This document shows positions 1-64,000 of a stretch of 64,000 nt of DNA, one piece after another; the stretch's first letter is position 1, and each line of letters starts with the position of its first letter. Position numbers and translations under genes: made by a program. The notes beneath the pieces were generated by a model. The model saw nothing but the letters and a program-made list of their open reading frames with translations, searched no databases and was not told the origin of the DNA. Where the stretch lies: assembly GCA_016215105.1 (NCBI GenBank), contig JACRLJ010000052.1, positions 3,847 to 67,846 on the forward strand, read 5' to 3'. The DNA comes from Candidatus Hydrogenedentota bacterium (GTDB lineage: Bacteria; Hydrogenedentota; Hydrogenedentia; Hydrogenedentales; SLHB01).

Positions 1-175
1 CGCAACGGGCTCCGCAACGTGTCATTCTGACCGAAGGGAAGAATCTGCCACCAACGTGCAAGCGCCGCGACCTCTCCGCCCGCAACTCCATAACGTGTCA
101 CTCTCAGCCCCCTTCATACTCCCTCCCGCCCTACTCATATCATATCTCGTAGAATCCGTCTTATTTTCTATTCCC

Positions 176-203
176 AAATCTGTGAAAATCTGTGTAATCT
201 GTG
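176..203. repeat. Short tandem repeat (AATCTGTG x3)
   Basis: aaatctgtg-aaaatctgtg-taatctgtg seen directly in intergenic DNA. Confidence 0.6.
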
Positions 204-791
204 GATACAATATTTTCCACTAACAAGGTCCTATTTTGTCAACTAAACAACCCTCGTTTCACCCCTCCACCCCCTCCCTCCCGCTCCAACAATCTCACTT
301 CGGTCCCAATTCTGTCAGGTGATTTACCCTCGTCTCGCCAATCTCCCCCCTTCTCCCCCGTCAGCCCCGGTCCCACTCCGGCCGGCCAGTTCATCCTCGA
401 GCGGCGGTCCCGACCCTCGTTCCACTCCCTGTTCAGCGCCCGAAACCGAAACACTTTGGCCATAGATATGGAGGGTTGTTTGCGGACCTGTCCCCGGAGA
501 GGCGGTTCATGTGACTTATTATTGGACGTCGTCAGACCGCAACGGTCTGTCCGGTTCCGGGAAGAAGGAGTAGGCGGAAGTATGCGCGGCACTTGCAGAA
601 CAATGCGGCGAAGTACAATAGTAACGCGCTGGAAACCATGGGGATAATCACCAGCGAGCAAGCCAGCAAGGTCGTTGACAACGAGCAGTGCAGGAGCCTG
701 CGCAAGTCCATGACCAAAGGTGGCTACGACGTGAAACAGCAAACCGGAAAGTGAACCACGCGGCCGCGCCGGGTCCGCACGACGGGGTGAT

Positions 792-1760
792 ATGCGCGCA
801 GAATCAGACGCCGAGATCGTAAGCCGAACGCTTGCAGGGAACCGTCACGCGTTCGAGGCGCTGATTCTGCGCTACAACCGTATGGCGTACGCGGTGGCCT
901 TCGCGCGCGTGGGAAATCACCAGGATGCGGAAGACGCGGTACAGGAGAGTTGGATTCAGGCGTTCACCACGCTGGACCGCTTGCGCGAGCGTGATCGCTT
1001 TGCCGCATGGCTGGCGAGCATCGTGCGCAACGTTAGCCTCAATGCGACACGGAACAGGTGGCGGAGGACGTCGCTCGACGACGTTGGAGGGGACTTGATG
1101 GTAGATTACCGAAAACCCATGGAGGATGCCGACGTTCACCGCGCTCTGTGGACCCACGTCGAGGCGATGTCGCCGGAGCACCGCGAAGTGCTGACGCTGC
1201 ATTACCACGCGGGGATGAGCACGGAAGAAATCGCGGAGTGGTCGGGTGTGCCGCGGGAGGCGGTAAAGAAGCGTTTGCAGCGCGCGCGGACAACCTTGAG
1301 CGAGCAGACACTGAAGACCCTCTTCGAACCGGCTGAACGCGAGGAAGAGGACCGGCGCAAGCGCGTCATGGCGGCCTTGCTTATTCTGCCCTTGGACTGG
1401 CGCGTGTCCCCGATCGCGGCGTCGCACCGGCTAACAGCATCGAAGCCGAAGACGATCCAGTTCCTTGGGAGAGAGTGGACGCGTACGGAATGGCTCAAGG
1501 CCGGCCTTGGCCTGGCCGTCGGCGCCGTGCTGCTGTGGTGCATCGTCACATGGCTATCCGTTCCCCGGCCCGAGCCAATAGCTACCCCACAGGCGCGGCC
1601 CGTCACGCAATCATCGAACATCCAGATCAATTCCACCGGCGGAAAAGGCGGGCCCGTAGCGCCCCCCGCGCAATCCAAACCTACCCCGGGCACGGGCAAG
1701 GGTAGCCCGGCGCCACCCGCGCAAGATAGCGCGACGAAGGGACAAAAGGTCGGTAAGTAG
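792..1760 (+). CDS. ECF sigma-70 factor with C-terminal extension (one TM helix and a Pro-rich tail)
   Basis: Region 2 (DAEDAVQESWIQAF..FAAWLASIVRN) and region 4 (REVLTLHYHAGMSTEEIAE..VKKRLQRAR); hydrophobic LGLAVGAVLLWCIVTWL. Confidence 0.9.
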   Translation: MRAESDAEIVSRTLAGNRHAFEALILRYNRMAYAVAFARVGNHQDAEDAVQESWIQAFTTLDRLRERDRFAAWLASIVRNVSLNATRNRWRRTSLDDVGGDLMVDYRKPMEDADVHRALWTHVEAMSPEHREVLTLHYHAGMSTEEIAEWSGVPREAVKKRLQRARTTLSEQTLKTLFEPAEREEEDRRKRVMAALLILPLDWRVSPIAASHRLTASKPKTIQFLGREWTRTEWLKAGLGLAVGAVLLWCIVTWLSVPRPEPIATPQARPVTQSSNIQINSTGGKGGPVAPPAQSKPTPGTGKGSPAPPAQDSATKGQKVGK

Positions 1761-1806
1761 CGGACTGACGAGCGCGTTGAAAGTCCGAAGTCATTCCAAC
1801 TCCGCA

Positions 1807-1835
1807 TTGACGCCACGGGCGCATTGGCCTAGACT
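1807..1835 (+). promoter_or_regulatory. Putative sigma-70 promoter
   Basis: TTGACG-17nt-TAGACT upstream of the 1966 CDS. Confidence 0.4.
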
Positions 1836-1965
1836 GAGGGAGTGGCTCAATTACAGCGCGTGAATACGCATTCGTGGTTGTTACGCTTGCAGTAGATCGT
1901 CGGACCAACCAGTGGTTTCGCCATATCAAACCTGGTGGTACTCCGGTTACAAAAGGGGAATGAAG

Positions 1966-4680
1966 ATGAAAGATCCTCCTGCAACATTCGCCACCCTAAT
2001 CGTTACTCTCGTGATACTTGTTTCGCCGGCGGCGTATTCCGAGGCGAAGATCGTGGGCCTCATGTTCACCGAAGATACTACCTTGGGCCAAGCCCCGCTG
2101 ACCGTCACGTTCTCCGACACGACTATCATAAGCGGCTTACCCGCGACGGGCCGGTCGTGGGACTTCGGTGACGGAAGCCCAACGGACAGCGCCCAAAATC
2201 CATCGCACACGTACTCGACCCCAGGCATCTATTCGGTTACGCTGACCGTCACGCAAGACGGAACTCCCTATTCGACGACGGCGCCCAATCTCATCCATGT
2301 GGGCGATACCAATCACTCCCCGGCGGGTCCTGTGGACTTGACCAACGCCGTTGTCGTGACGCGCTCGGGTGTTTTGCCCAAGGCAGAACAGAAGGCGCCC
2401 GTTGTGCTTAAGGAGGAAATCCAGAAGCGTACCGGTATTTCGTGGAGCGTCACGACGACCTGGCCGTCCTCCGGGACGGTAATTGCGCTTGTTCCTCAAT
2501 CGAACACCGGCATAGGCGCAGAGGGCTATCATCTCTTCGTCGAGGAGGGCGGCCCGGGCCCAGCCGTGGTTTGGGTGATCGGGGCCGACGCGCGCGGGGT
2601 GCTGTATGGAGCGGGCAAGTTGCTGCGCAGCGTGGATTGGGCCACGGGTTCGGTATCGCTGCCACAAGCGCCGAATGTGACGAGTGCACCGGCGTATCCC
2701 CTGCGTGGTCACCAGATTAGCTATACCAACACGTCAAACACCTGCGACGGATGGACCAAGGCCGATTACGAACAATACATCCGCGAGCTGATCATCTTTG
2801 GCGCGAACGCCATCGAGAATTCCCCCCTCGACACGTCGTTCAGCCTGCACTTTACCGTGCCACAGGCGCAGATGAATCACGATATCAGCAGCATTTGTGA
2901 TGACTATGGGATTGCCTATTGGGTCTGGACTCCGGTGGGCTTTGACCTCAATGACACCACGGCCCGGAGCCAATTACTTTCGACACACTTGGCGTTGTAC
3001 CAGAATTGCGTTCGATTGGACGCAGTATTTGTCCCCGGCGGCGACCCGGGCAGCAATCCGCCCGACTTACTACTTCCATTTATCCACGACCTGCACAATC
3101 AATTGGTGGGTGTTCATCCCAATGCGGGGGTATGGGTATCAAACCAGCAATTCAGCGCCGCGTCCAACACCACATTCTTCAACTACCTCCAGACTCAACA
3201 GCCCGATTGGATAGCCGGCGTCGTGTATGGACCCTGGACGTGGATGACGCTGGAGGAAGAACGCAGCCGCACGCCCAGTAAGTATCCCGTTCGCCATTAC
3301 GCCGATATTACGCACAGTGTTCGCTGCCAGTACCCTGTGCCCGAATGGGACCGTGCGCTGGCGCACACGTTGAACCGCGAAGCGCCCAATCCCCGGCCAT
3401 TCGACGAAGCTGCGATTCACAACCGGTTTGCCTCATTGACGAACGGGTTCATCGCCTATTCTGAGGGATCTCACGACGACGTCAACAAAGACGTCTGGTT
3501 GATGCGTGGATGGGACCCGAGCATTGCGGTGGTGGGACCACTCGCGGCCAACACGAATGTGGACGCTGCATTTACGCACTGGACCCAGTTGGAATCGCAG
3601 AATCCTGGTCTGGCAACGAATTGGCGATGGCAGTTCCTGTTGCTTCGCGCGTATTACGACAAGTACATCAAAGAACGGTTGGCCAACGAGACAAGCCTCG
3701 AGACTCAGGCCACCGCTACGCTCGCCAACGCCCCGGCGCTCGGCGCCGATACCGCTATGGCCAATGCAGTGGCCATTCTCGCACAAGCGACGTCGGCGCC
3801 GGTTCGCACGGACCTTCGAACGCGCATCGCCGATCTGTGCGCGGCGCTGTTCACTTCCATCAAGTACCAAAGCAGCACGAGCGCGCCGTACTTCGCCAGT
3901 GGTCTTGAGAGAAGCTGTGTCCTGGACCTGGTGGACTGGCCGGTGAACAACCGGTATTTGTACGAAGCCGAGTGCGCCACGATAGCGGGCTTGTCCGGCG
4001 AGAGCGCGAAGCTGGCGGGGATTCAAGGTCTGATTCACCATGAAGACGCCGGCCCCGGCGGCTTCTACGACGATCTTGGCAATGCCTCGAAGCAGGCGCA
4101 TCTTGTGCAGCAGAACGCCTGGCAGGACGATCCTGGGTATGTCCAATCCACCCAAGACGAGTTCCTGTGGCATGCAGGAGCCACTACTGACCCTCTAAAG
4201 GGAGCGGCGCGTCTGTCGTGGCAGGATCAGGGTCAGACCCTGTACGGACAACCGCTGCAAATGCATTACACCGGTCTGGACCCACGCGTCGAATACACCG
4301 TAAGCGCGACCATCTTTGGCCGATTCAACAGCGTAGTCAACACCTCGGCGGATGGCGTCCTGCTTGGGTCCAATGGCTCGTCGACGCAAGCGCAGACCTA
4401 CACCGTTCCGGTATCGGCTACGGCAGACGCTGTGCTCGACCTCACTTGGGAACTGGTCAGCGGCCGGGGCTGCCAAGTGTCTGAAGTCTGGTTGAAGACC
4501 ACGGGGTATCAGCGCACGGACATCAATCAGGACCTGGCAGTCGACGCGGTGGACGTGCAACTGGTCATCAATGGGGCGCTACTGCTCGACATCGGCGGTC
4601 GAAACGCAGATGTGAATCGCGACGCGGACGTGAACGCGGTCGATGTGCAGCAGGTCATCAATCGCGCCCTGGGGCTCTGA
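1966..4680 (+). CDS. Secreted multidomain protein: PKD domain, GH20/GH67-like N-terminal domain, putative glycoside hydrolase core, dockerin-like C-terminus
   Basis: Signal peptide; PKD WDFGDG..NPSHTYSTPGIYSVTLTV; AEGYHL..IGADARGVLYGAGKLLR; duplicated DINQD..DAVDVQLVIN / DVNRD..NAVDVQQVIN; start chosen from RBS AAGGGGA. Confidence 0.75.
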   Translation: MKDPPATFATLIVTLVILVSPAAYSEAKIVGLMFTEDTTLGQAPLTVTFSDTTIISGLPATGRSWDFGDGSPTDSAQNPSHTYSTPGIYSVTLTVTQDGTPYSTTAPNLIHVGDTNHSPAGPVDLTNAVVVTRSGVLPKAEQKAPVVLKEEIQKRTGISWSVTTTWPSSGTVIALVPQSNTGIGAEGYHLFVEEGGPGPAVVWVIGADARGVLYGAGKLLRSVDWATGSVSLPQAPNVTSAPAYPLRGHQISYTNTSNTCDGWTKADYEQYIRELIIFGANAIENSPLDTSFSLHFTVPQAQMNHDISSICDDYGIAYWVWTPVGFDLNDTTARSQLLSTHLALYQNCVRLDAVFVPGGDPGSNPPDLLLPFIHDLHNQLVGVHPNAGVWVSNQQFSAASNTTFFNYLQTQQPDWIAGVVYGPWTWMTLEEERSRTPSKYPVRHYADITHSVRCQYPVPEWDRALAHTLNREAPNPRPFDEAAIHNRFASLTNGFIAYSEGSHDDVNKDVWLMRGWDPSIAVVGPLAANTNVDAAFTHWTQLESQNPGLATNWRWQFLLLRAYYDKYIKERLANETSLETQATATLANAPALGADTAMANAVAILAQATSAPVRTDLRTRIADLCAALFTSIKYQSSTSAPYFASGLERSCVLDLVDWPVNNRYLYEAECATIAGLSGESAKLAGIQGLIHHEDAGPGGFYDDLGNASKQAHLVQQNAWQDDPGYVQSTQDEFLWHAGATTDPLKGAARLSWQDQGQTLYGQPLQMHYTGLDPRVEYTVSATIFGRFNSVVNTSADGVLLGSNGSSTQAQTYTVPVSATADAVLDLTWELVSGRGCQVSEVWLKTTGYQRTDINQDLAVDAVDVQLVINGALLLDIGGRNADVNRDADVNAVDVQQVINRALGL

Positions 4681-4956
4681 GCGCTCGCGAGCGCGTCGAG
4701 TTGACGGTTAGTCGTATGGATTGCACCACGCGCTTCTCCACCGTCTTCCGATCTTGCCAAATCGGTATATACCTTTAAGCCCAAGCAGGCGCGAAAGTTC
4801 TGGCTGCTGAGTCATTTAATCGCAATGGGCGGCCCTTTCGAATGAACCAGCCTAAAGGGCGCATCAGGGAGGCATTCTCGGAAGATTTGCGCCTATTCCT
4901 GGTCATATTTGGACTATTTGCGATTCAGCGCGAAAACACGCGTGAGAAAAAACTTG

Positions 4957-5010
4957 TTGACATGAGCGGCGCGATCTGGTTAAATGTCCATATATTTGAT
5001 TCAAATATAT
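4957..5010 (+). promoter_or_regulatory. Sigma-70 promoter plus palindromic operator upstream of the GntR gene
   Basis: TTGACA (4957)-17nt-TTAAAT with extended -10 TG; perfect inverted repeat ATATATTTGA-T-TCAAATATAT at 4990-5010. Confidence 0.65.
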
Positions 5011-5038
5011 ATACCTTTAATAACCACAACGGGCCAAC

Positions 5039-6259
5039 ATGCTGAGCGAAACCACGAAAAAATCCCGTAACAACGCCAAACCGAAAACGCGAGATGGCAA
5101 AGCGCGATCTCCCATCTATCAGAAGATCAAGGACCGTCTTCGCGCCAGAATTGACTCGAACGAATTGGCTCCAGGCGCGCTGGTGCCTTCTGAGCGGGAT
5201 TTGGTTGTCGAGCTTAGAGTGAGCCGTGGCCAAGCTCGCCAAGCTCTGCGCGATTTGGAGATGGAGGGGTACATTGAGCGCTTCCCCGGCCGCGGATCGT
5301 TTGTGACGCCGGTTGAGCGGCGCCGCCCGGAAACCTACCGCCATCGGGAATCGCGCACCGTTATGCTCGCCTATCCGGTGCTGGCTCGGGATGCGAGCGC
5401 GTACATCCGCTCGATTGTAAAGGCCTTTGCGGAGAGTATCGAGGAGCATGATTACAGGCCGGTGTTCTATTACATCGACCAAAGCACGGGGGCGGCGCTT
5501 CGGCTTCTAGACCAGTTGGAGAAGGGCGAGCTTGCCGGGCTGGTACTATGGCCGCAGTTTCAGTCGGTCGAAGAGTGCGCCGCAGTCAAACGGGTAGGCG
5601 AGTCCTTATTCCCGTGCGTGCTGGTGGATCGCTATCTGCGTGGCGCGGAGAGCGACTTTGTCGGGAGCGCCAACCGTACTGGCTATGACAGCATCACCAT
5701 GGCCCTGATTGACCGGGGACATCGCGCCATTGCTTACATAAGCCGCGATTTCGTGGACACGGTTATGGAGGACCGGTACGCCGGTTATCAGAACGCGCTT
5801 GCTCGAGTGGGCATTGACATCGATGTTCGGCTGACCGGTGTACGGCACAAGGCGCCAAATCCCTCACTGAAGTACAACGGCGCCGATGATACTGCGGAAC
5901 TCCTACGGGCTATGTTCGCTGGAAATGTACAGCCGACGGCGATCCTGTGTTCAGACAACTGGACGGCGGCGCGCGTTGAGACGGAATTGGGCCGCTTGGG
6001 GATTCGGGTCCCGGAAGACATTACCCTCGCAGCCAATGACGACACGATCGATCCGGACGGGAGCGAACCGCGCCCGTGGCTGACCATCGCGCAAGACGGA
6101 CCGGAAATCGGACGGCAAGCAGCCCAACTCCTCCTGGCCCGGATTGCGGCGCCGGCAAAGGTGTACGAACAACGTTTTGTGCGCATGCGGTATCTCTTCG
6201 CGGAAAGCGGGAACGTCCAAAGGAACGAGCGCGAGGAGTATGCCGGAAAAGGGGGATGA
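5039..6259 (+). CDS. GntR-family HTH fused to a LacI-type sugar-binding domain (AraR-like regulator)
   Basis: PIYQKIKDRL..PSERDLVVELRVSRGQARQALRDLEMEGYIERFPGRGSFV; PCVLVDR, RGHRAIAY, PTAILCSDN, GIRVPEDITL. Confidence 0.9.
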   Translation: MLSETTKKSRNNAKPKTRDGKARSPIYQKIKDRLRARIDSNELAPGALVPSERDLVVELRVSRGQARQALRDLEMEGYIERFPGRGSFVTPVERRRPETYRHRESRTVMLAYPVLARDASAYIRSIVKAFAESIEEHDYRPVFYYIDQSTGAALRLLDQLEKGELAGLVLWPQFQSVEECAAVKRVGESLFPCVLVDRYLRGAESDFVGSANRTGYDSITMALIDRGHRAIAYISRDFVDTVMEDRYAGYQNALARVGIDIDVRLTGVRHKAPNPSLKYNGADDTAELLRAMFAGNVQPTAILCSDNWTAARVETELGRLGIRVPEDITLAANDDTIDPDGSEPRPWLTIAQDGPEIGRQAAQLLLARIAAPAKVYEQRFVRMRYLFAESGNVQRNEREEYAGKGG

Positions 6260-6542
6260 GATTCACGAACACATTTGATTCTCTGGAGCGTAGCGGCTCA
6301 GTCGCCCCTCGTCGAGGGATGCGGTTGTGGTATGGCGCCGCCCGCGGAGCCACCTGAAAGGAGGTAAATGACGGGGTTTGGGGTCTTGGGTGTCTCGTCA
6401 GGGCGCTCATCGATAATCGTAGTTGCTTAGTTCTCTGGATTTACATTGATCGAATCATTCCTTTCGTTGATGGCAAGTCCGTCCTTCGGCGCTGCGGCCA
6501 AAGGGAGTGGACCAACAAACAAAATCTACAAGGAGACTCGAT

Positions 6543-7586
6543 ATGAAACAGGGGAAGAAGGGCTTCACGCTCATCGAATTACTGGTCGTCATCGCCATTA
6601 TTGGCATCTTGGCGGCGATCCTTCTGCCGGCATTGGCGCGAGCGCGGGAAGCCGCGCGCCGGGCTTCCTGCCAGAACAATCTGAAGCAGTTTGGGCTGGT
6701 CTACAAGATGTTTGCAGGCGAACATAAGGACAAATGGGTATCCCGCGGCGCGCGGTATTACCGAAACTACAGCCCCTCGGCTACGAACCTCACTATGGAA
6801 ACCTCGTGCGACGTTCAGCAGTTGTACCCCGAGTATATGCCGGACCCGAATATCCTGTTTTGTCCGTCTTCCAGTGTGTATTCGGGCCTGACGATTGACG
6901 AATTGCGAGTATCCACCGGCAGTAGGGACGGGGTGTACAGGCTGGTAGGCACGGGTTGGCCGGCGGATTCCGCGGTAGGCGGGCTTACGCCCGTCCCGAT
7001 GACCAATGGCAACGTGTGTGATCCGGCGAAGTATCCGACCATCGATTATACGCGCAATTGTTTCTTCGCTTCGGGGAATTGGTCGTATAGCTACTACGGC
7101 GTCGCGGTTCCTGGGGAATGGGTCAATACGGCGTATAACATGGCCGTTGTTTTCAACGGACTTGGCAGCAAGACCACCGTACCGAATAGCACAGGCGCCA
7201 TCAATGGCGATCTTCCCGCGAACGGAACGCTGAGGTACTACTTTAAGCGCGACGATAGCATGACGGTGACACTGGATGAGGCCGCTCCGCATCGAACCGT
7301 AACCATCAATCGCCTGAGAGAGGGAATCGAGCGATTCATGATTACGGACATCAATAACCCCGCCGGGTCGGCGAGCGCCCAGTCAAGTCTTCCGGTAATG
7401 TGGGACAGTGTGTTCAACGACTTCGGAAAGATTAGCGTCAAGGCGTACAACCACGTGCCCGGCGGCTGCAACGTGCTGTTCATGGATGGTCACGTGGAAT
7501 TTGGCAAGTATTCGCAACCCGACGGGTCCAAGCTGTACATGCTGTCCATCGAAGCCGCGAAGGACGGCGACGACCGGACTCCGTAG
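6543..7586 (+). CDS. DUF1559 protein with prepilin N-terminal methylation site and H-X9-DG motif
   Basis: [45 protein letters not shown]; C-terminal [16 protein letters not shown]; RBS AGGAG. Confidence 0.92.
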
Positions 7587-7608
7587 GGCGGTCGAAGTGT
7601 GTTCATTC

Positions 7609-7643
7609 CATCGGTGGGGCCCTTGCAGAAGGGTCCCCCGATG
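7609..7643 (+). terminator. GC hairpin between DUF1559 and ankyrin genes
   Basis: CATCGG..GGGCCCTT / AAGGGTCCC..CCGATG imperfect stem; no U-tract. Confidence 0.35.
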
Positions 7644-7694
7644 TCTTGACGGCCAACAAGGAGCACCGTGTGGCTCGACAGTGGGAGTAGAATC

Positions 7695-8063
7695 ATGAAG
7701 TACGCATATCAGTTTGCCGTGTTGGCGCTGTTGGCCGTTGCCTCGGGTTGCGGCGCGGGCGGCGGCAAGAACGGCATGGACGCGACCGAACCCATCTACA
7801 AAGCCGCCCAGCAAGGAGACGCCGCCACTGTGGCGGCTGAGATACGCAGGGGCCGCTGCAAGATCAGTACTCCGGACGCGAAAGGGCGGACCTTGTTGCA
7901 TTACGCGGTTATCGGGAATCAGGCCGATCTGGTAAAGCGGCTGGTTGGAGACTATGGCGCCGACGTGGGCGCTAAGGACGCGGATGGCCGCAGTCCCATT
8001 AGCTACGCCGAGGAGGCCGGCAACAAGGAAATGGTTGAATTGTTACGCCGCGAGGGTGGCTGA
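7695..8063 (+). CDS. Ankyrin-repeat lipoprotein
   Basis: Lipobox ASGC; GRTLLHYAV..DLVKRLV..GADVGAKDADGRSPISYA. Confidence 0.85.
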   Translation: MKYAYQFAVLALLAVASGCGAGGGKNGMDATEPIYKAAQQGDAATVAAEIRRGRCKISTPDAKGRTLLHYAVIGNQADLVKRLVGDYGADVGAKDADGRSPISYAEEAGNKEMVELLRREGG

Positions 8064-8317
8064 CAAGCCCGATTCGGCTGTCGTGGCCTCGCCTATCGGC
8101 CCAGCGCCACACCGTCGGCAACAAGTCATACTGACGGTGATGGAGTAGTGGCTGGGCCGCATTGATATTCTATGGCGAGAGTCAATCGGCGTTCAGCTAC
8201 GACACCGGACGATGCGCCACGAGGCGTGACTTGCCGCGATTCCATGCGCGCAATCTAGGTACGGGCCTGACCATTCCTGGCAAATCTTGGATACCACATT
8301 TCAAGAAGGAGACTTTC

Positions 8318-9742
8318 ATGCTATTCGCAATAGGTGTGGCGGTAGGCGCGCTGACGATGCATACCCTGGACGGACGCGAGATCACGATGTCCAACTACGA
8401 ATCGCGCAAGGGCACGGTTATCGTCTTCATGTCAAGTCGATGTCCTGTGACACAAGAACAGATTGGGCGTCTTCTCCAGGTCCACAACACCTACAAGCGC
8501 GAGGAAGTGCTGTTCGTAGGTCTGTGCGCCAACGACGCAGAATCGCCGGAGGAGTTGAAGAGTTTTTGCCAACGCCGCGACGTGAACTTTCCCGTATACC
8601 GGGACCCCGGCGGCGCGATTGCCAAGAAATTCGGCGCCCGATTCACACCGCAGGCGTTCCTGCTCGACGCCAAAGGGGTTCTCATCCACCGAGGCGGTTT
8701 CGAGAACGAGGCGGCGGTGGAAGACATGAATTCGGCCATCTCCCAGTTTCTGGCAGGAAAGCCCGTGGCAGGACAATCGGGTAATCGACCTGGCACTCCC
8801 ATCAAAGCGGCGGGGACACCGTCCCCGGCTGAGGACCCTATCGAACCGTTGGCTTTCGCGTCGGAGATGGTCTTTGAGAAGGTTCCTTGGGCTGCTGACC
8901 ATCATTGTTCAACCATTGCGGAAGCTCCGAATGGTGACCTGCTCTGCGTATGGTTCGGGGGAAGCTTCGAGTGCGCGGACGACGAGGCGCTGTTTATATC
9001 TCGGCGCAAGCGCGGCGAACGGGCGTGGACCGCGCCAACCGTCTTGACCCGTGGCGAGTTCTTGAAACCGCCGGGAAACGCGGTGGTCTTCCGGGTCAAT
9101 CCCACGCGGATGATGGTCTATTACGATCGCATGGAAGAAGCGCGGCCCATTCGCAACGGTCGCTGGCGCGAAGGGAAGCTGATGCGAATGTACTCGGACG
9201 ACAGCGGGATGACGTGGAGCAAGGATGAGGACGCCGGCGTCAATATCGGCGGCCTGCGCAACGCGCCGTTCACGACCCAGGTGGGCGCCTTGATGCTTCC
9301 GATCAGTAATCCTTCCTGCTTTCTCGTGACCCGCGATGGTGGCGTGAGTTGGGAGCAGTCGGGGACTATGGACGGAGGCGGACAGCCGACAGTCATGCAG
9401 AGCGAATCGAAGGACAGCGGAAAGACGTGGACGCCCTCCCGTCCGACGACATTGCCGAATCCTGGAGCCGGTATGGCGATGTGTAAGCTGCGCAACGGTC
9501 ATCTCGTGTTCGTCTACAACTCCAATGCGGACGCGCGGACCCCATTATCGGTGGCCATCTCCAAGGATGACGGCGCCACGTGGAGCCGACCCGTACACCT
9601 CGAGTCCAATCCGGGCGAATACGCGTATCCGTGCGTCATCCAGACTTCCGACGACAAGATCCACGTTAGCTACACGTTCCTTCGACTCGTGATCAAGCAT
9701 GCCGAGTTTAGCGAGCGGTGGGCCACACTGTTATCGCCGTGA
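8318..9742 (+). CDS. Redoxin (AhpC/TSA-like) domain fused to a BNR-repeat sialidase-like (GH33-like) propeller
   Basis: FMSSRCP..NFPVYRDPGGAIAKKFGARFTPQAFLLD; Asp boxes SDDSGMTW, TRDGGVSW, SKDSGKTW, SKDDGATW; YAYP. Confidence 0.8.
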   Translation: MLFAIGVAVGALTMHTLDGREITMSNYESRKGTVIVFMSSRCPVTQEQIGRLLQVHNTYKREEVLFVGLCANDAESPEELKSFCQRRDVNFPVYRDPGGAIAKKFGARFTPQAFLLDAKGVLIHRGGFENEAAVEDMNSAISQFLAGKPVAGQSGNRPGTPIKAAGTPSPAEDPIEPLAFASEMVFEKVPWAADHHCSTIAEAPNGDLLCVWFGGSFECADDEALFISRRKRGERAWTAPTVLTRGEFLKPPGNAVVFRVNPTRMMVYYDRMEEARPIRNGRWREGKLMRMYSDDSGMTWSKDEDAGVNIGGLRNAPFTTQVGALMLPISNPSCFLVTRDGGVSWEQSGTMDGGGQPTVMQSESKDSGKTWTPSRPTTLPNPGAGMAMCKLRNGHLVFVYNSNADARTPLSVAISKDDGATWSRPVHLESNPGEYAYPCVIQTSDDKIHVSYTFLRLVIKHAEFSERWATLLSP

Positions 9743-9831
9743 GGATAGGTGAAACTCGACCCGAGTTCATCCGCAACTACACCGTAGTTCCTCTGACACA
9801 TTCCAGCGGCTGATCGAAACTATCGACGGCG

Positions 9832-11796
9832 GTGGCAAGACAGAAAGGAGTCGAGGCGTTGCTGCAAGTACTTGCGGTGCTGTGCGCCTTAGCAAACGGC
9901 GCAGCCGCTCGCGTCGCGTCCAATCCGGCCGCAGACTCGTCGGCATCCTCGGCGAACCTGCATATTTTCGGCGTCGAGATTGGTGGCCCCGAAGACGGCT
10001 TTTCGCTGACTGACAAGGCGGCCTTCGAATCCGCTAAAGCCCTGGGCGCTCGCTCGATTGATCTCCGGCCCGTCTGGTCCGTCCTTGAACCGGCGCCAGG
10101 GGTCTATGACTGGTCCACTTTGGACACGGCCCTGGCGCATGCACGGGCAGTAGACTTACCGGTCACCATTACGCTGCGCTTTTTTGACGATCAGGTTCCC
10201 GCGTGGTTCGCGGACGAAAACATGATTGACCAGAACGGAGAGACATTCAGCGGGTACGGTTTCAAAGGGGTTCACCGGTCCCCATCGTATTGGGGCCCCA
10301 CGGCCCGGCCGGCCTACCTCCGCCTGGTTGATGCGCTCGTGCGACGATATCGCGGAAACTCCAGCATTTGCGCGTGGCAATTCTTCTACGGCTACAACGA
10401 TTCGTTCTATATGGGTATGTGGAACGGGAAGCAAACCGTCTACGACTACTCGGAGTTCTCACAGGAACACTACCGACTCTATCTGCGGCGGCAGAAACAT
10501 CTTTCCCTGAGGGGAGTCAATGAGCGTTACGGCGCTTCGTACAAGCGATGGGATGAATTGCGTCAACCGCGACCGTTGTTTGGGGAATTGAATGTAACCC
10601 GCGCGTGGCACGACTTTCAGGATTACCGCATGTGGAGCATCGCTTGCATGTTCGACGATATGGACCAATCGGTAAGGACTCTCGACAAACGTCCTTTGAT
10701 TATGTACTACGGCGGGTCGCCGCACTTTGCCGCCCACCAGTTGAGCGTCTATGACGTCGGGCTTCGACTGTTGAAGAAACACGGTGGGATGCTTGACGTC
10801 ACATGCTTTGAAGATCCCGTGCCCGCCGAAGTCGGAACCGGCATCGTCCGAAGCTACGGAGTCACGCCAATGGCCGAGGCGTGGCAGGTGCCACCGCCCT
10901 TGAAGGATTTCCGGCGGCTATTCTTCAATATGTTTGCACAGGGGGTTACGTCATACCAGCTTGTGGGAAGTTGGAAGAAGTTGGAGGCTTCACCTGAGGA
11001 GTTCAGTCGCACAGCGGAAGTCTTCGACGAAATGGCGGACGCAAAGCCTATCCGTGCGCCCGTAGCGGGTCTCATTTCGTATCGGAGCATTCTATCCTGC
11101 ATCCCAGCGCGTCCCTATATTAACCCTACGCTGGCGATGATCCCCAAACTTCAGGAGAACCAGTATTCTCTCGATTGGCATTCTGATATGAGTCCTCTGG
11201 ACGACTTGAGCACGTATCCCGCGCTGCTTGACGCGAACTCGGAAGTGCTTGAGCGGCGCGTTGTCGAGCGCCTTGAGCGTTACGTCAAGCACGGTGGCCG
11301 GCTCGCGTTGCTCAGCCGCTCGGGAAAATACGTCTTGGAGAGTGGCCGGCCCGACTACGTGTTGCTGGAGCGATTGCGGTGTCCGGAGCCCAACAACGCC
11401 GGGTTAGTGTCGTGGTCGTACGGGAAAGGCCACGTACTGCGCCTGGGCGCCGATCCCGACTGGTCAACAGCGGAAGGCGTGAATACCCTGCTGAGAATCA
11501 TGGAATGGCTTCAGGTAGCGCGCCCCGTTACCGCCACCCCTGGCACGCTGGCGGCAGTATCCGGTAACTCACGCAAAGAGGTATTCGTGGCGCTGTTTTC
11601 GCCGGGCGCCGAGCCGGCCGAATCGGTATTCACGATTCGTCCGGGTATTCTCGATCCCGCTCGCCATTACCGCGCATCCAGCCTGTTTGCTCCCGAGACA
11701 GAACCGAAGTCATTGACCGCAACCGAGGCCGAGGCGGGCGTCAAATTGACGTTCGCGCCGTACGAACTCAAGCTTCTAAAGTTGTCGGCGGAATAG
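9832..11796 (+). CDS. GH42-like beta-galactosidase-family protein
   Basis: WSVLEPAPGVYDWSTLD, VPAWF, DYSEFSQEHYR..LRGVNERYG, WHDFQDYR; trimerisation-like domain YVKHGGRL. Confidence 0.7.
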   Translation: MARQKGVEALLQVLAVLCALANGAAARVASNPAADSSASSANLHIFGVEIGGPEDGFSLTDKAAFESAKALGARSIDLRPVWSVLEPAPGVYDWSTLDTALAHARAVDLPVTITLRFFDDQVPAWFADENMIDQNGETFSGYGFKGVHRSPSYWGPTARPAYLRLVDALVRRYRGNSSICAWQFFYGYNDSFYMGMWNGKQTVYDYSEFSQEHYRLYLRRQKHLSLRGVNERYGASYKRWDELRQPRPLFGELNVTRAWHDFQDYRMWSIACMFDDMDQSVRTLDKRPLIMYYGGSPHFAAHQLSVYDVGLRLLKKHGGMLDVTCFEDPVPAEVGTGIVRSYGVTPMAEAWQVPPPLKDFRRLFFNMFAQGVTSYQLVGSWKKLEASPEEFSRTAEVFDEMADAKPIRAPVAGLISYRSILSCIPARPYINPTLAMIPKLQENQYSLDWHSDMSPLDDLSTYPALLDANSEVLERRVVERLERYVKHGGRLALLSRSGKYVLESGRPDYVLLERLRCPEPNNAGLVSWSYGKGHVLRLGADPDWSTAEGVNTLLRIMEWLQVARPVTATPGTLAAVSGNSRKEVFVALFSPGAEPAESVFTIRPGILDPARHYRASSLFAPETEPKSLTATEAEAGVKLTFAPYELKLLKLSAE

Positions 11797-11937
11797 TCTC
11801 CTCGACCAACAACACGTATCCCGTAGATTGCGACAAACTCGCCAATCAAACATCCGCTTCGTCACACGAGGCCTTAGCTTGCCACCGACAAGCGATAGGC
11901 GCGGCCAAGTGACTCAGAACGGCCGTGTTAACGATTA

Positions 11938-12059
11938 GGAATCCGGCCAGAAAGTTGGCTTCTTGACGCCGCGCGGCCAGAAAGCATCTGTAAGCTATTC
12001 AATACCATCGCTGGCTCGTGCGGAGTTTTGCTATGCGGAGGCTTTCTGGCCGCGCCTCT
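11938..12059 (+). repeat. Dispersed ~120-bp palindromic repeat, copy 1 (MITE/REP-like)
   Basis: Aligns to the reverse complement of 33060-33183; internal IR GCGCGGCCAGAAAGC (11971-11985) / GCTTTCTGGCCGCGC (12041-12055). Confidence 0.8.
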
Positions 12060-12555
12060 AGCCGACGGACGTCGAAAACGTGAAGACCGTTGGAGTCAAC
12101 GCCACGCCATCAGCGCTCTTGAAGTTTCGGTGCGACGGCGAATTCAGTCCGAACCGATAACTCCAATTGGGCTTGAGCGCGACCGGAAGCACGCACGTCT
12201 TCCGATCCGGCGTCCAGTACGGTTTCGCGCCTGGAGGTCCTGACGGGAAATTGGCGCCGCCGCCGGTCCAAGAGAAGCCGCCGCCCATGGGCACGTTAAA
12301 CGTAACGCGAATCTCGGTGATCCGCGGGTCGACGTTCGTCGCTCCGTTTATGGGTGTGGAAGTCACAATCGCCGGACCCGCTCCAGGAACCACCGGCGCC
12401 GCAACCGGAGCCGGCGGGGCAACTACTGGCGGCGGGGAAGCCGCAGGAACCGGGGCTGACTCGCTCGACTTCGGTCCGGACATGGCGGAAATGACCAAGG
12501 GCAACGCCAGTATCACGGCTACGACGCACACAAGCGCGATGGCGAATTTGCTCAT
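12058..12555 (-). CDS. Membrane-anchored single Ig-like (Big_5-type) domain protein
   Basis: N-terminal TM, Pro/Ala linker, PAIVTSTPINGATNVDP..IRVTFNVPM; paralogous to both C-terminal domains of the adjacent M56 protein. Confidence 0.75.
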   Translation of the reverse strand: MSKFAIALVCVVAVILALPLVISAMSGPKSSESAPVPAASPPPVVAPPAPVAAPVVPGAGPAIVTSTPINGATNVDPRITEIRVTFNVPMGGGFSWTGGGANFPSGPPGAKPYWTPDRKTCVLPVALKPNWSYRFGLNSPSHRNFKSADGVALTPTVFTFSTSVG

Positions 12556-12582
12556 GATTCGTCTCTCCTAAGCGGAATCCCG

Positions 12583-14358
12583 CTACTTTCCAGTCGAAAA
12601 AGTCCACTCGACGGGTTGCAGTGGAATGCCATAGGAACTCTGGAAATTCACATGACTTGGGCTGTTCAATCCGACGCGGTATTTCCAATCCGGCTTGAGC
12701 TTGACTGGCAACGTGCAAGTCTTCTTGTCGTCACTCCATGATGGCGCGCCGGCTGTCTCCGGATAGTTCTCACCGCCTCCTGTCCACGAGAACCCGCCGC
12801 CCATCGCGCGGTCGAATGTCACCACCAACTTGTCCAACGCCGGGCTGACACCACTGGCGCCACGTTCAGGGTTCATGGAGACTACATTCGGCGGTTTGAG
12901 CGCGCCGGCAAGCGAGGGATCGCCGCCTTTCGTGACGAACGCGATAACTTGGGGACGTACTGGCGCACCGGCGACACTCCGGAAATTGCGATGCGACTTT
13001 GAATTGATACCCAACCGATAAACTTTGCCGGATTCCAGTTTGACCGGAAGTTCACAAGTCCGCGCGTCCACCCATCTCGGCTTTCCAGTCGTCTCTGGAA
13101 AGAGCGGAGGGCCTCCGGTCCATGAGAAACCCTGAGCCATGTCCACGTTGAATGTGACGCGGATGGCGCTTAAGGCGGGGTCTACGTCGCTAGCCCCATT
13201 CGCCGGCTGACTAGACGTGATCGCGGGCGTATCCACAGGCGAAGGCGGCGGCGCTGCGGCCTCAGCCGGAGGCACGTCCGCGGCCAACGTTGTAGGCGTC
13301 CACACGGTCATGGGAAGTAGTAGAACCGCCAGCAACGCTACGGCCACTGCGGACACGCGCCCCATACGCCGGGGGCGAGCGGCGTCGGCGGCGGATCGCA
13401 CGCGATGCAGCAGGTTGTCCGCGATTTCCAGTATGCCTAGAAATCCAGCCCCCGCCGGGGCAGTCTCGTCAAAATTCTCCGCCATGCGGATAATTGTGGA
13501 GGCGTAGTGGCGCCCTTCCTGGCGCGTCGTGTACAACACGGTATCGTCGCTTGCCATTTCGCGTTCCCTCCTAAGGTTGAATTGCGCGAGCCACACCGCC
13601 GGGTGAAACCAATAGAGACTCAGTAACAACGCAGTAAGCCATCCCAGCGGGATATCGTTACGCTTAATATGAGCCAACTCATGCCCGATCACGTCGCACA
13701 ATTCGTTGTGCGACAGGCCGCCTACGAGCAATTCCGGAAGCACTATGGTCGGACGCCAAACCCCCATTACAGCGGGAATCTTCAATTGACCACTTACGCA
13801 GATGCGGAAATCACGCGATAGCTCCAGGCGATCCGCGATACCGCGAGCAAGATTGTGTAATTCGGCCGGCGCCGGATTAAGGTTGCTGAGGACTCGCGAG
13901 CGGTATCTCCAAGCTTGAACCGCGATTGTCGCGGACATGATCAGCGCTCCGCACAACCAGACCACCATTACAGTTACTGGCGTGGAGGGCAGAATAGAAG
14001 GCAATAGTTGAGGCGCAGTCGCGCCAAACTGCGACTCCTTCGAGTCGGTGGTATTCGGCGTCTCGCCGCCGGCGCCGTCCATCAGAAGTCCCGTTGCGCC
14101 ATCGCGCAAGATCTCAATTGGCGCAACGCGATCTATCAAGGACGCGGCCGACCATGGAGCCGAGAGGGATGGCGGCAACACCAGCTTAATGAAGACCAAT
14201 AGCCACAGCGCGTGACGCAACGACGCGCTGGATTTTGGAGCGAGCCGCGCAATTGCCCAGATGATCCCCGCGAGCACTGCGACCTGAATACTCATCAACA
14301 GCATCCAGTTCGCCCAATACCCCGCTGCGGGCGCCATTACTGAATCGTAGAACCCCAT
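12583..14358 (-). CDS. BlaR1/MecR1-like M56 metallopeptidase with two extracellular Ig-like (Big_5) domains
   Basis: RHALWLLVFIKLVLPP, PAVMGVWRPTIVLP, HELAHIKRND (HExxH), YWFHPAVW, REREMASDD. Confidence 0.9.
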   Translation of the reverse strand: MGFYDSVMAPAAGYWANWMLLMSIQVAVLAGIIWAIARLAPKSSASLRHALWLLVFIKLVLPPSLSAPWSAASLIDRVAPIEILRDGATGLLMDGAGGETPNTTDSKESQFGATAPQLLPSILPSTPVTVMVVWLCGALIMSATIAVQAWRYRSRVLSNLNPAPAELHNLARGIADRLELSRDFRICVSGQLKIPAVMGVWRPTIVLPELLVGGLSHNELCDVIGHELAHIKRNDIPLGWLTALLLSLYWFHPAVWLAQFNLRREREMASDDTVLYTTRQEGRHYASTIIRMAENFDETAPAGAGFLGILEIADNLLHRVRSAADAARPRRMGRVSAVAVALLAVLLLPMTVWTPTTLAADVPPAEAAAPPPSPVDTPAITSSQPANGASDVDPALSAIRVTFNVDMAQGFSWTGGPPLFPETTGKPRWVDARTCELPVKLESGKVYRLGINSKSHRNFRSVAGAPVRPQVIAFVTKGGDPSLAGALKPPNVVSMNPERGASGVSPALDKLVVTFDRAMGGGFSWTGGGENYPETAGAPSWSDDKKTCTLPVKLKPDWKYRVGLNSPSHVNFQSSYGIPLQPVEWTFSTGK

Positions 14359-14435
14359 ACATATCACCCCGCGCCGCGATCCCAGCCGCGGCGTCCTGCG
14401 CCGGCGCAACTGCCCGGCGCGCGTTCGGCGACACC

Positions 14436-14849
14436 CTATTTCATCCCGGATTCCTTCGTGCGCGATCGCGCTGCGCGCGTCAACTCTGCCTTCAGAGTCT
14501 GCAGCTCCTCGTCACTTACCTGCTCTACGAATTGCGCAAAGAACGGGGACGTGGCCCCATCGAATACCCGCCGGATGAAGGAGTGTGTCGCTTCGCGAGA
14601 CATTTCGTTGCGGTTGAACACTGGCCGGTACAGATACGAATTTCCAATCTGATCGTACGCGATGGCCCCCTTCTTCACGAGCCTCGCCAGCATCGTCTTT
14701 ACGGTCTTATAGGCCCAACCGTACTTGTCCGGAATCTTCTCGTAGATGTCGCGCGCCGCCATCGGCCCGTGTTTCCACAAGGGCTTCATGACCTCCCATT
14801 CCATCTCAGAAAGCCGCGGCGCTTCTGGCGGGTTCTCTTGTTTACTCAT
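14436..14849 (-). CDS. BlaI/MecI/CopY-family repressor
   Basis: LSEMEWEVMKPLW..WAYKTVKTMLARLVKKG..YLYRP..FIRRVFDG; start chosen from RBS GGAGGA. Confidence 0.93.
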   Translation of the reverse strand: MSKQENPPEAPRLSEMEWEVMKPLWKHGPMAARDIYEKIPDKYGWAYKTVKTMLARLVKKGAIAYDQIGNSYLYRPVFNRNEMSREATHSFIRRVFDGATSPFFAQFVEQVSDEELQTLKAELTRAARSRTKESGMK

Positions 14850-14884
14850 CGCATACATCCTCCGGCTATTGCCTACACTAGGGG

Positions 14885-14914
14885 ATTATAGCCTACATAT
14901 GTAGGCGATGTCAA
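14885..14914 (-). promoter_or_regulatory. Consensus sigma-70 promoter with a BlaI-type operator in the spacer
   Basis: Minus strand TTGACA-18nt-TATAAT; perfect palindrome GCCTACATATGTAGGC (14891-14906) containing TACA-N2-TGTA. Confidence 0.9.
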
Positions 14915-14990
14915 GCGGTTTTCTTCAAAGAACGCAGCCAAAGGGGACCGCAGGATCGAACGCGCGCGAGCACGGGCATCTGAAGTCCCT

Positions 14991-16334
14991 TTAGAAAAGG
15001 GGGCGTTCGACGGCTTCACACATGCGTTCGAGGGTGAAGTATTGCGTGACGACGCGGGTGAGGTCTTCGGGTCTTACGGCGGCAATCTGCGCGGGAACAT
15101 TGGGCAACGGCTCGCCGCCGGTGTAGAGGAAGGCCAGGGATTCCAGCCAGTGCCTCCAACCTCCGTTGCCTTCGATGGCGAGGGCCCATTTTCCGCGGAG
15201 AGAGGTCTTGGCATCTTCGACTTTTTGGTAATCAATATCACCCTTGCGAATCTGGTCAATTTGATCTTGCATGACTTTTTCGACTCGCTTCAGGCTGGAA
15301 CGCTTGGCCTTGGCAAGCAAGGCGAGAAAGCCGGAGTCACTGTAGAATTGACCGTCCGCGCCGATGTAATAGGCGATGCCTTCATCGAAGTGGAGTTGTT
15401 TCAGGAGGCTTTGCCGCAGCAGTTCACACAGAACGTTGAGCGCCGGACGATCTGGGTCTTTGCCTCCAACAGTACGCGACGCGAGAATGACGGTCCCCGG
15501 TGATCCTGGCGCGGAGCGGCGCACCATAGCGTGGCGCGGGGCGTGCATGGGCAGCGCTGGCGCTTCGGGCGCCACCAACGCAGGTCCTTGAGAGACGCCG
15601 GCGAAAAAGGTATTGCAGGCGCTGTCGAGCCGAGCGCGTTCAACGGCGCCGACGACGATGAGCACGGAATTGTTGGGAAGGTAGCGGGTCTTGTGGAGTT
15701 CGAGCACGTCTTCCCGGGTTATGGACGCGAGGGTCCTGTCTTCTCCGATAGTTGGATAAGCGAGAGGCGAGCCGGGGAATAACGTCTTCTCAATATCGCG
15801 AGTGATGTCGCCGCTGAGACCGATCCGTTCAAGCTTGCGACCGATCCAGGGGGTTTTGCCGCCTTTTTCTTCAAAGATGACGCTGCGCACCTTATCCATC
15901 TTTTCGGCCGGGAAGGTCGGGTGAAACGCCAGTTGGGAAAGCCATTCTGTGGCGGTCTCGAATTCGGCGACAGGCATGTGCGCCCAGAAGACCGTTCGTT
16001 CTTCACGGGTTTCCGCGTTCCATACGCCGCCACGGGCGGAGATGATCTCGACCATCTTGCCCTGGCCTTCGTTGTATCGTTCCGTGCCTTCAAAGCAGGC
16101 GTGTTCAACGAAGTGCGACAGGCCCTTCTGCTTCGGCGCCTCGAAGCGCGAGCCGGCGCAGACGACCAAAGAGACGGCCACGGACTGGCTTTCGGCGCGA
16201 TGGAGATACCAGATTTCGAGGCCGTTGTCGAGCGTGAATCGGGTCACGGGAACAGGCGGCAATTCCTCGCCGAATGCGGCGAACACCAGTGACGAGACAA
16301 ATGCGCAGAGTACGAGAATTGAACGTGGTTTCAT
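14991..16334 (-). CDS. M16 (insulinase/pitrilysin) family zinc peptidase, secreted
   Basis: TLDNGL..AGSRFE..GLSHFVEH (inverted HxxEH), YLPNNSVLIVVG. Confidence 0.92.
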   Translation of the reverse strand: MKPRSILVLCAFVSSLVFAAFGEELPPVPVTRFTLDNGLEIWYLHRAESQSVAVSLVVCAGSRFEAPKQKGLSHFVEHACFEGTERYNEGQGKMVEIISARGGVWNAETREERTVFWAHMPVAEFETATEWLSQLAFHPTFPAEKMDKVRSVIFEEKGGKTPWIGRKLERIGLSGDITRDIEKTLFPGSPLAYPTIGEDRTLASITREDVLELHKTRYLPNNSVLIVVGAVERARLDSACNTFFAGVSQGPALVAPEAPALPMHAPRHAMVRRSAPGSPGTVILASRTVGGKDPDRPALNVLCELLRQSLLKQLHFDEGIAYYIGADGQFYSDSGFLALLAKAKRSSLKRVEKVMQDQIDQIRKGDIDYQKVEDAKTSLRGKWALAIEGNGGWRHWLESLAFLYTGGEPLPNVPAQIAAVRPEDLTRVVTQYFTLERMCEAVERPLF

Positions 16335-16344
16335 AGAGCCCCCC

Positions 16345-17556
16345 TTAGATTCGCAGGAAGATTTTGCGCCGATACATCCAGAACAGGATAAGCCACATGG
16401 TGAGCAAGACGGCGGCGCCGTGAAAAAACGGCTCGTAGCCGGCGCCGAGGAATTTGAAGAAGTCTTGTCCGAGGAAGGTCTTGAGATTAGTTCCTATGAA
16501 GCCTCGGAGGGTTTCGGTGAGGCAGTACGCCGCGATTGAATTCATGCCAATGACGGTAAGCGGGAAGGTCCATTGCTTCACCTGAGCCCAGTCGATTACG
16601 GCGTAGAAGACGGCGAGCAGAAGTAAGCACCATCCGCCGCTGAACAGGGTCCAACTTGGAGTCCAGATCTTCTTGACAACGGGGCAGATACCGAGCGCGC
16701 CCAAATTCCAGCCGACGGCGAGCGTCACGAGTCCTGTGATGGCGAGCCATCGAACCTTCTCGTACGGTGAACGTTCACTACGGAGCACGTTGCCTCCAAG
16801 GAGACCGAGGATCATTGTGCCCAGGGTGGGAATGAAGCTAAGCGTGGAGTAGCCGCCGCCGTTACGAATGAAGGTCTCCTTGCGAGGGAATAGGTTGAGG
16901 AACCAGGTGTCGAAGGCCCACGCAAGATTGGTATTGAGATTCCAGTGCGCGGCGAATCCTGTCGCGTTGTACTTCCAATCGGGCGTCAAGCCGATCTTGG
17001 CCCAGTTGAAGTTAGGGCCGGGCAAGGGATAGAGCGCGAACGCCAACCAGTAACCAACGAGCAGCGCGGCCAATGCGCCCCATTGCGCGCGCTGTGATCC
17101 GAATCCGAGAAGGAAGAGAAAGCCATAGCCGAGGCCGATTTGAGAAAGCGTGTCCTCGAAAGTCCAATTGGTTTGGACAGCGCTATTCGAGCGTAGCGCG
17201 ACGCCGAGTAGGACAAGCACAAGCGCGCGCCAGAACGCGTGCAGGGTAAGACGCGCCTTGGACTGGCCCTTGGCGAGCCGGGCAGCGATGGAGAACGGTA
17301 ACGCGACGCCGACAATAAAGGTAAAGGACGGTTGGATTAGATCGTGCAAGTGACAGCCGAGCCATTCGACGTGGGACTGGTGCGTCGCGAGGAACTTCCA
17401 AAATGCGCTGGACGGGAACGCTTCGTACACACGGTTGAAGTGAAGCACTTCCGCCATCAACAGGAACATTACAAATCCGCGGTAAGCGTCCAGCGACACC
17501 AAACGCGCCGGTTCGGACTGGGACGGGGGCTGAGGTATTTTCTGTTTGACACTCAC
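16345..17556 (-). CDS. DUF5009 / heparan-alpha-glucosaminide N-acetyltransferase-like membrane protein
   Basis: [44 protein letters not shown]; many TM helices; GTG start inferred. Confidence 0.85.
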
Positions 17557-17775
17557 GGTTTGTGATCCTGCCCTGTGCGTTAGAAGCCGTTTTGAATCTG
17601 CCCTGGCCGAGGAGGCCGGCACGCGCGTCAATCTATACGGGGCGGCGAGCGCAGTCAAGAATCGAATTCGGCGGCCAGATGAAAGCAGCCTCGCCGTTTG
17701 ACGGAGTTTGGGCTGCGTCAGATAATGGGGGTACTGAATTTGGCTGATCCTGACCGTCATAACGGAGGGACGAAC

Positions 17776-18315
17776 GTGAGCACACAATGTTCTCCCTATA
17801 GCACTATGAGCGAACGCGCGTTCATCGGGTACACGCTCGGCTACACGATGAACTGGATCATTGACGCGTTCTGCGCCATCCCGGATGAGTGGCTCTGCCG
17901 CAGCCCCCATCCAGGTGTCAACGCGCCTGGATGGATCTTCGGCCATATCGCCGTGACCGAGCGCAGACATGTTGGCATGGTCTTAGAAGGCGTGGATGAC
18001 ATTCCCAAGCCGCTTCGCTTGTTCCATGCCGGCGCGCGGCCGGGCGAGACCGAGATAGCGGCCGCCATCGAATCGAAAGAGCAACTGGTTGAGTACTGGC
18101 GCACCGTCCGGCAGCAAACCGAATGTTATCTGGAACGTATCAGAGACGACGATCTGAGCGGCGTCCCCTCTTGCGCCTGTCTTAGTCCGGACGATCCCAA
18201 CCGCCAGAATCCCCGCCGCGAGTGGCTCGTTATGACGATCCATCACCAGAACTATCACTGGGGACAACTCGGCGTAATTAGCGGATTGCTTGGCAATCGG
18301 AAGGGTGCAGGATGA
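17776..18315 (+). CDS. DinB/YfiT-family protein
   Basis: [14 protein letters not shown] and [10 protein letters not shown] His motifs; RBS GGAGG. Confidence 0.85.
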
Positions 18316-18770
18316 AGCGACGCCGGTTCCTGGATTGCCTCGGGGGCGGGTGCGTCCTTGCCGTTACGGCTTGTACCACCAATCGGGGAAAGAGGAAAGG
18401 AGACGCCATGAAGGAACATGATCTGGACGAAGACGCGCTGAGGCAAGCAGGTTGGGACCTTTCTGTGTGCGGACTCAACTGTTTGAAGTGCCAGGTGCTC
18501 GAACGGGGCGAGTGCGCCGGATGCAGAGGGCCGATTGATAAGCACTGGAGCGGAGACTGCCAGTTCCTTCCTTGCGCCAATGCCAAGGGGCATCGCTATT
18601 GTTTCGAGTGTGACAGCTTCCCATGCGATAACCTCGAAGCGTTCGCCACAGACGCGTACGAACATCATCGGATCACCGTGGAAAACATGAAAGCGATGAG
18701 AGCGGAAGGACTAAAGAACTGGATTGCCCGGCAGCCCAAGCCCATGTTCTGCCCCGGCTGGCGGCTATAA
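18312..18770 (+). CDS. DUF3795 Cys-rich metal-binding protein (alternative start 18408)
   Basis: CGLNCLKC..CAGCRG..C..C..CFECDSFPC. Confidence 0.8.
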   Translation: MKRRRFLDCLGGGCVLAVTACTTNRGKRKGDAMKEHDLDEDALRQAGWDLSVCGLNCLKCQVLERGECAGCRGPIDKHWSGDCQFLPCANAKGHRYCFECDSFPCDNLEAFATDAYEHHRITVENMKAMRAEGLKNWIARQPKPMFCPGWRL

Positions 18771-18851
18771 CAAGAAGTTCAGAAACGGAGTCTCTAGCGT
18801 AGTCTATTCTCCTTCGGGACGAGTTCCGCACTCCTGAAAGGGTCCCGATAG

Positions 18852-19444
18852 TCAGCGGCCTGACGCTACAGGCTTGCTGGTGATCAACCCGATTCCCCGC
18901 CCGTCCTTCCCGCAAGCGCAGTAGTACAAATAGTAGGTATCGTCTGCGGGGTTGTAGACCAGCGAAATCTTGTGCTCGTATTGCTTATCGTGGCCGGAAG
19001 GATTTCCGCCGGCCTTGTAGAGGGGTTCGGGGTGCGCGGTCCAGTGGAGCAGGTCACGGGAGAAGGCGATCATGATGTGGGCGCCTCCCTTGCCTACTCC
19101 GAAGTAGAAAATGGTCCAGTGATCGCCGTCGCGAAAGACTTTGGGGTCGGACGCGAACTGCTCATCGTAGCCGCCCTTGCGCACGGGCACGACGGGTTTG
19201 GCTGTGTGGCGGGTCCAGTCCTGGAGAAAGGAGGGTTGAGTGAGGTCATGGAGATGACATCCGAGCCAATCGACGTGGGACTGGTGCGTGCCCAGGAACT
19301 CCCATAAACGGTTTCCCGGGAATGCTTTGGCAACCTCTCTGAAGCGGAGCACTTCCGCCATGAGCAGGAACATCACAAATCCGCGGCAGGCGTCCAGGGA
19401 GGCTAGACGCGACTGAGGCGGAGGAGTCTTCTGCTGACAGTCAC
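18852..19444 (-). pseudogene. Chimeric pseudogene: 5' part of a DUF5009 paralogue fused in frame to the 3' end of the 21300 glycosidase
   Basis: HDLTQPSF|LQDWTRHTAKP junction near 19222; 18875-19221 is about 95% identical to 21314-21660 (manual count); 1-nt loss just after the GTG start. Confidence 0.85.
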
Positions 19445-19707
19445 AGGTTCAGTCCAGCGTTGCGGGTACGATGTTCGACAATTTATACGGCACCGCGCGC
19501 GCTGTCAAGACTTGCGGTCGGTTTCAAGGCATTCGCCAGACATAACGTGTCCCGGCGAAAAGAGACAGAACAACCCGCTTGAGTGTTACTCTGTCGGGTA
19601 ACCAAATCGCGCCGACTTTGGTATGATCGCAATTGACGGGAAAGAATTGTACGCGATTTCTCGGGGTCCGGACTTCTTGCGGTCCGGCGCCCATCCGGAG
19701 GCTGGAT

Positions 19708-20206
19708 ATGGATACCGGGAAGCCAACGCTCTACATCGTTACAACCGTTCCGAGCTATCTACCTGCTCGCGATTCGACGGATGTAGTGCTGTTGGGACAT
19801 CAACATATCACGCTTGAGTGGTGGCGTCTGCATCTGCCCATGTACGAAGCGTTTGTTTCCAGCCTTGTCCACGACGAGGCCGGACAAGGAGACCCCGATG
19901 CCGTAGCGGCGTATATGGAGCTTATTGCGCCTTCTCCGGTGTTGGAGGTGACTCCCGAACCCCTCGAACTGGCAGAGGTGTACATCCAAAAAGATGCTGC
20001 TGCCAGGGAATGCTGGTCTGGACGCCCTGCATTTGGCCGTGGCCACACTCGATGGAATGGACTACCTGGTTACCTGGAATTGCCGGCACATTGCCCGTGG
20101 TTCCGTTAAGCGCCGCATGCAGGACATTAACAAAGCCCGTGGTCTGTCTACGCCAAACATCTGTACGCCGGAGGAGTTGCTCTATGAAAACCAAGACCTG
20201 GGCTGA
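19708..20206 (+). pseudogene. PIN-domain (VapC-like) toxin gene, frameshifted
   Basis: YIVTTVPSYL..HQHITLEWW..EAGQGDP in one frame and DALHLAVAT..DYLVTWNCRHIA..ICTPEEL in the next; shift at A5 run 19988-19992. Confidence 0.8.
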
Positions 20207-20357
20207 TCCCGTCGTGCAAGAAGTGCGTGGTTGGCGCGATGCGCTCTTTCGCGAGGCCGGCTACGATCTGAAACGCTTCGGCGCGCGTGTCATGCAAGAC
20301 CAAGAGCGCCACGGAGTCAAACTTGTGCAGCGACCACCCAAAAAACAGATCGAATAG
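20184..20357 (+). CDS. Small putative antitoxin partner of the PIN gene
   Basis: MKTKTWADPVVQEVRGWRD..GYDL; RBS GGAGGAG; overlaps the PIN 3' end. Confidence 0.65.
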   Translation: MKTKTWADPVVQEVRGWRDALFREAGYDLKRFGARVMQDQERHGVKLVQRPPKKQIE

Positions 20358-20413
20358 CGCAGCCTCTTGGCAATTGACTCCATTAGTTCATTGGCGAAAG
20401 GAGGAAAGCGCCC

Positions 20414-21307
20414 GTGCGGAAACTTAAGCTGGCATTGCTTATTATCGCGGCCGTGGCCATTATGCTGGTATGCGTTGTGCTGCTCAAGCTCGCGGCTCAG
20501 CGGCAGGATATTAGGTCCCGCGGCCCTTTGACGATCGAAGAGATCAACAGAGTAGCCGCCAAATGGGGACCGGCGCCTCAGGCCAATCCGGCGAAGCTTT
20601 CGCACTCAGATCCGACTCGGATAGATTCTAGCCAGCCGGCCAAGTTGCTTACCGAAATTCCTCCCGCTGTTCTCGACGACGGCGCCGGGAACGCTGCTTC
20701 CGCCTCGACCGGTGACTCGCTAGTAGACCATCCCACGCTGAGAGGAACCTTGACGCAGACCGAGAAGGAACACATGGCTGTCGGGTACCGGCAACTATAC
20801 AAAACGCGTATTGGAACGCGTCTTGGAAGTCTTATCGTACCAAGCATGGAGTTTATGGCAGTTGCGCTTGGGGGCGTGGGGTTAGAGAAAGACCTGGGAC
20901 ACCAGCTCTTTGAGGCCGCTGAAATTGCCTACCACAATACGGCGGACTGGGAGACCGCGAAGCGACTGTATAGACAAGCCCTCGATTGCCGTTCCAATAC
21001 AAGACACACCGCGCAAGTATGCTATATCCGTTTGGCTTGGATGGAAGATGATCCCAAAGTAGCCGATAGGCTGCTCGAGCTTGCTTGCCCGAGCGGTGAT
21101 GAATCGCCCTATGTCCTTACGGAGGCAGCGAGTCTTGCCTATCTAACGGGCAGTCGAGAATTGTTCGACTACTACTTTGACCGCCTCCAACAACTGGATC
21201 CCCAACAAGCCGAGTGTTTTCGCTCGTATCGGAGGGGGCCCGAGGGTCGGCAAACCTTCGAAATCATCAGTATGATGATCGGCACGGAGGGGAGGACGGC
21301 TAATTGA
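20414..21307 (+). CDS. Membrane-anchored hypothetical protein with TPR-like helices
   Basis: RBS AGGAGG, N-terminal TM, helical repeats (DWETAKRLYRQALD). Confidence 0.6.
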   Translation: MRKLKLALLIIAAVAIMLVCVVLLKLAAQRQDIRSRGPLTIEEINRVAAKWGPAPQANPAKLSHSDPTRIDSSQPAKLLTEIPPAVLDDGAGNAASASTGDSLVDHPTLRGTLTQTEKEHMAVGYRQLYKTRIGTRLGSLIVPSMEFMAVALGGVGLEKDLGHQLFEAAEIAYHNTADWETAKRLYRQALDCRSNTRHTAQVCYIRLAWMEDDPKVADRLLELACPSGDESPYVLTEAASLAYLTGSRELFDYYFDRLQQLDPQQAECFRSYRRGPEGRQTFEIISMMIGTEGRTAN

Positions 21308-22397
21308 CAGTCCTGCTGGTGATCAACCCGATTCCCCGCCCGTCCTTCCCGCAAGCGCAGTAGTACAAATAGTAGGTATCGTCTGCGGGGTTGTAGACCA
21401 GCGAAATCTTGTGCGCGTATTGCTTATCGAGGCCGGAAGGATTTCCGCCGGCCTTGTAGAGGGGTTCGGGGTGCGCGGTCCAGTGGAGCAGGTCACGGGA
21501 GAAGGCGATCATGATGTGAGCGCCGCCGTGGCCGACGCCGAAGTAGAACATGGTCCAATGATCGCCGTCGCGGAAGACCTTGGGGTCGGACGCGAACTGC
21601 TCATCGTAGCCGCCTTTGCGCACGGGCACGACAGGATTGGCCGTGTGGCGGGTCCAGTCCACGAGATTGGAGGAGCGCGCTAATCCTGTCTGTTCGGTTC
21701 CGCCCTGCGCTGCGTTGTAAAAGCTGTAATACCCGCCGTCGTGCTCGACGAGCCAGGGCTGATAGATGCAACTGCTTTCCCAGGCGCCGCAATCGGCATC
21801 GTGGATTGAGAGAATGGGTGAGTTCTTGGCGCGTTTCCAGGCGAGGCCGTCTTCGCTGACCGCGACGCCTTCGTAGCCGGGACGGAGCTCATAGCCGCCT
21901 TGACGGGGGTAACACCCGTACAGCGTCCAGTACTTGCCATTGTGCTTCTTGAGCGTTCGGGGCGCCTTGACGTCGTAGGACTCGTAGAGGTAGGCGCCGA
22001 CGACGCAGCCGCCGTTGTCGAATTCGCCTTTGGGTCCGAAGCCCATGGCGAGGCGCGGGTTCCTCCAATGAATCAGGTCATCGCTCTCGGCTACGAAGCT
22101 GTTGTAGCCGTGCCCATCGAACGCGATGAAGCTCATATACCAGAGATTGGGTCTTCCAGGAAGCTGGTAAACCGTCGGGCAATCGGTGTTGTGGAACGAT
22201 TCATAGCCGGGTATTTTCGGTTCGCTCGCGATGACGTGTTCGGGCCAGTACGACCAGCCGCGATACGGGGCCGACCACCGGTCAAGCGCGGCGCTGTCGA
22301 TTTGCATGTCCGTACCAATAGCCATGATTTTCTCCTGCGCGACTGCTGGGCCTAGGACGCACATAAATAGTACAAACATGCGCCAGATCTTCGTCAT
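21300..22397 (-). CDS. Secreted five-bladed beta-propeller glycosidase (GH43/32/130-like)
   Basis: AESDDLIHW, VSEDGLAW, SSNLVDW, SRDLLHW repeats; ASDPKVF; ATGA overlap with the upstream gene. Confidence 0.75.
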   Translation of the reverse strand: MTKIWRMFVLFMCVLGPAVAQEKIMAIGTDMQIDSAALDRWSAPYRGWSYWPEHVIASEPKIPGYESFHNTDCPTVYQLPGRPNLWYMSFIAFDGHGYNSFVAESDDLIHWRNPRLAMGFGPKGEFDNGGCVVGAYLYESYDVKAPRTLKKHNGKYWTLYGCYPRQGGYELRPGYEGVAVSEDGLAWKRAKNSPILSIHDADCGAWESSCIYQPWLVEHDGGYYSFYNAAQGGTEQTGLARSSNLVDWTRHTANPVVPVRKGGYDEQFASDPKVFRDGDHWTMFYFGVGHGGAHIMIAFSRDLLHWTAHPEPLYKAGGNPSGLDKQYAHKISLVYNPADDTYYLYYCACGKDGRGIGLITSRTVN

Positions 22398-23875
22398 GGA
22401 GCGGTCCAGAGGGCGTAAAGCAGGGCATTCTGCAATGTGATGTGGAGCTTTACAGCCGCGTCGGGTTTCGGCGCGGAGCCTGACTCCCATTCCACGCGGG
22501 CATCGAGCGAATCCACCGTAACCGGTTTGGACGCGGCGATGGTCGCGCCGGAGGGATCGACGACGCGCACAATGATGCGTCCGAAATCGGACTTGACGTT
22601 GAGATGCAGGACAGGGTTTTCCAGGCGCACTGGCTTGGTGATGATCTGTCCGCCGTCGAACGAGGCCTCGAGCGACACAAAGCGGTCCCGCTTGACCGAC
22701 GCAAAGCCGATAGCGCCGCCCATATCGCCCTTGTCCGGGCCGTTGTATGGGCCGTGGCGGTAAGTTCGGCCGCCGTAATAGAAGCGGAGTTCATCACCGA
22801 CTTCAACAGGCGGATTCGTGGCTAACGAGCTGTTGAAGCGGTCCCAGCTTCCGACGGGGCCGCACGGGATAAACGGAGTACGATCTCCGACGCGCTCGAA
22901 GTGAACGGAGTCGCGGCTATAGGTCAGTTGCTGGTCAAGGTGAGTGTCATCGGGCCGGTTGTAGAATAGCTCCGCGAGTCCGAGATAGCCGGCGCCGCAA
23001 GGCCATACATACATACCGTAAATCTCTGTGGAGGGAGGATCGAACGTGTCGGCGCCCAGAACAACGGGCGCGGAACCGGGGTCTTTGCAGTCCCAATGAA
23101 GAAAGTCACTCGATTCGGCTCGGGCGGAGACCCTTCCCCAGTAGTGTTTCGTAAACCACTCATCTTCCTTCCAGTGTTCTTTCAGGTCGGGTGCGATATA
23201 TTTCTTGCGCCCGTACATTACGTACTTCTGGCGAGCGGGATCGAACATCCAATGGGTAGCGCCATCGCAGGTGGCCTCGGTGGCCCAGGAATCGAGCACG
23301 GTCCAATGAATGCCGTCGGGACTTCCGGCGACGCCCAATCCCCGGCGTTCGCCCTTGTGATAGGGGTCCTCACGGGGACCGTTGTAATTTCGCTGGACGC
23401 TGAGGTACCCCATTTTGTAGCGCCGGGCCGGGTCCGATTCACGGGTATCGTTGAAGACGCCGAAAATCTCGTAGAAATACGGGATGTAGCCGGGCTCGCC
23501 TTCCGCGGCGTTGCGGTCCACCACTAGATTGGTCTTGCGTCCGTCTTTTTCAATGACATCCAACGAGGGCTTGCGCCACGCAATGCCATCGTCGCTTTCG
23601 GCGTAGGCCACGCTCCCGTCGCAGTAGTACCAAATCCGGTAATGACCCTGGTCCCGCAAGACCGATCCGTAGACGATTGCGACTTTGCCTTCCCACGGCT
23701 CGGTTGCGCGCAAGACAGGATTACCAGGGTATTTTTCGGCAGGGTGAATCCGCCGCGTAATATTGCCTTTCGAAGCAATGAGAGAATCGTCGAGGAACAG
23801 TTGCTTTTCAATGCCGACCGGAATTGCGCTGTCTGGTGGCGCCGCCAAGGTCAAGAGCGTCAGAAGTACTAGCAC
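22394..23875 (-). CDS. Secreted beta-propeller glycoside-hydrolase-like protein
   Basis: KQLFLDD, YAESDDGIAW, SPDGIHW, YSRDSVHF, RDRFVSLEA; RBS AAGGAG before GTG. Confidence 0.7.
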   Translation of the reverse strand: MLVLLTLLTLAAPPDSAIPVGIEKQLFLDDSLIASKGNITRRIHPAEKYPGNPVLRATEPWEGKVAIVYGSVLRDQGHYRIWYYCDGSVAYAESDDGIAWRKPSLDVIEKDGRKTNLVVDRNAAEGEPGYIPYFYEIFGVFNDTRESDPARRYKMGYLSVQRNYNGPREDPYHKGERRGLGVAGSPDGIHWTVLDSWATEATCDGATHWMFDPARQKYVMYGRKKYIAPDLKEHWKEDEWFTKHYWGRVSARAESSDFLHWDCKDPGSAPVVLGADTFDPPSTEIYGMYVWPCGAGYLGLAELFYNRPDDTHLDQQLTYSRDSVHFERVGDRTPFIPCGPVGSWDRFNSSLATNPPVEVGDELRFYYGGRTYRHGPYNGPDKGDMGGAIGFASVKRDRFVSLEASFDGGQIITKPVRLENPVLHLNVKSDFGRIIVRVVDPSGATIAASKPVTVDSLDARVEWESGSAPKPDAAVKLHITLQNALLYALWTAP

Positions 23876-24160
23876 GGCATGCTCCTTTTGGCGGCGTCGA
23901 AGCCGCCATTCCTGCGCGAAATATTGAATGCGCCGGCGAATGACTCGTCCAATTCTCTTAGCGGTTGCGGCCGTCCCGCCGCGCGGCTGTCCGCAGCATA
24001 CCGAATTTGGACGGAAAGACAAAAGTTTGAGGCAGCCACCTCCGTGCAGCACGTGGCGCAGGAGGAGTCCCAAACGCGTGAAGGCGGATTTATTGACTGC
24101 AAATCTGTTTGTATCATCCCACAGCTACTGGACTTACGGTTTTTCCAGTTTTCTCATTTC

Positions 24161-24189
24161 TTGACAAATCGGCATTCTGACGGTATGAT
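24161..24189 (+). promoter_or_regulatory. Sigma-70 promoter upstream of the secreted-protein operon
   Basis: TTGACA-17nt-TATGAT. Confidence 0.6.
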
Positions 24190-24580
24190 CTCTCTAATTG
24201 GTCTGACGCAAAGGGCGCCACACGGTATCAATGGGAAGACTTAGGTTGGATGACACAAGGATCGAAGAGTGATGACGGGAATGCACGTCAGTTTCGGCGG
24301 CAAATTGTCGGCGCGCCCCGGAGACACGATTTGATGTCTGTCCGATTTGAGATCGTTGGATTAGATTGATTCGTGGCCGAAACGCGCGGACGTTCTTCCC
24401 CGCCGGGTGCAACCACCGGCAAGATTGAATCCATCTAGATTCAGGCTCATTTCCACTATTTATTGATTCCCCGTTATAATAGGCGCCATGCGGCGCCGTT
24501 TTACGTAAGAGGCACTAATTCCACGCGCGATGCGTGACCAGTTTTTAACCTATGCCGATTGGCAAGAAAGTGAGGCGTTC

Positions 24581-24850
24581 ATGGCCAAAGCTGTTGGGAT
24601 CGTTTCGGTGCTTGTCGTGTTACTTGCGGGGTGCGCCACGCGCCACCCTGCGCCTGAGCCGGTTCCCGAACCTGTTGTGGTAGCGCCTGTAGCGCCAGCG
24701 CCTGAGCCGGCGCCGGTCGCCGCGCCGACGCCTCCCCCGGCACCAGCGGCGGAGCCAGCGCCACCGCCACCACCGGCGCCAAAGCGCGCCGCCCCCAAAG
24801 TGCGAAAGAGTTCGGGTGGCGCCGCAGCGCTCAAGGAAAGCCAATGGTGA
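24581..24850 (+). CDS. Small Pro/Ala-rich lipoprotein
   Basis: Lipobox LAGC; PAPEP repeats. Confidence 0.75.
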   Translation: MAKAVGIVSVLVVLLAGCATRHPAPEPVPEPVVVAPVAPAPEPAPVAAPTPPPAPAAEPAPPPPPAPKRAAPKVRKSSGGAAALKESQW

Positions 24851-24854
24851 CGCT

Positions 24855-25370
24855 ATGATTACGAAATCGATACACCATAGAGTTGCACTGCTTGTCGCGC
24901 TGGCGAGTTTGCTAGCTGCGCCAGTCTGGGCCGGAAACAAGATCTTGATGGAAAAAGAGGGTAAAGAACTCGTTTCCATTAATGAACAGGTGATCAAAGA
25001 ATTGCCGAACGTGCAGAACAACAGCCAAGTGAAACTCGAGGCGAACGTCGTTCAGCGGGACGGGAAGACTGAGATCCATATCCAAAGCTTGTCGTTCACG
25101 CCGGAAGCAGGCGTAGGTAAGGTCGAGAACAAGGCCGCGTCCACCGCGCCCGCCGCCAGGACAGCCGAGCCGGCCGCCAAGAACGAGAAGATTACGACTG
25201 GAGGCGCGGCCGCACTTTCAAGTGACGATATGAAGAAGAAGATTGACGAATTGAAAGCGGCGCACCCGAAGGTCCGTTTCGTCGAAGTGGACAAAGCGGC
25301 CGTCCAAACGCCGGCGGCGAAATCCAATGAGAAGCCCGGCCGCGCGTTCATCGCGGAGTGGGACGATTGA
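24855..25370 (+). CDS. Secreted hypothetical protein
   Basis: Signal peptide ..APVWA; operon spacing. Confidence 0.7.
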   Translation: MITKSIHHRVALLVALASLLAAPVWAGNKILMEKEGKELVSINEQVIKELPNVQNNSQVKLEANVVQRDGKTEIHIQSLSFTPEAGVGKVENKAASTAPAARTAEPAAKNEKITTGGAAALSSDDMKKKIDELKAAHPKVRFVEVDKAAVQTPAAKSNEKPGRAFIAEWDD

Positions 25371-25444
25371 GCGGACGTGAATCGGTTTCGGCAGGTTTTG
25401 GTAATCAACGAAATCCATCAGACAGACTTGGGAGAAACGAACCA

Positions 25445-26269
25445 ATGAAGAGCGTGAAGAAGAATGGAATACTGACGATAGCGCTGGCTCTGGCCCTGCT
25501 ATCGCTTCCGGCCCTTGCCCAGAACAAGAAACTGATGACCGTCAACGCCGCGAAGACGCTGGCGGAACGGGCGATCGTGGAGAGCATCGTAGGACTGAAG
25601 GTGAAGAGCGCGACCCGAGTCGAGGACATGATCGCGCAATCCCATCGCGTAGATGCGAAAACGTCGGCGGCGGTGGCGGGCCTTGAAGGCATCGAGTTTA
25701 CGGATATCATTTACGATCCCGAGAAGGATGTCGCTCGGGTAACGGCGAGTATTCACGTTGGACGAGTCAAGAATGTGCTGGACCAGAATATCGACTACGG
25801 TGACATAACCGTGGAACGCGTTGCCTTCGCGACCTCGACGGAAAGCCAGGCCGGACCGCTCAAGGCGATGCGCGCGGCTGAGATTGACGCCTACGAGAAG
25901 CTGGCCAAGAAGCTGGTCGGGTTCAAGATTGACAGCAAGACATCGGTCGAGGACTTTGTGCTGAAGTCTGACGTGGTGAAGTCGAAGCTGTTGGCGGCGA
26001 TTTACGGAGCCAAACTCGAAAGCTACAGTTGGGACAAAGAGGGGAACGCGCACGTCCGGCTTTCGTTGAAAGCGGACTATGTGCGGGATGTCATTGGACA
26101 GAAGTTCCTTAGTGACCAACCCGAAGTCGAGGCGGAAGGCATCGGCTCTCAGGTAGATGATTTCTCGGGCACGACCCGTGGCGCCGATGGGGTCAAGGAG
26201 GGCAAGATTGCAGTTCCCACGCCTTCCTCGACAGAGTCCACTGGTGGCGCGGCGGCCAAGGCCCCCTAA
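25445..26269 (+). CDS. Secreted protein with tandem LPP20/FlgP-like domains
   Basis: KLMTVNAAKTLAERAIVESIVGLKVKSATRVEDM and LKAMRAAEIDAYEKLAKKLVGFKIDSKTSVEDFVL repeats. Confidence 0.65.
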   Translation: MKSVKKNGILTIALALALLSLPALAQNKKLMTVNAAKTLAERAIVESIVGLKVKSATRVEDMIAQSHRVDAKTSAAVAGLEGIEFTDIIYDPEKDVARVTASIHVGRVKNVLDQNIDYGDITVERVAFATSTESQAGPLKAMRAAEIDAYEKLAKKLVGFKIDSKTSVEDFVLKSDVVKSKLLAAIYGAKLESYSWDKEGNAHVRLSLKADYVRDVIGQKFLSDQPEVEAEGIGSQVDDFSGTTRGADGVKEGKIAVPTPSSTESTGGAAAKAP

Positions 26270-26291
26270 CGTGAAACGTGAGGAGAATACC

Positions 26292-26975
26292 GTGAGTAGG
26301 ATGTCGAATAGATTGCTATGGTGCGCACTGGCGATTGCCCCGTTGTGTCTGGGCGTTCGCGCTTGGGCAGTGGACGAAGGTTTCACGTTCAGTGGCGCGG
26401 ACCAGAAACGGGCGCAGGAAGACGCGGACAAGAAGGCTAAGGAAGCCGACGAGATACAAGCGTTACTTAGCACACCCGGTGGCGCCGGACTCAAGAATAA
26501 GAAGACCGCCATGGTGATCGCCGAACGGCATGAGGGCCGCACGGTCAGTCAGGCGGCCAAATACGGGCCGATGTATTCGGAGATTAACCAGCGCCTGCGC
26601 CGCTTGGGTCTCAAGACCTACAGTCAGGAAGAGATTACCGCCCAGATTGCACAAGCGCAACGCGAGGCGTTCTTCTCGAACGACCCGGACTCGGCGATTA
26701 GCGCCGCATCGCGGCTCGGAGCGAGCTTCTTTATCAAGGGGCTGATCGAGTCCCGTGCGCAAGTAAACCCGGTCGCCAAGGTAAACGAGGTACACGTAAC
26801 CATCGCATTTACATTGGTGGACTCCTCTGGGCGCGTTCTTGCCAGCGTGAACGCCGAGAACGAGGCGTGGTCGGGTTCGGATACATTGTCCACTGCGCTC
26901 GATCTCGTCCGAGAGAAGGCTGACTGGGTAGTCGCCAAGTTGTATGGTGATTATTGTAGAAACGCAAAACGCTAG
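26292..26975 (+). CDS. Secreted hypothetical protein, CsgG/TolB-N-like alpha/beta fold suspected
   Basis: Signal peptide; AISAASRLGASFFIKG..VTIAFTLVDSSGRVLAS pattern. Confidence 0.55.
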   Translation: MSRMSNRLLWCALAIAPLCLGVRAWAVDEGFTFSGADQKRAQEDADKKAKEADEIQALLSTPGGAGLKNKKTAMVIAERHEGRTVSQAAKYGPMYSEINQRLRRLGLKTYSQEEITAQIAQAQREAFFSNDPDSAISAASRLGASFFIKGLIESRAQVNPVAKVNEVHVTIAFTLVDSSGRVLASVNAENEAWSGSDTLSTALDLVREKADWVVAKLYGDYCRNAKR

Positions 26976-27040
26976 TTCGCAGCGCGGCGCCCATAGACCG
27001 CTCAATCGGCAATGGGACGCGCGGCAGGAAAGGGAAAGCA

Positions 27041-28463
27041 GTGAAACGACAATTTACGAAGGGCACGAATCTGGTTAGCCTGTTTGTGTTCCTCGTGGCA
27101 ATCATCACAATCATGCGGCCAGTACACGCCGCAGAAAAGGCCCCGGCAGAAAAGGCCGTCGCGGAAAACGTATAAACGCGACAAAGGCCTCTTGCTCGAC
27201 GCGCTGCGCGAGGACGCGCGGAGACAGGTGGTCGAGAAAGCGGTCGGCACGTTTGTTGACAGTTCGACGCTCGTGGAGAATTACGTTCTGGTGCGGGACC
27301 GTGTTCTCACCAAATCCAAAGGCTTGATAAAACAGGTCATTAAGGAAAGCGATCCTTGGGAGGGCAAGGACGGTTTCATGCACATACTCCTGAAGGCCGA
27401 AGTGTACATTACGAAGATCGGCGACGCGCTGAAGGAAATGTCGAAGACCGAGCGTGTCAGCCTGATCCGCGAGTATGGCAATCCTAAGATTTCGGTGGCA
27501 ATCGTTGCGCGGGACGCTGATCGCGCATCGACGACAGCCAAAGAACGTTCCCCGATTGCGGAGAATGTGCTCATCGAGCAGTTGACCAAGTTTGGGTACC
27601 GCGTCTGGTCTGAGGACGAGAATGCTACCCTCAAGGCGGAGGTGTCCGCGAAGGAGAAGCCGGGTAACGCCGTCGAGACCAATATATCGGTATCGCAGCC
27701 GAAAGCGGCCGACTTCTCGATCGTCGGCGAGGCGAAGTTTAAGAAGCTCTCGGCCAAGCTGCCGCCATCGAATATCGAAATAACGAAGTATGTGCTGACC
27801 TCCCTGTCAGTTAAGTGTGTGAATAACCACACCGGCGAGATCATCCTGTCGAAGAATGAAGTGCCCAAGAACAAGAGTTGGGCAGATGAAGATGTGGCCG
27901 TCGAAGAGATAGGCAAGATCGTCGGTCAGGACTTCACGAAGGAATTCTTCGAAGAGCACCTGATGGAGCCGTCGAAAATATACCAGCTCAAGGTGGCGGG
28001 CTTGCCCGATTACGACACGGGAACCCAGTTCAAGAAGGAGATGATCGGGCTGCGTCCGGTGCTCAATGTGGACTTCCGCGATTTCAGCGCGGATGGAGTC
28101 TCGAACTACGAAGTGACTTTCGCCGGTGCGCGCGGCAATTTCACGGACTTGGTCAATGACACGGTCATCAAACCGCTGAATGCGAAGTTTGGCGGTAGCT
28201 ACTTCAAACTGTCCTCCGCCCAGGGCGAAGTGGTCAGCGTTCAATTTGCGTGTGACAAGAATCCGAAGGAAGTGTTGAGCCGGTTTGACACGGCCGCGCC
28301 CGCCGCGCTCGCGCAGGCATCGCCGGAACGGCTGAAGGAATTAGTAAAGGACGAGGCCACCATGAAGAAGGTTGCGGAGGTGAATCCGGATGCGGTAAAG
28401 AAACTCGCGGACACCGGGAACGCCGCAGCTGGTACCACGCTAAAGTCAGTCAAGGATTTTTAG
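27041..28463 (+). pseudogene. FlgT-N-like secreted protein; signal-peptide segment out of frame with the body
   Basis: 27041-27175 encodes MKRQFTKGTNLVSLFVFLVAIITIMRPVHA..AENV*; the body (DALREDARRQVVEKAVGTFVDSSTLVEN) continues in another frame. Confidence 0.6.
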
Positions 28464-28500
28464 AACCCTGGGAAACAATCGAGAACGGGAGAGCAAGAGA

Positions 28501-29286
28501 ATGAAAATGTTGTCTATGCGATTACTGGTTGTGATTATGCTGGTTCTACTGGCCATCCCTTCGGCGCTGGCTGCGGGCAAGCAGACCGCTGCGTCGAAGA
28601 AGGCGAATGCCGCGGCCGACGAAGCGATGTATCGGCCGGTCGAATATCCGAACAAAGACAAGAAGGGCCCGGTGGTCGTGGTGATTCCGGGCGAGATCAA
28701 GAGCTCAAATGCGACGTTTACCCAAAAAGTTACCGTCAACAACATCGCGGATTTTGGTGAGTTGGAGCTGGGTAATGATAACTATACCGTGCTGGAACGC
28801 AGCGATCTTGGCTCGATGATGCAAGAGCTTCAGCTTGCGGCCAATATGGGTGACAAAGACGGGCTGAAGAAGTTCCGCAAGGGGAAGTTCGCGACGACCA
28901 AGTGGCTCATCAGGTTTGACGTGCTCAAAGCCGAGCCGGTTGCGGCCGCTAAGCAGGGCTTTGACGGTGGAGCCATCGGTTCGATCATCAGCGGATTGGG
29001 CACGGGCAAGACCTGGCGCGGCTCGCACGCCGCCGGTACGGCCGTCGGGTCAATTGAGACCGGTGAATCGGCCGGCATCTGGATCGTTGGCATGCGCTAT
29101 AAAGTAATCGACGCCGAAACGTCCGAGCAAGTCGCGTCAGCGTACAAGGAAGGCAAGATGGAAATGGGCACAAAGCACGGTTCGATGCTGGGCTTTTCAA
29201 GCTCAAGCGAAGCCGGCGTGACGCTGGATACACTGGTCCAGCGCCTGGTGCAAGATTGCGTTCTGGATTTGGACGGCAAGAAGTAA
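28501..29286 (+). CDS. CsgG/HfaB-like secreted protein
   Basis: YTVLERSDLGSMMQELQL..VGMRYKVIDAETSEQV; signal peptide. Confidence 0.65.
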   Translation: MKMLSMRLLVVIMLVLLAIPSALAAGKQTAASKKANAAADEAMYRPVEYPNKDKKGPVVVVIPGEIKSSNATFTQKVTVNNIADFGELELGNDNYTVLERSDLGSMMQELQLAANMGDKDGLKKFRKGKFATTKWLIRFDVLKAEPVAAAKQGFDGGAIGSIISGLGTGKTWRGSHAAGTAVGSIETGESAGIWIVGMRYKVIDAETSEQVASAYKEGKMEMGTKHGSMLGFSSSSEAGVTLDTLVQRLVQDCVLDLDGKK

Positions 29287-29360
29287 GCCTATAGGCTCGA
29301 AGAAAGACCTGCGCCCCGGGCGGTGTGTCGGTTGACACATTGTCCGGGGCTTCTGCTTTT

Positions 29361-29411
29361 GGGCCCCATGGGACCTATGAGACAGACCCCAGACCCCAGA
29401 CCCCAAACCCC
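29361..29411. repeat. Heptamer (AGACCCC x4) and 9-mer micro-repeats between convergent genes
   Basis: agacccc agacccc agacccc aaacccc at 29384-29411. Confidence 0.6.
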
Positions 29412-29412
29412 C

Positions 29413-31481
29413 TCAGTAATCCCCCAAGGCCTGCCCCCCCGCGTTAGGTTTGCGTGCGCCAGTTGGTTTGTCCGGCGCCGAGGGCTTCGGTTTCGCGGCC
29501 GGCTTGGGCGTGGTCTTCTTCGGCTCGGCATGGGACTCCTGCGCGGCCGTGACCGTTATCACGACACTTTGCGAAGCGCTCGACGGCGGATTGCCATTGT
29601 CGCTAACTCGAAACGTAACCGTGTACTCCCCAGAGCTCTTTGCCGGCGGCGTCCAGGTGAAAGTGCGCGAAGCCTCGTCGAACTTGGCGTCCTTCGGAGC
29701 GTCTATCCCCATACTGTACGAAAGCTTCGCGTCGGCGGGAGCGGTTGCGTTAAGCACGAACGATACAGTGTCGCCTTCGGCGACCTGCTGCGGCTCGACA
29801 GGCTCGATCGCAATCTTGGCCTTTTCGTTCACGGTGATGTTTACCGTAATCGTTTCCGTCCGCTCGGGCGTGGACCGGTCGGTCGCTGTGAAGGCTGGCG
29901 CGTAATGGCCCGCGTTGCCGCCTTCGGTCTTCCACGCGAACGCGGCCGTAGCGGGGTCGAACTTTGCCCCGGCCGGTAATTTGTCCGCAGTCACGTTAAG
30001 GTCTTTAAGCTCCGCTCCCTTTACCGCCAGCGCGAACTCGACGGTGTCTCCTTCGGTAACGACGTGTTCTTTCACGGCGTCGAGAACAAGCTTTTCTTTA
30101 ACGACAGGCGTCTTGGGAGGCGCTGGAGGCTGTGGCGGAGGCGTCGCGGGCGACGGTTCCATGGCAGGTACCGCCGGTTTGGGAGTGGTGTCCTTCGTCT
30201 CCGCGGGCTCTTGCTTCGCTTCCGTTTGGGTCGGCTGACGATGCGTCCACCAATAATATCCCCCCGCCACCGCGCTACCCGCTATGATGGCGAACGCTAC
30301 GAGCATACCTAGGATGAGCGCGAGCGCTTTTGCCGGGGCGTTCTTTTGCTCCGTGCCGCACGCCGCCGGGATTTTCAAGGACTCCTGCGGCATTGGGGCT
30401 TCCGTCTTCGGCGTGTCCACGTGGGCGGCGCCGTCAATGGCCTCGATGTCCTTGCGGAAGTCGGCCGCCGAAGGATAACGGTTTTTAGGACTCTTCTGGA
30501 GCGCCTTCATCAAAATGTTCTGCAGTTGTTTGGATATTTTTGGGTTCCGTGTACACGGGTCCGGGGGCTCGACATTGGTATGTGCGTTGAGCAACTGCGT
30601 ATAGCTTCCCTCGAACGGGATGCTCAGAGTGAGCATCTCATACAGCGTAATGCCCATCGCATAAATATCCGCAGCCGGGCCAACCGGACCAAAACGGGAC
30701 TGGTCGATTTGTTCGGGCGCCATATAGGCGGGAGTACCAGGACCGGGTCCGTCCGCTCGAGTCAGGGCGGTGCCTTCATCGGCCTCGCCAGGCTCCTGAA
30801 GCGCCTTTCCGATTCCAAAGTCCATCACCTTCGCGATTAGTTCGTTCTTATGGCCGCGAGTCACGAGAATGTTGCTGGGTTTGATATCTCGATGCAGGAT
30901 TCCCCTGCTATGCGCGAAGTCCAGCGCCTCAAGGCACTGCTCCACTATGAGCAGTGCGTCCTTCTGGTCGAGTACCGGCAACGTCCCCGAGTCGGCCATC
31001 GGCACGGTTGCGCCGACCTCGGGCGTGGGCGACGTGGGCATCGTCGCAGCAGGGTCAACTGACGCTAATGGGACCGTAGCAGCGGACTGTACAGCCGGGA
31101 CGCGCTCTGAACCGGCCCCCCAATAGGCGTACCTGTCCGCGGCCGCACGGACACTTGACGTGTACGGTTCAGAAGCTCCGCGATGGTCTCGCCAGGAACG
31201 AATTCCATGACCAGGATCACGTTCTCCTCGTGAACCAGCCGATCAAACAGGGTGACAATGTGAGGGTGTGAGCCGAGCTTGGCGAGGATACGGCACTCGT
31301 TTTCGAGACGTTTATGCACCTCGGGCCTCATGGCCCACTCCTTGCGGAGAATCTTGAGCGCAACTTTGCGCTTCAATGTAACGTCTTCCGCAAGGTATAC
31401 GGCGCCCATGGCGCCTTCGCCCAGCGGGGCGAGCACTTTGTACCGGTTGCTGATCGTCTGGCCGATAAGAGCGACAGTCAT
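29413..31481 (-). pseudogene. Membrane Ser/Thr (Hanks-type) kinase with two extracellular Ig/cadherin-like domains, split by a homopolymer frameshift
   Basis: LGEGAMGAVY and VALK in 31065-31481; HRDIKPSN, DFG, YMAPE in 29413-31041; one extra G in the G6 run (31116-31121) would join them. Confidence 0.85.
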
Positions 31482-31937
31482 TGAAGTGTTTCCTAATCTA
31501 AGACGGCTTAGCCGCAACCACGAAGTCATTGGCTCGACTGCGCTGCCAGCAACGTCTGCGAAGGCTGCGCAGATGACGCCGGCAAAGAAGCCTATGGAAG
31601 TAGCGCGGTCTCAATACGCCGAACAACTCGCGGTATTCTATCCTATCGCCCGATGGGATTGCACGGCGCCGCGTCAAGCCCCAACAAAGCGTGACCCACG
31701 ATATTCCGGACAACCCGCGCCGAACAGGGGCTCTTCCGGCCTCGCCGCCGCTCGAGGACACTTGGGCGAAAAGACGTACTTTCCCGGTCTCCCCCCTGCC
31801 CTGCCGCGAGTACGTTGGCGCGCGACCTGTCCGGCCCACGCACTTTTTCAAGGCGCGATTGCTATGCTATAGTACCGCCACGGACGTGGAGTTCACGTCG
31901 AAGAGTAAGAGAAGACTTTGAGCCAGGGAGACCTTAG

Positions 31938-32108
31938 ATGAAAAAACTACTTGCAGTGATCATTGCATGCGCGTTCGCGTTGACGGGTATCGCCTGCGGT
32001 GGCGGCGGTGGAGCGACGGAAGACAAGCCGGGCGCCACCTCAAAAAAGGCGCGCGATAAACAGCGCGATGCGGAAGAAAAGGCCGGCGCTGCGGGACAGC
32101 AGCAGTAG
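31938..32108 (+). CDS. Small lipoprotein (56 aa, absent from the ORF track)
   Basis: MKKLLAVIIACAFALTGIAC-GGGGG..; RBS GGGAG. Confidence 0.75.
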   Translation: MKKLLAVIIACAFALTGIACGGGGGATEDKPGATSKKARDKQRDAEEKAGAAGQQQ

Positions 32109-32583
32109 TAACCGCGGTAGTGACCCGATGATTCGCATCCCGGCGCCGCGATTTTCCGGAAGCCGCGAGAGATGGCCGCGAGGCTGATTACGGTGCATTG
32201 CGGACAGACGCGGAATTGCGGGTTCGGATAGGTCGAGACTCTTGTATCTAACGCGTTGCGGGCCAGCGCCCGCCCCGCACGGAGCCGGACAGTCAAGCCG
32301 CTCACACTCATCCTGGATAGGCGCAGGGTTCTATGTGAAGCGGAGCAGCGCCATCAATGTAGTCCGGTTTGGTCTCAGCGCCGCCTGCCGAATGGCGGTG
32401 AATACCGCGCTGGCTGGCCAAATTCAACCTGGTGAAGCCGCTTCTTACTTGACTGTTCAAGTAAGCCACTTTGGGACTTGTGTCTCAAAGGGCGGTTTGG
32501 TACATTAGCGGCAATCAGGTGCAGTATAGGTGTTTTCTGTGCCCTCGCTAGAGGGTGGGCACGCTTCAATCGGAGGATTCAAA

Positions 32584-32799
32584 ATGTTCAAGAAATTTCT
32601 CACGGTCATGTTCGGTTGCTTGTTGGTCATCAGTGGTCTCGGTTGTGGCGGCGGCAGTGAGCCGGTCGTTCAGGGCACCGTCGGCACGCCCGCGTTGGAT
32701 CCAATCAAGGAGAAGGCTGCACAAGGGAAACCGCTAACCAAAACCGAGCAAAGAAAACTGGATAGCGCGCAAGACTCTGCCGCAGGCGCCACGAAATAG
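32584..32799 (+). CDS. Small lipoprotein
   Basis: MFKKFLTVMFGCLLVISGLGC-GGGS..; RBS GGAGG. Confidence 0.75.
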   Translation: MFKKFLTVMFGCLLVISGLGCGGGSEPVVQGTVGTPALDPIKEKAAQGKPLTKTEQRKLDSAQDSAAGATK

Positions 32800-32864
32800 T
32801 TTGTGCGCCTGTGCTCCAAGGGGCTGGCAGCAGGCAGACGTTGTGACACTCTTCTTTCTTCTAC

Positions 32865-32903
32865 GCATTTCTCACCGCCGGCGACGCCGGCGGTGAGAAA
32901 TGC
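32865..32903. repeat. Perfect palindrome with 19-bp arms
   Basis: GCATTTCTCACCGCCGGCG-A-CGCCGGCGGTGAGAAATGC. Confidence 0.9.
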
Positions 32904-33059
32904 ATCTCTGACCCCCTATCCAGTGACATGCGGTGTTCTGTCGCAGTTTTCGGTACACAATCCCGAATGGACTGTTCCGGTGGCCGCCGGACCGCGTATC
33001 CATAGGGAGAGTTCCCAAGTCCACTTCCTATCCGCCGAGTGTCTCGGCGAGAATGCGCC

Positions 33060-33183
33060 AGAGGCGCGGCCAGAAAGCTTCCGCTTAGCAAAACTCCGCA
33101 CGTATCCGCGCTGGCGTTGAACAGCTTGCAGGCGCTTTCTGGCCGCGCCGTGCCAAGAAGCCGACTTTCTCTGGCCGGATTCC
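33060..33183 (-). repeat. Dispersed ~120-bp palindromic repeat, copy 2
   Basis: Reverse-complement match to 11938-12059; internal IR 33063-33078 / 33134-33149. Confidence 0.8.
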
Positions 33184-33217
33184 AGCTACCCAATCTGTGC
33201 GCGGCGCTTAGCTAACC

Positions 33218-33257
33218 AAAAAGAAGACGTGGAAGGCTATGAGCCTTCCACGTCTTC
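33218..33257 (-). terminator. Rho-independent terminator of the DUF1559 gene
   Basis: 16-bp stem GAAGACGTGGAAGGCT / AGCCTTCCACGTCTTC with a T-tract on the minus strand. Confidence 0.85.
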
Positions 33258-33322
33258 GAGCAAATCTACCTACTTGAGAAGCCAGCTATGCAACAGCCGC
33301 GCTGCTCGAGCGAGGTCTCTCT

Positions 33323-34375
33323 CTACCAATAACCACCACCGCCGTGGAGGTTTGGCGGGTTGGTCTTCTTGTCCAGGGACACCTTGGCCATCGGCCAAGT
33401 CGCCTGCGAGAACTCCGACGGGTACTTCAGGAATTGAACGTGACCGTCCATATACAGGTAGTTGCCGCCGCCAGGAACGTGGTTAAACAGCGTGATCCCG
33501 GCCTGCGCGCCGTAGTCACCTCTGTCTTTCGACTTGTCCCACATGACCGGAAGCTGGGACTGAGCCGCGGACGAACCTGCGGAATTGTTGATGTCGGTGA
33601 TCAGGAAGCGCTCAATACCCTCCTTGAGGAGGTAGCAATCGGCAGGCGCGAGGAAGGCGCCGCCAGGCACAGCCGTGAGATCGACAGTGATTTTGGTATT
33701 CCATTCATGTTGAAGCTCTGTCAATACGCCGGACCCGTCGAACAAGTTGTACGCCATCTCGGAATTGTCCTGACCATTGGCAACATACGCCGCCTTTATC
33801 AGGCGGTTCATGTACGTATAGTCAAAGGTTACGACCGGGATCTTCGGGCCACCAGCAACGGTTCTAATTCTGTAGGTGCCAAAGTAGGGGGTCTCGCCTG
33901 AGCAACTGCCGACCGTACACCACGTGGCCAAGCCAGCGGCGTCCATCGGCACGAACGGGAAGTTGACGTCGCCAAGGTCCTTGAGGAAGGTTGCCTGAGC
34001 GTTGTCAGGACCCTGCCCCAACGTCACCGGTCCCGGCAATGTCGAGGAAGGGCATTTCCCGATCAGGTAGTCCGAAATGTATTCGGGATAGATCTGGTAT
34101 CCGGCCGGGCCGGCAGCGGCCGCCCACATGCCACTAGTCGGCTCGAAGTACTCATCCTCGAACGGCTGGTGATAGGGGAACAATCCGCCCTTGGACTCGT
34201 TGGCGAACATCTTGAACACCAAGCCCCATTGCTTCAGATTGTTTTGGCAGCTCGCACGGCGGGCGGCTTCACGCGCACGGGCCAATGCCGGCAGCAGAAT
34301 CGCCGCCAAGATACCGATAATTGCAATAACTACCAGTAGTTCGATAAGGGTAAAACCCTTTTTCTTCATCTTCAT
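33323..34375 (-). CDS. DUF1559 prepilin / H-X9-DG protein
   Basis: [24 protein letters not shown]; [17 protein letters not shown]. Confidence 0.92.
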
Positions 34376-34869
34376 GAAAACATCTCCTCGTTCAGTAAAC
34401 AACTACCATGATTTATTAGTAATACGAACCGCAAATCATTGCGTGAAACAAACGGGGCTGGCAACTTAACCCCGTCGCCCTTTTCGAATGACATGAAACG
34501 CGCATTTCACGCTCATTCCACGAACGTAGCCGTTCTCACCTCCCCTCTGGCCAAGACCACAAGCCCATGGGGCTTCTCGACCTCGACCGGTTACTACGAA
34601 CATACCCAGCGGGTCAACAGGCGCAACGCCCACATCGCCGCTGAACCTGATAATACACTTCTTTACGGAAAAACGCAAGAGCAATAAGAGCTATTCCTGC
34701 CTGCCTGAATAGCGCGCTAAGCCGGAGGCATTTCGAGGTCCAATTCCGGGATCCGGTAGAGACGAGTGTCAATGAATTTCGCCGGAATAGGGGCATATCG
34801 CACGACAATCCGCGCGTAAGCGAAGCGAGGGTCCCGCAGTCCCGTGCCTTGACCTTCCAGGCCAGGGTT

Positions 34870-34893
34870 CTTGGGCGAGGACGCCCAAGCCAC
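34870..34893 (-). repeat. REP-like palindrome (GTGG plus hairpin)
   Basis: GTGG-CTTGGGCG-TCCT-CGCCCAAG on the minus strand. Confidence 0.45.
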
Positions 34894-35127
34894 GGGACGT
34901 GCGTTTCTTGATGTTATGTGGACCTACGATCACGCGATTCTACTTCGGCGTGCGCCGGATACGCGGAACCTTACGTGCGGATTATGGTCGCACATCATGG
35001 GCTGACTAAAGGGGCATCCCGGGTGTAGTCTAGAGGGGTACGCTTTGGCTAAACGGCGGACTACCCGGCGACGAGCGGCTGACATGGAGAGGGCACTGCA
35101 ACGTCTCATGACGATCAGAAGCAAGGA

Positions 35128-36648
35128 ATGACCCGTAGAGAGTACCTGCGCGGCGCGGTTGGCGCCGCAGCCGCGGTCGGACTTGGGCGCCTGGCGTCCG
35201 CCGGCGCCTCGGACTCCGCGCGGCGTCCCCCAAATATACTGTTTATCTTGTCGGACGAGCATAACGCAAGAGTCCTCGGGTGCTGCGGCAACGCGATTGC
35301 GCGAACGCCAAATCTCGATGCGCTAGCGAACCGCGGGGTTGTGTTTGAGAATGCGTACACGAATTCCCCCCTGTGCGTGCCGTCACGCCTGTCCATCACC
35401 TCTGGAAAGTATAGTTCGCGCGTCAGCGTGTGGAACAATGACTGCTGGCTGCCTTCGTCCGACTATCCCTCGTTGCCGCGCATTCTCGATGACGCCGGGT
35501 ACGAAACCGTACTCTGCGGCAAGATGCACTACGACCGGACCCAGCGCTATGGTTTTACGAAGGAACTTCAACCCACGACGCTAAACAACGGTACGATGAG
35601 CGGAACGGGAGGACGCCGCAAGCCGGACGACCTTGCTCCGACACCCGGGATTTCCGACCGGTTCTCGCAATTTCATCCCGGCGATTCGTCTTCCCATCTC
35701 GAACACGATCGCACCCTTACGGCGTCTGCGACGAAGTTTATCCGGGAGAGGAAGGCATCGGACAAGCCCTTCTTCTTTCTCTCCGGGTACATCACTCCCC
35801 ATTTCCCGCTTATCGTACCCGAAAAGTACTGGAAGAACTTCCAGGACAAGGTTCCACTACCGACCATTCCCGAGGGCTATCTGGACACCTTGGCGCCGAA
35901 CTACAAGCATGAACGCATCGGGTTCAACGAGGAAGACGTTCCCACCGATGTCGTCAAGAAGGGCCGCGAGTTGTACTACGGCTTGGCCCAGTGGTTTGAT
36001 GAACAAGTAGGTGAGTTGCTTAAAACGCTTGGTGACAGCGAAGTGGCTGACAACACGGTTGTGATCTACAGCAGTGACCACGGCGAAAATATGGGCGAGC
36101 ACGGACTCTGGTGGAAGAACGCGATGTTCGAACCCGCGTCTCACGTCCCGCTTATCGTAAGTTGGCCCGCGCGGTGGAAGGGCGGACAGCGCCGTTCGGG
36201 GGTGTGCTCGCTGGTTGATGTGGTGCAGACTATAGCGGATTTGGCCGGCGCGCACACTCCGAAGGACTGGAACGGCGATTCGCTGGCGGCTTATCTCAGC
36301 GACCCCAGCGACCCGTGGAAGGACATCGCGGTCAGCGAATACTACGCGCACAACATCGCGTCCGGTTTCGTCATGTTGCGAGAGGGCTCGCTGAAATACG
36401 TGTATCACACCCAGGCGGACGAAAAGCATCCGGCCCAGCGGGAACTCTACGATTTGAAGACTGACCCGGGTGAACTGACAAACCTGGCCGAGCGTCCCGA
36501 ACACAAAGAGACCATCGAGCGTTTGCACGCACGACTCATCAAGGAAGTTGGCGAAGATCCCGAGAAGACCGAACAACGGGCCCGCGTCGACTTGGCGAAG
36601 GGGTACGGACGCAAGAAAGCGGACAAAAACAGCGCGGGCGCCGCGTAA
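35128..36648 (+). CDS. Tat-exported sulfatase (choline-sulfatase-like)
   Basis: TRREYL Tat motif; PNILFILSDEH; CVPSR formylglycine motif; GKMH; SDHGE. Confidence 0.93.
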   Translation: MTRREYLRGAVGAAAAVGLGRLASAGASDSARRPPNILFILSDEHNARVLGCCGNAIARTPNLDALANRGVVFENAYTNSPLCVPSRLSITSGKYSSRVSVWNNDCWLPSSDYPSLPRILDDAGYETVLCGKMHYDRTQRYGFTKELQPTTLNNGTMSGTGGRRKPDDLAPTPGISDRFSQFHPGDSSSHLEHDRTLTASATKFIRERKASDKPFFFLSGYITPHFPLIVPEKYWKNFQDKVPLPTIPEGYLDTLAPNYKHERIGFNEEDVPTDVVKKGRELYYGLAQWFDEQVGELLKTLGDSEVADNTVVIYSSDHGENMGEHGLWWKNAMFEPASHVPLIVSWPARWKGGQRRSGVCSLVDVVQTIADLAGAHTPKDWNGDSLAAYLSDPSDPWKDIAVSEYYAHNIASGFVMLREGSLKYVYHTQADEKHPAQRELYDLKTDPGELTNLAERPEHKETIERLHARLIKEVGEDPEKTEQRARVDLAKGYGRKKADKNSAGAA

Positions 36649-36665
36649 GGAAGGAATACGTTCCC

Positions 36666-38081
36666 ATGAGCAAACAAACACGCCGCCAATTCTTGAGGCA
36701 GGCCGGCGCCATTGGCCTTTCGTCCGCCGCGTTCAACCCACTTGCGCCGCTCTCCGTATCGGCGGCCGGGGATACCGCGCGCAAACGCAAGCCGAACGTA
36801 GTTTTCGCTTTCAGCGATCAACACCGCTGGCAGTCGCTGTCATTCACGGAGGAACCTAAGGTCAAAACTCCCAACATTGCAGCCCTGGCCGGCGAAGGCG
36901 TCTCATTTTCCCAGTGCATAAGCAACTATCCCGTGTGCTCCCCCTGTCGCGCCATCCTTCTTACCGGGCGCTGGCCTTACCAAACGGGCGTAATCGACAA
37001 CGACATCCCGCTGTCGCCGAACGAACAGACCCTCGCAAAGGCGTTCAAAGCGGCAGGATACCGCACGGGGTATATCGGTAAGTGGCACCTCGGTAGCGAA
37101 CGCGCCGAGCCATTTGGCTTCGACCATTCGCTGATTTGGACGGAAACGAATGCGCACTGGGACAAATCGCGGTATCACCCGGCGAAGGGAGAGCCCGTGC
37201 AACCGAAAGGCTACAACGCGACGCTGATGACCGATCAGGCGCTGGCCTTCATCGATGAGCATAAGACGGAGCCGTTCTTCCTGGCGCTCTCGTGGAATCC
37301 GCCCCACTCCAACTTCCTGGATGCGCCAGAAGAAGAAAAGGCGCTGTATCCCGAGGGATCTGTCCCGAGACGTCCGAACGTACCGGATGCCCCCGCGGCG
37401 AATGCGAAGACTCAAGTCGACTGGAAGCCGAATGACTGGAAAACCTCGCAAGGATACTACGGCCACGTAAGCGCCATCGATGACGAATTGGGCCGTATTG
37501 CGCGCAAGCTCGAGGAGTTGGACCTAGCGCGTGACACCATTCTCGTGTACTCGTCGGATCATGGGGATATGGGGGGATCGCACGGCGTCGGCGGGAAACG
37601 GCAGCCCTACGAAGAGTCTATCCGAGTGCCCTTCGTGCTGCGCTATCCGGGAGTAGTGCCCCCTGGCCGGAAAGAGGATGCGTTGTTTGGCGCGATTGAC
37701 ATCCCCCCCACTCTACTGGGGCTGGCCGGCATCGAAAGGCCCGCGTCGTTTGAAGGCAAGGACTTCTCGCCGCTGCTTCGGGGCGAATCATTCGACGCGC
37801 CGAAGTCGCAGCTCATCATGCACATCGCCAAAGAACACGCTTCCGGCGGCGCCAATCATCCCGCCCAACTTTTCCGAGGTGTACGAACGGACCGATACAC
37901 CTATGTGGAGTTTGTCGACGGTGGCGGCCTCCTATTCGACAACCGGACGGACCCGTATCAGAAGACGAATCTGTTTTCCGAACCCAGACTGAGCGCAACG
38001 CGAGAGACCCTGCGTACCGAGCTTCAAGACGCGCTCCGGCGCGCTCACGACCCGCTGGCCAGACCCGCGGCGCCCAGTTAA
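36666..38081 (+). CDS. Tat-exported sulfatase
   Basis: TRRQFL; PNVVFAFSDQH; CSPCR; GKWHL; SDHGD. Confidence 0.93.
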   Translation: MSKQTRRQFLRQAGAIGLSSAAFNPLAPLSVSAAGDTARKRKPNVVFAFSDQHRWQSLSFTEEPKVKTPNIAALAGEGVSFSQCISNYPVCSPCRAILLTGRWPYQTGVIDNDIPLSPNEQTLAKAFKAAGYRTGYIGKWHLGSERAEPFGFDHSLIWTETNAHWDKSRYHPAKGEPVQPKGYNATLMTDQALAFIDEHKTEPFFLALSWNPPHSNFLDAPEEEKALYPEGSVPRRPNVPDAPAANAKTQVDWKPNDWKTSQGYYGHVSAIDDELGRIARKLEELDLARDTILVYSSDHGDMGGSHGVGGKRQPYEESIRVPFVLRYPGVVPPGRKEDALFGAIDIPPTLLGLAGIERPASFEGKDFSPLLRGESFDAPKSQLIMHIAKEHASGGANHPAQLFRGVRTDRYTYVEFVDGGGLLFDNRTDPYQKTNLFSEPRLSATRETLRTELQDALRRAHDPLARPAAPS

Positions 38082-38331
38082 TCGTTGCGGCGACTTCGGA
38101 TTGTGGGCAATGACTTGGGAACAGGACGCAAGTATGCAATCAGGCCGACAGCGGTGAACGCGCCGGTTGGGGCGATGGAAGGTATCTGTCGCGCGCGCCG
38201 GTTTCGCGCAATATGTTTGCCCGTTCTCACCGCGAACTCACCCGCGCAACTGGAAAAGACCTCGCGAATTGGCCCTAATCGGAACTCCAATCTTGCTGAG
38301 GTCGGATCGGACGAACCAAGAGAAGGCTGAC

Positions 38332-38754
38332 TTAACGTCCCGGCTTGGCGGGAGCGTTCATAAGCGTTTTCATGATATCTCGATGTCCAGCCAGCTGAGC
38401 AATGTCGGACGGGGTGTCAGAGTTGTCGTTCGTTGCGCGTGGGTTCGCGCCGTATTCCAGGAGAAAATCAACGAGGTCACGGTGGCCGCCGGCCGCGGCC
38501 AGATGGAGTGGCGTCTGCCCCTGCTCACCCTTTGCATTAACCAACTTTGGATCGGCCTCGAGTACAGCTCGCAGTCCTTCAAGGTCCCCTCGCCGGGCAA
38601 GTTGAAGTACCGGGGAACTATTGGGAATTCGAGCGGCGTCCGCTTCGTTCCCGTCTTGAGCTTGCGCCGAGTTTGCTTTTCCGGAGCAGCCGCTAATCGC
38701 GCTTACGCTAAGTACCGCCAGCGCGAGTGGGAGAATCCAACTGGGTTTCAACAT
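38332..38754 (-). CDS. Ankyrin-repeat lipoprotein
   Basis: Lipobox ISGC; GQTPLHLAAAGGHRDLVDFLLEYGANP. Confidence 0.88.
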   Translation of the reverse strand: MLKPSWILPLALAVLSVSAISGCSGKANSAQAQDGNEADAARIPNSSPVLQLARRGDLEGLRAVLEADPKLVNAKGEQGQTPLHLAAAGGHRDLVDFLLEYGANPRATNDNSDTPSDIAQLAGHRDIMKTLMNAPAKPGR

Positions 38755-38881
38755 GATCGTTATGATTCCTTGTATCCGGTGGTTCGCGTTGCTTGTGTTG
38801 CGCTGTCCAGTCGAGCCACCCGGATGCCTCGACGCGCGATTCTCACAGTACTACGGAGCAAGACTGGATGAGAAGGTGGCA

Positions 38882-38918
38882 GCATAGAGGGCTCGATTTG
38901 CGTCCGAGCCCTCTATGC
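38882..38918 (-). terminator. 14-bp hairpin between DUF1559 and ankyrin genes
   Basis: GCATAGAGGGCTCG / CGAGCCCTCTATGC. Confidence 0.55.
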
Positions 38919-38962
38919 CGCAAGGTCACCCGTTATTTACAGGGGGCCAGCGGAGCAACTGA

Positions 38963-39985
38963 CTAGAGCCAATTGACGGCGAACTCCTTCACTGCCGGAA
39001 CTTGCCTGCTTCCAAACGGCTGGGGCCATCTGGCAAATTCGACGTGGCCGTCCATGAAAAGTATGTTCGTTCCGCCTGGGATGTGCCAGAATTCGCCGGG
39101 TTTGTAACCGGTACCGGGCGGAATAGTCGGATAGGGCGGCGCGACCGCCGGGGTCACGTTATACTGGGGAATGGCTGGCACAAATGATGCCTCGGTCCCG
39201 TCCCACATTACGCAGATATCGCTTTGTGCTTTGGAGGATCCCGCTGGATTGTTGATATCCGTAATTAGGAAGCGTTCTATCCCTTCCTTAATCTGGTAGT
39301 ACTTCTGACCCTTGTAGCTCTGCCAATCCTTCCATACGGCGTTCCAGGGCAGCGTTCCCCAAAATGAGTCAAAGTCGAAGACCATGTCTTCGGGCGAGGA
39401 GAACATGTTCGCGGTTATGACGTATCCAGTGTAAGAGTAGCTGTCGTAGGTTAGGTCAGTCCAGCAATTCTGCTGATAACCCGCCGCGAACGCCCTGCAA
39501 TTCGCCTTTGACATTTGCGTTGTGATGTTTTGCGCGAGGTTTACGATGGTCGGATTCGCGAAATCAGCCGTGATGGTTTTCCAGGACGGATGAATGCCAT
39601 TGCTCCATGCATAGGGATTGTCCGGATTGGCAGGCAACGATCCTGTTTGAGTCGAAGGGCAGCGCCACACCATATGATCGGCCATGTATTCCGGGAACAC
39701 AAAAGTCCAATCAATCTGTCCCCAAGGACCGCCGCTGGACACCGGTAGCGAAAGGTCGGCCGGTGCTGTGCCGGTGTAGGGCATTCTGAAGTGGGGAAAA
39801 CGCTGTCCCCGTTCCTCGTTCGCAAACATCTTGAATGCGATACCCATCTGTTTCAGGTTGTTTTGGCAACTGGCCCGCCGGGCTGCTTCACGCGCCCTCG
39901 CCAGAGCCGGCAGCAGGATTGCCGCCAGGATTCCGATGATCGCGATGACCACCAGTAGTTCGATTAGTGTAAATCCCTTCTTCAT
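38963..39985 (-). CDS. DUF1559 prepilin / H-X9-DG protein
   Basis: [17 protein letters not shown]..; [17 protein letters not shown]. Confidence 0.92.
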
Positions 39986-40303
39986 GAATACCTCTCCTTC
40001 GGGTGAATGAGAACTGAGATTCCAGAGAAACCAACTGATTGAGACTTGATTGCGCGGAATCACCAAGAAACAAGCTATCCCGCGTGTTCTCGATAGCGCA
40101 TACCGTACGGACTATCCAACGAAGCGATGCCGTTAGTGTCTCCCCTCTCGGCGATGCGCCGTGTCTTGGCGATTGCACGCGAACGCAACTTTCCATCGCT
40201 GAACGCGCGCCGTCTCCAGTTTCCACCATCGCTGACCATTCTCCGCGGAACCCTGATACCGCAAGTCAGCGCCGAACTCTTCTTGAGAGCCTGCTGGAAC
40301 AAG

Positions 40304-40319
40304 AGCACGTTTCGTGCCA
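40304..40319 (-). promoter_or_regulatory. Sigma-54 (-24/-12) promoter facing the DUF1559-ankyrin operon
   Basis: TGGCACGAAACGTGCT: GG-N10-GC, close to the TGGCACG-N4-TTGC consensus. Confidence 0.7.
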
Positions 40320-40495
40320 TAGAGTTGAGTCGGGCCGTCGCACAGAGCAACGCGTTGATACCAATGGATCTTTAGACGAGAACAACAGAGATGAATGAAG
40401 GGATTAGGTGGCCGGACCGTCACATTCCACGGCTTGCCGCCGTATTTGACGCCCGGCCGCCACTGTGAACATGTTGGAATCGTTCGAAAAGGCAG

Positions 40496-42076
40496 CTAGC
40501 CGCGCGGGGATTGACGCCTGATGCCGAGCTTTCTCATGCGTCCGCGCAGCGTGCTGGGGTTGATCCCCAGGATGGCCGCAGCGCCGCGGGAACCCTCGAT
40601 CATCCACGCGCTCGTTTCGAGTGTTCGAACGATATGGGTCCGCTCTACTTCATCCAGCGAATTCCCAGTCGAGACGGCTACGTCTTGCGGCGTTCTGAGC
40701 ACACCTTCCGTCCGCGGCCCCACCGAGGCAAGAGTTTCAGATAGACGTAACTCAGAACCAGGGCTTGTAATCACGGCTCGCTCTACTATGTTCTCAAGTT
40801 CGCGGACATTTCCGGGCCAGTCGTAGGCCATGAAATCATTGATGACGGATGCGTGAATCGCAGTGATGGACTTTGCATGGCGCCGAGCGAATTTTTCGAC
40901 TAGATGCTTTAGCAGGGCGGAAATGTCATCCTTGTGTTCACGGAGCGCTGGCAGCGCAAGAGGAATCAAGTTGAGCCGGTAGTAGAGGTCTTTTCGAAAG
41001 GCGCCTTTCTGGGCCTCTTCGGCGAGATTACGATGGGTGGCGGCGATGATACGGACGTTGACCCGAGTAGTATGCGGGCTACCAACGCGCTCGAATTCGC
41101 CATCCTGTACGGCGCGCAGAAGTTTCGGCTGGAGTTCAAGCGGAAGGTCACCGACCTCATCCAGGAAGAGCGTGCCTCCGTCGGCCAGCTCGAAACGGCC
41201 AATTTGGCTCGTAGCGCCCGTGAACGAGCCTCGCTCTCTTCCAAAGAGTTCGCTTTCGACCAGCGTGGCTGGAAGCGCCGAACAGTTGACTGTGACGAAC
41301 GGCTTGTCCTTTCGAGGACTTCGCTTATGAATTGCCTTTGCAACCAAACCTTTTCCCGTGCCGGTCTCGCCGCACAGCAGCACTGTCGCGTCGGTGGGCG
41401 CCACTTGTTCCACCCGGAACAAGACTTGGCGCATTGCCGCGCTATCCCCAACAATATCGTCGAATGTGGCTCGTCCCGCGAGTTCGCTTTGCAGGTAAAC
41501 ATTTTCGGCGGCAAGCCGATTCTTGAGTTTTTCGAGTTCTTCCAGCGCACTAGATAGCATTGCTTCCGCCTGCTTTCGCTCGTCAATTTCATTTTCCAGT
41601 TGGAGCATCTTTCGCTCCAGACGGCGGAACAAGGCCTCGTTGTACTTCTGGAGTACTCCAACTTCAGCGACCGGGGCAGAGTCCGCCTCGGCGTTCATGA
41701 CGTGATCGCTCTCGACGAGAGTCTCCTGGATAATCTGAAGCAGTACTTCGGGCTGCTGGGGCTTCGTAAGAAAGCGGTCCGCTCCAAGACTCTTCGAGAA
41801 TTCTTCGTCCTTGATGTCAGTGTAGGTGGCCGTGTAGAAGATGAAAGGGATCGATCTCAGACGCGCGTCCGATTTCCACTGACGATAAAGCTCGAATCCA
41901 TCCATCACCGGCATCAGGATGTCTGCAATGATCATGGCGGGAGGGGCGTTGCGCGCCAGTTCGAGCGCGACGGCGCCGTTTTCGGCGGACGCTACCTCGA
42001 AACCGTGAGACTTCAGAAGCGTCTCCAGTAGATACAGGTTCTGGCGCTGGTCGTCTACGATCAGGATGCGGGTCAT
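40496..42076 (-). CDS. Sigma-54-dependent response regulator (REC, AAA+, Fis HTH)
   Basis: ILIVDD..ADILMP; GETGTGK; ESELFG..GSFTGA; GGTLFLDEV; WPGNVRELEN; AAAILGINPSTL. Confidence 0.95.
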   Translation of the reverse strand: MTRILIVDDQRQNLYLLETLLKSHGFEVASAENGAVALELARNAPPAMIIADILMPVMDGFELYRQWKSDARLRSIPFIFYTATYTDIKDEEFSKSLGADRFLTKPQQPEVLLQIIQETLVESDHVMNAEADSAPVAEVGVLQKYNEALFRRLERKMLQLENEIDERKQAEAMLSSALEELEKLKNRLAAENVYLQSELAGRATFDDIVGDSAAMRQVLFRVEQVAPTDATVLLCGETGTGKGLVAKAIHKRSPRKDKPFVTVNCSALPATLVESELFGRERGSFTGATSQIGRFELADGGTLFLDEVGDLPLELQPKLLRAVQDGEFERVGSPHTTRVNVRIIAATHRNLAEEAQKGAFRKDLYYRLNLIPLALPALREHKDDISALLKHLVEKFARRHAKSITAIHASVINDFMAYDWPGNVRELENIVERAVITSPGSELRLSETLASVGPRTEGVLRTPQDVAVSTGNSLDEVERTHIVRTLETSAWMIEGSRGAAAILGINPSTLRGRMRKLGIRRQSPRG

Positions 42077-42465
42077 GTTATCTTTCCCCGGTCGGGCACG
42101 GCTTGAAGGTAGTGGACAACTTGCGCCATGAATGTATCGGGATTGATAGGCTTTTCGATGTAGCCATTGCACCCCGCTTCGATTGCCCGCTCCCGGTCTC
42201 CAGCCATGGCAAATGAAGTCAGCGCCACGATGGGAACGTTGCCTAGACTGGAATTCGTTCGCAGGCGTCTCGCGACCGCGTATCCGTCCATGATGGGCAA
42301 CTGGATGTCCAGAAGGATGAGGTCCAGCGACGACCTCGCCGCGATACCGATACCTTCCTGGCCTTCCCGCGCTTGGAGAACTTCATAGCCGTTGGTCTCC
42401 AACAAGAAGGTGACGAGATAAAGATTCTGTTCGTTATCCTCGATATAGAGAATCCGTCCACTCAT
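42073..42465 (-). CDS. Single-domain response regulator (DivK/CheY-like)
   Basis: ILYIEDNEQN..DLILLDIQLP..ALTS..YIEKPI. Confidence 0.93.
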   Translation of the reverse strand: MSGRILYIEDNEQNLYLVTFLLETNGYEVLQAREGQEGIGIAARSSLDLILLDIQLPIMDGYAVARRLRTNSSLGNVPIVALTSFAMAGDRERAIEAGCNGYIEKPINPDTFMAQVVHYLQAVPDRGKIT

Positions 42466-45400
42466 GACGTGCCCCCTCCGATGGGAATCGTGAAGCTGAC
42501 TACAGTACCCCGTCCCCATTCGCTTTCCGCCCAGATCTTCCCGCCGAGCCGTTCGACAAGTTTCTTGCAGATCGAAAGACCGAGTCCAGTTCCTTCATAT
42601 TGCCGCGAGATCAGAGAGTCAACTTGCTGAAACGGCTTGAACAACAACTCCATGTTTTCCGGTCTGATTCCAATTCCAGTGTCAACGATTTGTATGATAA
42701 CGTGTCCGTCCCGAGGCTCGCATTCTGTCCGAATGCTACCACGTTCGGTGAACTTGATGGCGTTGCTCAGCAGATTGAGCAGGACTTGTTCGACGCGCCG
42801 CCGGTCACTGGTTACGCAACTCACTTTCGGGTTGACAATGGCGTCTAGCGCCAACTTCTTCTTTTCGGCAAGGGGCCTGGTTGTCTGAATAACCCTATCG
42901 ATAAGGGCCCGGAGGTCGAATGAGTCCATGGAAATGTGCAACTGCCCGGCCTCGATCTTTGAAATATCCAAGATGTCGTTGATTAGGCTTAGCAGATGCC
43001 CCGAACTGTCCCGCACCATGCCTAGTTGCTTCTTCTGTTCCGGGTTCAATGGGCCCACGAGTTCCTGATGTAATATCCCCGCGAAACCGATAATCGAATT
43101 CAATGGCGTACGCAATTCGTGAGACATGGTAGCCAAGAACGCTGATTTTAGCCGGTCAGCGGCTTCGGCTTCATCTTTGGCTAACGCCAATTCGCTCATC
43201 GTGGTGCGGAGCTTCTCCTCCAGACGTTTGCGTTCGGTAAGGTCAAACACAGTCGTCCGGCTCATGACGTAATCACCCGCCGAATTCTTGATTGCAGTGG
43301 AGTTGACGACGACTGGCAGCAAAGAGCCGTCCTTTCGGACAATCGTGAACTCGACGTCCTTGGCCCAACCACGCTCTTTGAATTCGGAGAAACTCGTGCA
43401 AAATGCCTTGCGGCTTTCCGCAGTCATAATGTCACCAAATTTCTTATTCTGTTCTATCTCCTCGCGAGAGTATCCCAGCCATCGCAGTTCCGTATCGTTA
43501 ATATGAATGAACGTTCCGTCACCGTCCAGCGAATGATATCCGCAAGGGGCATGATCGTACAGATCGTGTATGGTATCCGCATATTCCTGGAGTTTCTTCT
43601 CGGCAAGCCTGCGCTCGACAAGTTCACGCTGCAATTGCGCGTTAATGTTGTCCAACTCAGCGGTTCTCGCCCGAACCATTTCCTCCAGGTGGCCTCGGTA
43701 TCGCGCCAACTCATCCTCGGCGCGCTTCTGGTCGGTAATATCCCAGAATATCCCGAGCACCCCGATTACCGTTCCCGCTGAATTGCGAACGGGCGCTTTT
43801 GTTGTGTGAATCCATCGCTCTTCTCCATCCAGGAGGTATATTTCCTCAACTTCGGCAAGCTGTCCGCTGGTGATGACTGCCTGATCGTCCTTGCGGTAAT
43901 TCTCTGCAAGCTCTATCGGAAAGAAATCAAAATCCGACTTTCCCGCGATACTGTCGGGAGAGAGCTTCAAGTCTGCGGCAAACCGCTCGTTGCAGGAGAC
44001 GTAGCGAAGCTCGCAATCCTTGATGTAGATGCGCTGCGGTACGTTTTCGACAAGGTTCCTATACTTAGACTCACTTTCACGCAGCGCTGACTCCGTCCGT
44101 GCCCGCATCTGAATCTCTTCTCGCATTGAGGTATTGGCTTCGGTGACTTCACGAGTGCGCTCCGCAACCAAGTACTCAAGATTCTCCAGGGTTGTCCTTA
44201 GCGTTTCTTCTGCATTCTTTCTGTTGGTGATGTCGGTCGCGACGCCTTTGATATCGACCACTCGGCCGTCTTCAAACGACGCATGACACGACACGCGCAG
44301 CCACTGAATCACGCCGCAGCGGGCTACAAAGCGGTACTCGTCACTAAGATCGCCTTGCCGGGCCAAATTGGCAAGGTGGTCCTGAAAACGCGCGCGATCC
44401 CGCGGGTCCATAAGATTGGAGACCGGTTGTCCAACGACATCACTCGGGCAATATCCAAGCACGCGTTCGATTCCCGGGCTAACGTAAGCAATAATCGCTT
44501 CAGGCGATAGAGAAAAGATGATTTCGCTGATCGTGTCCAGGATAGTACGGTGTTTTGTTTCTGACTCTGCCAGCAGTCTGTGTTTTCGGACCCAGGCGGC
44601 GCTCAATGCGACAACGACGAGCGCCAGTCCTCCCACGGGAAGGTAGAATGCAGGAGAACTCCAGAAAGGCCCCAGGACTTCGAATGATACCTCGGACGGA
44701 ACGACTTGCGTGTTTCTGTCGAGATTCACGGCGCGCAATTGCAGGGCATAGCGGTCGGGCGCTAGCCGGGGCGCGACAACCACGGTCTCAGCGCTCCAAG
44801 GGGACCAGGCGGACCAGGAGGACGCAGCCAAACTGTCCTTTTCAAGCAGGATACGCCACGAGAACCGCAAGTCCGCGTCTTCGGTCAGGTTCCACTTGTC
44901 CTTGCCAGAAAACTTGAAGATACCGCGATCACCCGGCGCCACCGACTTTGGGGAATGCTCAATCTTTGGCGCCGGACAGCCCGGATTGGGCCGGTAGCGA
45001 AAAGGGCCTGCCCCCGCGACGAAGGCCCACACCGTTCCCTCGGGATCTTCCCCCAAGTAGCGGACCCGTCCCTCGGCGATACCGCTTTCCGGTCCGTAAT
45101 CCAGCCACAAGCCATCCATATAGGATGAAATTCCGGAGCCGCGGTGTCCCGTCCAGATCATACCGTTCTGACACTGCAAGAGCGCGGAGAGCTGGCTGAA
45201 TGAAGCGCCTTCGAACGAACATACTCGTCTGGGGTGGTCGTCGCTGAATGAGAGTATTCCGAGATCGGCGATGCCCAGTAGCACGGTGTCGTCTTGGGCT
45301 TCAGTAATCACCTCTAGGGATCTCGACTGTTTGGCGAGTGGCCCCTCTCCGAGCGAGGTCCAAATTCCACCCTTGCATCGCTCGGCGTCTTCTGGCCAAA

Positions 45401-46880
45401 TTGCCCACAGCGTTCCCGAGTGATCTTCCATCAAAGAGCTTGGACTGTCTATCGGGTGCTCGCGAATGCTGGACCATGCGCCGTCGGTGAACTCATAGAT
45501 GTGTCTAGAGCCGCACAGGAACAAGCGCCCCGTGGGACCGCAATACACACTGGGAGTACTTTCAAGATGTGGCAGAGTCAGTGAGCGTAACGCAGTACTC
45601 GAACCGAGGGATACTTCGACCAATCGTTCCTTGAACAACACCCAGCACCTATCATCACGCGGGCGGCTCATGCCGAGGCACACTTCTCCCCTTTCACCCA
45701 AGGAAACGAGGCTTTTCCAGTGATTCTCTTCCCAGCGGTATATCGTTCCCCCGATATCGACGGTTACCGGCGAGAACTCTGGTTCGGCATAGATGCAGAT
45801 CGAAACGATGGACGCCCCTTTTTCGTCGGAGTTGCACAAACTCCAGACGGTATCCGTTATCCGGCATGCGCCGGACCGTGTACCCACCCAGACTTCGTTA
45901 GGACCAGTGCATAGTATCGAGTTCACCAAACCGACGTCGGCCTTGGAATTTGGACCTACGCTTCGCCATCCCCATCGCCCGTCATAAGAGCGCAAGCCCT
46001 TATCCGTTCCGACCCATAGGGTATCCCTGGTTCCAGCTCCTAGAGACGTGATGGTCTCGCCCAACCCGTGAATCACCGTTCGTTGGCCGTTCTCGTACCG
46101 AACCAAGTCCCTGCCCCCCGCGGCCCAGACGGCGCCGTCGGTAGTCCGAGTCAGAGTTAGCCCATGCATCCGTTCCTCGGCTTCCTCCCACACGAGGCGC
46201 CAATCATCCGCGCCATACGTCACGATGCCCACGTCACGAAGACCTACCCAGACTTCTTTGTTTGGCAGTGGAAGCACATCTGTAATGCTGGGGCTACTGG
46301 CGAAGCGCTCCAATCCCGGCACAACGGACCACACCCCGTCGGGATCCGCGCCCGGCGCCGTAAGTGAAAAAGGGGCATACTGCGGTGAACTTGGAGCGAA
46401 TTGAACAATTTGCGATCTGGCCGTGATAAACCAGATGGCGCCGTTGGATAGCTGGCAAGTTTGAAAGATGGACGGTCTATCCAGTCCCGGAAGTCCAGTA
46501 CTGACGATGCGCCATTGCCCCGCGTTGAAATAGGCGATACCCTCTGAAGAACCGCACCAGAGTCGGTTTCCAACGTCAAGGAGCAATGCCCGAACGTCGT
46601 TTGTGGGCAACCCGCTCTCTTCTTGATACGAAGTCCACGTATAGCCATCCGCCCGTGCGATTCCCCGTCCCCAGCATGCGAACCAGACATTTCCATCGGG
46701 CGTCTTCGCGATGCTTCGAACGACCTCTCCCGCCAGACCGTCGCTCGGCAAGAATACCTGGACGTGTTTGGAAAAGTCGGCCTGAATAGCTGATTCCGCG
46801 CCGAGACTAACTTGGGAAATGAGTTGCGCCAAGAGTAACACTAGGCCGAAGCGAAGCATACTGCTGTCTTCAGGGTGCAT
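42462..46880 (-). CDS. Sensor histidine kinase: extracellular beta-propeller (Reg_prop/Y_Y_Y-like), TM, three PAS domains, HisKA, HATPase
   Basis: DGLAGEVVRSIAKTPDGNVWF repeats; FLATMSHELRTPL; NLLSNAIKFT; DTGIGI; GTGLGL. Confidence 0.93.
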   Translation of the reverse strand: MHPEDSSMLRFGLVLLLAQLISQVSLGAESAIQADFSKHVQVFLPSDGLAGEVVRSIAKTPDGNVWFACWGRGIARADGYTWTSYQEESGLPTNDVRALLLDVGNRLWCGSSEGIAYFNAGQWRIVSTGLPGLDRPSIFQTCQLSNGAIWFITARSQIVQFAPSSPQYAPFSLTAPGADPDGVWSVVPGLERFASSPSITDVLPLPNKEVWVGLRDVGIVTYGADDWRLVWEEAEERMHGLTLTRTTDGAVWAAGGRDLVRYENGQRTVIHGLGETITSLGAGTRDTLWVGTDKGLRSYDGRWGWRSVGPNSKADVGLVNSILCTGPNEVWVGTRSGACRITDTVWSLCNSDEKGASIVSICIYAEPEFSPVTVDIGGTIYRWEENHWKSLVSLGERGEVCLGMSRPRDDRCWVLFKERLVEVSLGSSTALRSLTLPHLESTPSVYCGPTGRLFLCGSRHIYEFTDGAWSSIREHPIDSPSSLMEDHSGTLWAIWPEDAERCKGGIWTSLGEGPLAKQSRSLEVITEAQDDTVLLGIADLGILSFSDDHPRRVCSFEGASFSQLSALLQCQNGMIWTGHRGSGISSYMDGLWLDYGPESGIAEGRVRYLGEDPEGTVWAFVAGAGPFRYRPNPGCPAPKIEHSPKSVAPGDRGIFKFSGKDKWNLTEDADLRFSWRILLEKDSLAASSWSAWSPWSAETVVVAPRLAPDRYALQLRAVNLDRNTQVVPSEVSFEVLGPFWSSPAFYLPVGGLALVVVALSAAWVRKHRLLAESETKHRTILDTISEIIFSLSPEAIIAYVSPGIERVLGYCPSDVVGQPVSNLMDPRDRARFQDHLANLARQGDLSDEYRFVARCGVIQWLRVSCHASFEDGRVVDIKGVATDITNRKNAEETLRTTLENLEYLVAERTREVTEANTSMREEIQMRARTESALRESESKYRNLVENVPQRIYIKDCELRYVSCNERFAADLKLSPDSIAGKSDFDFFPIELAENYRKDDQAVITSGQLAEVEEIYLLDGEERWIHTTKAPVRNSAGTVIGVLGIFWDITDQKRAEDELARYRGHLEEMVRARTAELDNINAQLQRELVERRLAEKKLQEYADTIHDLYDHAPCGYHSLDGDGTFIHINDTELRWLGYSREEIEQNKKFGDIMTAESRKAFCTSFSEFKERGWAKDVEFTIVRKDGSLLPVVVNSTAIKNSAGDYVMSRTTVFDLTERKRLEEKLRTTMSELALAKDEAEAADRLKSAFLATMSHELRTPLNSIIGFAGILHQELVGPLNPEQKKQLGMVRDSSGHLLSLINDILDISKIEAGQLHISMDSFDLRALIDRVIQTTRPLAEKKKLALDAIVNPKVSCVTSDRRRVEQVLLNLLSNAIKFTERGSIRTECEPRDGHVIIQIVDTGIGIRPENMELLFKPFQQVDSLISRQYEGTGLGLSICKKLVERLGGKIWAESEWGRGTVVSFTIPIGGGTS

Positions 46881-47284
46881 GCCCTATGCCTTCCGAAAGA
46901 GTCGCGCTATCGCGCATATACGCCAAGAAGAACTCTTATGTGCACGGCGATGAACATCCCTTCCTGTTGTCCGTAGAAAACACCGCGTACAATTCCCCGA
47001 AGGCCAATCTGGGATGATTTGGTGCTTCCGGCCCCAAGTATCCCCACATCGCGGGGACTCGTCAAGTACTATCCAGACCCGCAACCGGGTCGAAAAGACA
47101 CGGATACGTCACAGCGGCGGCGTCATGACAGGCAACTGGAGTGGCCAGATTGTTGATATTCCAGAAACAGGAGTCGTCCCGGCGGTACGCCCAGGAGCGC
47201 AGATACATCGAACGCGACGATAGGGAGGATGAGAAAGAAGTGACCGACGGTTAGCTTTGTAGTTCTTCTCGCCAACAGGTTGTG

Positions 47285-47331
47285 CGTGGTGGAGGTGAGG
47301 GGGATCGAACCCCTGACCTCTGCATTGCGAA
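47285..47331 (-). repeat. att site: duplicated 3' half of tRNA-Ala
   Basis: Identical 47 bp to 62422-62468 (CGTGGTGGAGGTGAGG...TGCATTGCGAA). Confidence 0.97.
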
Positions 47332-47428
47332 TGTGATTCTACGCGAAATCGAGCGAAAACCAACCACCGTTGCCGCCGGGTAGAATCCCCTAATTTCCTA
47401 GGTAATTAACGTGATTTCTGCTTTTCGC

Positions 47429-47483
47429 TTGACTTCTTAGCAAATATCCGAATATAATACGCCTTGGTCACAGCGTGGTCACA
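47429..47483 (+). promoter_or_regulatory. Integrase promoter and putative arm-type integrase binding sites
   Basis: TTGACT-18nt-TATAAT; TGGTCACA at 47465 and 47476. Confidence 0.7.
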
Positions 47484-47513
47484 ATCCAACCCCAACCACT
47501 GAGGGAGGGAACC

Positions 47514-48839
47514 ATGAAAGCAAAACTGGTACGCCGAACGGTTGACGCCCTAAAGCCCGGCAAGGAGCGGTATGACGTGTTTGACTCTGCGCTGCCCGGC
47601 TTCAAGTTGCGGGTCTCGCCGACCGGGAAGATGGTCTACCTGCTTCGGTTCAAGAGCCCCAACACTGGGTTGTGGACCCAGATGACCATTGGGGATGCGG
47701 CCGGCATAACCCCGGAGCAGGCGCGCAACGCGGCCAAGGCCTCACTTCGTATCGTTGCAGAGGGGCGCGACCCATTGGTTGAGAAGCGCGCGAAGCACGC
47801 CGAAGCTGCGGCCATGCCAACTCTCGGCGAATTCCTGGACGGAGAGTACGGGGTCGAGGTAAAGCATTCACGTAAGTCCGGCGAGGCCACCGTGGCGCGG
47901 TTGAAATCGACATTTAAGTCCTTCCTCAAGCGCCCTCTGAGCGGGATAGTACTGCGCGATGTTGAGAAGTGGCGCGTTGACCGGCTTAAGGACGGACGGG
48001 CGGTTACCACCGTCAACCGCGACGCGGCGGCGTTAAGAGCGTGTCTTTCCAAAGCGGTGGACCGGGACATTCTGCCGGCGCACCCGCTGCGCAAGTTCAA
48101 GCTGATGAAGATTGACCGGGCGCCGAAGGTCCGGTACTTGGGGACGATGACTGTTGACGGCAAAGAGGTGAGCGAGGAAGAAGCGTTGATGAAGGCCCTG
48201 GACACCCGCGAGGCCGAAATGGCCAACAAACGCGAGAACTACAACGTCTGGGCGCAGGAACGGGACTACCCGGAGCGGCCAAATCTGACGCACGCTGCGT
48301 TTTCCGACTACCTCAAACCGTTGGTTCTGACGCTGGTCCACACGGGCATGCGCCGCGGGGAAGCGTTCAATCTGGAATGGAAGGATGTGGATCTCGAGGC
48401 CCTACACCCGGCGCTGACGGTTCGTGGCGAATCTGCGAAGTCCGGGACGACCCGCGTTATCCCGCTGAACACCGTCGCGGTGGACGTCTTGAAGAAGTGG
48501 CGAAAACAAACGGGTGGCGTGGGGCTGGTGTTCAGGAGCCCCAAGGGCGGCGGCCGTATGGACAACGTTCAAACCGCATGGGAATCCCTCTTGACGGACG
48601 CGGGCATAAAGAACTTCCGCCTTCACGACTTGCGCCATACATTCGCGTCCAAGTTGGTCATGGCGGGCGTAGATCTGAACACCGTGCGGGAACTGTTGGG
48701 CCACGGCAGCATCGCCATGACTTTGAGGTACGCGCACCTGGGGCCACAGACGAAGGCGCTGGCCGTCGAGAAGATCGTAGCGTCGCGCAAGGCCGGTACA
48801 GTGATACCATTCACGGAGCCAAAGAAGCAGAATCGCTAG
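47514..48839 (+). CDS. int: Tyrosine integrase with N-terminal arm-DNA-binding domain
   Basis: VFDSALPGFKLRVSPTG; HTGMRRGE; KSG; HDLRHTFAS; LLGHGSIAMTLRYAH. Confidence 0.95.
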   Translation: MKAKLVRRTVDALKPGKERYDVFDSALPGFKLRVSPTGKMVYLLRFKSPNTGLWTQMTIGDAAGITPEQARNAAKASLRIVAEGRDPLVEKRAKHAEAAAMPTLGEFLDGEYGVEVKHSRKSGEATVARLKSTFKSFLKRPLSGIVLRDVEKWRVDRLKDGRAVTTVNRDAAALRACLSKAVDRDILPAHPLRKFKLMKIDRAPKVRYLGTMTVDGKEVSEEEALMKALDTREAEMANKRENYNVWAQERDYPERPNLTHAAFSDYLKPLVLTLVHTGMRRGEAFNLEWKDVDLEALHPALTVRGESAKSGTTRVIPLNTVAVDVLKKWRKQTGGVGLVFRSPKGGGRMDNVQTAWESLLTDAGIKNFRLHDLRHTFASKLVMAGVDLNTVRELLGHGSIAMTLRYAHLGPQTKALAVEKIVASRKAGTVIPFTEPKKQNR

Positions 48840-48853
48840 GATAGTCTTACACT

Positions 48854-48926
48854 CGCCGGGGCTAGGCTGATCCCCGAACACCGCGAACCCTACGCGGCTG
48901 CCCCGGCGCCAAATTCACCATAGGGG
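48854..48926 (+). ncRNA. Putative structured RNA downstream of the integrase (possibly int-alpA-like motif)
   Basis: CGCCGGGGC / GCCCCGGCG closing stem enclosing TAGGCTGATCCCCGAA and hairpin CCGCG-AACCCTA-CGCGG; family name from memory, not searched. Confidence 0.5.
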
Positions 48927-48943
48927 CACGAAGGGAAGTGCGT

Positions 48944-49579
48944 ATGCCTCCGAAGAATTCAAAACCAACAGCGAAAAAGCCTCAAGTCAAATCACATACA
49001 CGCCAGCGCAAAAACGCACCCACCGACACCGAAGCCAAGTGCAACACTTTGAAAGCCGCGCTCGACGCTGAGAAAGTTGTGTCAGGCTTAGAGGTTGACG
49101 CGACCATGGTGGACGAGCGTACCCAACACCTTGTACGGGCGCGTCTGCAACTGGAAAGCGTCATCAGCTTTGTGCGTCATAGGATGTGGCCGATGGCAGT
49201 ATTGCGCCTACTTGACTTCACTGTGTCGGTAGCAGAGGCCGACCGGCTATTTGAAAGGGCATTGCTGTGGAATGATATCGAGGTGGGGGCTAAACAGCGG
49301 TTCAGTTCATTGAAGAAGTTAGTCGCGGCGAAGGAGGGAAAGCGGGCCAAGGTGGACGATCGACGGAAGAAATCCGTCCCCATGTGGTTGGATATAATGC
49401 AGACGAGGTTTAGGAATCAACGGAAGAGCCGTACAAAGGCCGCAAGGGTAGTGGCCAAAACGCTTAACAAGGAGTCTGGCGCAGACGAGAAGAAGGTATC
49501 CTTCTACTCCATCATCAGCGATGTGAAGAGTGAAGGGCGGTGGGATATTGTCGCGCCTACGAACGTAGTGACGCCGTAA
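48944..49579 (+). CDS. Hypothetical basic protein (island)
   Basis: Open frame with RBS between int and xis; no recognised domain. Confidence 0.6.
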   Translation: MPPKNSKPTAKKPQVKSHTRQRKNAPTDTEAKCNTLKAALDAEKVVSGLEVDATMVDERTQHLVRARLQLESVISFVRHRMWPMAVLRLLDFTVSVAEADRLFERALLWNDIEVGAKQRFSSLKKLVAAKEGKRAKVDDRRKKSVPMWLDIMQTRFRNQRKSRTKAARVVAKTLNKESGADEKKVSFYSIISDVKSEGRWDIVAPTNVVTP

Positions 49580-49847
49580 AAAAACCGTTCCAGCGCCGTA
49601 AGTACGGAACCGGAACGGGAAAAAACGGGACCACCCGCACCCAATCATACGAATAACCGATCTGGTTCCCGCGAAAGCGGGAACGGTGTGTATGGTTCCG
49701 AAATGAGAATATCCTATAGGTAGTTCCCACAAAAACGGGAGTATCCTACAGGAAACCCCCGTAAACAGCCACAAATCGCTATACATTCCCCGCGATATCT
49801 GTGATCCTAATGCGTCATTAGTTCACGACAGGAAAGGATCACAATCG

Positions 49848-50060
49848 ATGACGACCGAACGAAACGAACTTCCCGACACGCTCCGAATGGTTTCGCCTAG
49901 CGACGCCGCGAAGATCTTGAACGTGGCGCCAATCACCCTCGCCAAGTGGCGATGCACCAAAACAGGACCACAGATACCATATACGAAATACGGCCGCTAT
50001 GTGCGCTATAGTATTAGAGACCTAGTTCAGTTTCTTGAGTCCAACAAGGTCACGGGCTGA
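49848..50060 (+). CDS. Excisionase / AlpA-like HTH_17 protein
   Basis: SPSDAAKILNVAPITLAKWR..IPYTKYGRYVRYSIRDLVQFL. Confidence 0.85.
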   Translation: MTTERNELPDTLRMVSPSDAAKILNVAPITLAKWRCTKTGPQIPYTKYGRYVRYSIRDLVQFLESNKVTG

Positions 50061-50071
50061 CGGGGGTTCGC

Positions 50072-52276
50072 ATGACCACGGCAACGCGAACACCCTACAC
50101 GCCGGAAGAGCTACTCGAACACTTTGAACGGGCGAAGCCACAAGGCCCAAACCGCTGGCGCGTGCTTTGTCCAGTTCACGTCGACACCGACCCAAGCTTG
50201 GACGTCAACTACAAAGACGGCAAATATCTCTTTGCCTGTCGTTCCCACGGCTGTTCATTCAAGGACATCGCCGCCGCGGCAGGACTTGAGACTGAACGAT
50301 GTTTCCCCGACACAGGTAAGGGCCGGGACAACGGCCACTACAAAACCAAGCCGAAGGCCACGGCGGACGAATACCCCCCGCCGTGGGAGTGGAAGGACAG
50401 AGGATTACTGGAAGCCGTCTTTCCGTATCAGAACGAAGAAGGCGTCACTCAGTTCGAGGTGTTGCGCGGCAAGCCCTGGAAGGGTTTCAAAAAACAGCAT
50501 CGGCAACGCCGGGCGGACGGTAAGTGGACAACGGACGGGACACGCCCACTGCCTTTCATGCTTCCAGAACTCCTCGAGGACGTGGCCATGGGCCGGACTA
50601 TCTTTGTTGTCGAGGGGGAAAAGAAAGTCCTTGCGTTGCGCCAGTGGGGCTTTGCGGCGACGTGTTGCGCGGGCGGCGCAAAGAAATGGAAGCCCGAACA
50701 CGCTGAATACCTGACCGGCGCAAACGTCGTGATTTTCCCCGACAACGACAGGCCGGGCCGCGAACATGCCGAAGCGGTGGCCAAGAGCTTGAGCGGGAAG
50801 GCTTCAAGTATTCACGTGGTGGCGTTGCCTGGTTTGCCGGAGAAAGGTGACATTATAGATTGGCAAGCTGCGGGGCATACTCGCGAGGAGCTTCAGGCGC
50901 TGGTTGCTGCTGCCCCGGAGTGGATTCCCGTCGAGACTGCCACCACGCGCAGTGAACGCCCCACGTTAGCCAACTACCGGATCGAACCGACCATGGACGA
51001 ATCTGGCAAGCCGCGGAAAGTCGCGGTTCCCTTGCCCGAAATCACACGCGCGTTACTCGACGTGGCGGACGGGTGGCCGAAGCGCATCAACGATCGCCTA
51101 TTCGTGGATACAGGCGGCGCGATTCGTCACCTGTCTACGCCGGACTCGCTATTCGCCTGGATTGGCGAAGGGCACACGGTGGCGTGGCCTGGGGGAACGG
51201 ACGCGGACGGAAACACGTTGACACCCAAGGCGGAGTTTTTCGAGTCGCTACGGGCCAGCGTGGACGCGTTTCAGTCTGTTGAGGAATTCCCACACGAACC
51301 CGAGATCGCTGGTTCCTACTATGCCTGGAAGATTCTCACAAACTACAAGGCGGACGGAGAGGCGTTGAACGGGCTTCTGGCCTTCTTCGACAATGCCGAG
51401 ACACCGGCTGACCGTGTTCTGATCCGTGCAATGTTTCTGACTCCGGCATGGGGTGGTCTTGCCGGATTGCGGCCCGCATTCATCATCACGGCGCCAGACC
51501 GGGGTTACGGTAAGACCACACTTGCTGACGCTGTAGGTTCACTCTATGGCGGAGCGATTGACCTCGAAGCCGACGAAGCCCGCGACGAACGATTGAAGTC
51601 GAGGCTCTTGGGGGACGCGGCGCTATCGAAGAGGGTCCTTCGGGTGGATAACGTGAAGACAAGCCAGTCTTCAACGCAACTTGAGGCGCTCATAACATCA
51701 AGTGTCATCAGCGGCCACCGCCTCTATGCCGGAGAGACGGCCCGGCCCAACTACCTGACGACGATTGTCACCGGCAATACCGTTCGGCTGTCTCGTGACC
51801 TGGCAGACCGGGCTTTCGTCATTCGACTGGCCAAACCCAAGGCGAGGCCGGGTTGGAGTGAGAACCTCGGGGCGTACCTGGAGAGTAGACGCGATCACAT
51901 TCTCGCGGACATAGTGGCGGAACTGCGCAAACCCGTGGCGGCAACCGAAGCACGCGACCGGTGGCAGTCCTGGACGTCCAACGTCCTGGCGCGGTGTACG
52001 CCGGGCGCGGCGGCAATAGTGGCGGCGAACCAAGCCCGGCGCAACGAATGCGATGACGATCTCGAAGAGGCCAGCTTGATACTTGATGCACTTCGGAGCC
52101 GGGGCCTTAGCTTCTTAACTGCGGCGGTAGCCACAACGGTGGTAAACGAGGCGCTACACGTCCAATGGACTACGAACAAGGTCACTCGACGCATTCAATC
52201 CCACGTCGAGGCCGGAAGACTATCAGGGATAGAACGGTATAACACCGGAAATACGCGAGGCTGGAATGTTGCCTGA
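50072..52276 (+). CDS. Primase-helicase: Zn finger, TOPRIM and P-loop ATPase
   Basis: CPVHVD..PSL..CRSHGC; FVVEGEK..FPDNDRPG..KGDIIDW; APDRGYGKT Walker A; LRVDN; TGN. Confidence 0.85.
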   Translation: MTTATRTPYTPEELLEHFERAKPQGPNRWRVLCPVHVDTDPSLDVNYKDGKYLFACRSHGCSFKDIAAAAGLETERCFPDTGKGRDNGHYKTKPKATADEYPPPWEWKDRGLLEAVFPYQNEEGVTQFEVLRGKPWKGFKKQHRQRRADGKWTTDGTRPLPFMLPELLEDVAMGRTIFVVEGEKKVLALRQWGFAATCCAGGAKKWKPEHAEYLTGANVVIFPDNDRPGREHAEAVAKSLSGKASSIHVVALPGLPEKGDIIDWQAAGHTREELQALVAAAPEWIPVETATTRSERPTLANYRIEPTMDESGKPRKVAVPLPEITRALLDVADGWPKRINDRLFVDTGGAIRHLSTPDSLFAWIGEGHTVAWPGGTDADGNTLTPKAEFFESLRASVDAFQSVEEFPHEPEIAGSYYAWKILTNYKADGEALNGLLAFFDNAETPADRVLIRAMFLTPAWGGLAGLRPAFIITAPDRGYGKTTLADAVGSLYGGAIDLEADEARDERLKSRLLGDAALSKRVLRVDNVKTSQSSTQLEALITSSVISGHRLYAGETARPNYLTTIVTGNTVRLSRDLADRAFVIRLAKPKARPGWSENLGAYLESRRDHILADIVAELRKPVAATEARDRWQSWTSNVLARCTPGAAAIVAANQARRNECDDDLEEASLILDALRSRGLSFLTAAVATTVVNEALHVQWTTNKVTRRIQSHVEAGRLSGIERYNTGNTRGWNVA

Positions 52277-52392
52277 CCCTTCTGACACATTTGACACATT
52301 TTTTGATCCTACCCATTGCGCGAGAAGTAGGAGAAATATATATAGAAAGGGGAAGGATCAAAAAAACTGTCAGAACTGTCAGAAGCGTCAGG
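52272..52392. other. Putative replication origin: 39-bp inverted arms of 9-bp TGAC iterons around an AT-rich core
   Basis: 52272-52310 vs reverse complement of 52354-52392, 33/39 identical; core AAATATATATAGAAA. Confidence 0.7.
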
Positions 52393-52455
52393 GCGCTGGG
52401 GATACTCGGGCCGCTGGCAAAGGCACGGGTATGACGTGTTTCATGGGGTCACGTT

Positions 52456-52893
52456 ATGAGTGACGTAGATCCTAGCGACATCGCTTTGTGGCCCGGAATG
52501 CCACGGCGCGCGGCGGACTTGGAGCGCGACGCCGCGGCGGCGCTAGGCGGCCGGCGAGTTATTCGACAGGACCTGTTTGAGACTGCGGTTGATGTCCGGA
52601 TACCGGACTTCCCGGACCTCTCCGTGGACTGCAAGTACCGAAAGACCCTTGCGCATCATAAGCTCATGAAAACAACGCGACAGAAGTACGGCGGGACTCC
52701 GCTGTTGGTTACGCGGACAAAAGAGGAAGGGGAGACCTTCGCGACCTTGCCGTTGAAGGTCCTGGGCCACCTACTCGACATTGCCCGGGCGGCCGGCCAA
52801 ACGAAACTCGATGGCGACGGGCGGATTACCGACCAGGCTGGGCTGCTACTTCTCGGGCGGCACGACGCGCCAAGGCGCGCGCGCGAAATCTGA
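52456..52893 (+). CDS. Putative PD-(D/E)XK nuclease (resolvase-like)
   Basis: LERDAA..VDVRIPDFPDLSVDCK..PLLV pattern. Confidence 0.45.
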   Translation: MSDVDPSDIALWPGMPRRAADLERDAAAALGGRRVIRQDLFETAVDVRIPDFPDLSVDCKYRKTLAHHKLMKTTRQKYGGTPLLVTRTKEEGETFATLPLKVLGHLLDIARAAGQTKLDGDGRITDQAGLLLLGRHDAPRRAREI

Positions 52894-53227
52894 GTCCAAT
52901 CGAAGGGCGCGACCGGCGGCGGCGTTCCTGGGCCGCTTCGTCAAACCCAATCGGCTCTTTCGGCGGCAGGTGCGGGGCAATATCGAGCAAGGCTGACGCC
53001 ACGACGGCACGCTCCTGTTGTGACTCAAGGTAGGCGAGGTAAATGCGACCGCGAGGGGAACGAATGAGGAGCGATACCTGATGCGGCGTCATCGGAACGC
53101 CGGTCTCGCGCTGCACACGTGAGGCCGCGGCGGCGCATGCATGGCCAGACGCAACTGCCCGCAGGCAGCTTCGTTCATGCGGTTTCAGCTTTTTGGCCGC
53201 GTTTGGGAAGCCATTGCCGTCCATCAT
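52826..53227 (-). CDS. Hypothetical protein, HTH-like
   Basis: LKPHERSCLRAVASGHACAAAA..VSLLIRSP; RBS-like AGGGG. Confidence 0.4.
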   Translation of the reverse strand: MMDGNGFPNAAKKLKPHERSCLRAVASGHACAAAASRVQRETGVPMTPHQVSLLIRSPRGRIYLAYLESQQERAVVASALLDIAPHLPPKEPIGFDEAAQERRRRSRPSIGLRFRARALARRAAREVAAQPGR

Positions 53228-53383
53228 ATGTCGATACCCCTACCATAGCCTTGGCCATCCGCCCCCGCCCTGCAATGATCTGATCATACCGGAGGCGGTT
53301 ATAGATAGTCAAGTACGTCTCTATTACAAGGGCTGAAGGTGAAGCGTGATGGTTGGTCTACGACGTAGTGGTATACTAAGCCT

Positions 53384-53746
53384 ATGGGCGAAACAAAATG
53401 GTGCATATGCCCCGTGTGTGGGTTCGAGTCCGTCGGCAAGGTAGGGTGGCGCTGCTGGCGCGGGGAGGGGAACAAGACGCGCATGACGGACGATCACAAA
53501 CAATGCCCCGGCGTGTGGGTTGAGTCGCCAAACCCGGTACCAGATAGCGAACGGCGGGCGATAGAGCAGGACCGGCTACGTACGCGCGAGTTGACGTTCA
53601 AGCCGACTAAGCGTCGCCGGCGTGACCCGGAGGACATTGCTGCTGGTGGTATTCGCTCTGCCTTTGGTCGAGAGTGGCTGGGCGTCTTGCGCGCCCACCG
53701 TCGTTCGTCAACAAGTACAAGAACGGCGAACGCAGACTTGACGTAA
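53384..53746 (+). CDS. Small Cys-rich (Zn-ribbon-like) hypothetical protein
   Basis: CICPVCG..C..C; the 3' part may be read-through into a junction. Confidence 0.4.
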   Translation: MGETKWCICPVCGFESVGKVGWRCWRGEGNKTRMTDDHKQCPGVWVESPNPVPDSERRAIEQDRLRTRELTFKPTKRRRRDPEDIAAGGIRSAFGREWLGVLRAHRRSSTSTRTANADLT

Positions 53747-53817
53747 TCGAGTTCCTCCAGGTGGCCAAGGCCATCGGCATCGACCCCGTCAAGTTCCTCA
53801 AGAAGCTGGACAAGTAG
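53674..53817 (+). pseudogene. N-terminally truncated XRE-family HTH gene
   Basis: VAGRLARPPSFVNKYKNGERRLDVIEFLQVAKAIGIDPVKFLKKLDK*. Confidence 0.7.
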
Positions 53818-54013
53818 GCTTCACCGAATCCTGTACTACCTCGCCGGAAATGAATGGTTGTACCGTTCCAACTATCGACCGGCGGCAGACTTACAAGTGA
53901 GTCCCAGCCACTCGCGATCCGGATGGAAGATTAGTATATACTTGATAGCGAAGTGACAGCCCGTGATTGAATCAGTCCTCATGGTATTATGGGCACAGAG
54001 GAGCACGACCCAC

Positions 54014-54763
54014 ATGCCAAGTAATCGCCGTGAATTCGAGTTTAGGATAAAAGCGTTTACGCTGCATACAATTCCAATGAGTAGACTGGCAGAATACTTG
54101 GCGGATCTTGCGGCGCTGCTTGGTGAGCAAAAGAGTGTGCACTTTGTACGCCTTAAGGCGGGAAGCGTCAATATTGTCCATTCCATTGAGCCGGAGGCGG
54201 AGCCAAAAGTTCGCGCCAGGATTCGAACAGCAAAATCTGATGATTGGACAAATGAGGCGACAAGGGCCGTAAGAGCCATTGATAAGCGGCTTGCGGAAGA
54301 CAACGCTTCGGGCGCGCTCGTCGGGCCTGGCGGGAAGAACATCATCAAGTTCCCTGGTAAGGATCGGTTTTCTGAGCCGTTGTATGGTCCATTCAACCAG
54401 CCCGGTTTCGTGGAAGGAATTCCGATCTGCATTGGAGGCAAGAACGACCCAGTCCCCATTCACCTTGAGGAACCGGGCCACCAGGCCCAAGTGTGCGCTG
54501 CGAGTCGGGGCCTAGCCCTACGAATCGCCCCGTACATCTTCACTGCCATCATTCGCGCGGAGGGAATAGGGCGGTGGCGTCGGGATTGCGATGGAGTGTG
54601 GATCCGCGATAAGTTCACGATCCAAGACTTTAGGGTTCTGGATAGGACACCCCTCACTGATAGTGTCCAGCAGCTTCGAGCGGCCTCGAAAGGGATTGGC
54701 GAATTGGAGAATCCCCTGGAAACAATTCAGAGCCTGAGGAATGGGGAACAAGTTACTCATTAG
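54014..54763 (+). CDS. Hypothetical protein, partner of the downstream PIN nuclease
   Basis: RBS GAGGAG; IPMSRLAEYLADLAALLG..VHFVRLKAGS; beta-rich C-terminal half. Confidence 0.75.
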   Translation: MPSNRREFEFRIKAFTLHTIPMSRLAEYLADLAALLGEQKSVHFVRLKAGSVNIVHSIEPEAEPKVRARIRTAKSDDWTNEATRAVRAIDKRLAEDNASGALVGPGGKNIIKFPGKDRFSEPLYGPFNQPGFVEGIPICIGGKNDPVPIHLEEPGHQAQVCAASRGLALRIAPYIFTAIIRAEGIGRWRRDCDGVWIRDKFTIQDFRVLDRTPLTDSVQQLRAASKGIGELENPLETIQSLRNGEQVTH

Positions 54764-54772
54764 GGGAGCGCA

Positions 54773-55321
54773 ATGGTCACATTCGACGCTGACTTTCTAT
54801 GCTTTCTTCTCCGGGAAGACCCCGGAGTCGTCCTCGACCCCACTTCGGGCCAGCCGGTTGAAAGGGCGAAAGAAAAAATCGAGCATCTCATATACACGCT
54901 CGAAAAGGCGCGGGACAAAATCTTGATTCCAGCGCCGGCATTGAGCGAAATCCTATGTCTGTGTGGCCACGAAATGGACGAGGTGGTTGACGTTCTCCTT
55001 CGTAACTACGGGTTCGAAATAGCGCCGTTCGATATCATGGCGGCCATCGAGGCTGCTATTATTACGGGCCGAGCAAAAAGTAGGGGATCAAAAAAAGGCG
55101 CATCAAATGAAACGTGGGCAAAAGTAAAATTCGATCGTCAGATCATCGCTATAACAAAAACCCGCCGAGCCGAAACGATTTACTCGAACGACACCACGCT
55201 CAAGAAATCAGCCGAGCGGGAGAATATCAGGACCGTGTCGGTTTGGGAGCTACCGGATGCGCCCCCCAAGCAAGCGGAGTTTTTCGATGATGACGATGCT
55301 GTAGTCTCAGAGCCTGATTGA
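54773..55321 (+). CDS. PIN-domain ribonuclease
   Basis: TFDADFL, PAPALSE, KVKFDRQIIAI, IYSND acidic quartet. Confidence 0.75.
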   Translation: MVTFDADFLCFLLREDPGVVLDPTSGQPVERAKEKIEHLIYTLEKARDKILIPAPALSEILCLCGHEMDEVVDVLLRNYGFEIAPFDIMAAIEAAIITGRAKSRGSKKGASNETWAKVKFDRQIIAITKTRRAETIYSNDTTLKKSAERENIRTVSVWELPDAPPKQAEFFDDDDAVVSEPD

Positions 55322-55427
55322 CAATACGTCACTTTAGCGCCACCGCTGGGACCGTTGACACCAAATACGGTCGGCGTTCCTACCTCATCATAAGCCATTT
55401 CACCGTTAGTTGCCTGTCGCCGCGCCG

Positions 55428-56162
55428 TTACTGTTGGTTGCGCGCGGCGAATTCGTTCCAGAACTCCAACGTGGCGTCGAAGTACTCCTCGAGATCCTTG
55501 TCTGTGACGTAGATGTCCTCGCCACCCGCCGGACGCCCAATGCGTAACGCGTTCGGGGCGTTGAAAAAAGTATCTTCGCTCAGGCCTGGAGCCGTGAACA
55601 GTTCCGGTCGAATTGCGTGAAGCTTGAGAGCTGAGACGCCTGGCCCGTGTTTTACCGCGTTGGCCACGAGCCGCAATTCTTTCACCTTCGACCACGCGGC
55701 GACTTGGTCAAGGCAGAGTCCGCCGGCGGCTAACCGTTCCTCAAACTCCTCGATCCGGTACAGTTTCTTGTGCACTTTCGGGTCATTGAGGGCGTCGTTC
55801 TCTTCATGTATCGACAGCACCCGTCGGCGGTGGAAACAAAGCATCTGCTGTTCGAGAAGGTGCCACAACATCACCGTTCCCATGTTAAGGACCGCCTGAC
55901 GTACACGAGTGAGGCGTTCGTACAGTTCAAAACCCTGTTCTTGCGCCCACTCCGCCCACCAACTTCCATCATCGTTACCGTCTGACGGTCGCGACATCGC
56001 CCATTCCCACATTGCCTGCTGGTGCGCGGTGGCTTCTTCCTCGGCGTCTGGAAGGGAGGGCAACATCTTCGTCAACAGGGCATCGCGCAGACTCTTAATC
56101 TCCTTCGGATAGTTTTCTGCTATCCATGGCCCCCATAACTTACCATCGAGATGCAGCGCCAT
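55428..56162 (-). CDS. Hypothetical protein with HEPN-like motif, coupled to hsdS
   Basis: LWHLLE..ELRLVANAVKHG; starts 2 nt after the hsdS stop; RBS AGGAG. Confidence 0.6.
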   Translation of the reverse strand: MALHLDGKLWGPWIAENYPKEIKSLRDALLTKMLPSLPDAEEEATAHQQAMWEWAMSRPSDGNDDGSWWAEWAQEQGFELYERLTRVRQAVLNMGTVMLWHLLEQQMLCFHRRRVLSIHEENDALNDPKVHKKLYRIEEFEERLAAGGLCLDQVAAWSKVKELRLVANAVKHGPGVSALKLHAIRPELFTAPGLSEDTFFNAPNALRIGRPAGGEDIYVTDKDLEEYFDATLEFWNEFAARNQQ

Positions 56163-56164
56163 GG

Positions 56165-57727
56165 TCAGTTTGCTCCTGCCCCGGACGTGAGTTCGGCCAC
56201 GACGGCCTCCATGAGCTTCTCGGCGGTGGCGCGGGAGGCGGCGAGCTGGGCTTCCAGTTGGTCCACCAGGGCCATCAGTTGGTCCACCTTGGCGACAATG
56301 CGGCGCTGTTCGGCTAGGGGTGGGACGGGTGCGACATATCTTGTGACGCTATTTGCTGACAGGTTTGGTTGAGCCGATCCATTGTCGAAGCGGGTGATCA
56401 GTTCTCGCCCAAGGGGGCTAATCAAGTAGTAGTACGTATAGCGGGGCGTGAGATTACAGCCTAGACGGATAATCACCAATGACGACGCTACAGCCCCCTC
56501 GATGAACTGATCGATGATTGCTGTCTTTCCCAGCGTGGCACCGCGCAAACAGTAAACAAGGTCGTCTTTTTGGACCTTTCCGTTCCTGAGGGAATCATAT
56601 TTTGCGCGAGTGAGATAGTGCATGGAAGTGAGTGACAGTGTTCCACCCGGCTGAATATGCCCGGTATTTATGAACGGTACCCCTGTTGGAACGTATTCGT
56701 TCTTGTTCGGGTAGTTCTTCCCTCGGTCTCCATTGATGAACTCCGCCTCAGACCCGAGCCTGCTCCAGCGCCAAGATCTGGGTAACTCAAAAGGGATTTC
56801 CTTTTCGGCAATTGGCTCAAAGCGCCGAAGACGTTTCGCTGTCGAAGGCACTTCCGCCGGTTCATCCTGCGGGTCCTGGGGGACGAGTTTGCCCTGGACG
56901 GCGAGGGTGAGGATGGACTTGCGGAGGTCGGCGGGCGGAATGGTATAGGACTTGTGGAAGATGAGGTTGAGGTTGGCCGGGGTAGGCGCGTCAGCAAAGG
57001 TGGCCAGAGACGCGCGGGCGAGTGCGGCGTGCCGGGTCACACGTTCCTGTTGCTGCGCCTCCAGGCGGTCACATAGCGCCATCAACTCGTCCACCTTGGC
57101 CACTATGCGCTTCTGCTCTGCGAGGGGCGGGACTACTACTACCAACTCCCGGATGTCGCCGAGCGAAACGTTCGGCATCGCTCCTCCCCTGGCCCTAGCT
57201 TTTATCTTATTTGAGACGAAGGAGTCGAGTTGCATCTTCAAGAAAGAGGTGTCAAATGACGCAGCCACACCACGGATTATCGCGAGCGCTTGGTTAGTGT
57301 TTGCGGGAACATCTTTAGCGTTAACGATACAGGTTTTCCCAATTGTTCCCGCGATGGAAAAGAGTACGTCGCCACTTTCGAGCTTGGAGCGCTTAAGAAA
57401 CTCGTGAGTGGCAGCCGAAATGAACTGTACTATCGAGGAATGTTGAATGCTCCCGTCATTGATGTTCTCCACTTTGATGAACGGGATTCCGGACGGCTCA
57501 TATTGGTGTCCGTATGACGTCGGTGTTGCGCCCTTTGTGATGAGTGATGCAATGCTACCTAGTGACTGCTTCGGCCAGGCAACGCTTTTCGAGCTAACTC
57601 GATCGCGCGGCGAGTCCAGTAACTTATTACCGATGGCCAAATCAAGAATCAGCTCCCGCATCTTCCCGACCGCGTTGGGCGCGTCGGCTAACTCATCGAA
57701 CTTCTCGAAAAACGTCTCCAGCGTCAT
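56165..57727 (-). CDS. hsdS: Type I restriction-modification specificity subunit
   Basis: Two TRDs, each ending PPLAEQ(K/R)RIVAKVD(E/Q)LMAL; ILTLAVQGKLVPQDP; PFELPRSWRW. Confidence 0.95.
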   Translation of the reverse strand: MTLETFFEKFDELADAPNAVGKMRELILDLAIGNKLLDSPRDRVSSKSVAWPKQSLGSIASLITKGATPTSYGHQYEPSGIPFIKVENINDGSIQHSSIVQFISAATHEFLKRSKLESGDVLFSIAGTIGKTCIVNAKDVPANTNQALAIIRGVAASFDTSFLKMQLDSFVSNKIKARARGGAMPNVSLGDIRELVVVVPPLAEQKRIVAKVDELMALCDRLEAQQQERVTRHAALARASLATFADAPTPANLNLIFHKSYTIPPADLRKSILTLAVQGKLVPQDPQDEPAEVPSTAKRLRRFEPIAEKEIPFELPRSWRWSRLGSEAEFINGDRGKNYPNKNEYVPTGVPFINTGHIQPGGTLSLTSMHYLTRAKYDSLRNGKVQKDDLVYCLRGATLGKTAIIDQFIEGAVASSLVIIRLGCNLTPRYTYYYLISPLGRELITRFDNGSAQPNLSANSVTRYVAPVPPLAEQRRIVAKVDQLMALVDQLEAQLAASRATAEKLMEAVVAELTSGAGAN

Positions 57728-59205
57728 TCGTTGGTTCCGGCGGTGGCAGTGAGGGCGTGATGGAGTTCCTGTTTCAACGCGGCCCGAGTCTCCGCGATTT
57801 GGGCGAGGAGTTTTTCGTATTCCGGCAGGAGGTGGTCCACATCACCCGGACCCGTGTCGGGGTTGTGCGGGTTCTTGAGGTCGAGGTTGTAGTTGCCCGC
57901 CTTGATCTGGTCGATGGAGACACACCAGGCCTGTTCATTCTCTTTGCGCTTGGTATAGGCGCCCGCCTTGTTCGGTTTACCCCACCATTCACGCTCGGCC
58001 TCAAACTCCTCAATACGGATGGGCTTGCCCTTGTTGTAGCTCTTGGCGCCGGGAGGGTAGGGGTGCTCGTAGTACCAGACCTCGGTGGTGGGCTGGCCCT
58101 TGGTGAAGAAGAGGAGGTTGGTGCGAATGCCGGTGTACGGGTTGAATACGCCGTTGGGCAGGCGGACGATGGTGTGCAGGTTGCAGTCCGCCAACAGCGC
58201 CTCCTTGATGCGCGTCTTGACGCCTTCCCCGAAGAGTGTGCCGTCCGGCAAGACCAGTCCGGCCCGGCCGCCGGGCTTGAGGATTTTCATGAGGAGTACC
58301 AGGAAGAGGTCGGCGGTTTCGCGGGTACGGAACTCGGCGGGGTAGTTGGACTCGATGCCGTCCTCTTCCATGCCACCGAAAGGCGGATTGGTGACGATCA
58401 CGTCTACGCGTTCCTTGGGTGACCAATCGCGCAACGGGCGGGCTAGGGTATTGTCGTGCCGTACATTTGACGGCACGTCGATACCGTGCAGCAGTAGGTT
58501 GGTCATGCACAGGACGTGCGGCAGGTGTTTCTTTTCGATACCGGTGAAACACTCCTGGATGGTGTGCTCGTCGGTCTCGGTCTTAGCCTGTTTGCGCAAG
58601 TGCTCGATAGTGCAGGTGAGGAAGCCGCCGGTGCCGCAAGCCGGGTCGAGGACGGTCTCGCCCAGACGCGGATTGACCTGCTCCACGATGAACTGCGTGA
58701 CGGCGCGCGGCGTATAAAACTCGCCTGCGTTTCCCGCGGACTGAAGGTCCTTCAGCAGCTTCTCGTAGATGTCGCCGAACATGTGGCGGTCGTCGGAGGC
58801 GTTGAAGTCAATCCCGTTAATCTTGTTGATGACCTGGCGCATGAGGGTGCCGTTCTTCATGTAGTTGTTGGCATCCTCGAAGGTCATACGGATGAGGCCG
58901 GCGATCTTGTCTGCGCCGCCGGTCAGGGATTTGAGCTTGGGCAGAAGCGTGTTGTTGACGAAGTCGAGCAGGGCATCGCCGGTGATGCCCTCGTCGTCCG
59001 AGGCCCAGGCTGACCACCGCAGGTGTCGCGGTAGCGGAGACTTATAGTTGTCACGGAGGAGTTCGGTTTCCTTTTCGCGGTCGTCGAAGATCTTGAGGAA
59101 GAACATCCAGCCGAGTTGTTCGAGGCGCTGGGCGTCGCCGTAGGTCCCGGCGTCCTTGCGCATGATGTCCTGGATGGTCTTGACGATATTGGAGACGTTG
59201 GGCAT
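57724..59205 (-). CDS. hsdM: Type I RM N6-adenine methyltransferase
   Basis: AGEFYTPR, DPACGTGG, NPPF. Confidence 0.97.
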   Translation of the reverse strand: MPNVSNIVKTIQDIMRKDAGTYGDAQRLEQLGWMFFLKIFDDREKETELLRDNYKSPLPRHLRWSAWASDDEGITGDALLDFVNNTLLPKLKSLTGGADKIAGLIRMTFEDANNYMKNGTLMRQVINKINGIDFNASDDRHMFGDIYEKLLKDLQSAGNAGEFYTPRAVTQFIVEQVNPRLGETVLDPACGTGGFLTCTIEHLRKQAKTETDEHTIQECFTGIEKKHLPHVLCMTNLLLHGIDVPSNVRHDNTLARPLRDWSPKERVDVIVTNPPFGGMEEDGIESNYPAEFRTRETADLFLVLLMKILKPGGRAGLVLPDGTLFGEGVKTRIKEALLADCNLHTIVRLPNGVFNPYTGIRTNLLFFTKGQPTTEVWYYEHPYPPGAKSYNKGKPIRIEEFEAEREWWGKPNKAGAYTKRKENEQAWCVSIDQIKAGNYNLDLKNPHNPDTGPGDVDHLLPEYEKLLAQIAETRAALKQELHHALTATAGTNE

Positions 59206-59208
59206 GGG

Positions 59209-61578
59209 TTAGGCGGCTTTCTGGTAAAGGGCGGTTTCAAGCTCGCGAACGGCGGCGAGGTACTCTTGCTTGCCGCCGAAGATGCTGATGATTTCAACCG
59301 GTGTACCGAACGCGGTGAGCGGGTCCACCTTGAGGATTTCGAGGGACTCGACGCTCTTGATACCGCTGTCGGCGTACTTCTGGAGCAGGGCGTCAAGCAC
59401 GGCGCGGGCCGCGTCGCCATACTTGCCGAAGATGTTGCGCTTCTTCACGCGCTCCGCGCGTTCTTTCCGGGTCAGCGGCGGTTGGTCGAAGGCGACATGG
59501 CAAATAAGGTCGAAGGCATCGTAGTCGCGCCCCACCTGCTCGGCCAGTTCGTCGAGGAACACCCCCTTGGCCGCCAGTTCGTCCAAGATGGCCTGTTTCC
59601 TCTCCGCGTCGTTCCAGACCGTGAGGAACTCGTCCAGTGAGGCAAAGGCGCCGAGAACGGTTTTTCGGGAATAGTCCTTGAGGGACTCCGTGATGAGCTT
59701 CCCGTTCTCGTCCATGTACTGAACGCGCTCGGTGACCACGAAGACGTTTACGTCGTTCACCACGTACTTGGTTGGGCGGGAGCCCGGAGTCCCACCGTCA
59801 ATAGGCGGGTCGTAATCGATAATGACATCAACGGGCGGCTCGTCGTCGCGTCCCTCGGGCGGTTCATCCGGAGGGACTGGCGTCTCCTCGGGGCCTGGCT
59901 CGTAAATCTGAACGGGGTCGCCGTCAAAGGCGGGGTCCGCGAATAAGGCGGTGGCCCGCTTGAAGTCCATGATGGTGAAGAAGAACTTGTTGTAGTCCTC
60001 GTTGATGCGGGTGCCCCGGCCAATGATCTGCTTGAACTCCGTCATAGAGTTGATGCGCTTGTCCAGAACAATCAAGTGGCAGGTCTGCGCATCGACCCCG
60101 GTAGACATCAACTGCGAGGTCGTGGCGATGACCGGGTAGGTGGATTCCGGGTCAATGAAGTTGTCGAGTTGGGCCTTGCCTTCCTCGTTGTCGCCGGTGA
60201 TGCGCATGATGTACTTGTTGTTAGCGGCGGCGAGGTCGGGGTTAGCGTTGACCATGGCCTGGCGCATGCGCTCCGCGTGGTCAATGTTCTCGCAGAAGAT
60301 TATGGTCTTGGCGTAGCGGTCCGTGGCCATGAGGAACTCGGTGACCTTGGCCGCGACTAGTTCGGTGCGCTTTTCCAGGATCAGGTTCCTGTCGAAGTCC
60401 CGGTCGTTGTACTCGCGGTCCTCGATGACCTGGCCATATTTGTCCACTTGTCCCGCGTCCGGACGCCAGCCGTCCAGATCCTTGTCCAGCCCGATACGGA
60501 CGACCTTGTAGGGTGCGAGGAAGCCGTCGGAGATGCCCTGCCGCAAGGAGTAGGTGTAGAGCGGGTCGCCGAAATACTCGATGTTCGATACGTCCTTGGT
60601 TTCCTTGGGCGTGGCAGTGAGGCCAATTTGCGTGGCGGAGGAGAAGTATTCGAGAATTTTGCGCCAGTTTGCGTCGGCGGCGGCGCTACCGCGATGGCAC
60701 TCGTCGATGATGACCAGATCAAAAAAGTCCGGCGAGAACTGCTTGTAGATGTTCTGCTCTTCCTCGACGCCAGTCACGGCTTGGTAGAGGCAGAGGTAGA
60801 TCTCGAAGGCTTTATCCACGGTACGGTTGGTGATCTTGGTCATCGCCTTGCCGAAAGGTTTGAAATCGTTGGTCTTGGTCTGGTCGGCGAGGATGTTCCG
60901 GTCAACGAGAAAGAGAATGCGTTTGTTGGCGCCCGACTTCCACAGCCGCCAAATAATCTGGAACGCGGTGTAGGTCTTGCCCGTTCCGGTGGCCATTACG
61001 AGGAGAATACGATTCTCGCCGCGCGCGATGGCCTCGACGGTGCGGTTGATGGCGATGAGCTGGTAGTACCGCGGCGTCTTGCCGGAGCCGTCGTCGTGGT
61101 AATCCTGCGTGGCTACCACGTCCTGGCTGGCGTTGAAGCCCTTGGCTGCCCGGTAGCGCGCCCAGAGGTCGTCCGGCGCCGGGAATTGGTCCAGAGGGAT
61201 TTCCTTCTCGACCGCGCCGCCGGTTCCAGTCCGGTCGTGTTCGAGGAAGGCGTCGCCGTTGGAACTGTACGCGAACGGAACATCCAGGATTTCGGCGTAT
61301 TCGAGGGCCTGTTGCATTCCCGCGCCGACGGTGTGGTTGTTGTCCTTGGCCTCCACGACGGCGATGGGGATGCCGGGCTTGTAGTAGAGGAGGTAGTCGG
61401 CTTTCTTGGCCTCACCGCGCTTCACCGACTTGCCGCGTACGATGACCCGGCCCTTGGTGAAGTAGACTTCCTCGCGCAACTGGGTCATCACGTTCCACTT
61501 GGAGCAGTCCGCGCCAACCAATGCAGGCGTGATGAACTTCGTGCGAATGTCGGTCTCGGTGAGTTCCTTCTTGTTCAT
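59209..61578 (-). CDS. hsdR: Type I restriction subunit R (EcoAI / type IB-like)
   Basis: MNKKELTETDIRTKFITPAL; ADY..VEAK; MATGTGKT; DECHR; QIIGRGTR; PPLTRKERA C-terminus. Confidence 0.97.
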   Translation of the reverse strand: MNKKELTETDIRTKFITPALVGADCSKWNVMTQLREEVYFTKGRVIVRGKSVKRGEAKKADYLLYYKPGIPIAVVEAKDNNHTVGAGMQQALEYAEILDVPFAYSSNGDAFLEHDRTGTGGAVEKEIPLDQFPAPDDLWARYRAAKGFNASQDVVATQDYHDDGSGKTPRYYQLIAINRTVEAIARGENRILLVMATGTGKTYTAFQIIWRLWKSGANKRILFLVDRNILADQTKTNDFKPFGKAMTKITNRTVDKAFEIYLCLYQAVTGVEEEQNIYKQFSPDFFDLVIIDECHRGSAAADANWRKILEYFSSATQIGLTATPKETKDVSNIEYFGDPLYTYSLRQGISDGFLAPYKVVRIGLDKDLDGWRPDAGQVDKYGQVIEDREYNDRDFDRNLILEKRTELVAAKVTEFLMATDRYAKTIIFCENIDHAERMRQAMVNANPDLAAANNKYIMRITGDNEEGKAQLDNFIDPESTYPVIATTSQLMSTGVDAQTCHLIVLDKRINSMTEFKQIIGRGTRINEDYNKFFFTIMDFKRATALFADPAFDGDPVQIYEPGPEETPVPPDEPPEGRDDEPPVDVIIDYDPPIDGGTPGSRPTKYVVNDVNVFVVTERVQYMDENGKLITESLKDYSRKTVLGAFASLDEFLTVWNDAERKQAILDELAAKGVFLDELAEQVGRDYDAFDLICHVAFDQPPLTRKERAERVKKRNIFGKYGDAARAVLDALLQKYADSGIKSVESLEILKVDPLTAFGTPVEIISIFGGKQEYLAAVRELETALYQKAA

Positions 61579-62335
61579 GCCACCCCTTCCGTGAATGTCC
61601 ATAATGCCCGTTATGGTCAGGGAGCACACGGTATCGTAAACGACGACAAGAGATCAACGCCGCATCCCGAGTTACACGGCGAAAAATTTTGAGAGCGGGT
61701 TGCCGGATCATACCGGCGGGCGGCGCGATCCCCCTTCGGGGGGCCTCCTTGTCCCCGATGGTCGATGCCGCGGACTGCGGGTGGAGCGACGCCGTGGCCA
61801 GGCCCGGTCGAGGGAGTCGATAGCATGGAGGACTTGCACATGGTGGAGGGCGAGAGGCTTACTCGTGGGCATCAAGACTGTCCTGACCGTGCGGAACGGC
61901 GCCAGCTATGCCCTTATCTCCGTCAGGAAGGCGCCTACGCGGCCCGTCACGGCGCGAACAGCGCCTCAGTCGAGGAAAGGGATTCGGAATTGCCTCGGGC
62001 ATTCTGGCGCGCCGGCTGCCTGGACACGCCCTTTGACGCTCCCACCAGATTGGTCTGTACTGGTTTCGGGAGTCTCCGAGTTAACCGGAGATTCTACGCC
62101 CAAATCGGTCGTAAGCTGAGTCACGCCATCGCGCGTGGTCGTTTCGGACGTTGTCGCGGGAGCCGATTCGGACGCTTTTTCTTCCGCATCGTTACCGCCG
62201 CGAGTTCTTTGCGGCCCGTCCTGAGTTCCTCAAGGTAGAACGTTTCCCCTGATATTCCTGCACGCCCGCGCAAGTTTGCGTTGCGCTCGACCTTCCGCCA
62301 CCGCCACACCCAAAAACCACGAAATCGACACGCGC

Positions 62336-62354
62336 TGGTCACAATGTGGTCACA
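62336..62354 (+). promoter_or_regulatory. Putative arm-type integrase binding sites near the right att
   Basis: TGGTCACA at 62336 and 62347, same 11-bp spacing as the left end. Confidence 0.7.
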
Positions 62355-62423
62355 AGTGTCTACAGAAATAGTAAAGGCCAACGGTAAGCTTTTCGCTAGT
62401 CCATTGGCCTATAAGTGCTTACG

Positions 62424-62499
62424 TGGTGGAGGTGAGGGGGATCGAACCCCTGACCTCTGCATTGCGAACGCAGCGCTCTCCCAGCTGAGCTACACCCCC
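62424..62499 (-). tRNA. tRNA-Ala (anticodon CGC)
   Basis: GGGGGTGTAGCTCAGCTGGGAGAGCGCTGCGTTCGCAATGCAGAGGTCAGGGGTTCGATCCCCCTCACCTCCACCA, 76 nt, G3:U70 pair, CCA end. Confidence 0.98.
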
Positions 62500-62544
62500 A
62501 CGCAAGAGAAATTGGGCGTGAATGACATTCCGTCAGACAATCAA

Positions 62545-62574
62545 ATAGTACCAAAGGGGTTTCTGGTAAGTCAA
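62545..62574 (-). promoter_or_regulatory. tRNA promoter
   Basis: TTGACT-18nt-TACTAT on the minus strand. Confidence 0.55.
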
Positions 62575-62734
62575 ATCCTTGTGCGCCTGCCTCCACAATC
62601 GCGTCACATTTTGCGCCGGTCAACGCTCGTGCGTGTGGCGCACTCCCATCTCCGTCAACCGTTGTGCTCGGCTTTGCGAGAGCTTTGGCGGCAGTCGGAC
62701 TTCCTCGTCAACCGGAAATAATAAATTCGTTGCC

Positions 62735-62765
62735 TGTTGACGTGGTGTCAACATTTTTCTATACT
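62735..62765 (+). promoter_or_regulatory. Sigma-70 promoter with an inverted repeat over the -35 box
   Basis: TTGACG-17nt-TATACT; TGTTGAC-N5-GTCAACA. Confidence 0.6.
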
Positions 62766-62802
62766 GACCGAGTGAAGTGTCTACGTCGATGGGTGGAGCA
62801 TT

Positions 62803-63300
62803 ATGACCGCGCAACTAAGAGCAAAACAGGAACGAGTCATCGAGGCGGTTCGCCGGGGTCTGGATGGCGAAGGAGCGATCGGGTTCATACGCGAAAGCGG
62901 CTACGCGACGACTGCGGCGGGCATAGCCCGTCATTTGCGGAGCATGGGAGGACGAGGCAAGGTGCTCGAGTTCATTGAGCAAGGGCTTTCTAACGCGCAA
63001 GTTTTGTTGAGATGCTTTCCCGACGCCGATCTCAGCGCCCTGCCGAAGGAGCCGCCAAGCCAGGGCGAACTGTTCGGATTTGATCGTTCGACGGTGCGCC
63101 TGGTGGATCTGGACACGGCAGATTCGCCCGTGTACGACACGACGAAGATATCGGTGCGTCTGCCAAATGATCTATGTGAAGCAATTCGTCTCGCGGCGAA
63201 AGCCGAAGGCACGACACAGAGTCAACTGATCACGGAGATTCTAACCACAGCGCTCTCACGCAGTCCGGAAATGTTCCCGCGCGAGCCCGAATCCGCATAG
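62803..63300 (+). CDS. Hypothetical protein with C-terminal ribbon-helix-helix (CopG-like) domain
   Basis: TKISVRLPNDLCEAIRLAAKAEGTTQSQLITEIL. Confidence 0.65.
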   Translation: MTAQLRAKQERVIEAVRRGLDGEGAIGFIRESGYATTAAGIARHLRSMGGRGKVLEFIEQGLSNAQVLLRCFPDADLSALPKEPPSQGELFGFDRSTVRLVDLDTADSPVYDTTKISVRLPNDLCEAIRLAAKAEGTTQSQLITEILTTALSRSPEMFPREPESA

Positions 63301-63365
63301 GGGGAAACCGGCCGGCTCGTTAGTATCGCCAAGCCTTCACGCGCTTCGCCGGTCGCTTCAAACGG

Positions 63366-64000
63366 TCAGTGCGCCACTGCGCCGTTCTTCCAAACGGTAG
63401 GAAAAAATTCGCCTTCGAGTATTTCACCGGGTTTGACGCTAACCCGCTTTTCCATCACGTGACCGTTGACGGGTTCGTAGCGGGTGTATCCGGGCATATA
63501 GTGGACGGCGATTGCGGGACGTCCCCGGTCGGACGTGTTGCAGGGGCTGCCATGCCACGTCAGGCAGTGATGAAACATGACATGTCCTTTGGGCACTTCG
63601 CACGGTACGATTTTGATTACGACGCCTTTCGGCAGAACTTCGAGGTCCGGAGTCGGTTCGAACGTATCGTCGCTCGTTCCGATTGTGCCCCCTTTGTGGG
63701 GCCCCCAGTGGTGACTTAAGGGGACCATGCGCATGCAGCCGTTGGCGATGGTCGCATCATCGAGAGCAGTCCACGCCGAGACCAGATCGGCGGGCTGAAT
63801 GATAGGCCAGTAGGGGTGATCTTGATGCCAATTGGTAGGGCCGCCGATGCGCGGAGGCTTGTATTGGATCTGGTCGTGCCACACGCGGATTACAGGATCG
63901 CCGATCAACTGAGCCGTCATAGCGCAGATCGCTTTGTTGTAGATGTGTTCGCGGAACAGGTCGTCCGATTCCCATATGTTTACAACTTGATTCACAACTT
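63366..64000 (-). CDS. Phytanoyl-CoA dioxygenase (PhyH) family Fe/2OG enzyme, 5' end beyond the window
   Basis: WHQDHPYW (HxD), SAWTALDDATIANGCM, HHCLTWHGS..N..R. Confidence 0.9.
   Translation of the reverse strand, partial: VVNQVVNIWESDDLFREHIYNKAICAMTAQLIGDPVIRVWHDQIQYKPPRIGGPTNWHQDHPYWPIIQPADLVSAWTALDDATIANGCMRMVPLSHHWGPHKGGTIGTSDDTFEPTPDLEVLPKGVVIKIVPCEVPKGHVMFHHCLTWHGSPCNTSDRGRPAIAVHYMPGYTRYEPVNGHVMEKRVSVKPGEILEGEFFPTVWKNGAVAH

Follow-up and report, generated by a model that had tools for sequence, protein, structure and literature searches.

The DNA analysed here (the window) is a stretch of 64,000 nt from a Candidatus Hydrogenedentota contig, and it contains two adjacent genes that we term A and B. 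Both are on the forward strand, and in the list of open reading frames the start of B lies 9 nt from the stop codon of A. The first-pass annotation had described two co-oriented genes with this spacing, and this is upheld by the list and by the homologues of both genes. It had also placed the pair as converging on a type I restriction-modification (RM) operon, and the RM genes do lie on the reverse strand, 3′ of the pair (Table 1).

The pair is carried by a 15.2-kb island bounded by an exact direct repeat of 47 nt (47285-47331, identical to 62422-62468) that corresponds to the 3′ part of a tRNA-Ala gene. The island carries an integrase, an HTH_17 protein, a primase of the Toprim/DUF5906 kind and the att repeats. 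It may be a phage satellite (P4-like or PICI-like), which would combine a core of integrase, AlpA-type regulator and primase with genes for hijacking a helper phage. Residues ~7-301 of the primase-helicase-like protein are 31-37% identical to the products of phage DNA primase/helicase genes. The 244-aa ORF facing B begins 2 nt after the stop codon of hsdS, and is thus operonic with the RM genes. Several of the island ORFs gave no family match.

Table 1. Features of the island and of the A-B gene pair, with positions in the window.
Feature	Position	Strand	Remarks
Left direct repeat (att-like)	47285..47331		duplicates 3′ part of tRNA-Ala; island boundary
Tyrosine integrase	47475..48839	+	Phage_integrase E 1.5e-27, Arm-DNA-bind_3 E 1.6e-12
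HTH_17 (AlpA-like) small regulator	49848..50060	+	PF12728 E 1.5e-7
Toprim/DUF5906 primase-helicase-like	50072..52276	+	weak Toprim_2, Toprim_3 and DUF5906 matches
Motif GTATATACTTGAT	53933..53947	+	upstream of A; invariant core TATACTTGA common to IS1595-type elements
Gene A (phrog_19868)	54014..54763	+	249 aa, unnamed family, putative antitoxin
Shine-Dalgarno-like GGGAG for B	54764..54768	+	read from sequence; abuts A stop, 4 nt before B ATG
Gene B (phrog_21691)	54773..55321	+	182 aa, VapC/FitB-like PIN nuclease, putative toxin
244-aa ORF	55428..56162	-	no family match; context, converges on B
Type I RM operon	56165..61629	-	hsdS 56165-57727, hsdM 57724-59205, hsdR 59209-61629
tRNA-Ala (cgc)	62424-62499	-	3′ part holds right direct repeat 62422-62468

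The open frame of gene A extends from 53963 to 54763, and encodes a protein of 249 aa when read from the ATG at 54014. This ATG is the likely start, since the first residues of 27 homologues in the A alignment fall within a few positions of it, and the Shine-Dalgarno-like sequence GAGGAG is found 10 nt upstream. The corresponding sequence for B abuts the stop codon of A, so that translational coupling from A to B is plausible. A scan of 53700-55500 for promoters and terminators returned none of either. The core TATACTTGA of the motif upstream of A is shared with the left inverted repeat and the sigma-70-like -35 region of those IS1595-type elements in which A and B are found elsewhere. The motif could serve as a promoter, or could be left over from an element of this type.

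B is a PIN-fold protein with a conserved acidic tetrad. The acidic residues had been read as intact, and D5, E59, D121 and D140 are all present in the window protein and invariant in 28/28 aligned homologues (88 relatives were found in the databases). The AF2 model has a pLDDT of 91.7, and its top Foldseek matches are FitB (2h1c and 2bsq) and VapC toxins, with E values of 1e-5 and a TM score of ~0.7 on the target. In structure B is thus nearest to toxins of toxin-antitoxin (TA) systems. The match of B itself to the Pfam PIN family (E 1.5e-4, 22.8 bits) falls just below the cut-off of 23.6, and many homologues carry PF01850. The C-terminal tail of B is acidic.

Protein A belongs to a large family that is without a name. 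There are 169 database relatives (best E 6.5e-94), and a profile search reached at least 1558 representative clusters at E<=1e-3, counted at 50% identity. A is called hypothetical in every source consulted, and the PHROGs of A and B are both labelled 'unknown function'. No Pfam family matched A, and nothing consistent was matched among 27 homologues; in particular Pfam recognised no HTH, RHH, AbrB or Phd domain, in keeping with the earlier description of a partner of about 250 aa that lacks an HTH or RHH. NCBIfam gave no match for A and no name for either protein, and sequence-profile searches of the PDB with each protein returned matches at the level of chance (E ~0.5).

The structure model of A (pLDDT 84) has an α/β domain at the N-terminus (~1-120), an OB fold (~125-212) and a C-terminal tail (~209-244). 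The OB-like C-terminal half that had been guessed from the sequence is thus seen in the model. The OB fold matched known structures with a best Foldseek E value of 1.1e-3, and with a VIA Z of 8.5 and an rmsd of 3.2-4.5 over 79-83 residues; the Rim1 SSB, RPA and the N-terminal OB domains of MCM all superpose on residues ~125-212. On the other hand the sequence identity to these proteins is 4-18%, and a Z of ~8 is common for models that have no clear match. Searching the ESM Atlas with the whole of A gave only unnamed 'hypothetical' clusters, and with residues 1-122 no usable match among named clusters. Foldseek comparison with viral models gave matches of low TM score only, to uncharacterised phage proteins and SSBs.

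A model of the A-B complex was obtained with an ipSAE of 0.84 (0.83, 0.84 and 0.84 in the individual runs), compared with 0.06 for the best control. At least 89% of contacts are common to the runs, and the pLDDT of the partner is 83 or more. Of 80 solved complexes 58 attain this ipSAE mark, as do 2 of 110 mismatched pairs. The calibration is only rough here because custom alignments were used for the complex, and as solved complexes of the VapBC kind exist, part of the pass at 0.84 may reflect likeness to them. On the B side the predicted interface comprises residues 59-60 and 139-140 (and therefore includes E59 and D140), together with 6-7 and 120. On the A side it is formed by residues 209-244, of which R242 and G244 are nearly invariant, and by a face of the OB fold. 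The model supports binding of A to B in a manner that would cover the active site. The conserved aromatic and basic residues W188, R190 and W196 of the OB fold also lie in the predicted interface, so the OB fold may bind neither nucleic acid nor a phage-derived cue. In this respect A is unlike the SSB, RPA and MCM domains, as part of its OB face is predicted to be engaged by the PIN protein.

We note that a stable predicted interface would be equally expected of an obligate two-subunit enzyme. A and B could together form a heteromeric nuclease, in which A recruits the substrate through its OB fold and the enzyme serves the element that carries it, processing DNA or RNA in the replication of a phage or of an IS1595 element, in transposition or in regulation. 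The confidence of the predicted interface, the large, folded and highly conserved nature of A, and the common binding of single-stranded nucleic acid by OB folds are all consistent with this. However, the interface is predicted to cover E59 and D140, as an inhibitor would, and the nearest structures to B are toxins. The distribution of the genes also bears upon the question.

The claim that A and B form a two-gene module holds well beyond the window. Of 87 loci anchored on A, 76 were testable (i.e. had a full-length A followed by 600 nt or more of sequence), and 63 of these have a full adjacent B, with a partial B in 3 more. The median gap between the genes by tblastn is 15 nt (62 loci). In all 58 of the viral loci anchored on B, A lies directly upstream. 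Within the phylum of the window B was found in four of 135 genomes; in three of these it is preceded by a full A, and in the fourth both genes are fragments. The identities of A to the window protein are correlated with those of B (Pearson 0.70, Spearman 0.44, n=57), which lends a TA reading of the pair weak support because related sequences are not independent. The window pair is the one copy in its own genome, and the pair is present in 3 of 41 relatives. A 467-aa open frame (G014) that might have been a fused A-B protein was rejected as such; it arises by upstream read-through, and the locus has A and B as two distinct genes. The distribution of A-B is sporadic and mobile.

Loss of the genes is one-sided. 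A is found without an intact B in ~13 of the 76 testable loci. In two of the loci (L028 and L049) B is split or displaced by insertions, and in L066 it is reduced to a PIN stub of 64 aa. B without A was not seen in the 58 viral loci anchored on B. Retention of A without B, and the failure to find B without A in viral contigs and in one phylum, fits an antidote better than it fits a subunit. Taking this together with the arrangement of the predicted complex, the antitoxin role that had been proposed for the partner has support in silico, and we consider the obligate nuclease unlikely. Decayed copies exist elsewhere, with partial B genes in four loci (L013, L038, L049 and L066) and only fragments of both A and B in the genome G009, so the window genes might in principle be remnants or chance ORFs without function as a unit. 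Against this, both are full length and preceded by Shine-Dalgarno-like sequences, the invariant residues of both alignments map to positions in the window proteins, and both structure models are of high confidence. That explanation is scarcely credible.

Elsewhere than in the window the pair is carried by temperate phages, plasmids and transposons. In (pro)phages it sits beside regulators of the cI/Cro type. The A homologue adjoins the cI repressor gene in two phages of Pseudomonas, Pacha_bin_1 and Ostro, and among 135 flanking ORFs at 46 distinct viral loci there were matches to Peptidase_S24 (14), HTH_3 (18), YdaS (5), P22_Cro (4) and N peptide (2). Six plasmid records contain the pair, which in one adjoins XerD and is near Soj. 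Next to A-B there is a long ORF for an IS1595 transposase in 11 of the 87 loci, of 305-322 aa in nine of them, and transposase fragments are present in 5 more. When nine loci were examined, inverted repeats were found to bracket transposase, A and B in five (L004, L012, L045, L057 and L062). These elements are 2425-3002 bp in length with terminal inverted repeats of 20-50 nt, and no clear target-site duplication was found at any of the five.

The available text of one account describes IS1595-family 'transporter IS' as IS copies with passenger genes (PMC3129680), and the five bracketed loci resemble these, with the transposase, A and B lying between terminal inverted repeats. Such tight synteny with the transposase is what a nuclease serving the element would predict. 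Most copies of A-B are found outside such elements, however, and ~70 of the 87 loci have no adjacent transposase and no inverted repeats, which weighs against such a nuclease. Copies lacking a transposase were considered as non-autonomous elements bounded by inverted repeats. This was rejected, because no locus gave a repeat above its shuffles with the exception of L021, and there the repeat looks like tRNA ends. The window copy keeps only the core resembling the left repeat; with no flanking inverted repeat, no right-hand repeat and no transposase within 6 kb of the pair, it was rejected as an IS1595 element.

Carriage of TA pairs by transposons has a precedent in the Tn3 family. In the part of that survey available, 39 of 190 elements have type II TA pairs, with toxins that include PIN and PIN_3 (PMC7157771). 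Like the putative TA pair A-B, these pairs, several of them PIN-based, lie within a transposon beside its transposition genes (PMC7157771). The two differ in that the carrier of A-B is of the IS1595 type with a DDE transposase, and A is of another family than the antitoxins listed in the same text, namely RHH_6, Phd/YefM, AbrB, HTH_37, ParD and MNT (PMC7157771).

The cI-proximal position in phages and the type I RM operon in the window leave open a role in exclusion or defence, and an anti-phage role of A-B is plausible. The slot beside cI is one in which temperate phages keep exclusion genes of the lambda rexAB type. A-B resembles rexAB in its position, both being cassettes of two genes that adjoin the cI/cro immunity region in temperate phages. 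It is unlike rexAB in that its proposed mechanism is nuclease-based, and no relation in sequence or fold is expected. One version of such a role, proposed in the first-pass annotation, is dedicated abortive infection, in which A would sense a phage product (ssDNA, a replication intermediate or a protein) through its OB fold or N-terminal domain and release a PIN nuclease that degrades RNA. This would be a special case of a TA system. It is encouraged by the position of the window pair in a mobile island beside the RM genes, by the cI/Cro-type neighbours at viral loci, and by the resemblance of the OB fold of A to those of SSB, RPA and MCM.

Other observations argue against it. No family of PADLOC-DB v2.0.0 matched A or B at E<=1, and when 28 B homologues were compared with PADLOC there were scattered weak matches, including ZorA2 in four (E 5e-5) and CARF_PIN in two (E 0.017). 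A neighbourhood analysis had been proposed in which homologues would be enriched in defence islands, and this expectation was disappointed. Among 97 nearest-neighbour ORFs at 49 bacterial loci no enrichment was seen, in raw counts of nearest neighbours from crude ORF calls with no background rate. The Pfam matches were mostly to housekeeping proteins (GlnD, Mur ligases, PBPs and aconitase), and ~3-5 of the 97 ORFs match RM-like, RmuC or TatD models of PADLOC at E<=1e-10. The only recurrent neighbour in the 49 loci was the IS1595 transposase (8-9 ORFs), and there were two RM-type methylases. Moreover, the complex model puts much of the conserved face of the OB fold in contact with the PIN protein, where it would not be free for a ligand. 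We regard dedicated abortive infection as an appreciable but minority possibility.

The statement that this is no named system stands for PADLOC, NCBIfam, Pfam and the literature searched. In literature on IS1595 passengers, on antitoxins of PIN toxins or with OB folds, on phage defence and on superinfection exclusion we found no description of A-B, and the supplementary tables of PMC10440598 and PMC7157771 might list the family. In the available part of the NetFlax report the antitoxins listed for PIN toxins include PanA and RHH among others, and the term 'OB-fold' is absent from that part (PMC10440598).

We conclude, with a probability of about 0.6, that A-B is a VapBC-like type II TA operon in which the antitoxin has a new and large architecture. 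The likeness to VapBC and FitAB is considerable. The toxin has the PIN fold and four conserved acidic residues, the antitoxin gene comes first in a shared operon and is separated from the toxin gene by few nucleotides, the distribution is sporadic and mobile, and a C-terminal segment of the antitoxin lies over the active-site groove, which for A is a prediction of the model. There are also clear differences, and the view that this is not a standard VapBC is sustained. A has 249 aa compared with ~70-100 aa for VapB, and has an unclassified α/β N-terminal domain as well as the OB fold. It is large and well folded, whereas VapB is small and labile, and a DNA-binding domain for autoregulation is not recognised in it, though a cryptic one may lie in the N-terminal domain; both of these count against a TA system. 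B is longer by ~40 residues than a typical VapC (182 aa compared with 130-145 aa for the Foldseek targets). Unlike VapBC and FitAB, neither A nor B has a relative by sequence in the PDB or a name in NCBIfam.

As a TA operon, A-B might act as follows. B would be a Mg-dependent PIN endonuclease, and probably an RNase by analogy with VapC and FitB. A would be translated first from the shared transcript and then bind B directly. The groove that contains D5, E59, D121 and D140 would be blocked, as in the model, by the C-terminal helices and tail of A (~209-244) and one face of its OB fold. If A were lost or shut off, B would be freed and the cell would be arrested. Such arrest would favour stable maintenance of the carrier element, and might in addition cut short the infection when a competing phage enters. 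The toxicity of B, its neutralisation by A, its RNA target and the biological role are what we infer from these comparisons. The pair would thus behave as a small selfish unit, housed in a tRNA-Ala island here, and in temperate phages, plasmids and IS1595-type transposons elsewhere.

A more elaborate proposal is that A represents a new and very widespread class of sensor-antitoxins (at least 1558 clusters), whose OB fold and N-terminal domain would restrain the VapC-like PIN protein until displaced by a signal of foreign DNA that is invading or replicating. Single-stranded nucleic acid and a phage SSB or recombinase are candidates for the signal. The pair would then be a stand-alone abortive-infection unit occupying a rex-like slot beside cI in temperate phages, and captured as portable cargo by IS1595 elements. 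We think this doubtful.

Among TA toxins, those of the PIN (VapC) kind are the most numerous, and their known antitoxins are small and carry a DNA-binding domain. A, a member of a large, well-conserved and unnamed family, appears to be an antitoxin of another structural type, in which there is an OB fold. If confirmed, the TA assignment would provide a new antitoxin architecture, and annotation for ~1500 protein clusters and for two PHROGs of 'unknown function'. It would also provide a candidate for prophage-encoded exclusion beside cI in temperate phages, those of Pseudomonas among them, and the hitch-hiking of TA systems in transposons that is seen with Tn3 would extend to elements of the IS1595 type. 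Should the OB fold sense a phage cue, this would offer a simple model for the triggering of TA modules, and if A is indeed a sensor as well as an antitoxin, the pair would be the first passenger of a defence or TA kind to be described in the IS1595 family.

Genes A and B form a real, intact and conserved module that is so far unnamed. The evidence speaks most strongly for a VapBC-like type II toxin-antitoxin (TA) module, and we give a probability of about 0.6 that A, the putative antitoxin, binds and neutralises a toxic PIN protein encoded by B. The first-pass annotation described two co-oriented genes in island cargo, converging on a type I RM operon, and this layout holds. In the ORF listing of the window 9 nt separate the stop codon of A from the start of B, and the pair converges with a minus-strand operon comprising hsdR, hsdM, hsdS and a 244-aa ORF. 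The integrated element, bounded by the two copies of a direct repeat, is 15.2 kb long and contains an integrase, the A-B pair and the RM operon. Twenty-seven aligned homologues of A begin within a few residues of the assigned ATG; initiation at a GTG at 53963 would lengthen the protein by 17 residues. The sequence GAGGAG lies 10 nt 5′ of this ATG, and GGGAG directly follows the stop codon of A, 4 nt 5′ of the ATG of B.

Features of the integrated element and of the tRNA gene at which it lies (window coordinates)
Feature	Position	Strand	Remarks
Direct repeat, left copy	47285-47331		47 nt, exact
Tyrosine integrase	47475-48839
HTH_17 protein	49848-50060
Gene A	54014-54763	+	ORF, 249 aa
Gene B	54773-55321	+	ORF, 182 aa
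244-aa ORF	55428-56162	-	no Pfam or PADLOC match
hsdS	56165-57727	-
hsdM	57724-59205	-
hsdR	59209-61629	-
Direct repeat, right copy	62422-62468		47 nt, exact; 3′ part of tRNA-Ala(cgc)
tRNA-Ala(cgc)	62424-62499	-

The structural model of B (pLDDT 91.7, pTM 0.84) finds its best matches among the FitB and VapC toxins (Foldseek E 1e-5, target TM about 0.7). The acidic residues D5, E59, D121 and D140, previously judged to be intact in the window's protein, are so, and none of the four varies across the alignment of 28 homologues. B scores slightly under the Pfam PIN cut-off (22.8 vs 23.6 bits); PF01850 is present in many of its homologues.

Protein A has no match in Pfam, NCBIfam or PADLOC and no sequence relative in the PDB by profile search, and 27 homologues scanned singly gave no family match. 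The family is nonetheless large and uniform: 169 database matches, each of about 250 aa, are all annotated 'hypothetical', and a profile search reached 1558 representative clusters at E<=1e-3 (558 with the limit set at E<=1e-30). The model (pLDDT 84.2, pTM 0.53) comprises an alpha/beta domain (residues ~1-120), a beta-barrel (~124-208) and two C-terminal helices of low confidence. Foldseek matches to the barrel are weak (best E 1.1e-3), and all are OB domains of Stn1, RPA, SSB or tRNA synthetases. With an independent all-against-all aligner residues ~125-212 match Rim1 SSB, MCM-N and RPA at Z 8.5, a level that the aligner itself rates as common, so that for the modelled barrel we claim an OB fold and not a function. 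Searches of structures and clusters (ESM Atlas, viral models) gave no classification of the N-terminal domain. The early description of a partner of some 250 aa with an OB-like half and no obvious HTH or RHH domain is thus borne out.

The two genes occur together. Our A-anchored sample consists of 70 genome and 17 viral loci (87 in all). In 82 of them 200 aa or more of A are encoded, and in 76 of these the sequence also continues downstream for 600 nt or more. In 63 of these 76 a full B lies directly 3′ of A; B is partial in three, and ten have no adjacent B. Among those ten, B has moved 3.8 kb away and lost its N-terminus at locus L028, and a 64-aa PIN stub remains at L066. At L049 B is in two pieces. 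L028 and L049 are an example of toxin-first decay; inserted DNA displaces or splits the PIN gene (L028 6747-10493, L049 6597-8213), with A intact or nearly so. In the reverse direction, A is directly upstream of B in all 58 B-anchored viral loci (53 distinct A sequences; nine contigs are also in the A-anchored viral sample). In the window's phylum B is found in 4 of 135 genomes, with a full A upstream in three; in genome G009 both genes are fragments. B without A was not seen in these 58 viral loci and 135 genomes. A can therefore outlive B but the reverse was not observed in these samples, as a toxin-antidote pair predicts, and the pairing proposed from the window stands among homologues. Identities of A and B to the window's proteins are correlated (Pearson 0.70, Spearman 0.44, n=57), which is weak support since related sequences are not independent. 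The distribution is sporadic: the pair occurs in 3 of 41 genomes of relatives, including the window's own, where there is one copy.

Structure prediction supports binding of A to B. Using alignments that we built, the complex was predicted with an ipSAE of 0.84 (0.83, 0.84 and 0.84 in the runs; best control 0.06), part of which may reflect likeness to VapBC-like complexes in the PDB. Among known cases, 58 of 80 solved complexes attained this ipSAE mark, as did 2 of 110 mismatched pairs. The runs agree on at least 89% of their contacts, and partner pLDDT is at least 83. On the A side the predicted interface involves 209-244, a tail with poor order in the monomer, in which R242 and G244 are nearly invariant, together with OB residues 122-134, 154-155, 179, 188, 190, 195-196 and 207. 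On the B side it involves 59-60 and 139-140 (i.e. the catalytic E59 and D140), and also 6-7 and 120, adjoining D5 and D121. The predicted interface has the geometry of an inhibitor over an active site. The tails of VapB and FitA cover the active site of the toxin in this way. The main alternative outside TA systems is an obligate OB-PIN holoenzyme serving a mobile element; a stable predicted interface and a large, conserved partner would suit it, but we consider it improbable, as it fits poorly both with the covered active site of the predicted complex and with the one-sided gene loss.

Among genome loci the only recurrent neighbour is an IS1595-family transposase (PF12762 and PF12760). It lies directly 5′ of A and co-oriented in 11 loci with a long ORF (305-322 aa in nine); five more have fragments, and two others have nearby copies. 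Nine loci were examined for terminal inverted repeats; in five, such repeats, 20-50 nt long, enclose transposase, A and B (L004, 2425 bp; L057, 2800; L012, 2819; L062, 2771; L045, 3002); none bracket the genes in L048, L022, L079 and L032. The term 'transporter IS', as it appears in PMC3129680, fits these elements. Their left repeat holds ATTATATACTTGACA, followed 17 nt on by a -10-like hexamer. Its invariant core, TATACTTGA, also occurs at window 53937-53945, ~70 nt before the ATG of A, where 53933-53947 (GTATATACTTGAT) shares the core of the left inverted repeat/-35 region. Around A-B the window has neither a transposase nor a matching right-hand repeat, so this copy may descend from an IS1595-type element or share its promoter. 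At locus L021, a 23-nt inverted repeat (5575-5597 / 7390-7412) surrounds an A-B copy without transposase; it resembles tRNA 3′ ends (TTCGAATCC...CCA), and might represent a pair of tRNA genes in opposite orientation, or att sites.

Six plasmid records carry the pair; on a 21-kb Pleomorphomonas plasmid it adjoins XerD, with Soj close by, and on a Methylobacterium plasmid a recombinase is near. Temperate phages carry it as well: in Pseudomonas phages Pacha_bin_1 and Ostro, cI is directly followed by an A homologue (36% identity) and then a PIN gene. Viral flanks (135 ORFs, 46 distinct loci) include HTH_3 (18), Peptidase_S24 (14), YdaS (5), P22_Cro (4) and N peptide (2). The Pacha_bin_1 homologue (PQ533669.1, 4983-5723) appears mis-annotated: a 270-nt same-strand CDS covers just the end of A and an opposite-strand CDS lies over its start, and one 740-nt ORF matches A residues 8-209. 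Exclusion of competing phages would suit the position next to cI and, in the window, the proximity of the RM genes; that the pair is a genuine abortive-infection system whose sensor is A we regard as a tentative second reading. The defence-island enrichment for which the first-pass annotation had looked to homologues did not emerge among the 97 nearest-neighbour ORFs of 49 chromosomal loci (crude ORF calls, no background rate). These are mostly housekeeping genes (GlnD, Mur ligases, PBPs, aconitase, chaperonin), with two RM-type methylases and one RmuC; PADLOC matches at E<=1e-10 fall on about 3-5 of the ORFs. Stabilisation of the carrier element, as a candidate role, would agree with the settings on plasmids, in IS elements and scattered over chromosomes.

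Other genes of the island were also noted. The N-terminal third of its 734-aa Toprim/DUF5906 protein matches phage primase/helicase genes. The 244-aa ORF starts 2 nt past the hsdS stop and so looks like a fourth gene of the RM operon; Burkholderia and Paraburkholderia plasmids encode homologues at 34-36% identity, every one labelled 'hypothetical', and one on pBN4 comes after a PAPS-reductase-family gene and a DUF72 gene. Three small ORFs at 52456-53746, of 145 aa (+), 133 aa (-) and 120 aa (+), gave no family match; the last has CxxC pairs close to its N-terminus. Just beyond the left boundary is a 1472-aa ORF (42462-46880, -).

A-B would share its mode of working with VapBC/FitAB, judging from the models. 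It differs in lacking the small AbrB/RHH/Phd/HTH antitoxin that helps to define those systems, and with this feature missing we set it down as a variant rather than a member. It was rightly held not to be a standard VapBC, and the failure to recognise a named system also stands: A has no match in Pfam, NCBIfam or PADLOC, and the PHROGs that the two proteins match are of unassigned function (A, phrog_19868, E 3e-32; B, phrog_21691, E 1.5e-24). Tn3 elements carry TA passengers with other antitoxin families, as set out in PMC7157771. The article texts searched gave no account of this pair or of TA passengers in IS1595 elements. A would be an antitoxin in which an alpha/beta domain of ~120 aa plus an OB fold replace the usual small DNA-binding domain, with the C-terminal toxin-covering tail retained. 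The mechanism is probably ordinary, i.e. that of a PIN TA system; what sets A-B apart is the new architecture of its antitoxin, the size of the family and the range of its carriers.
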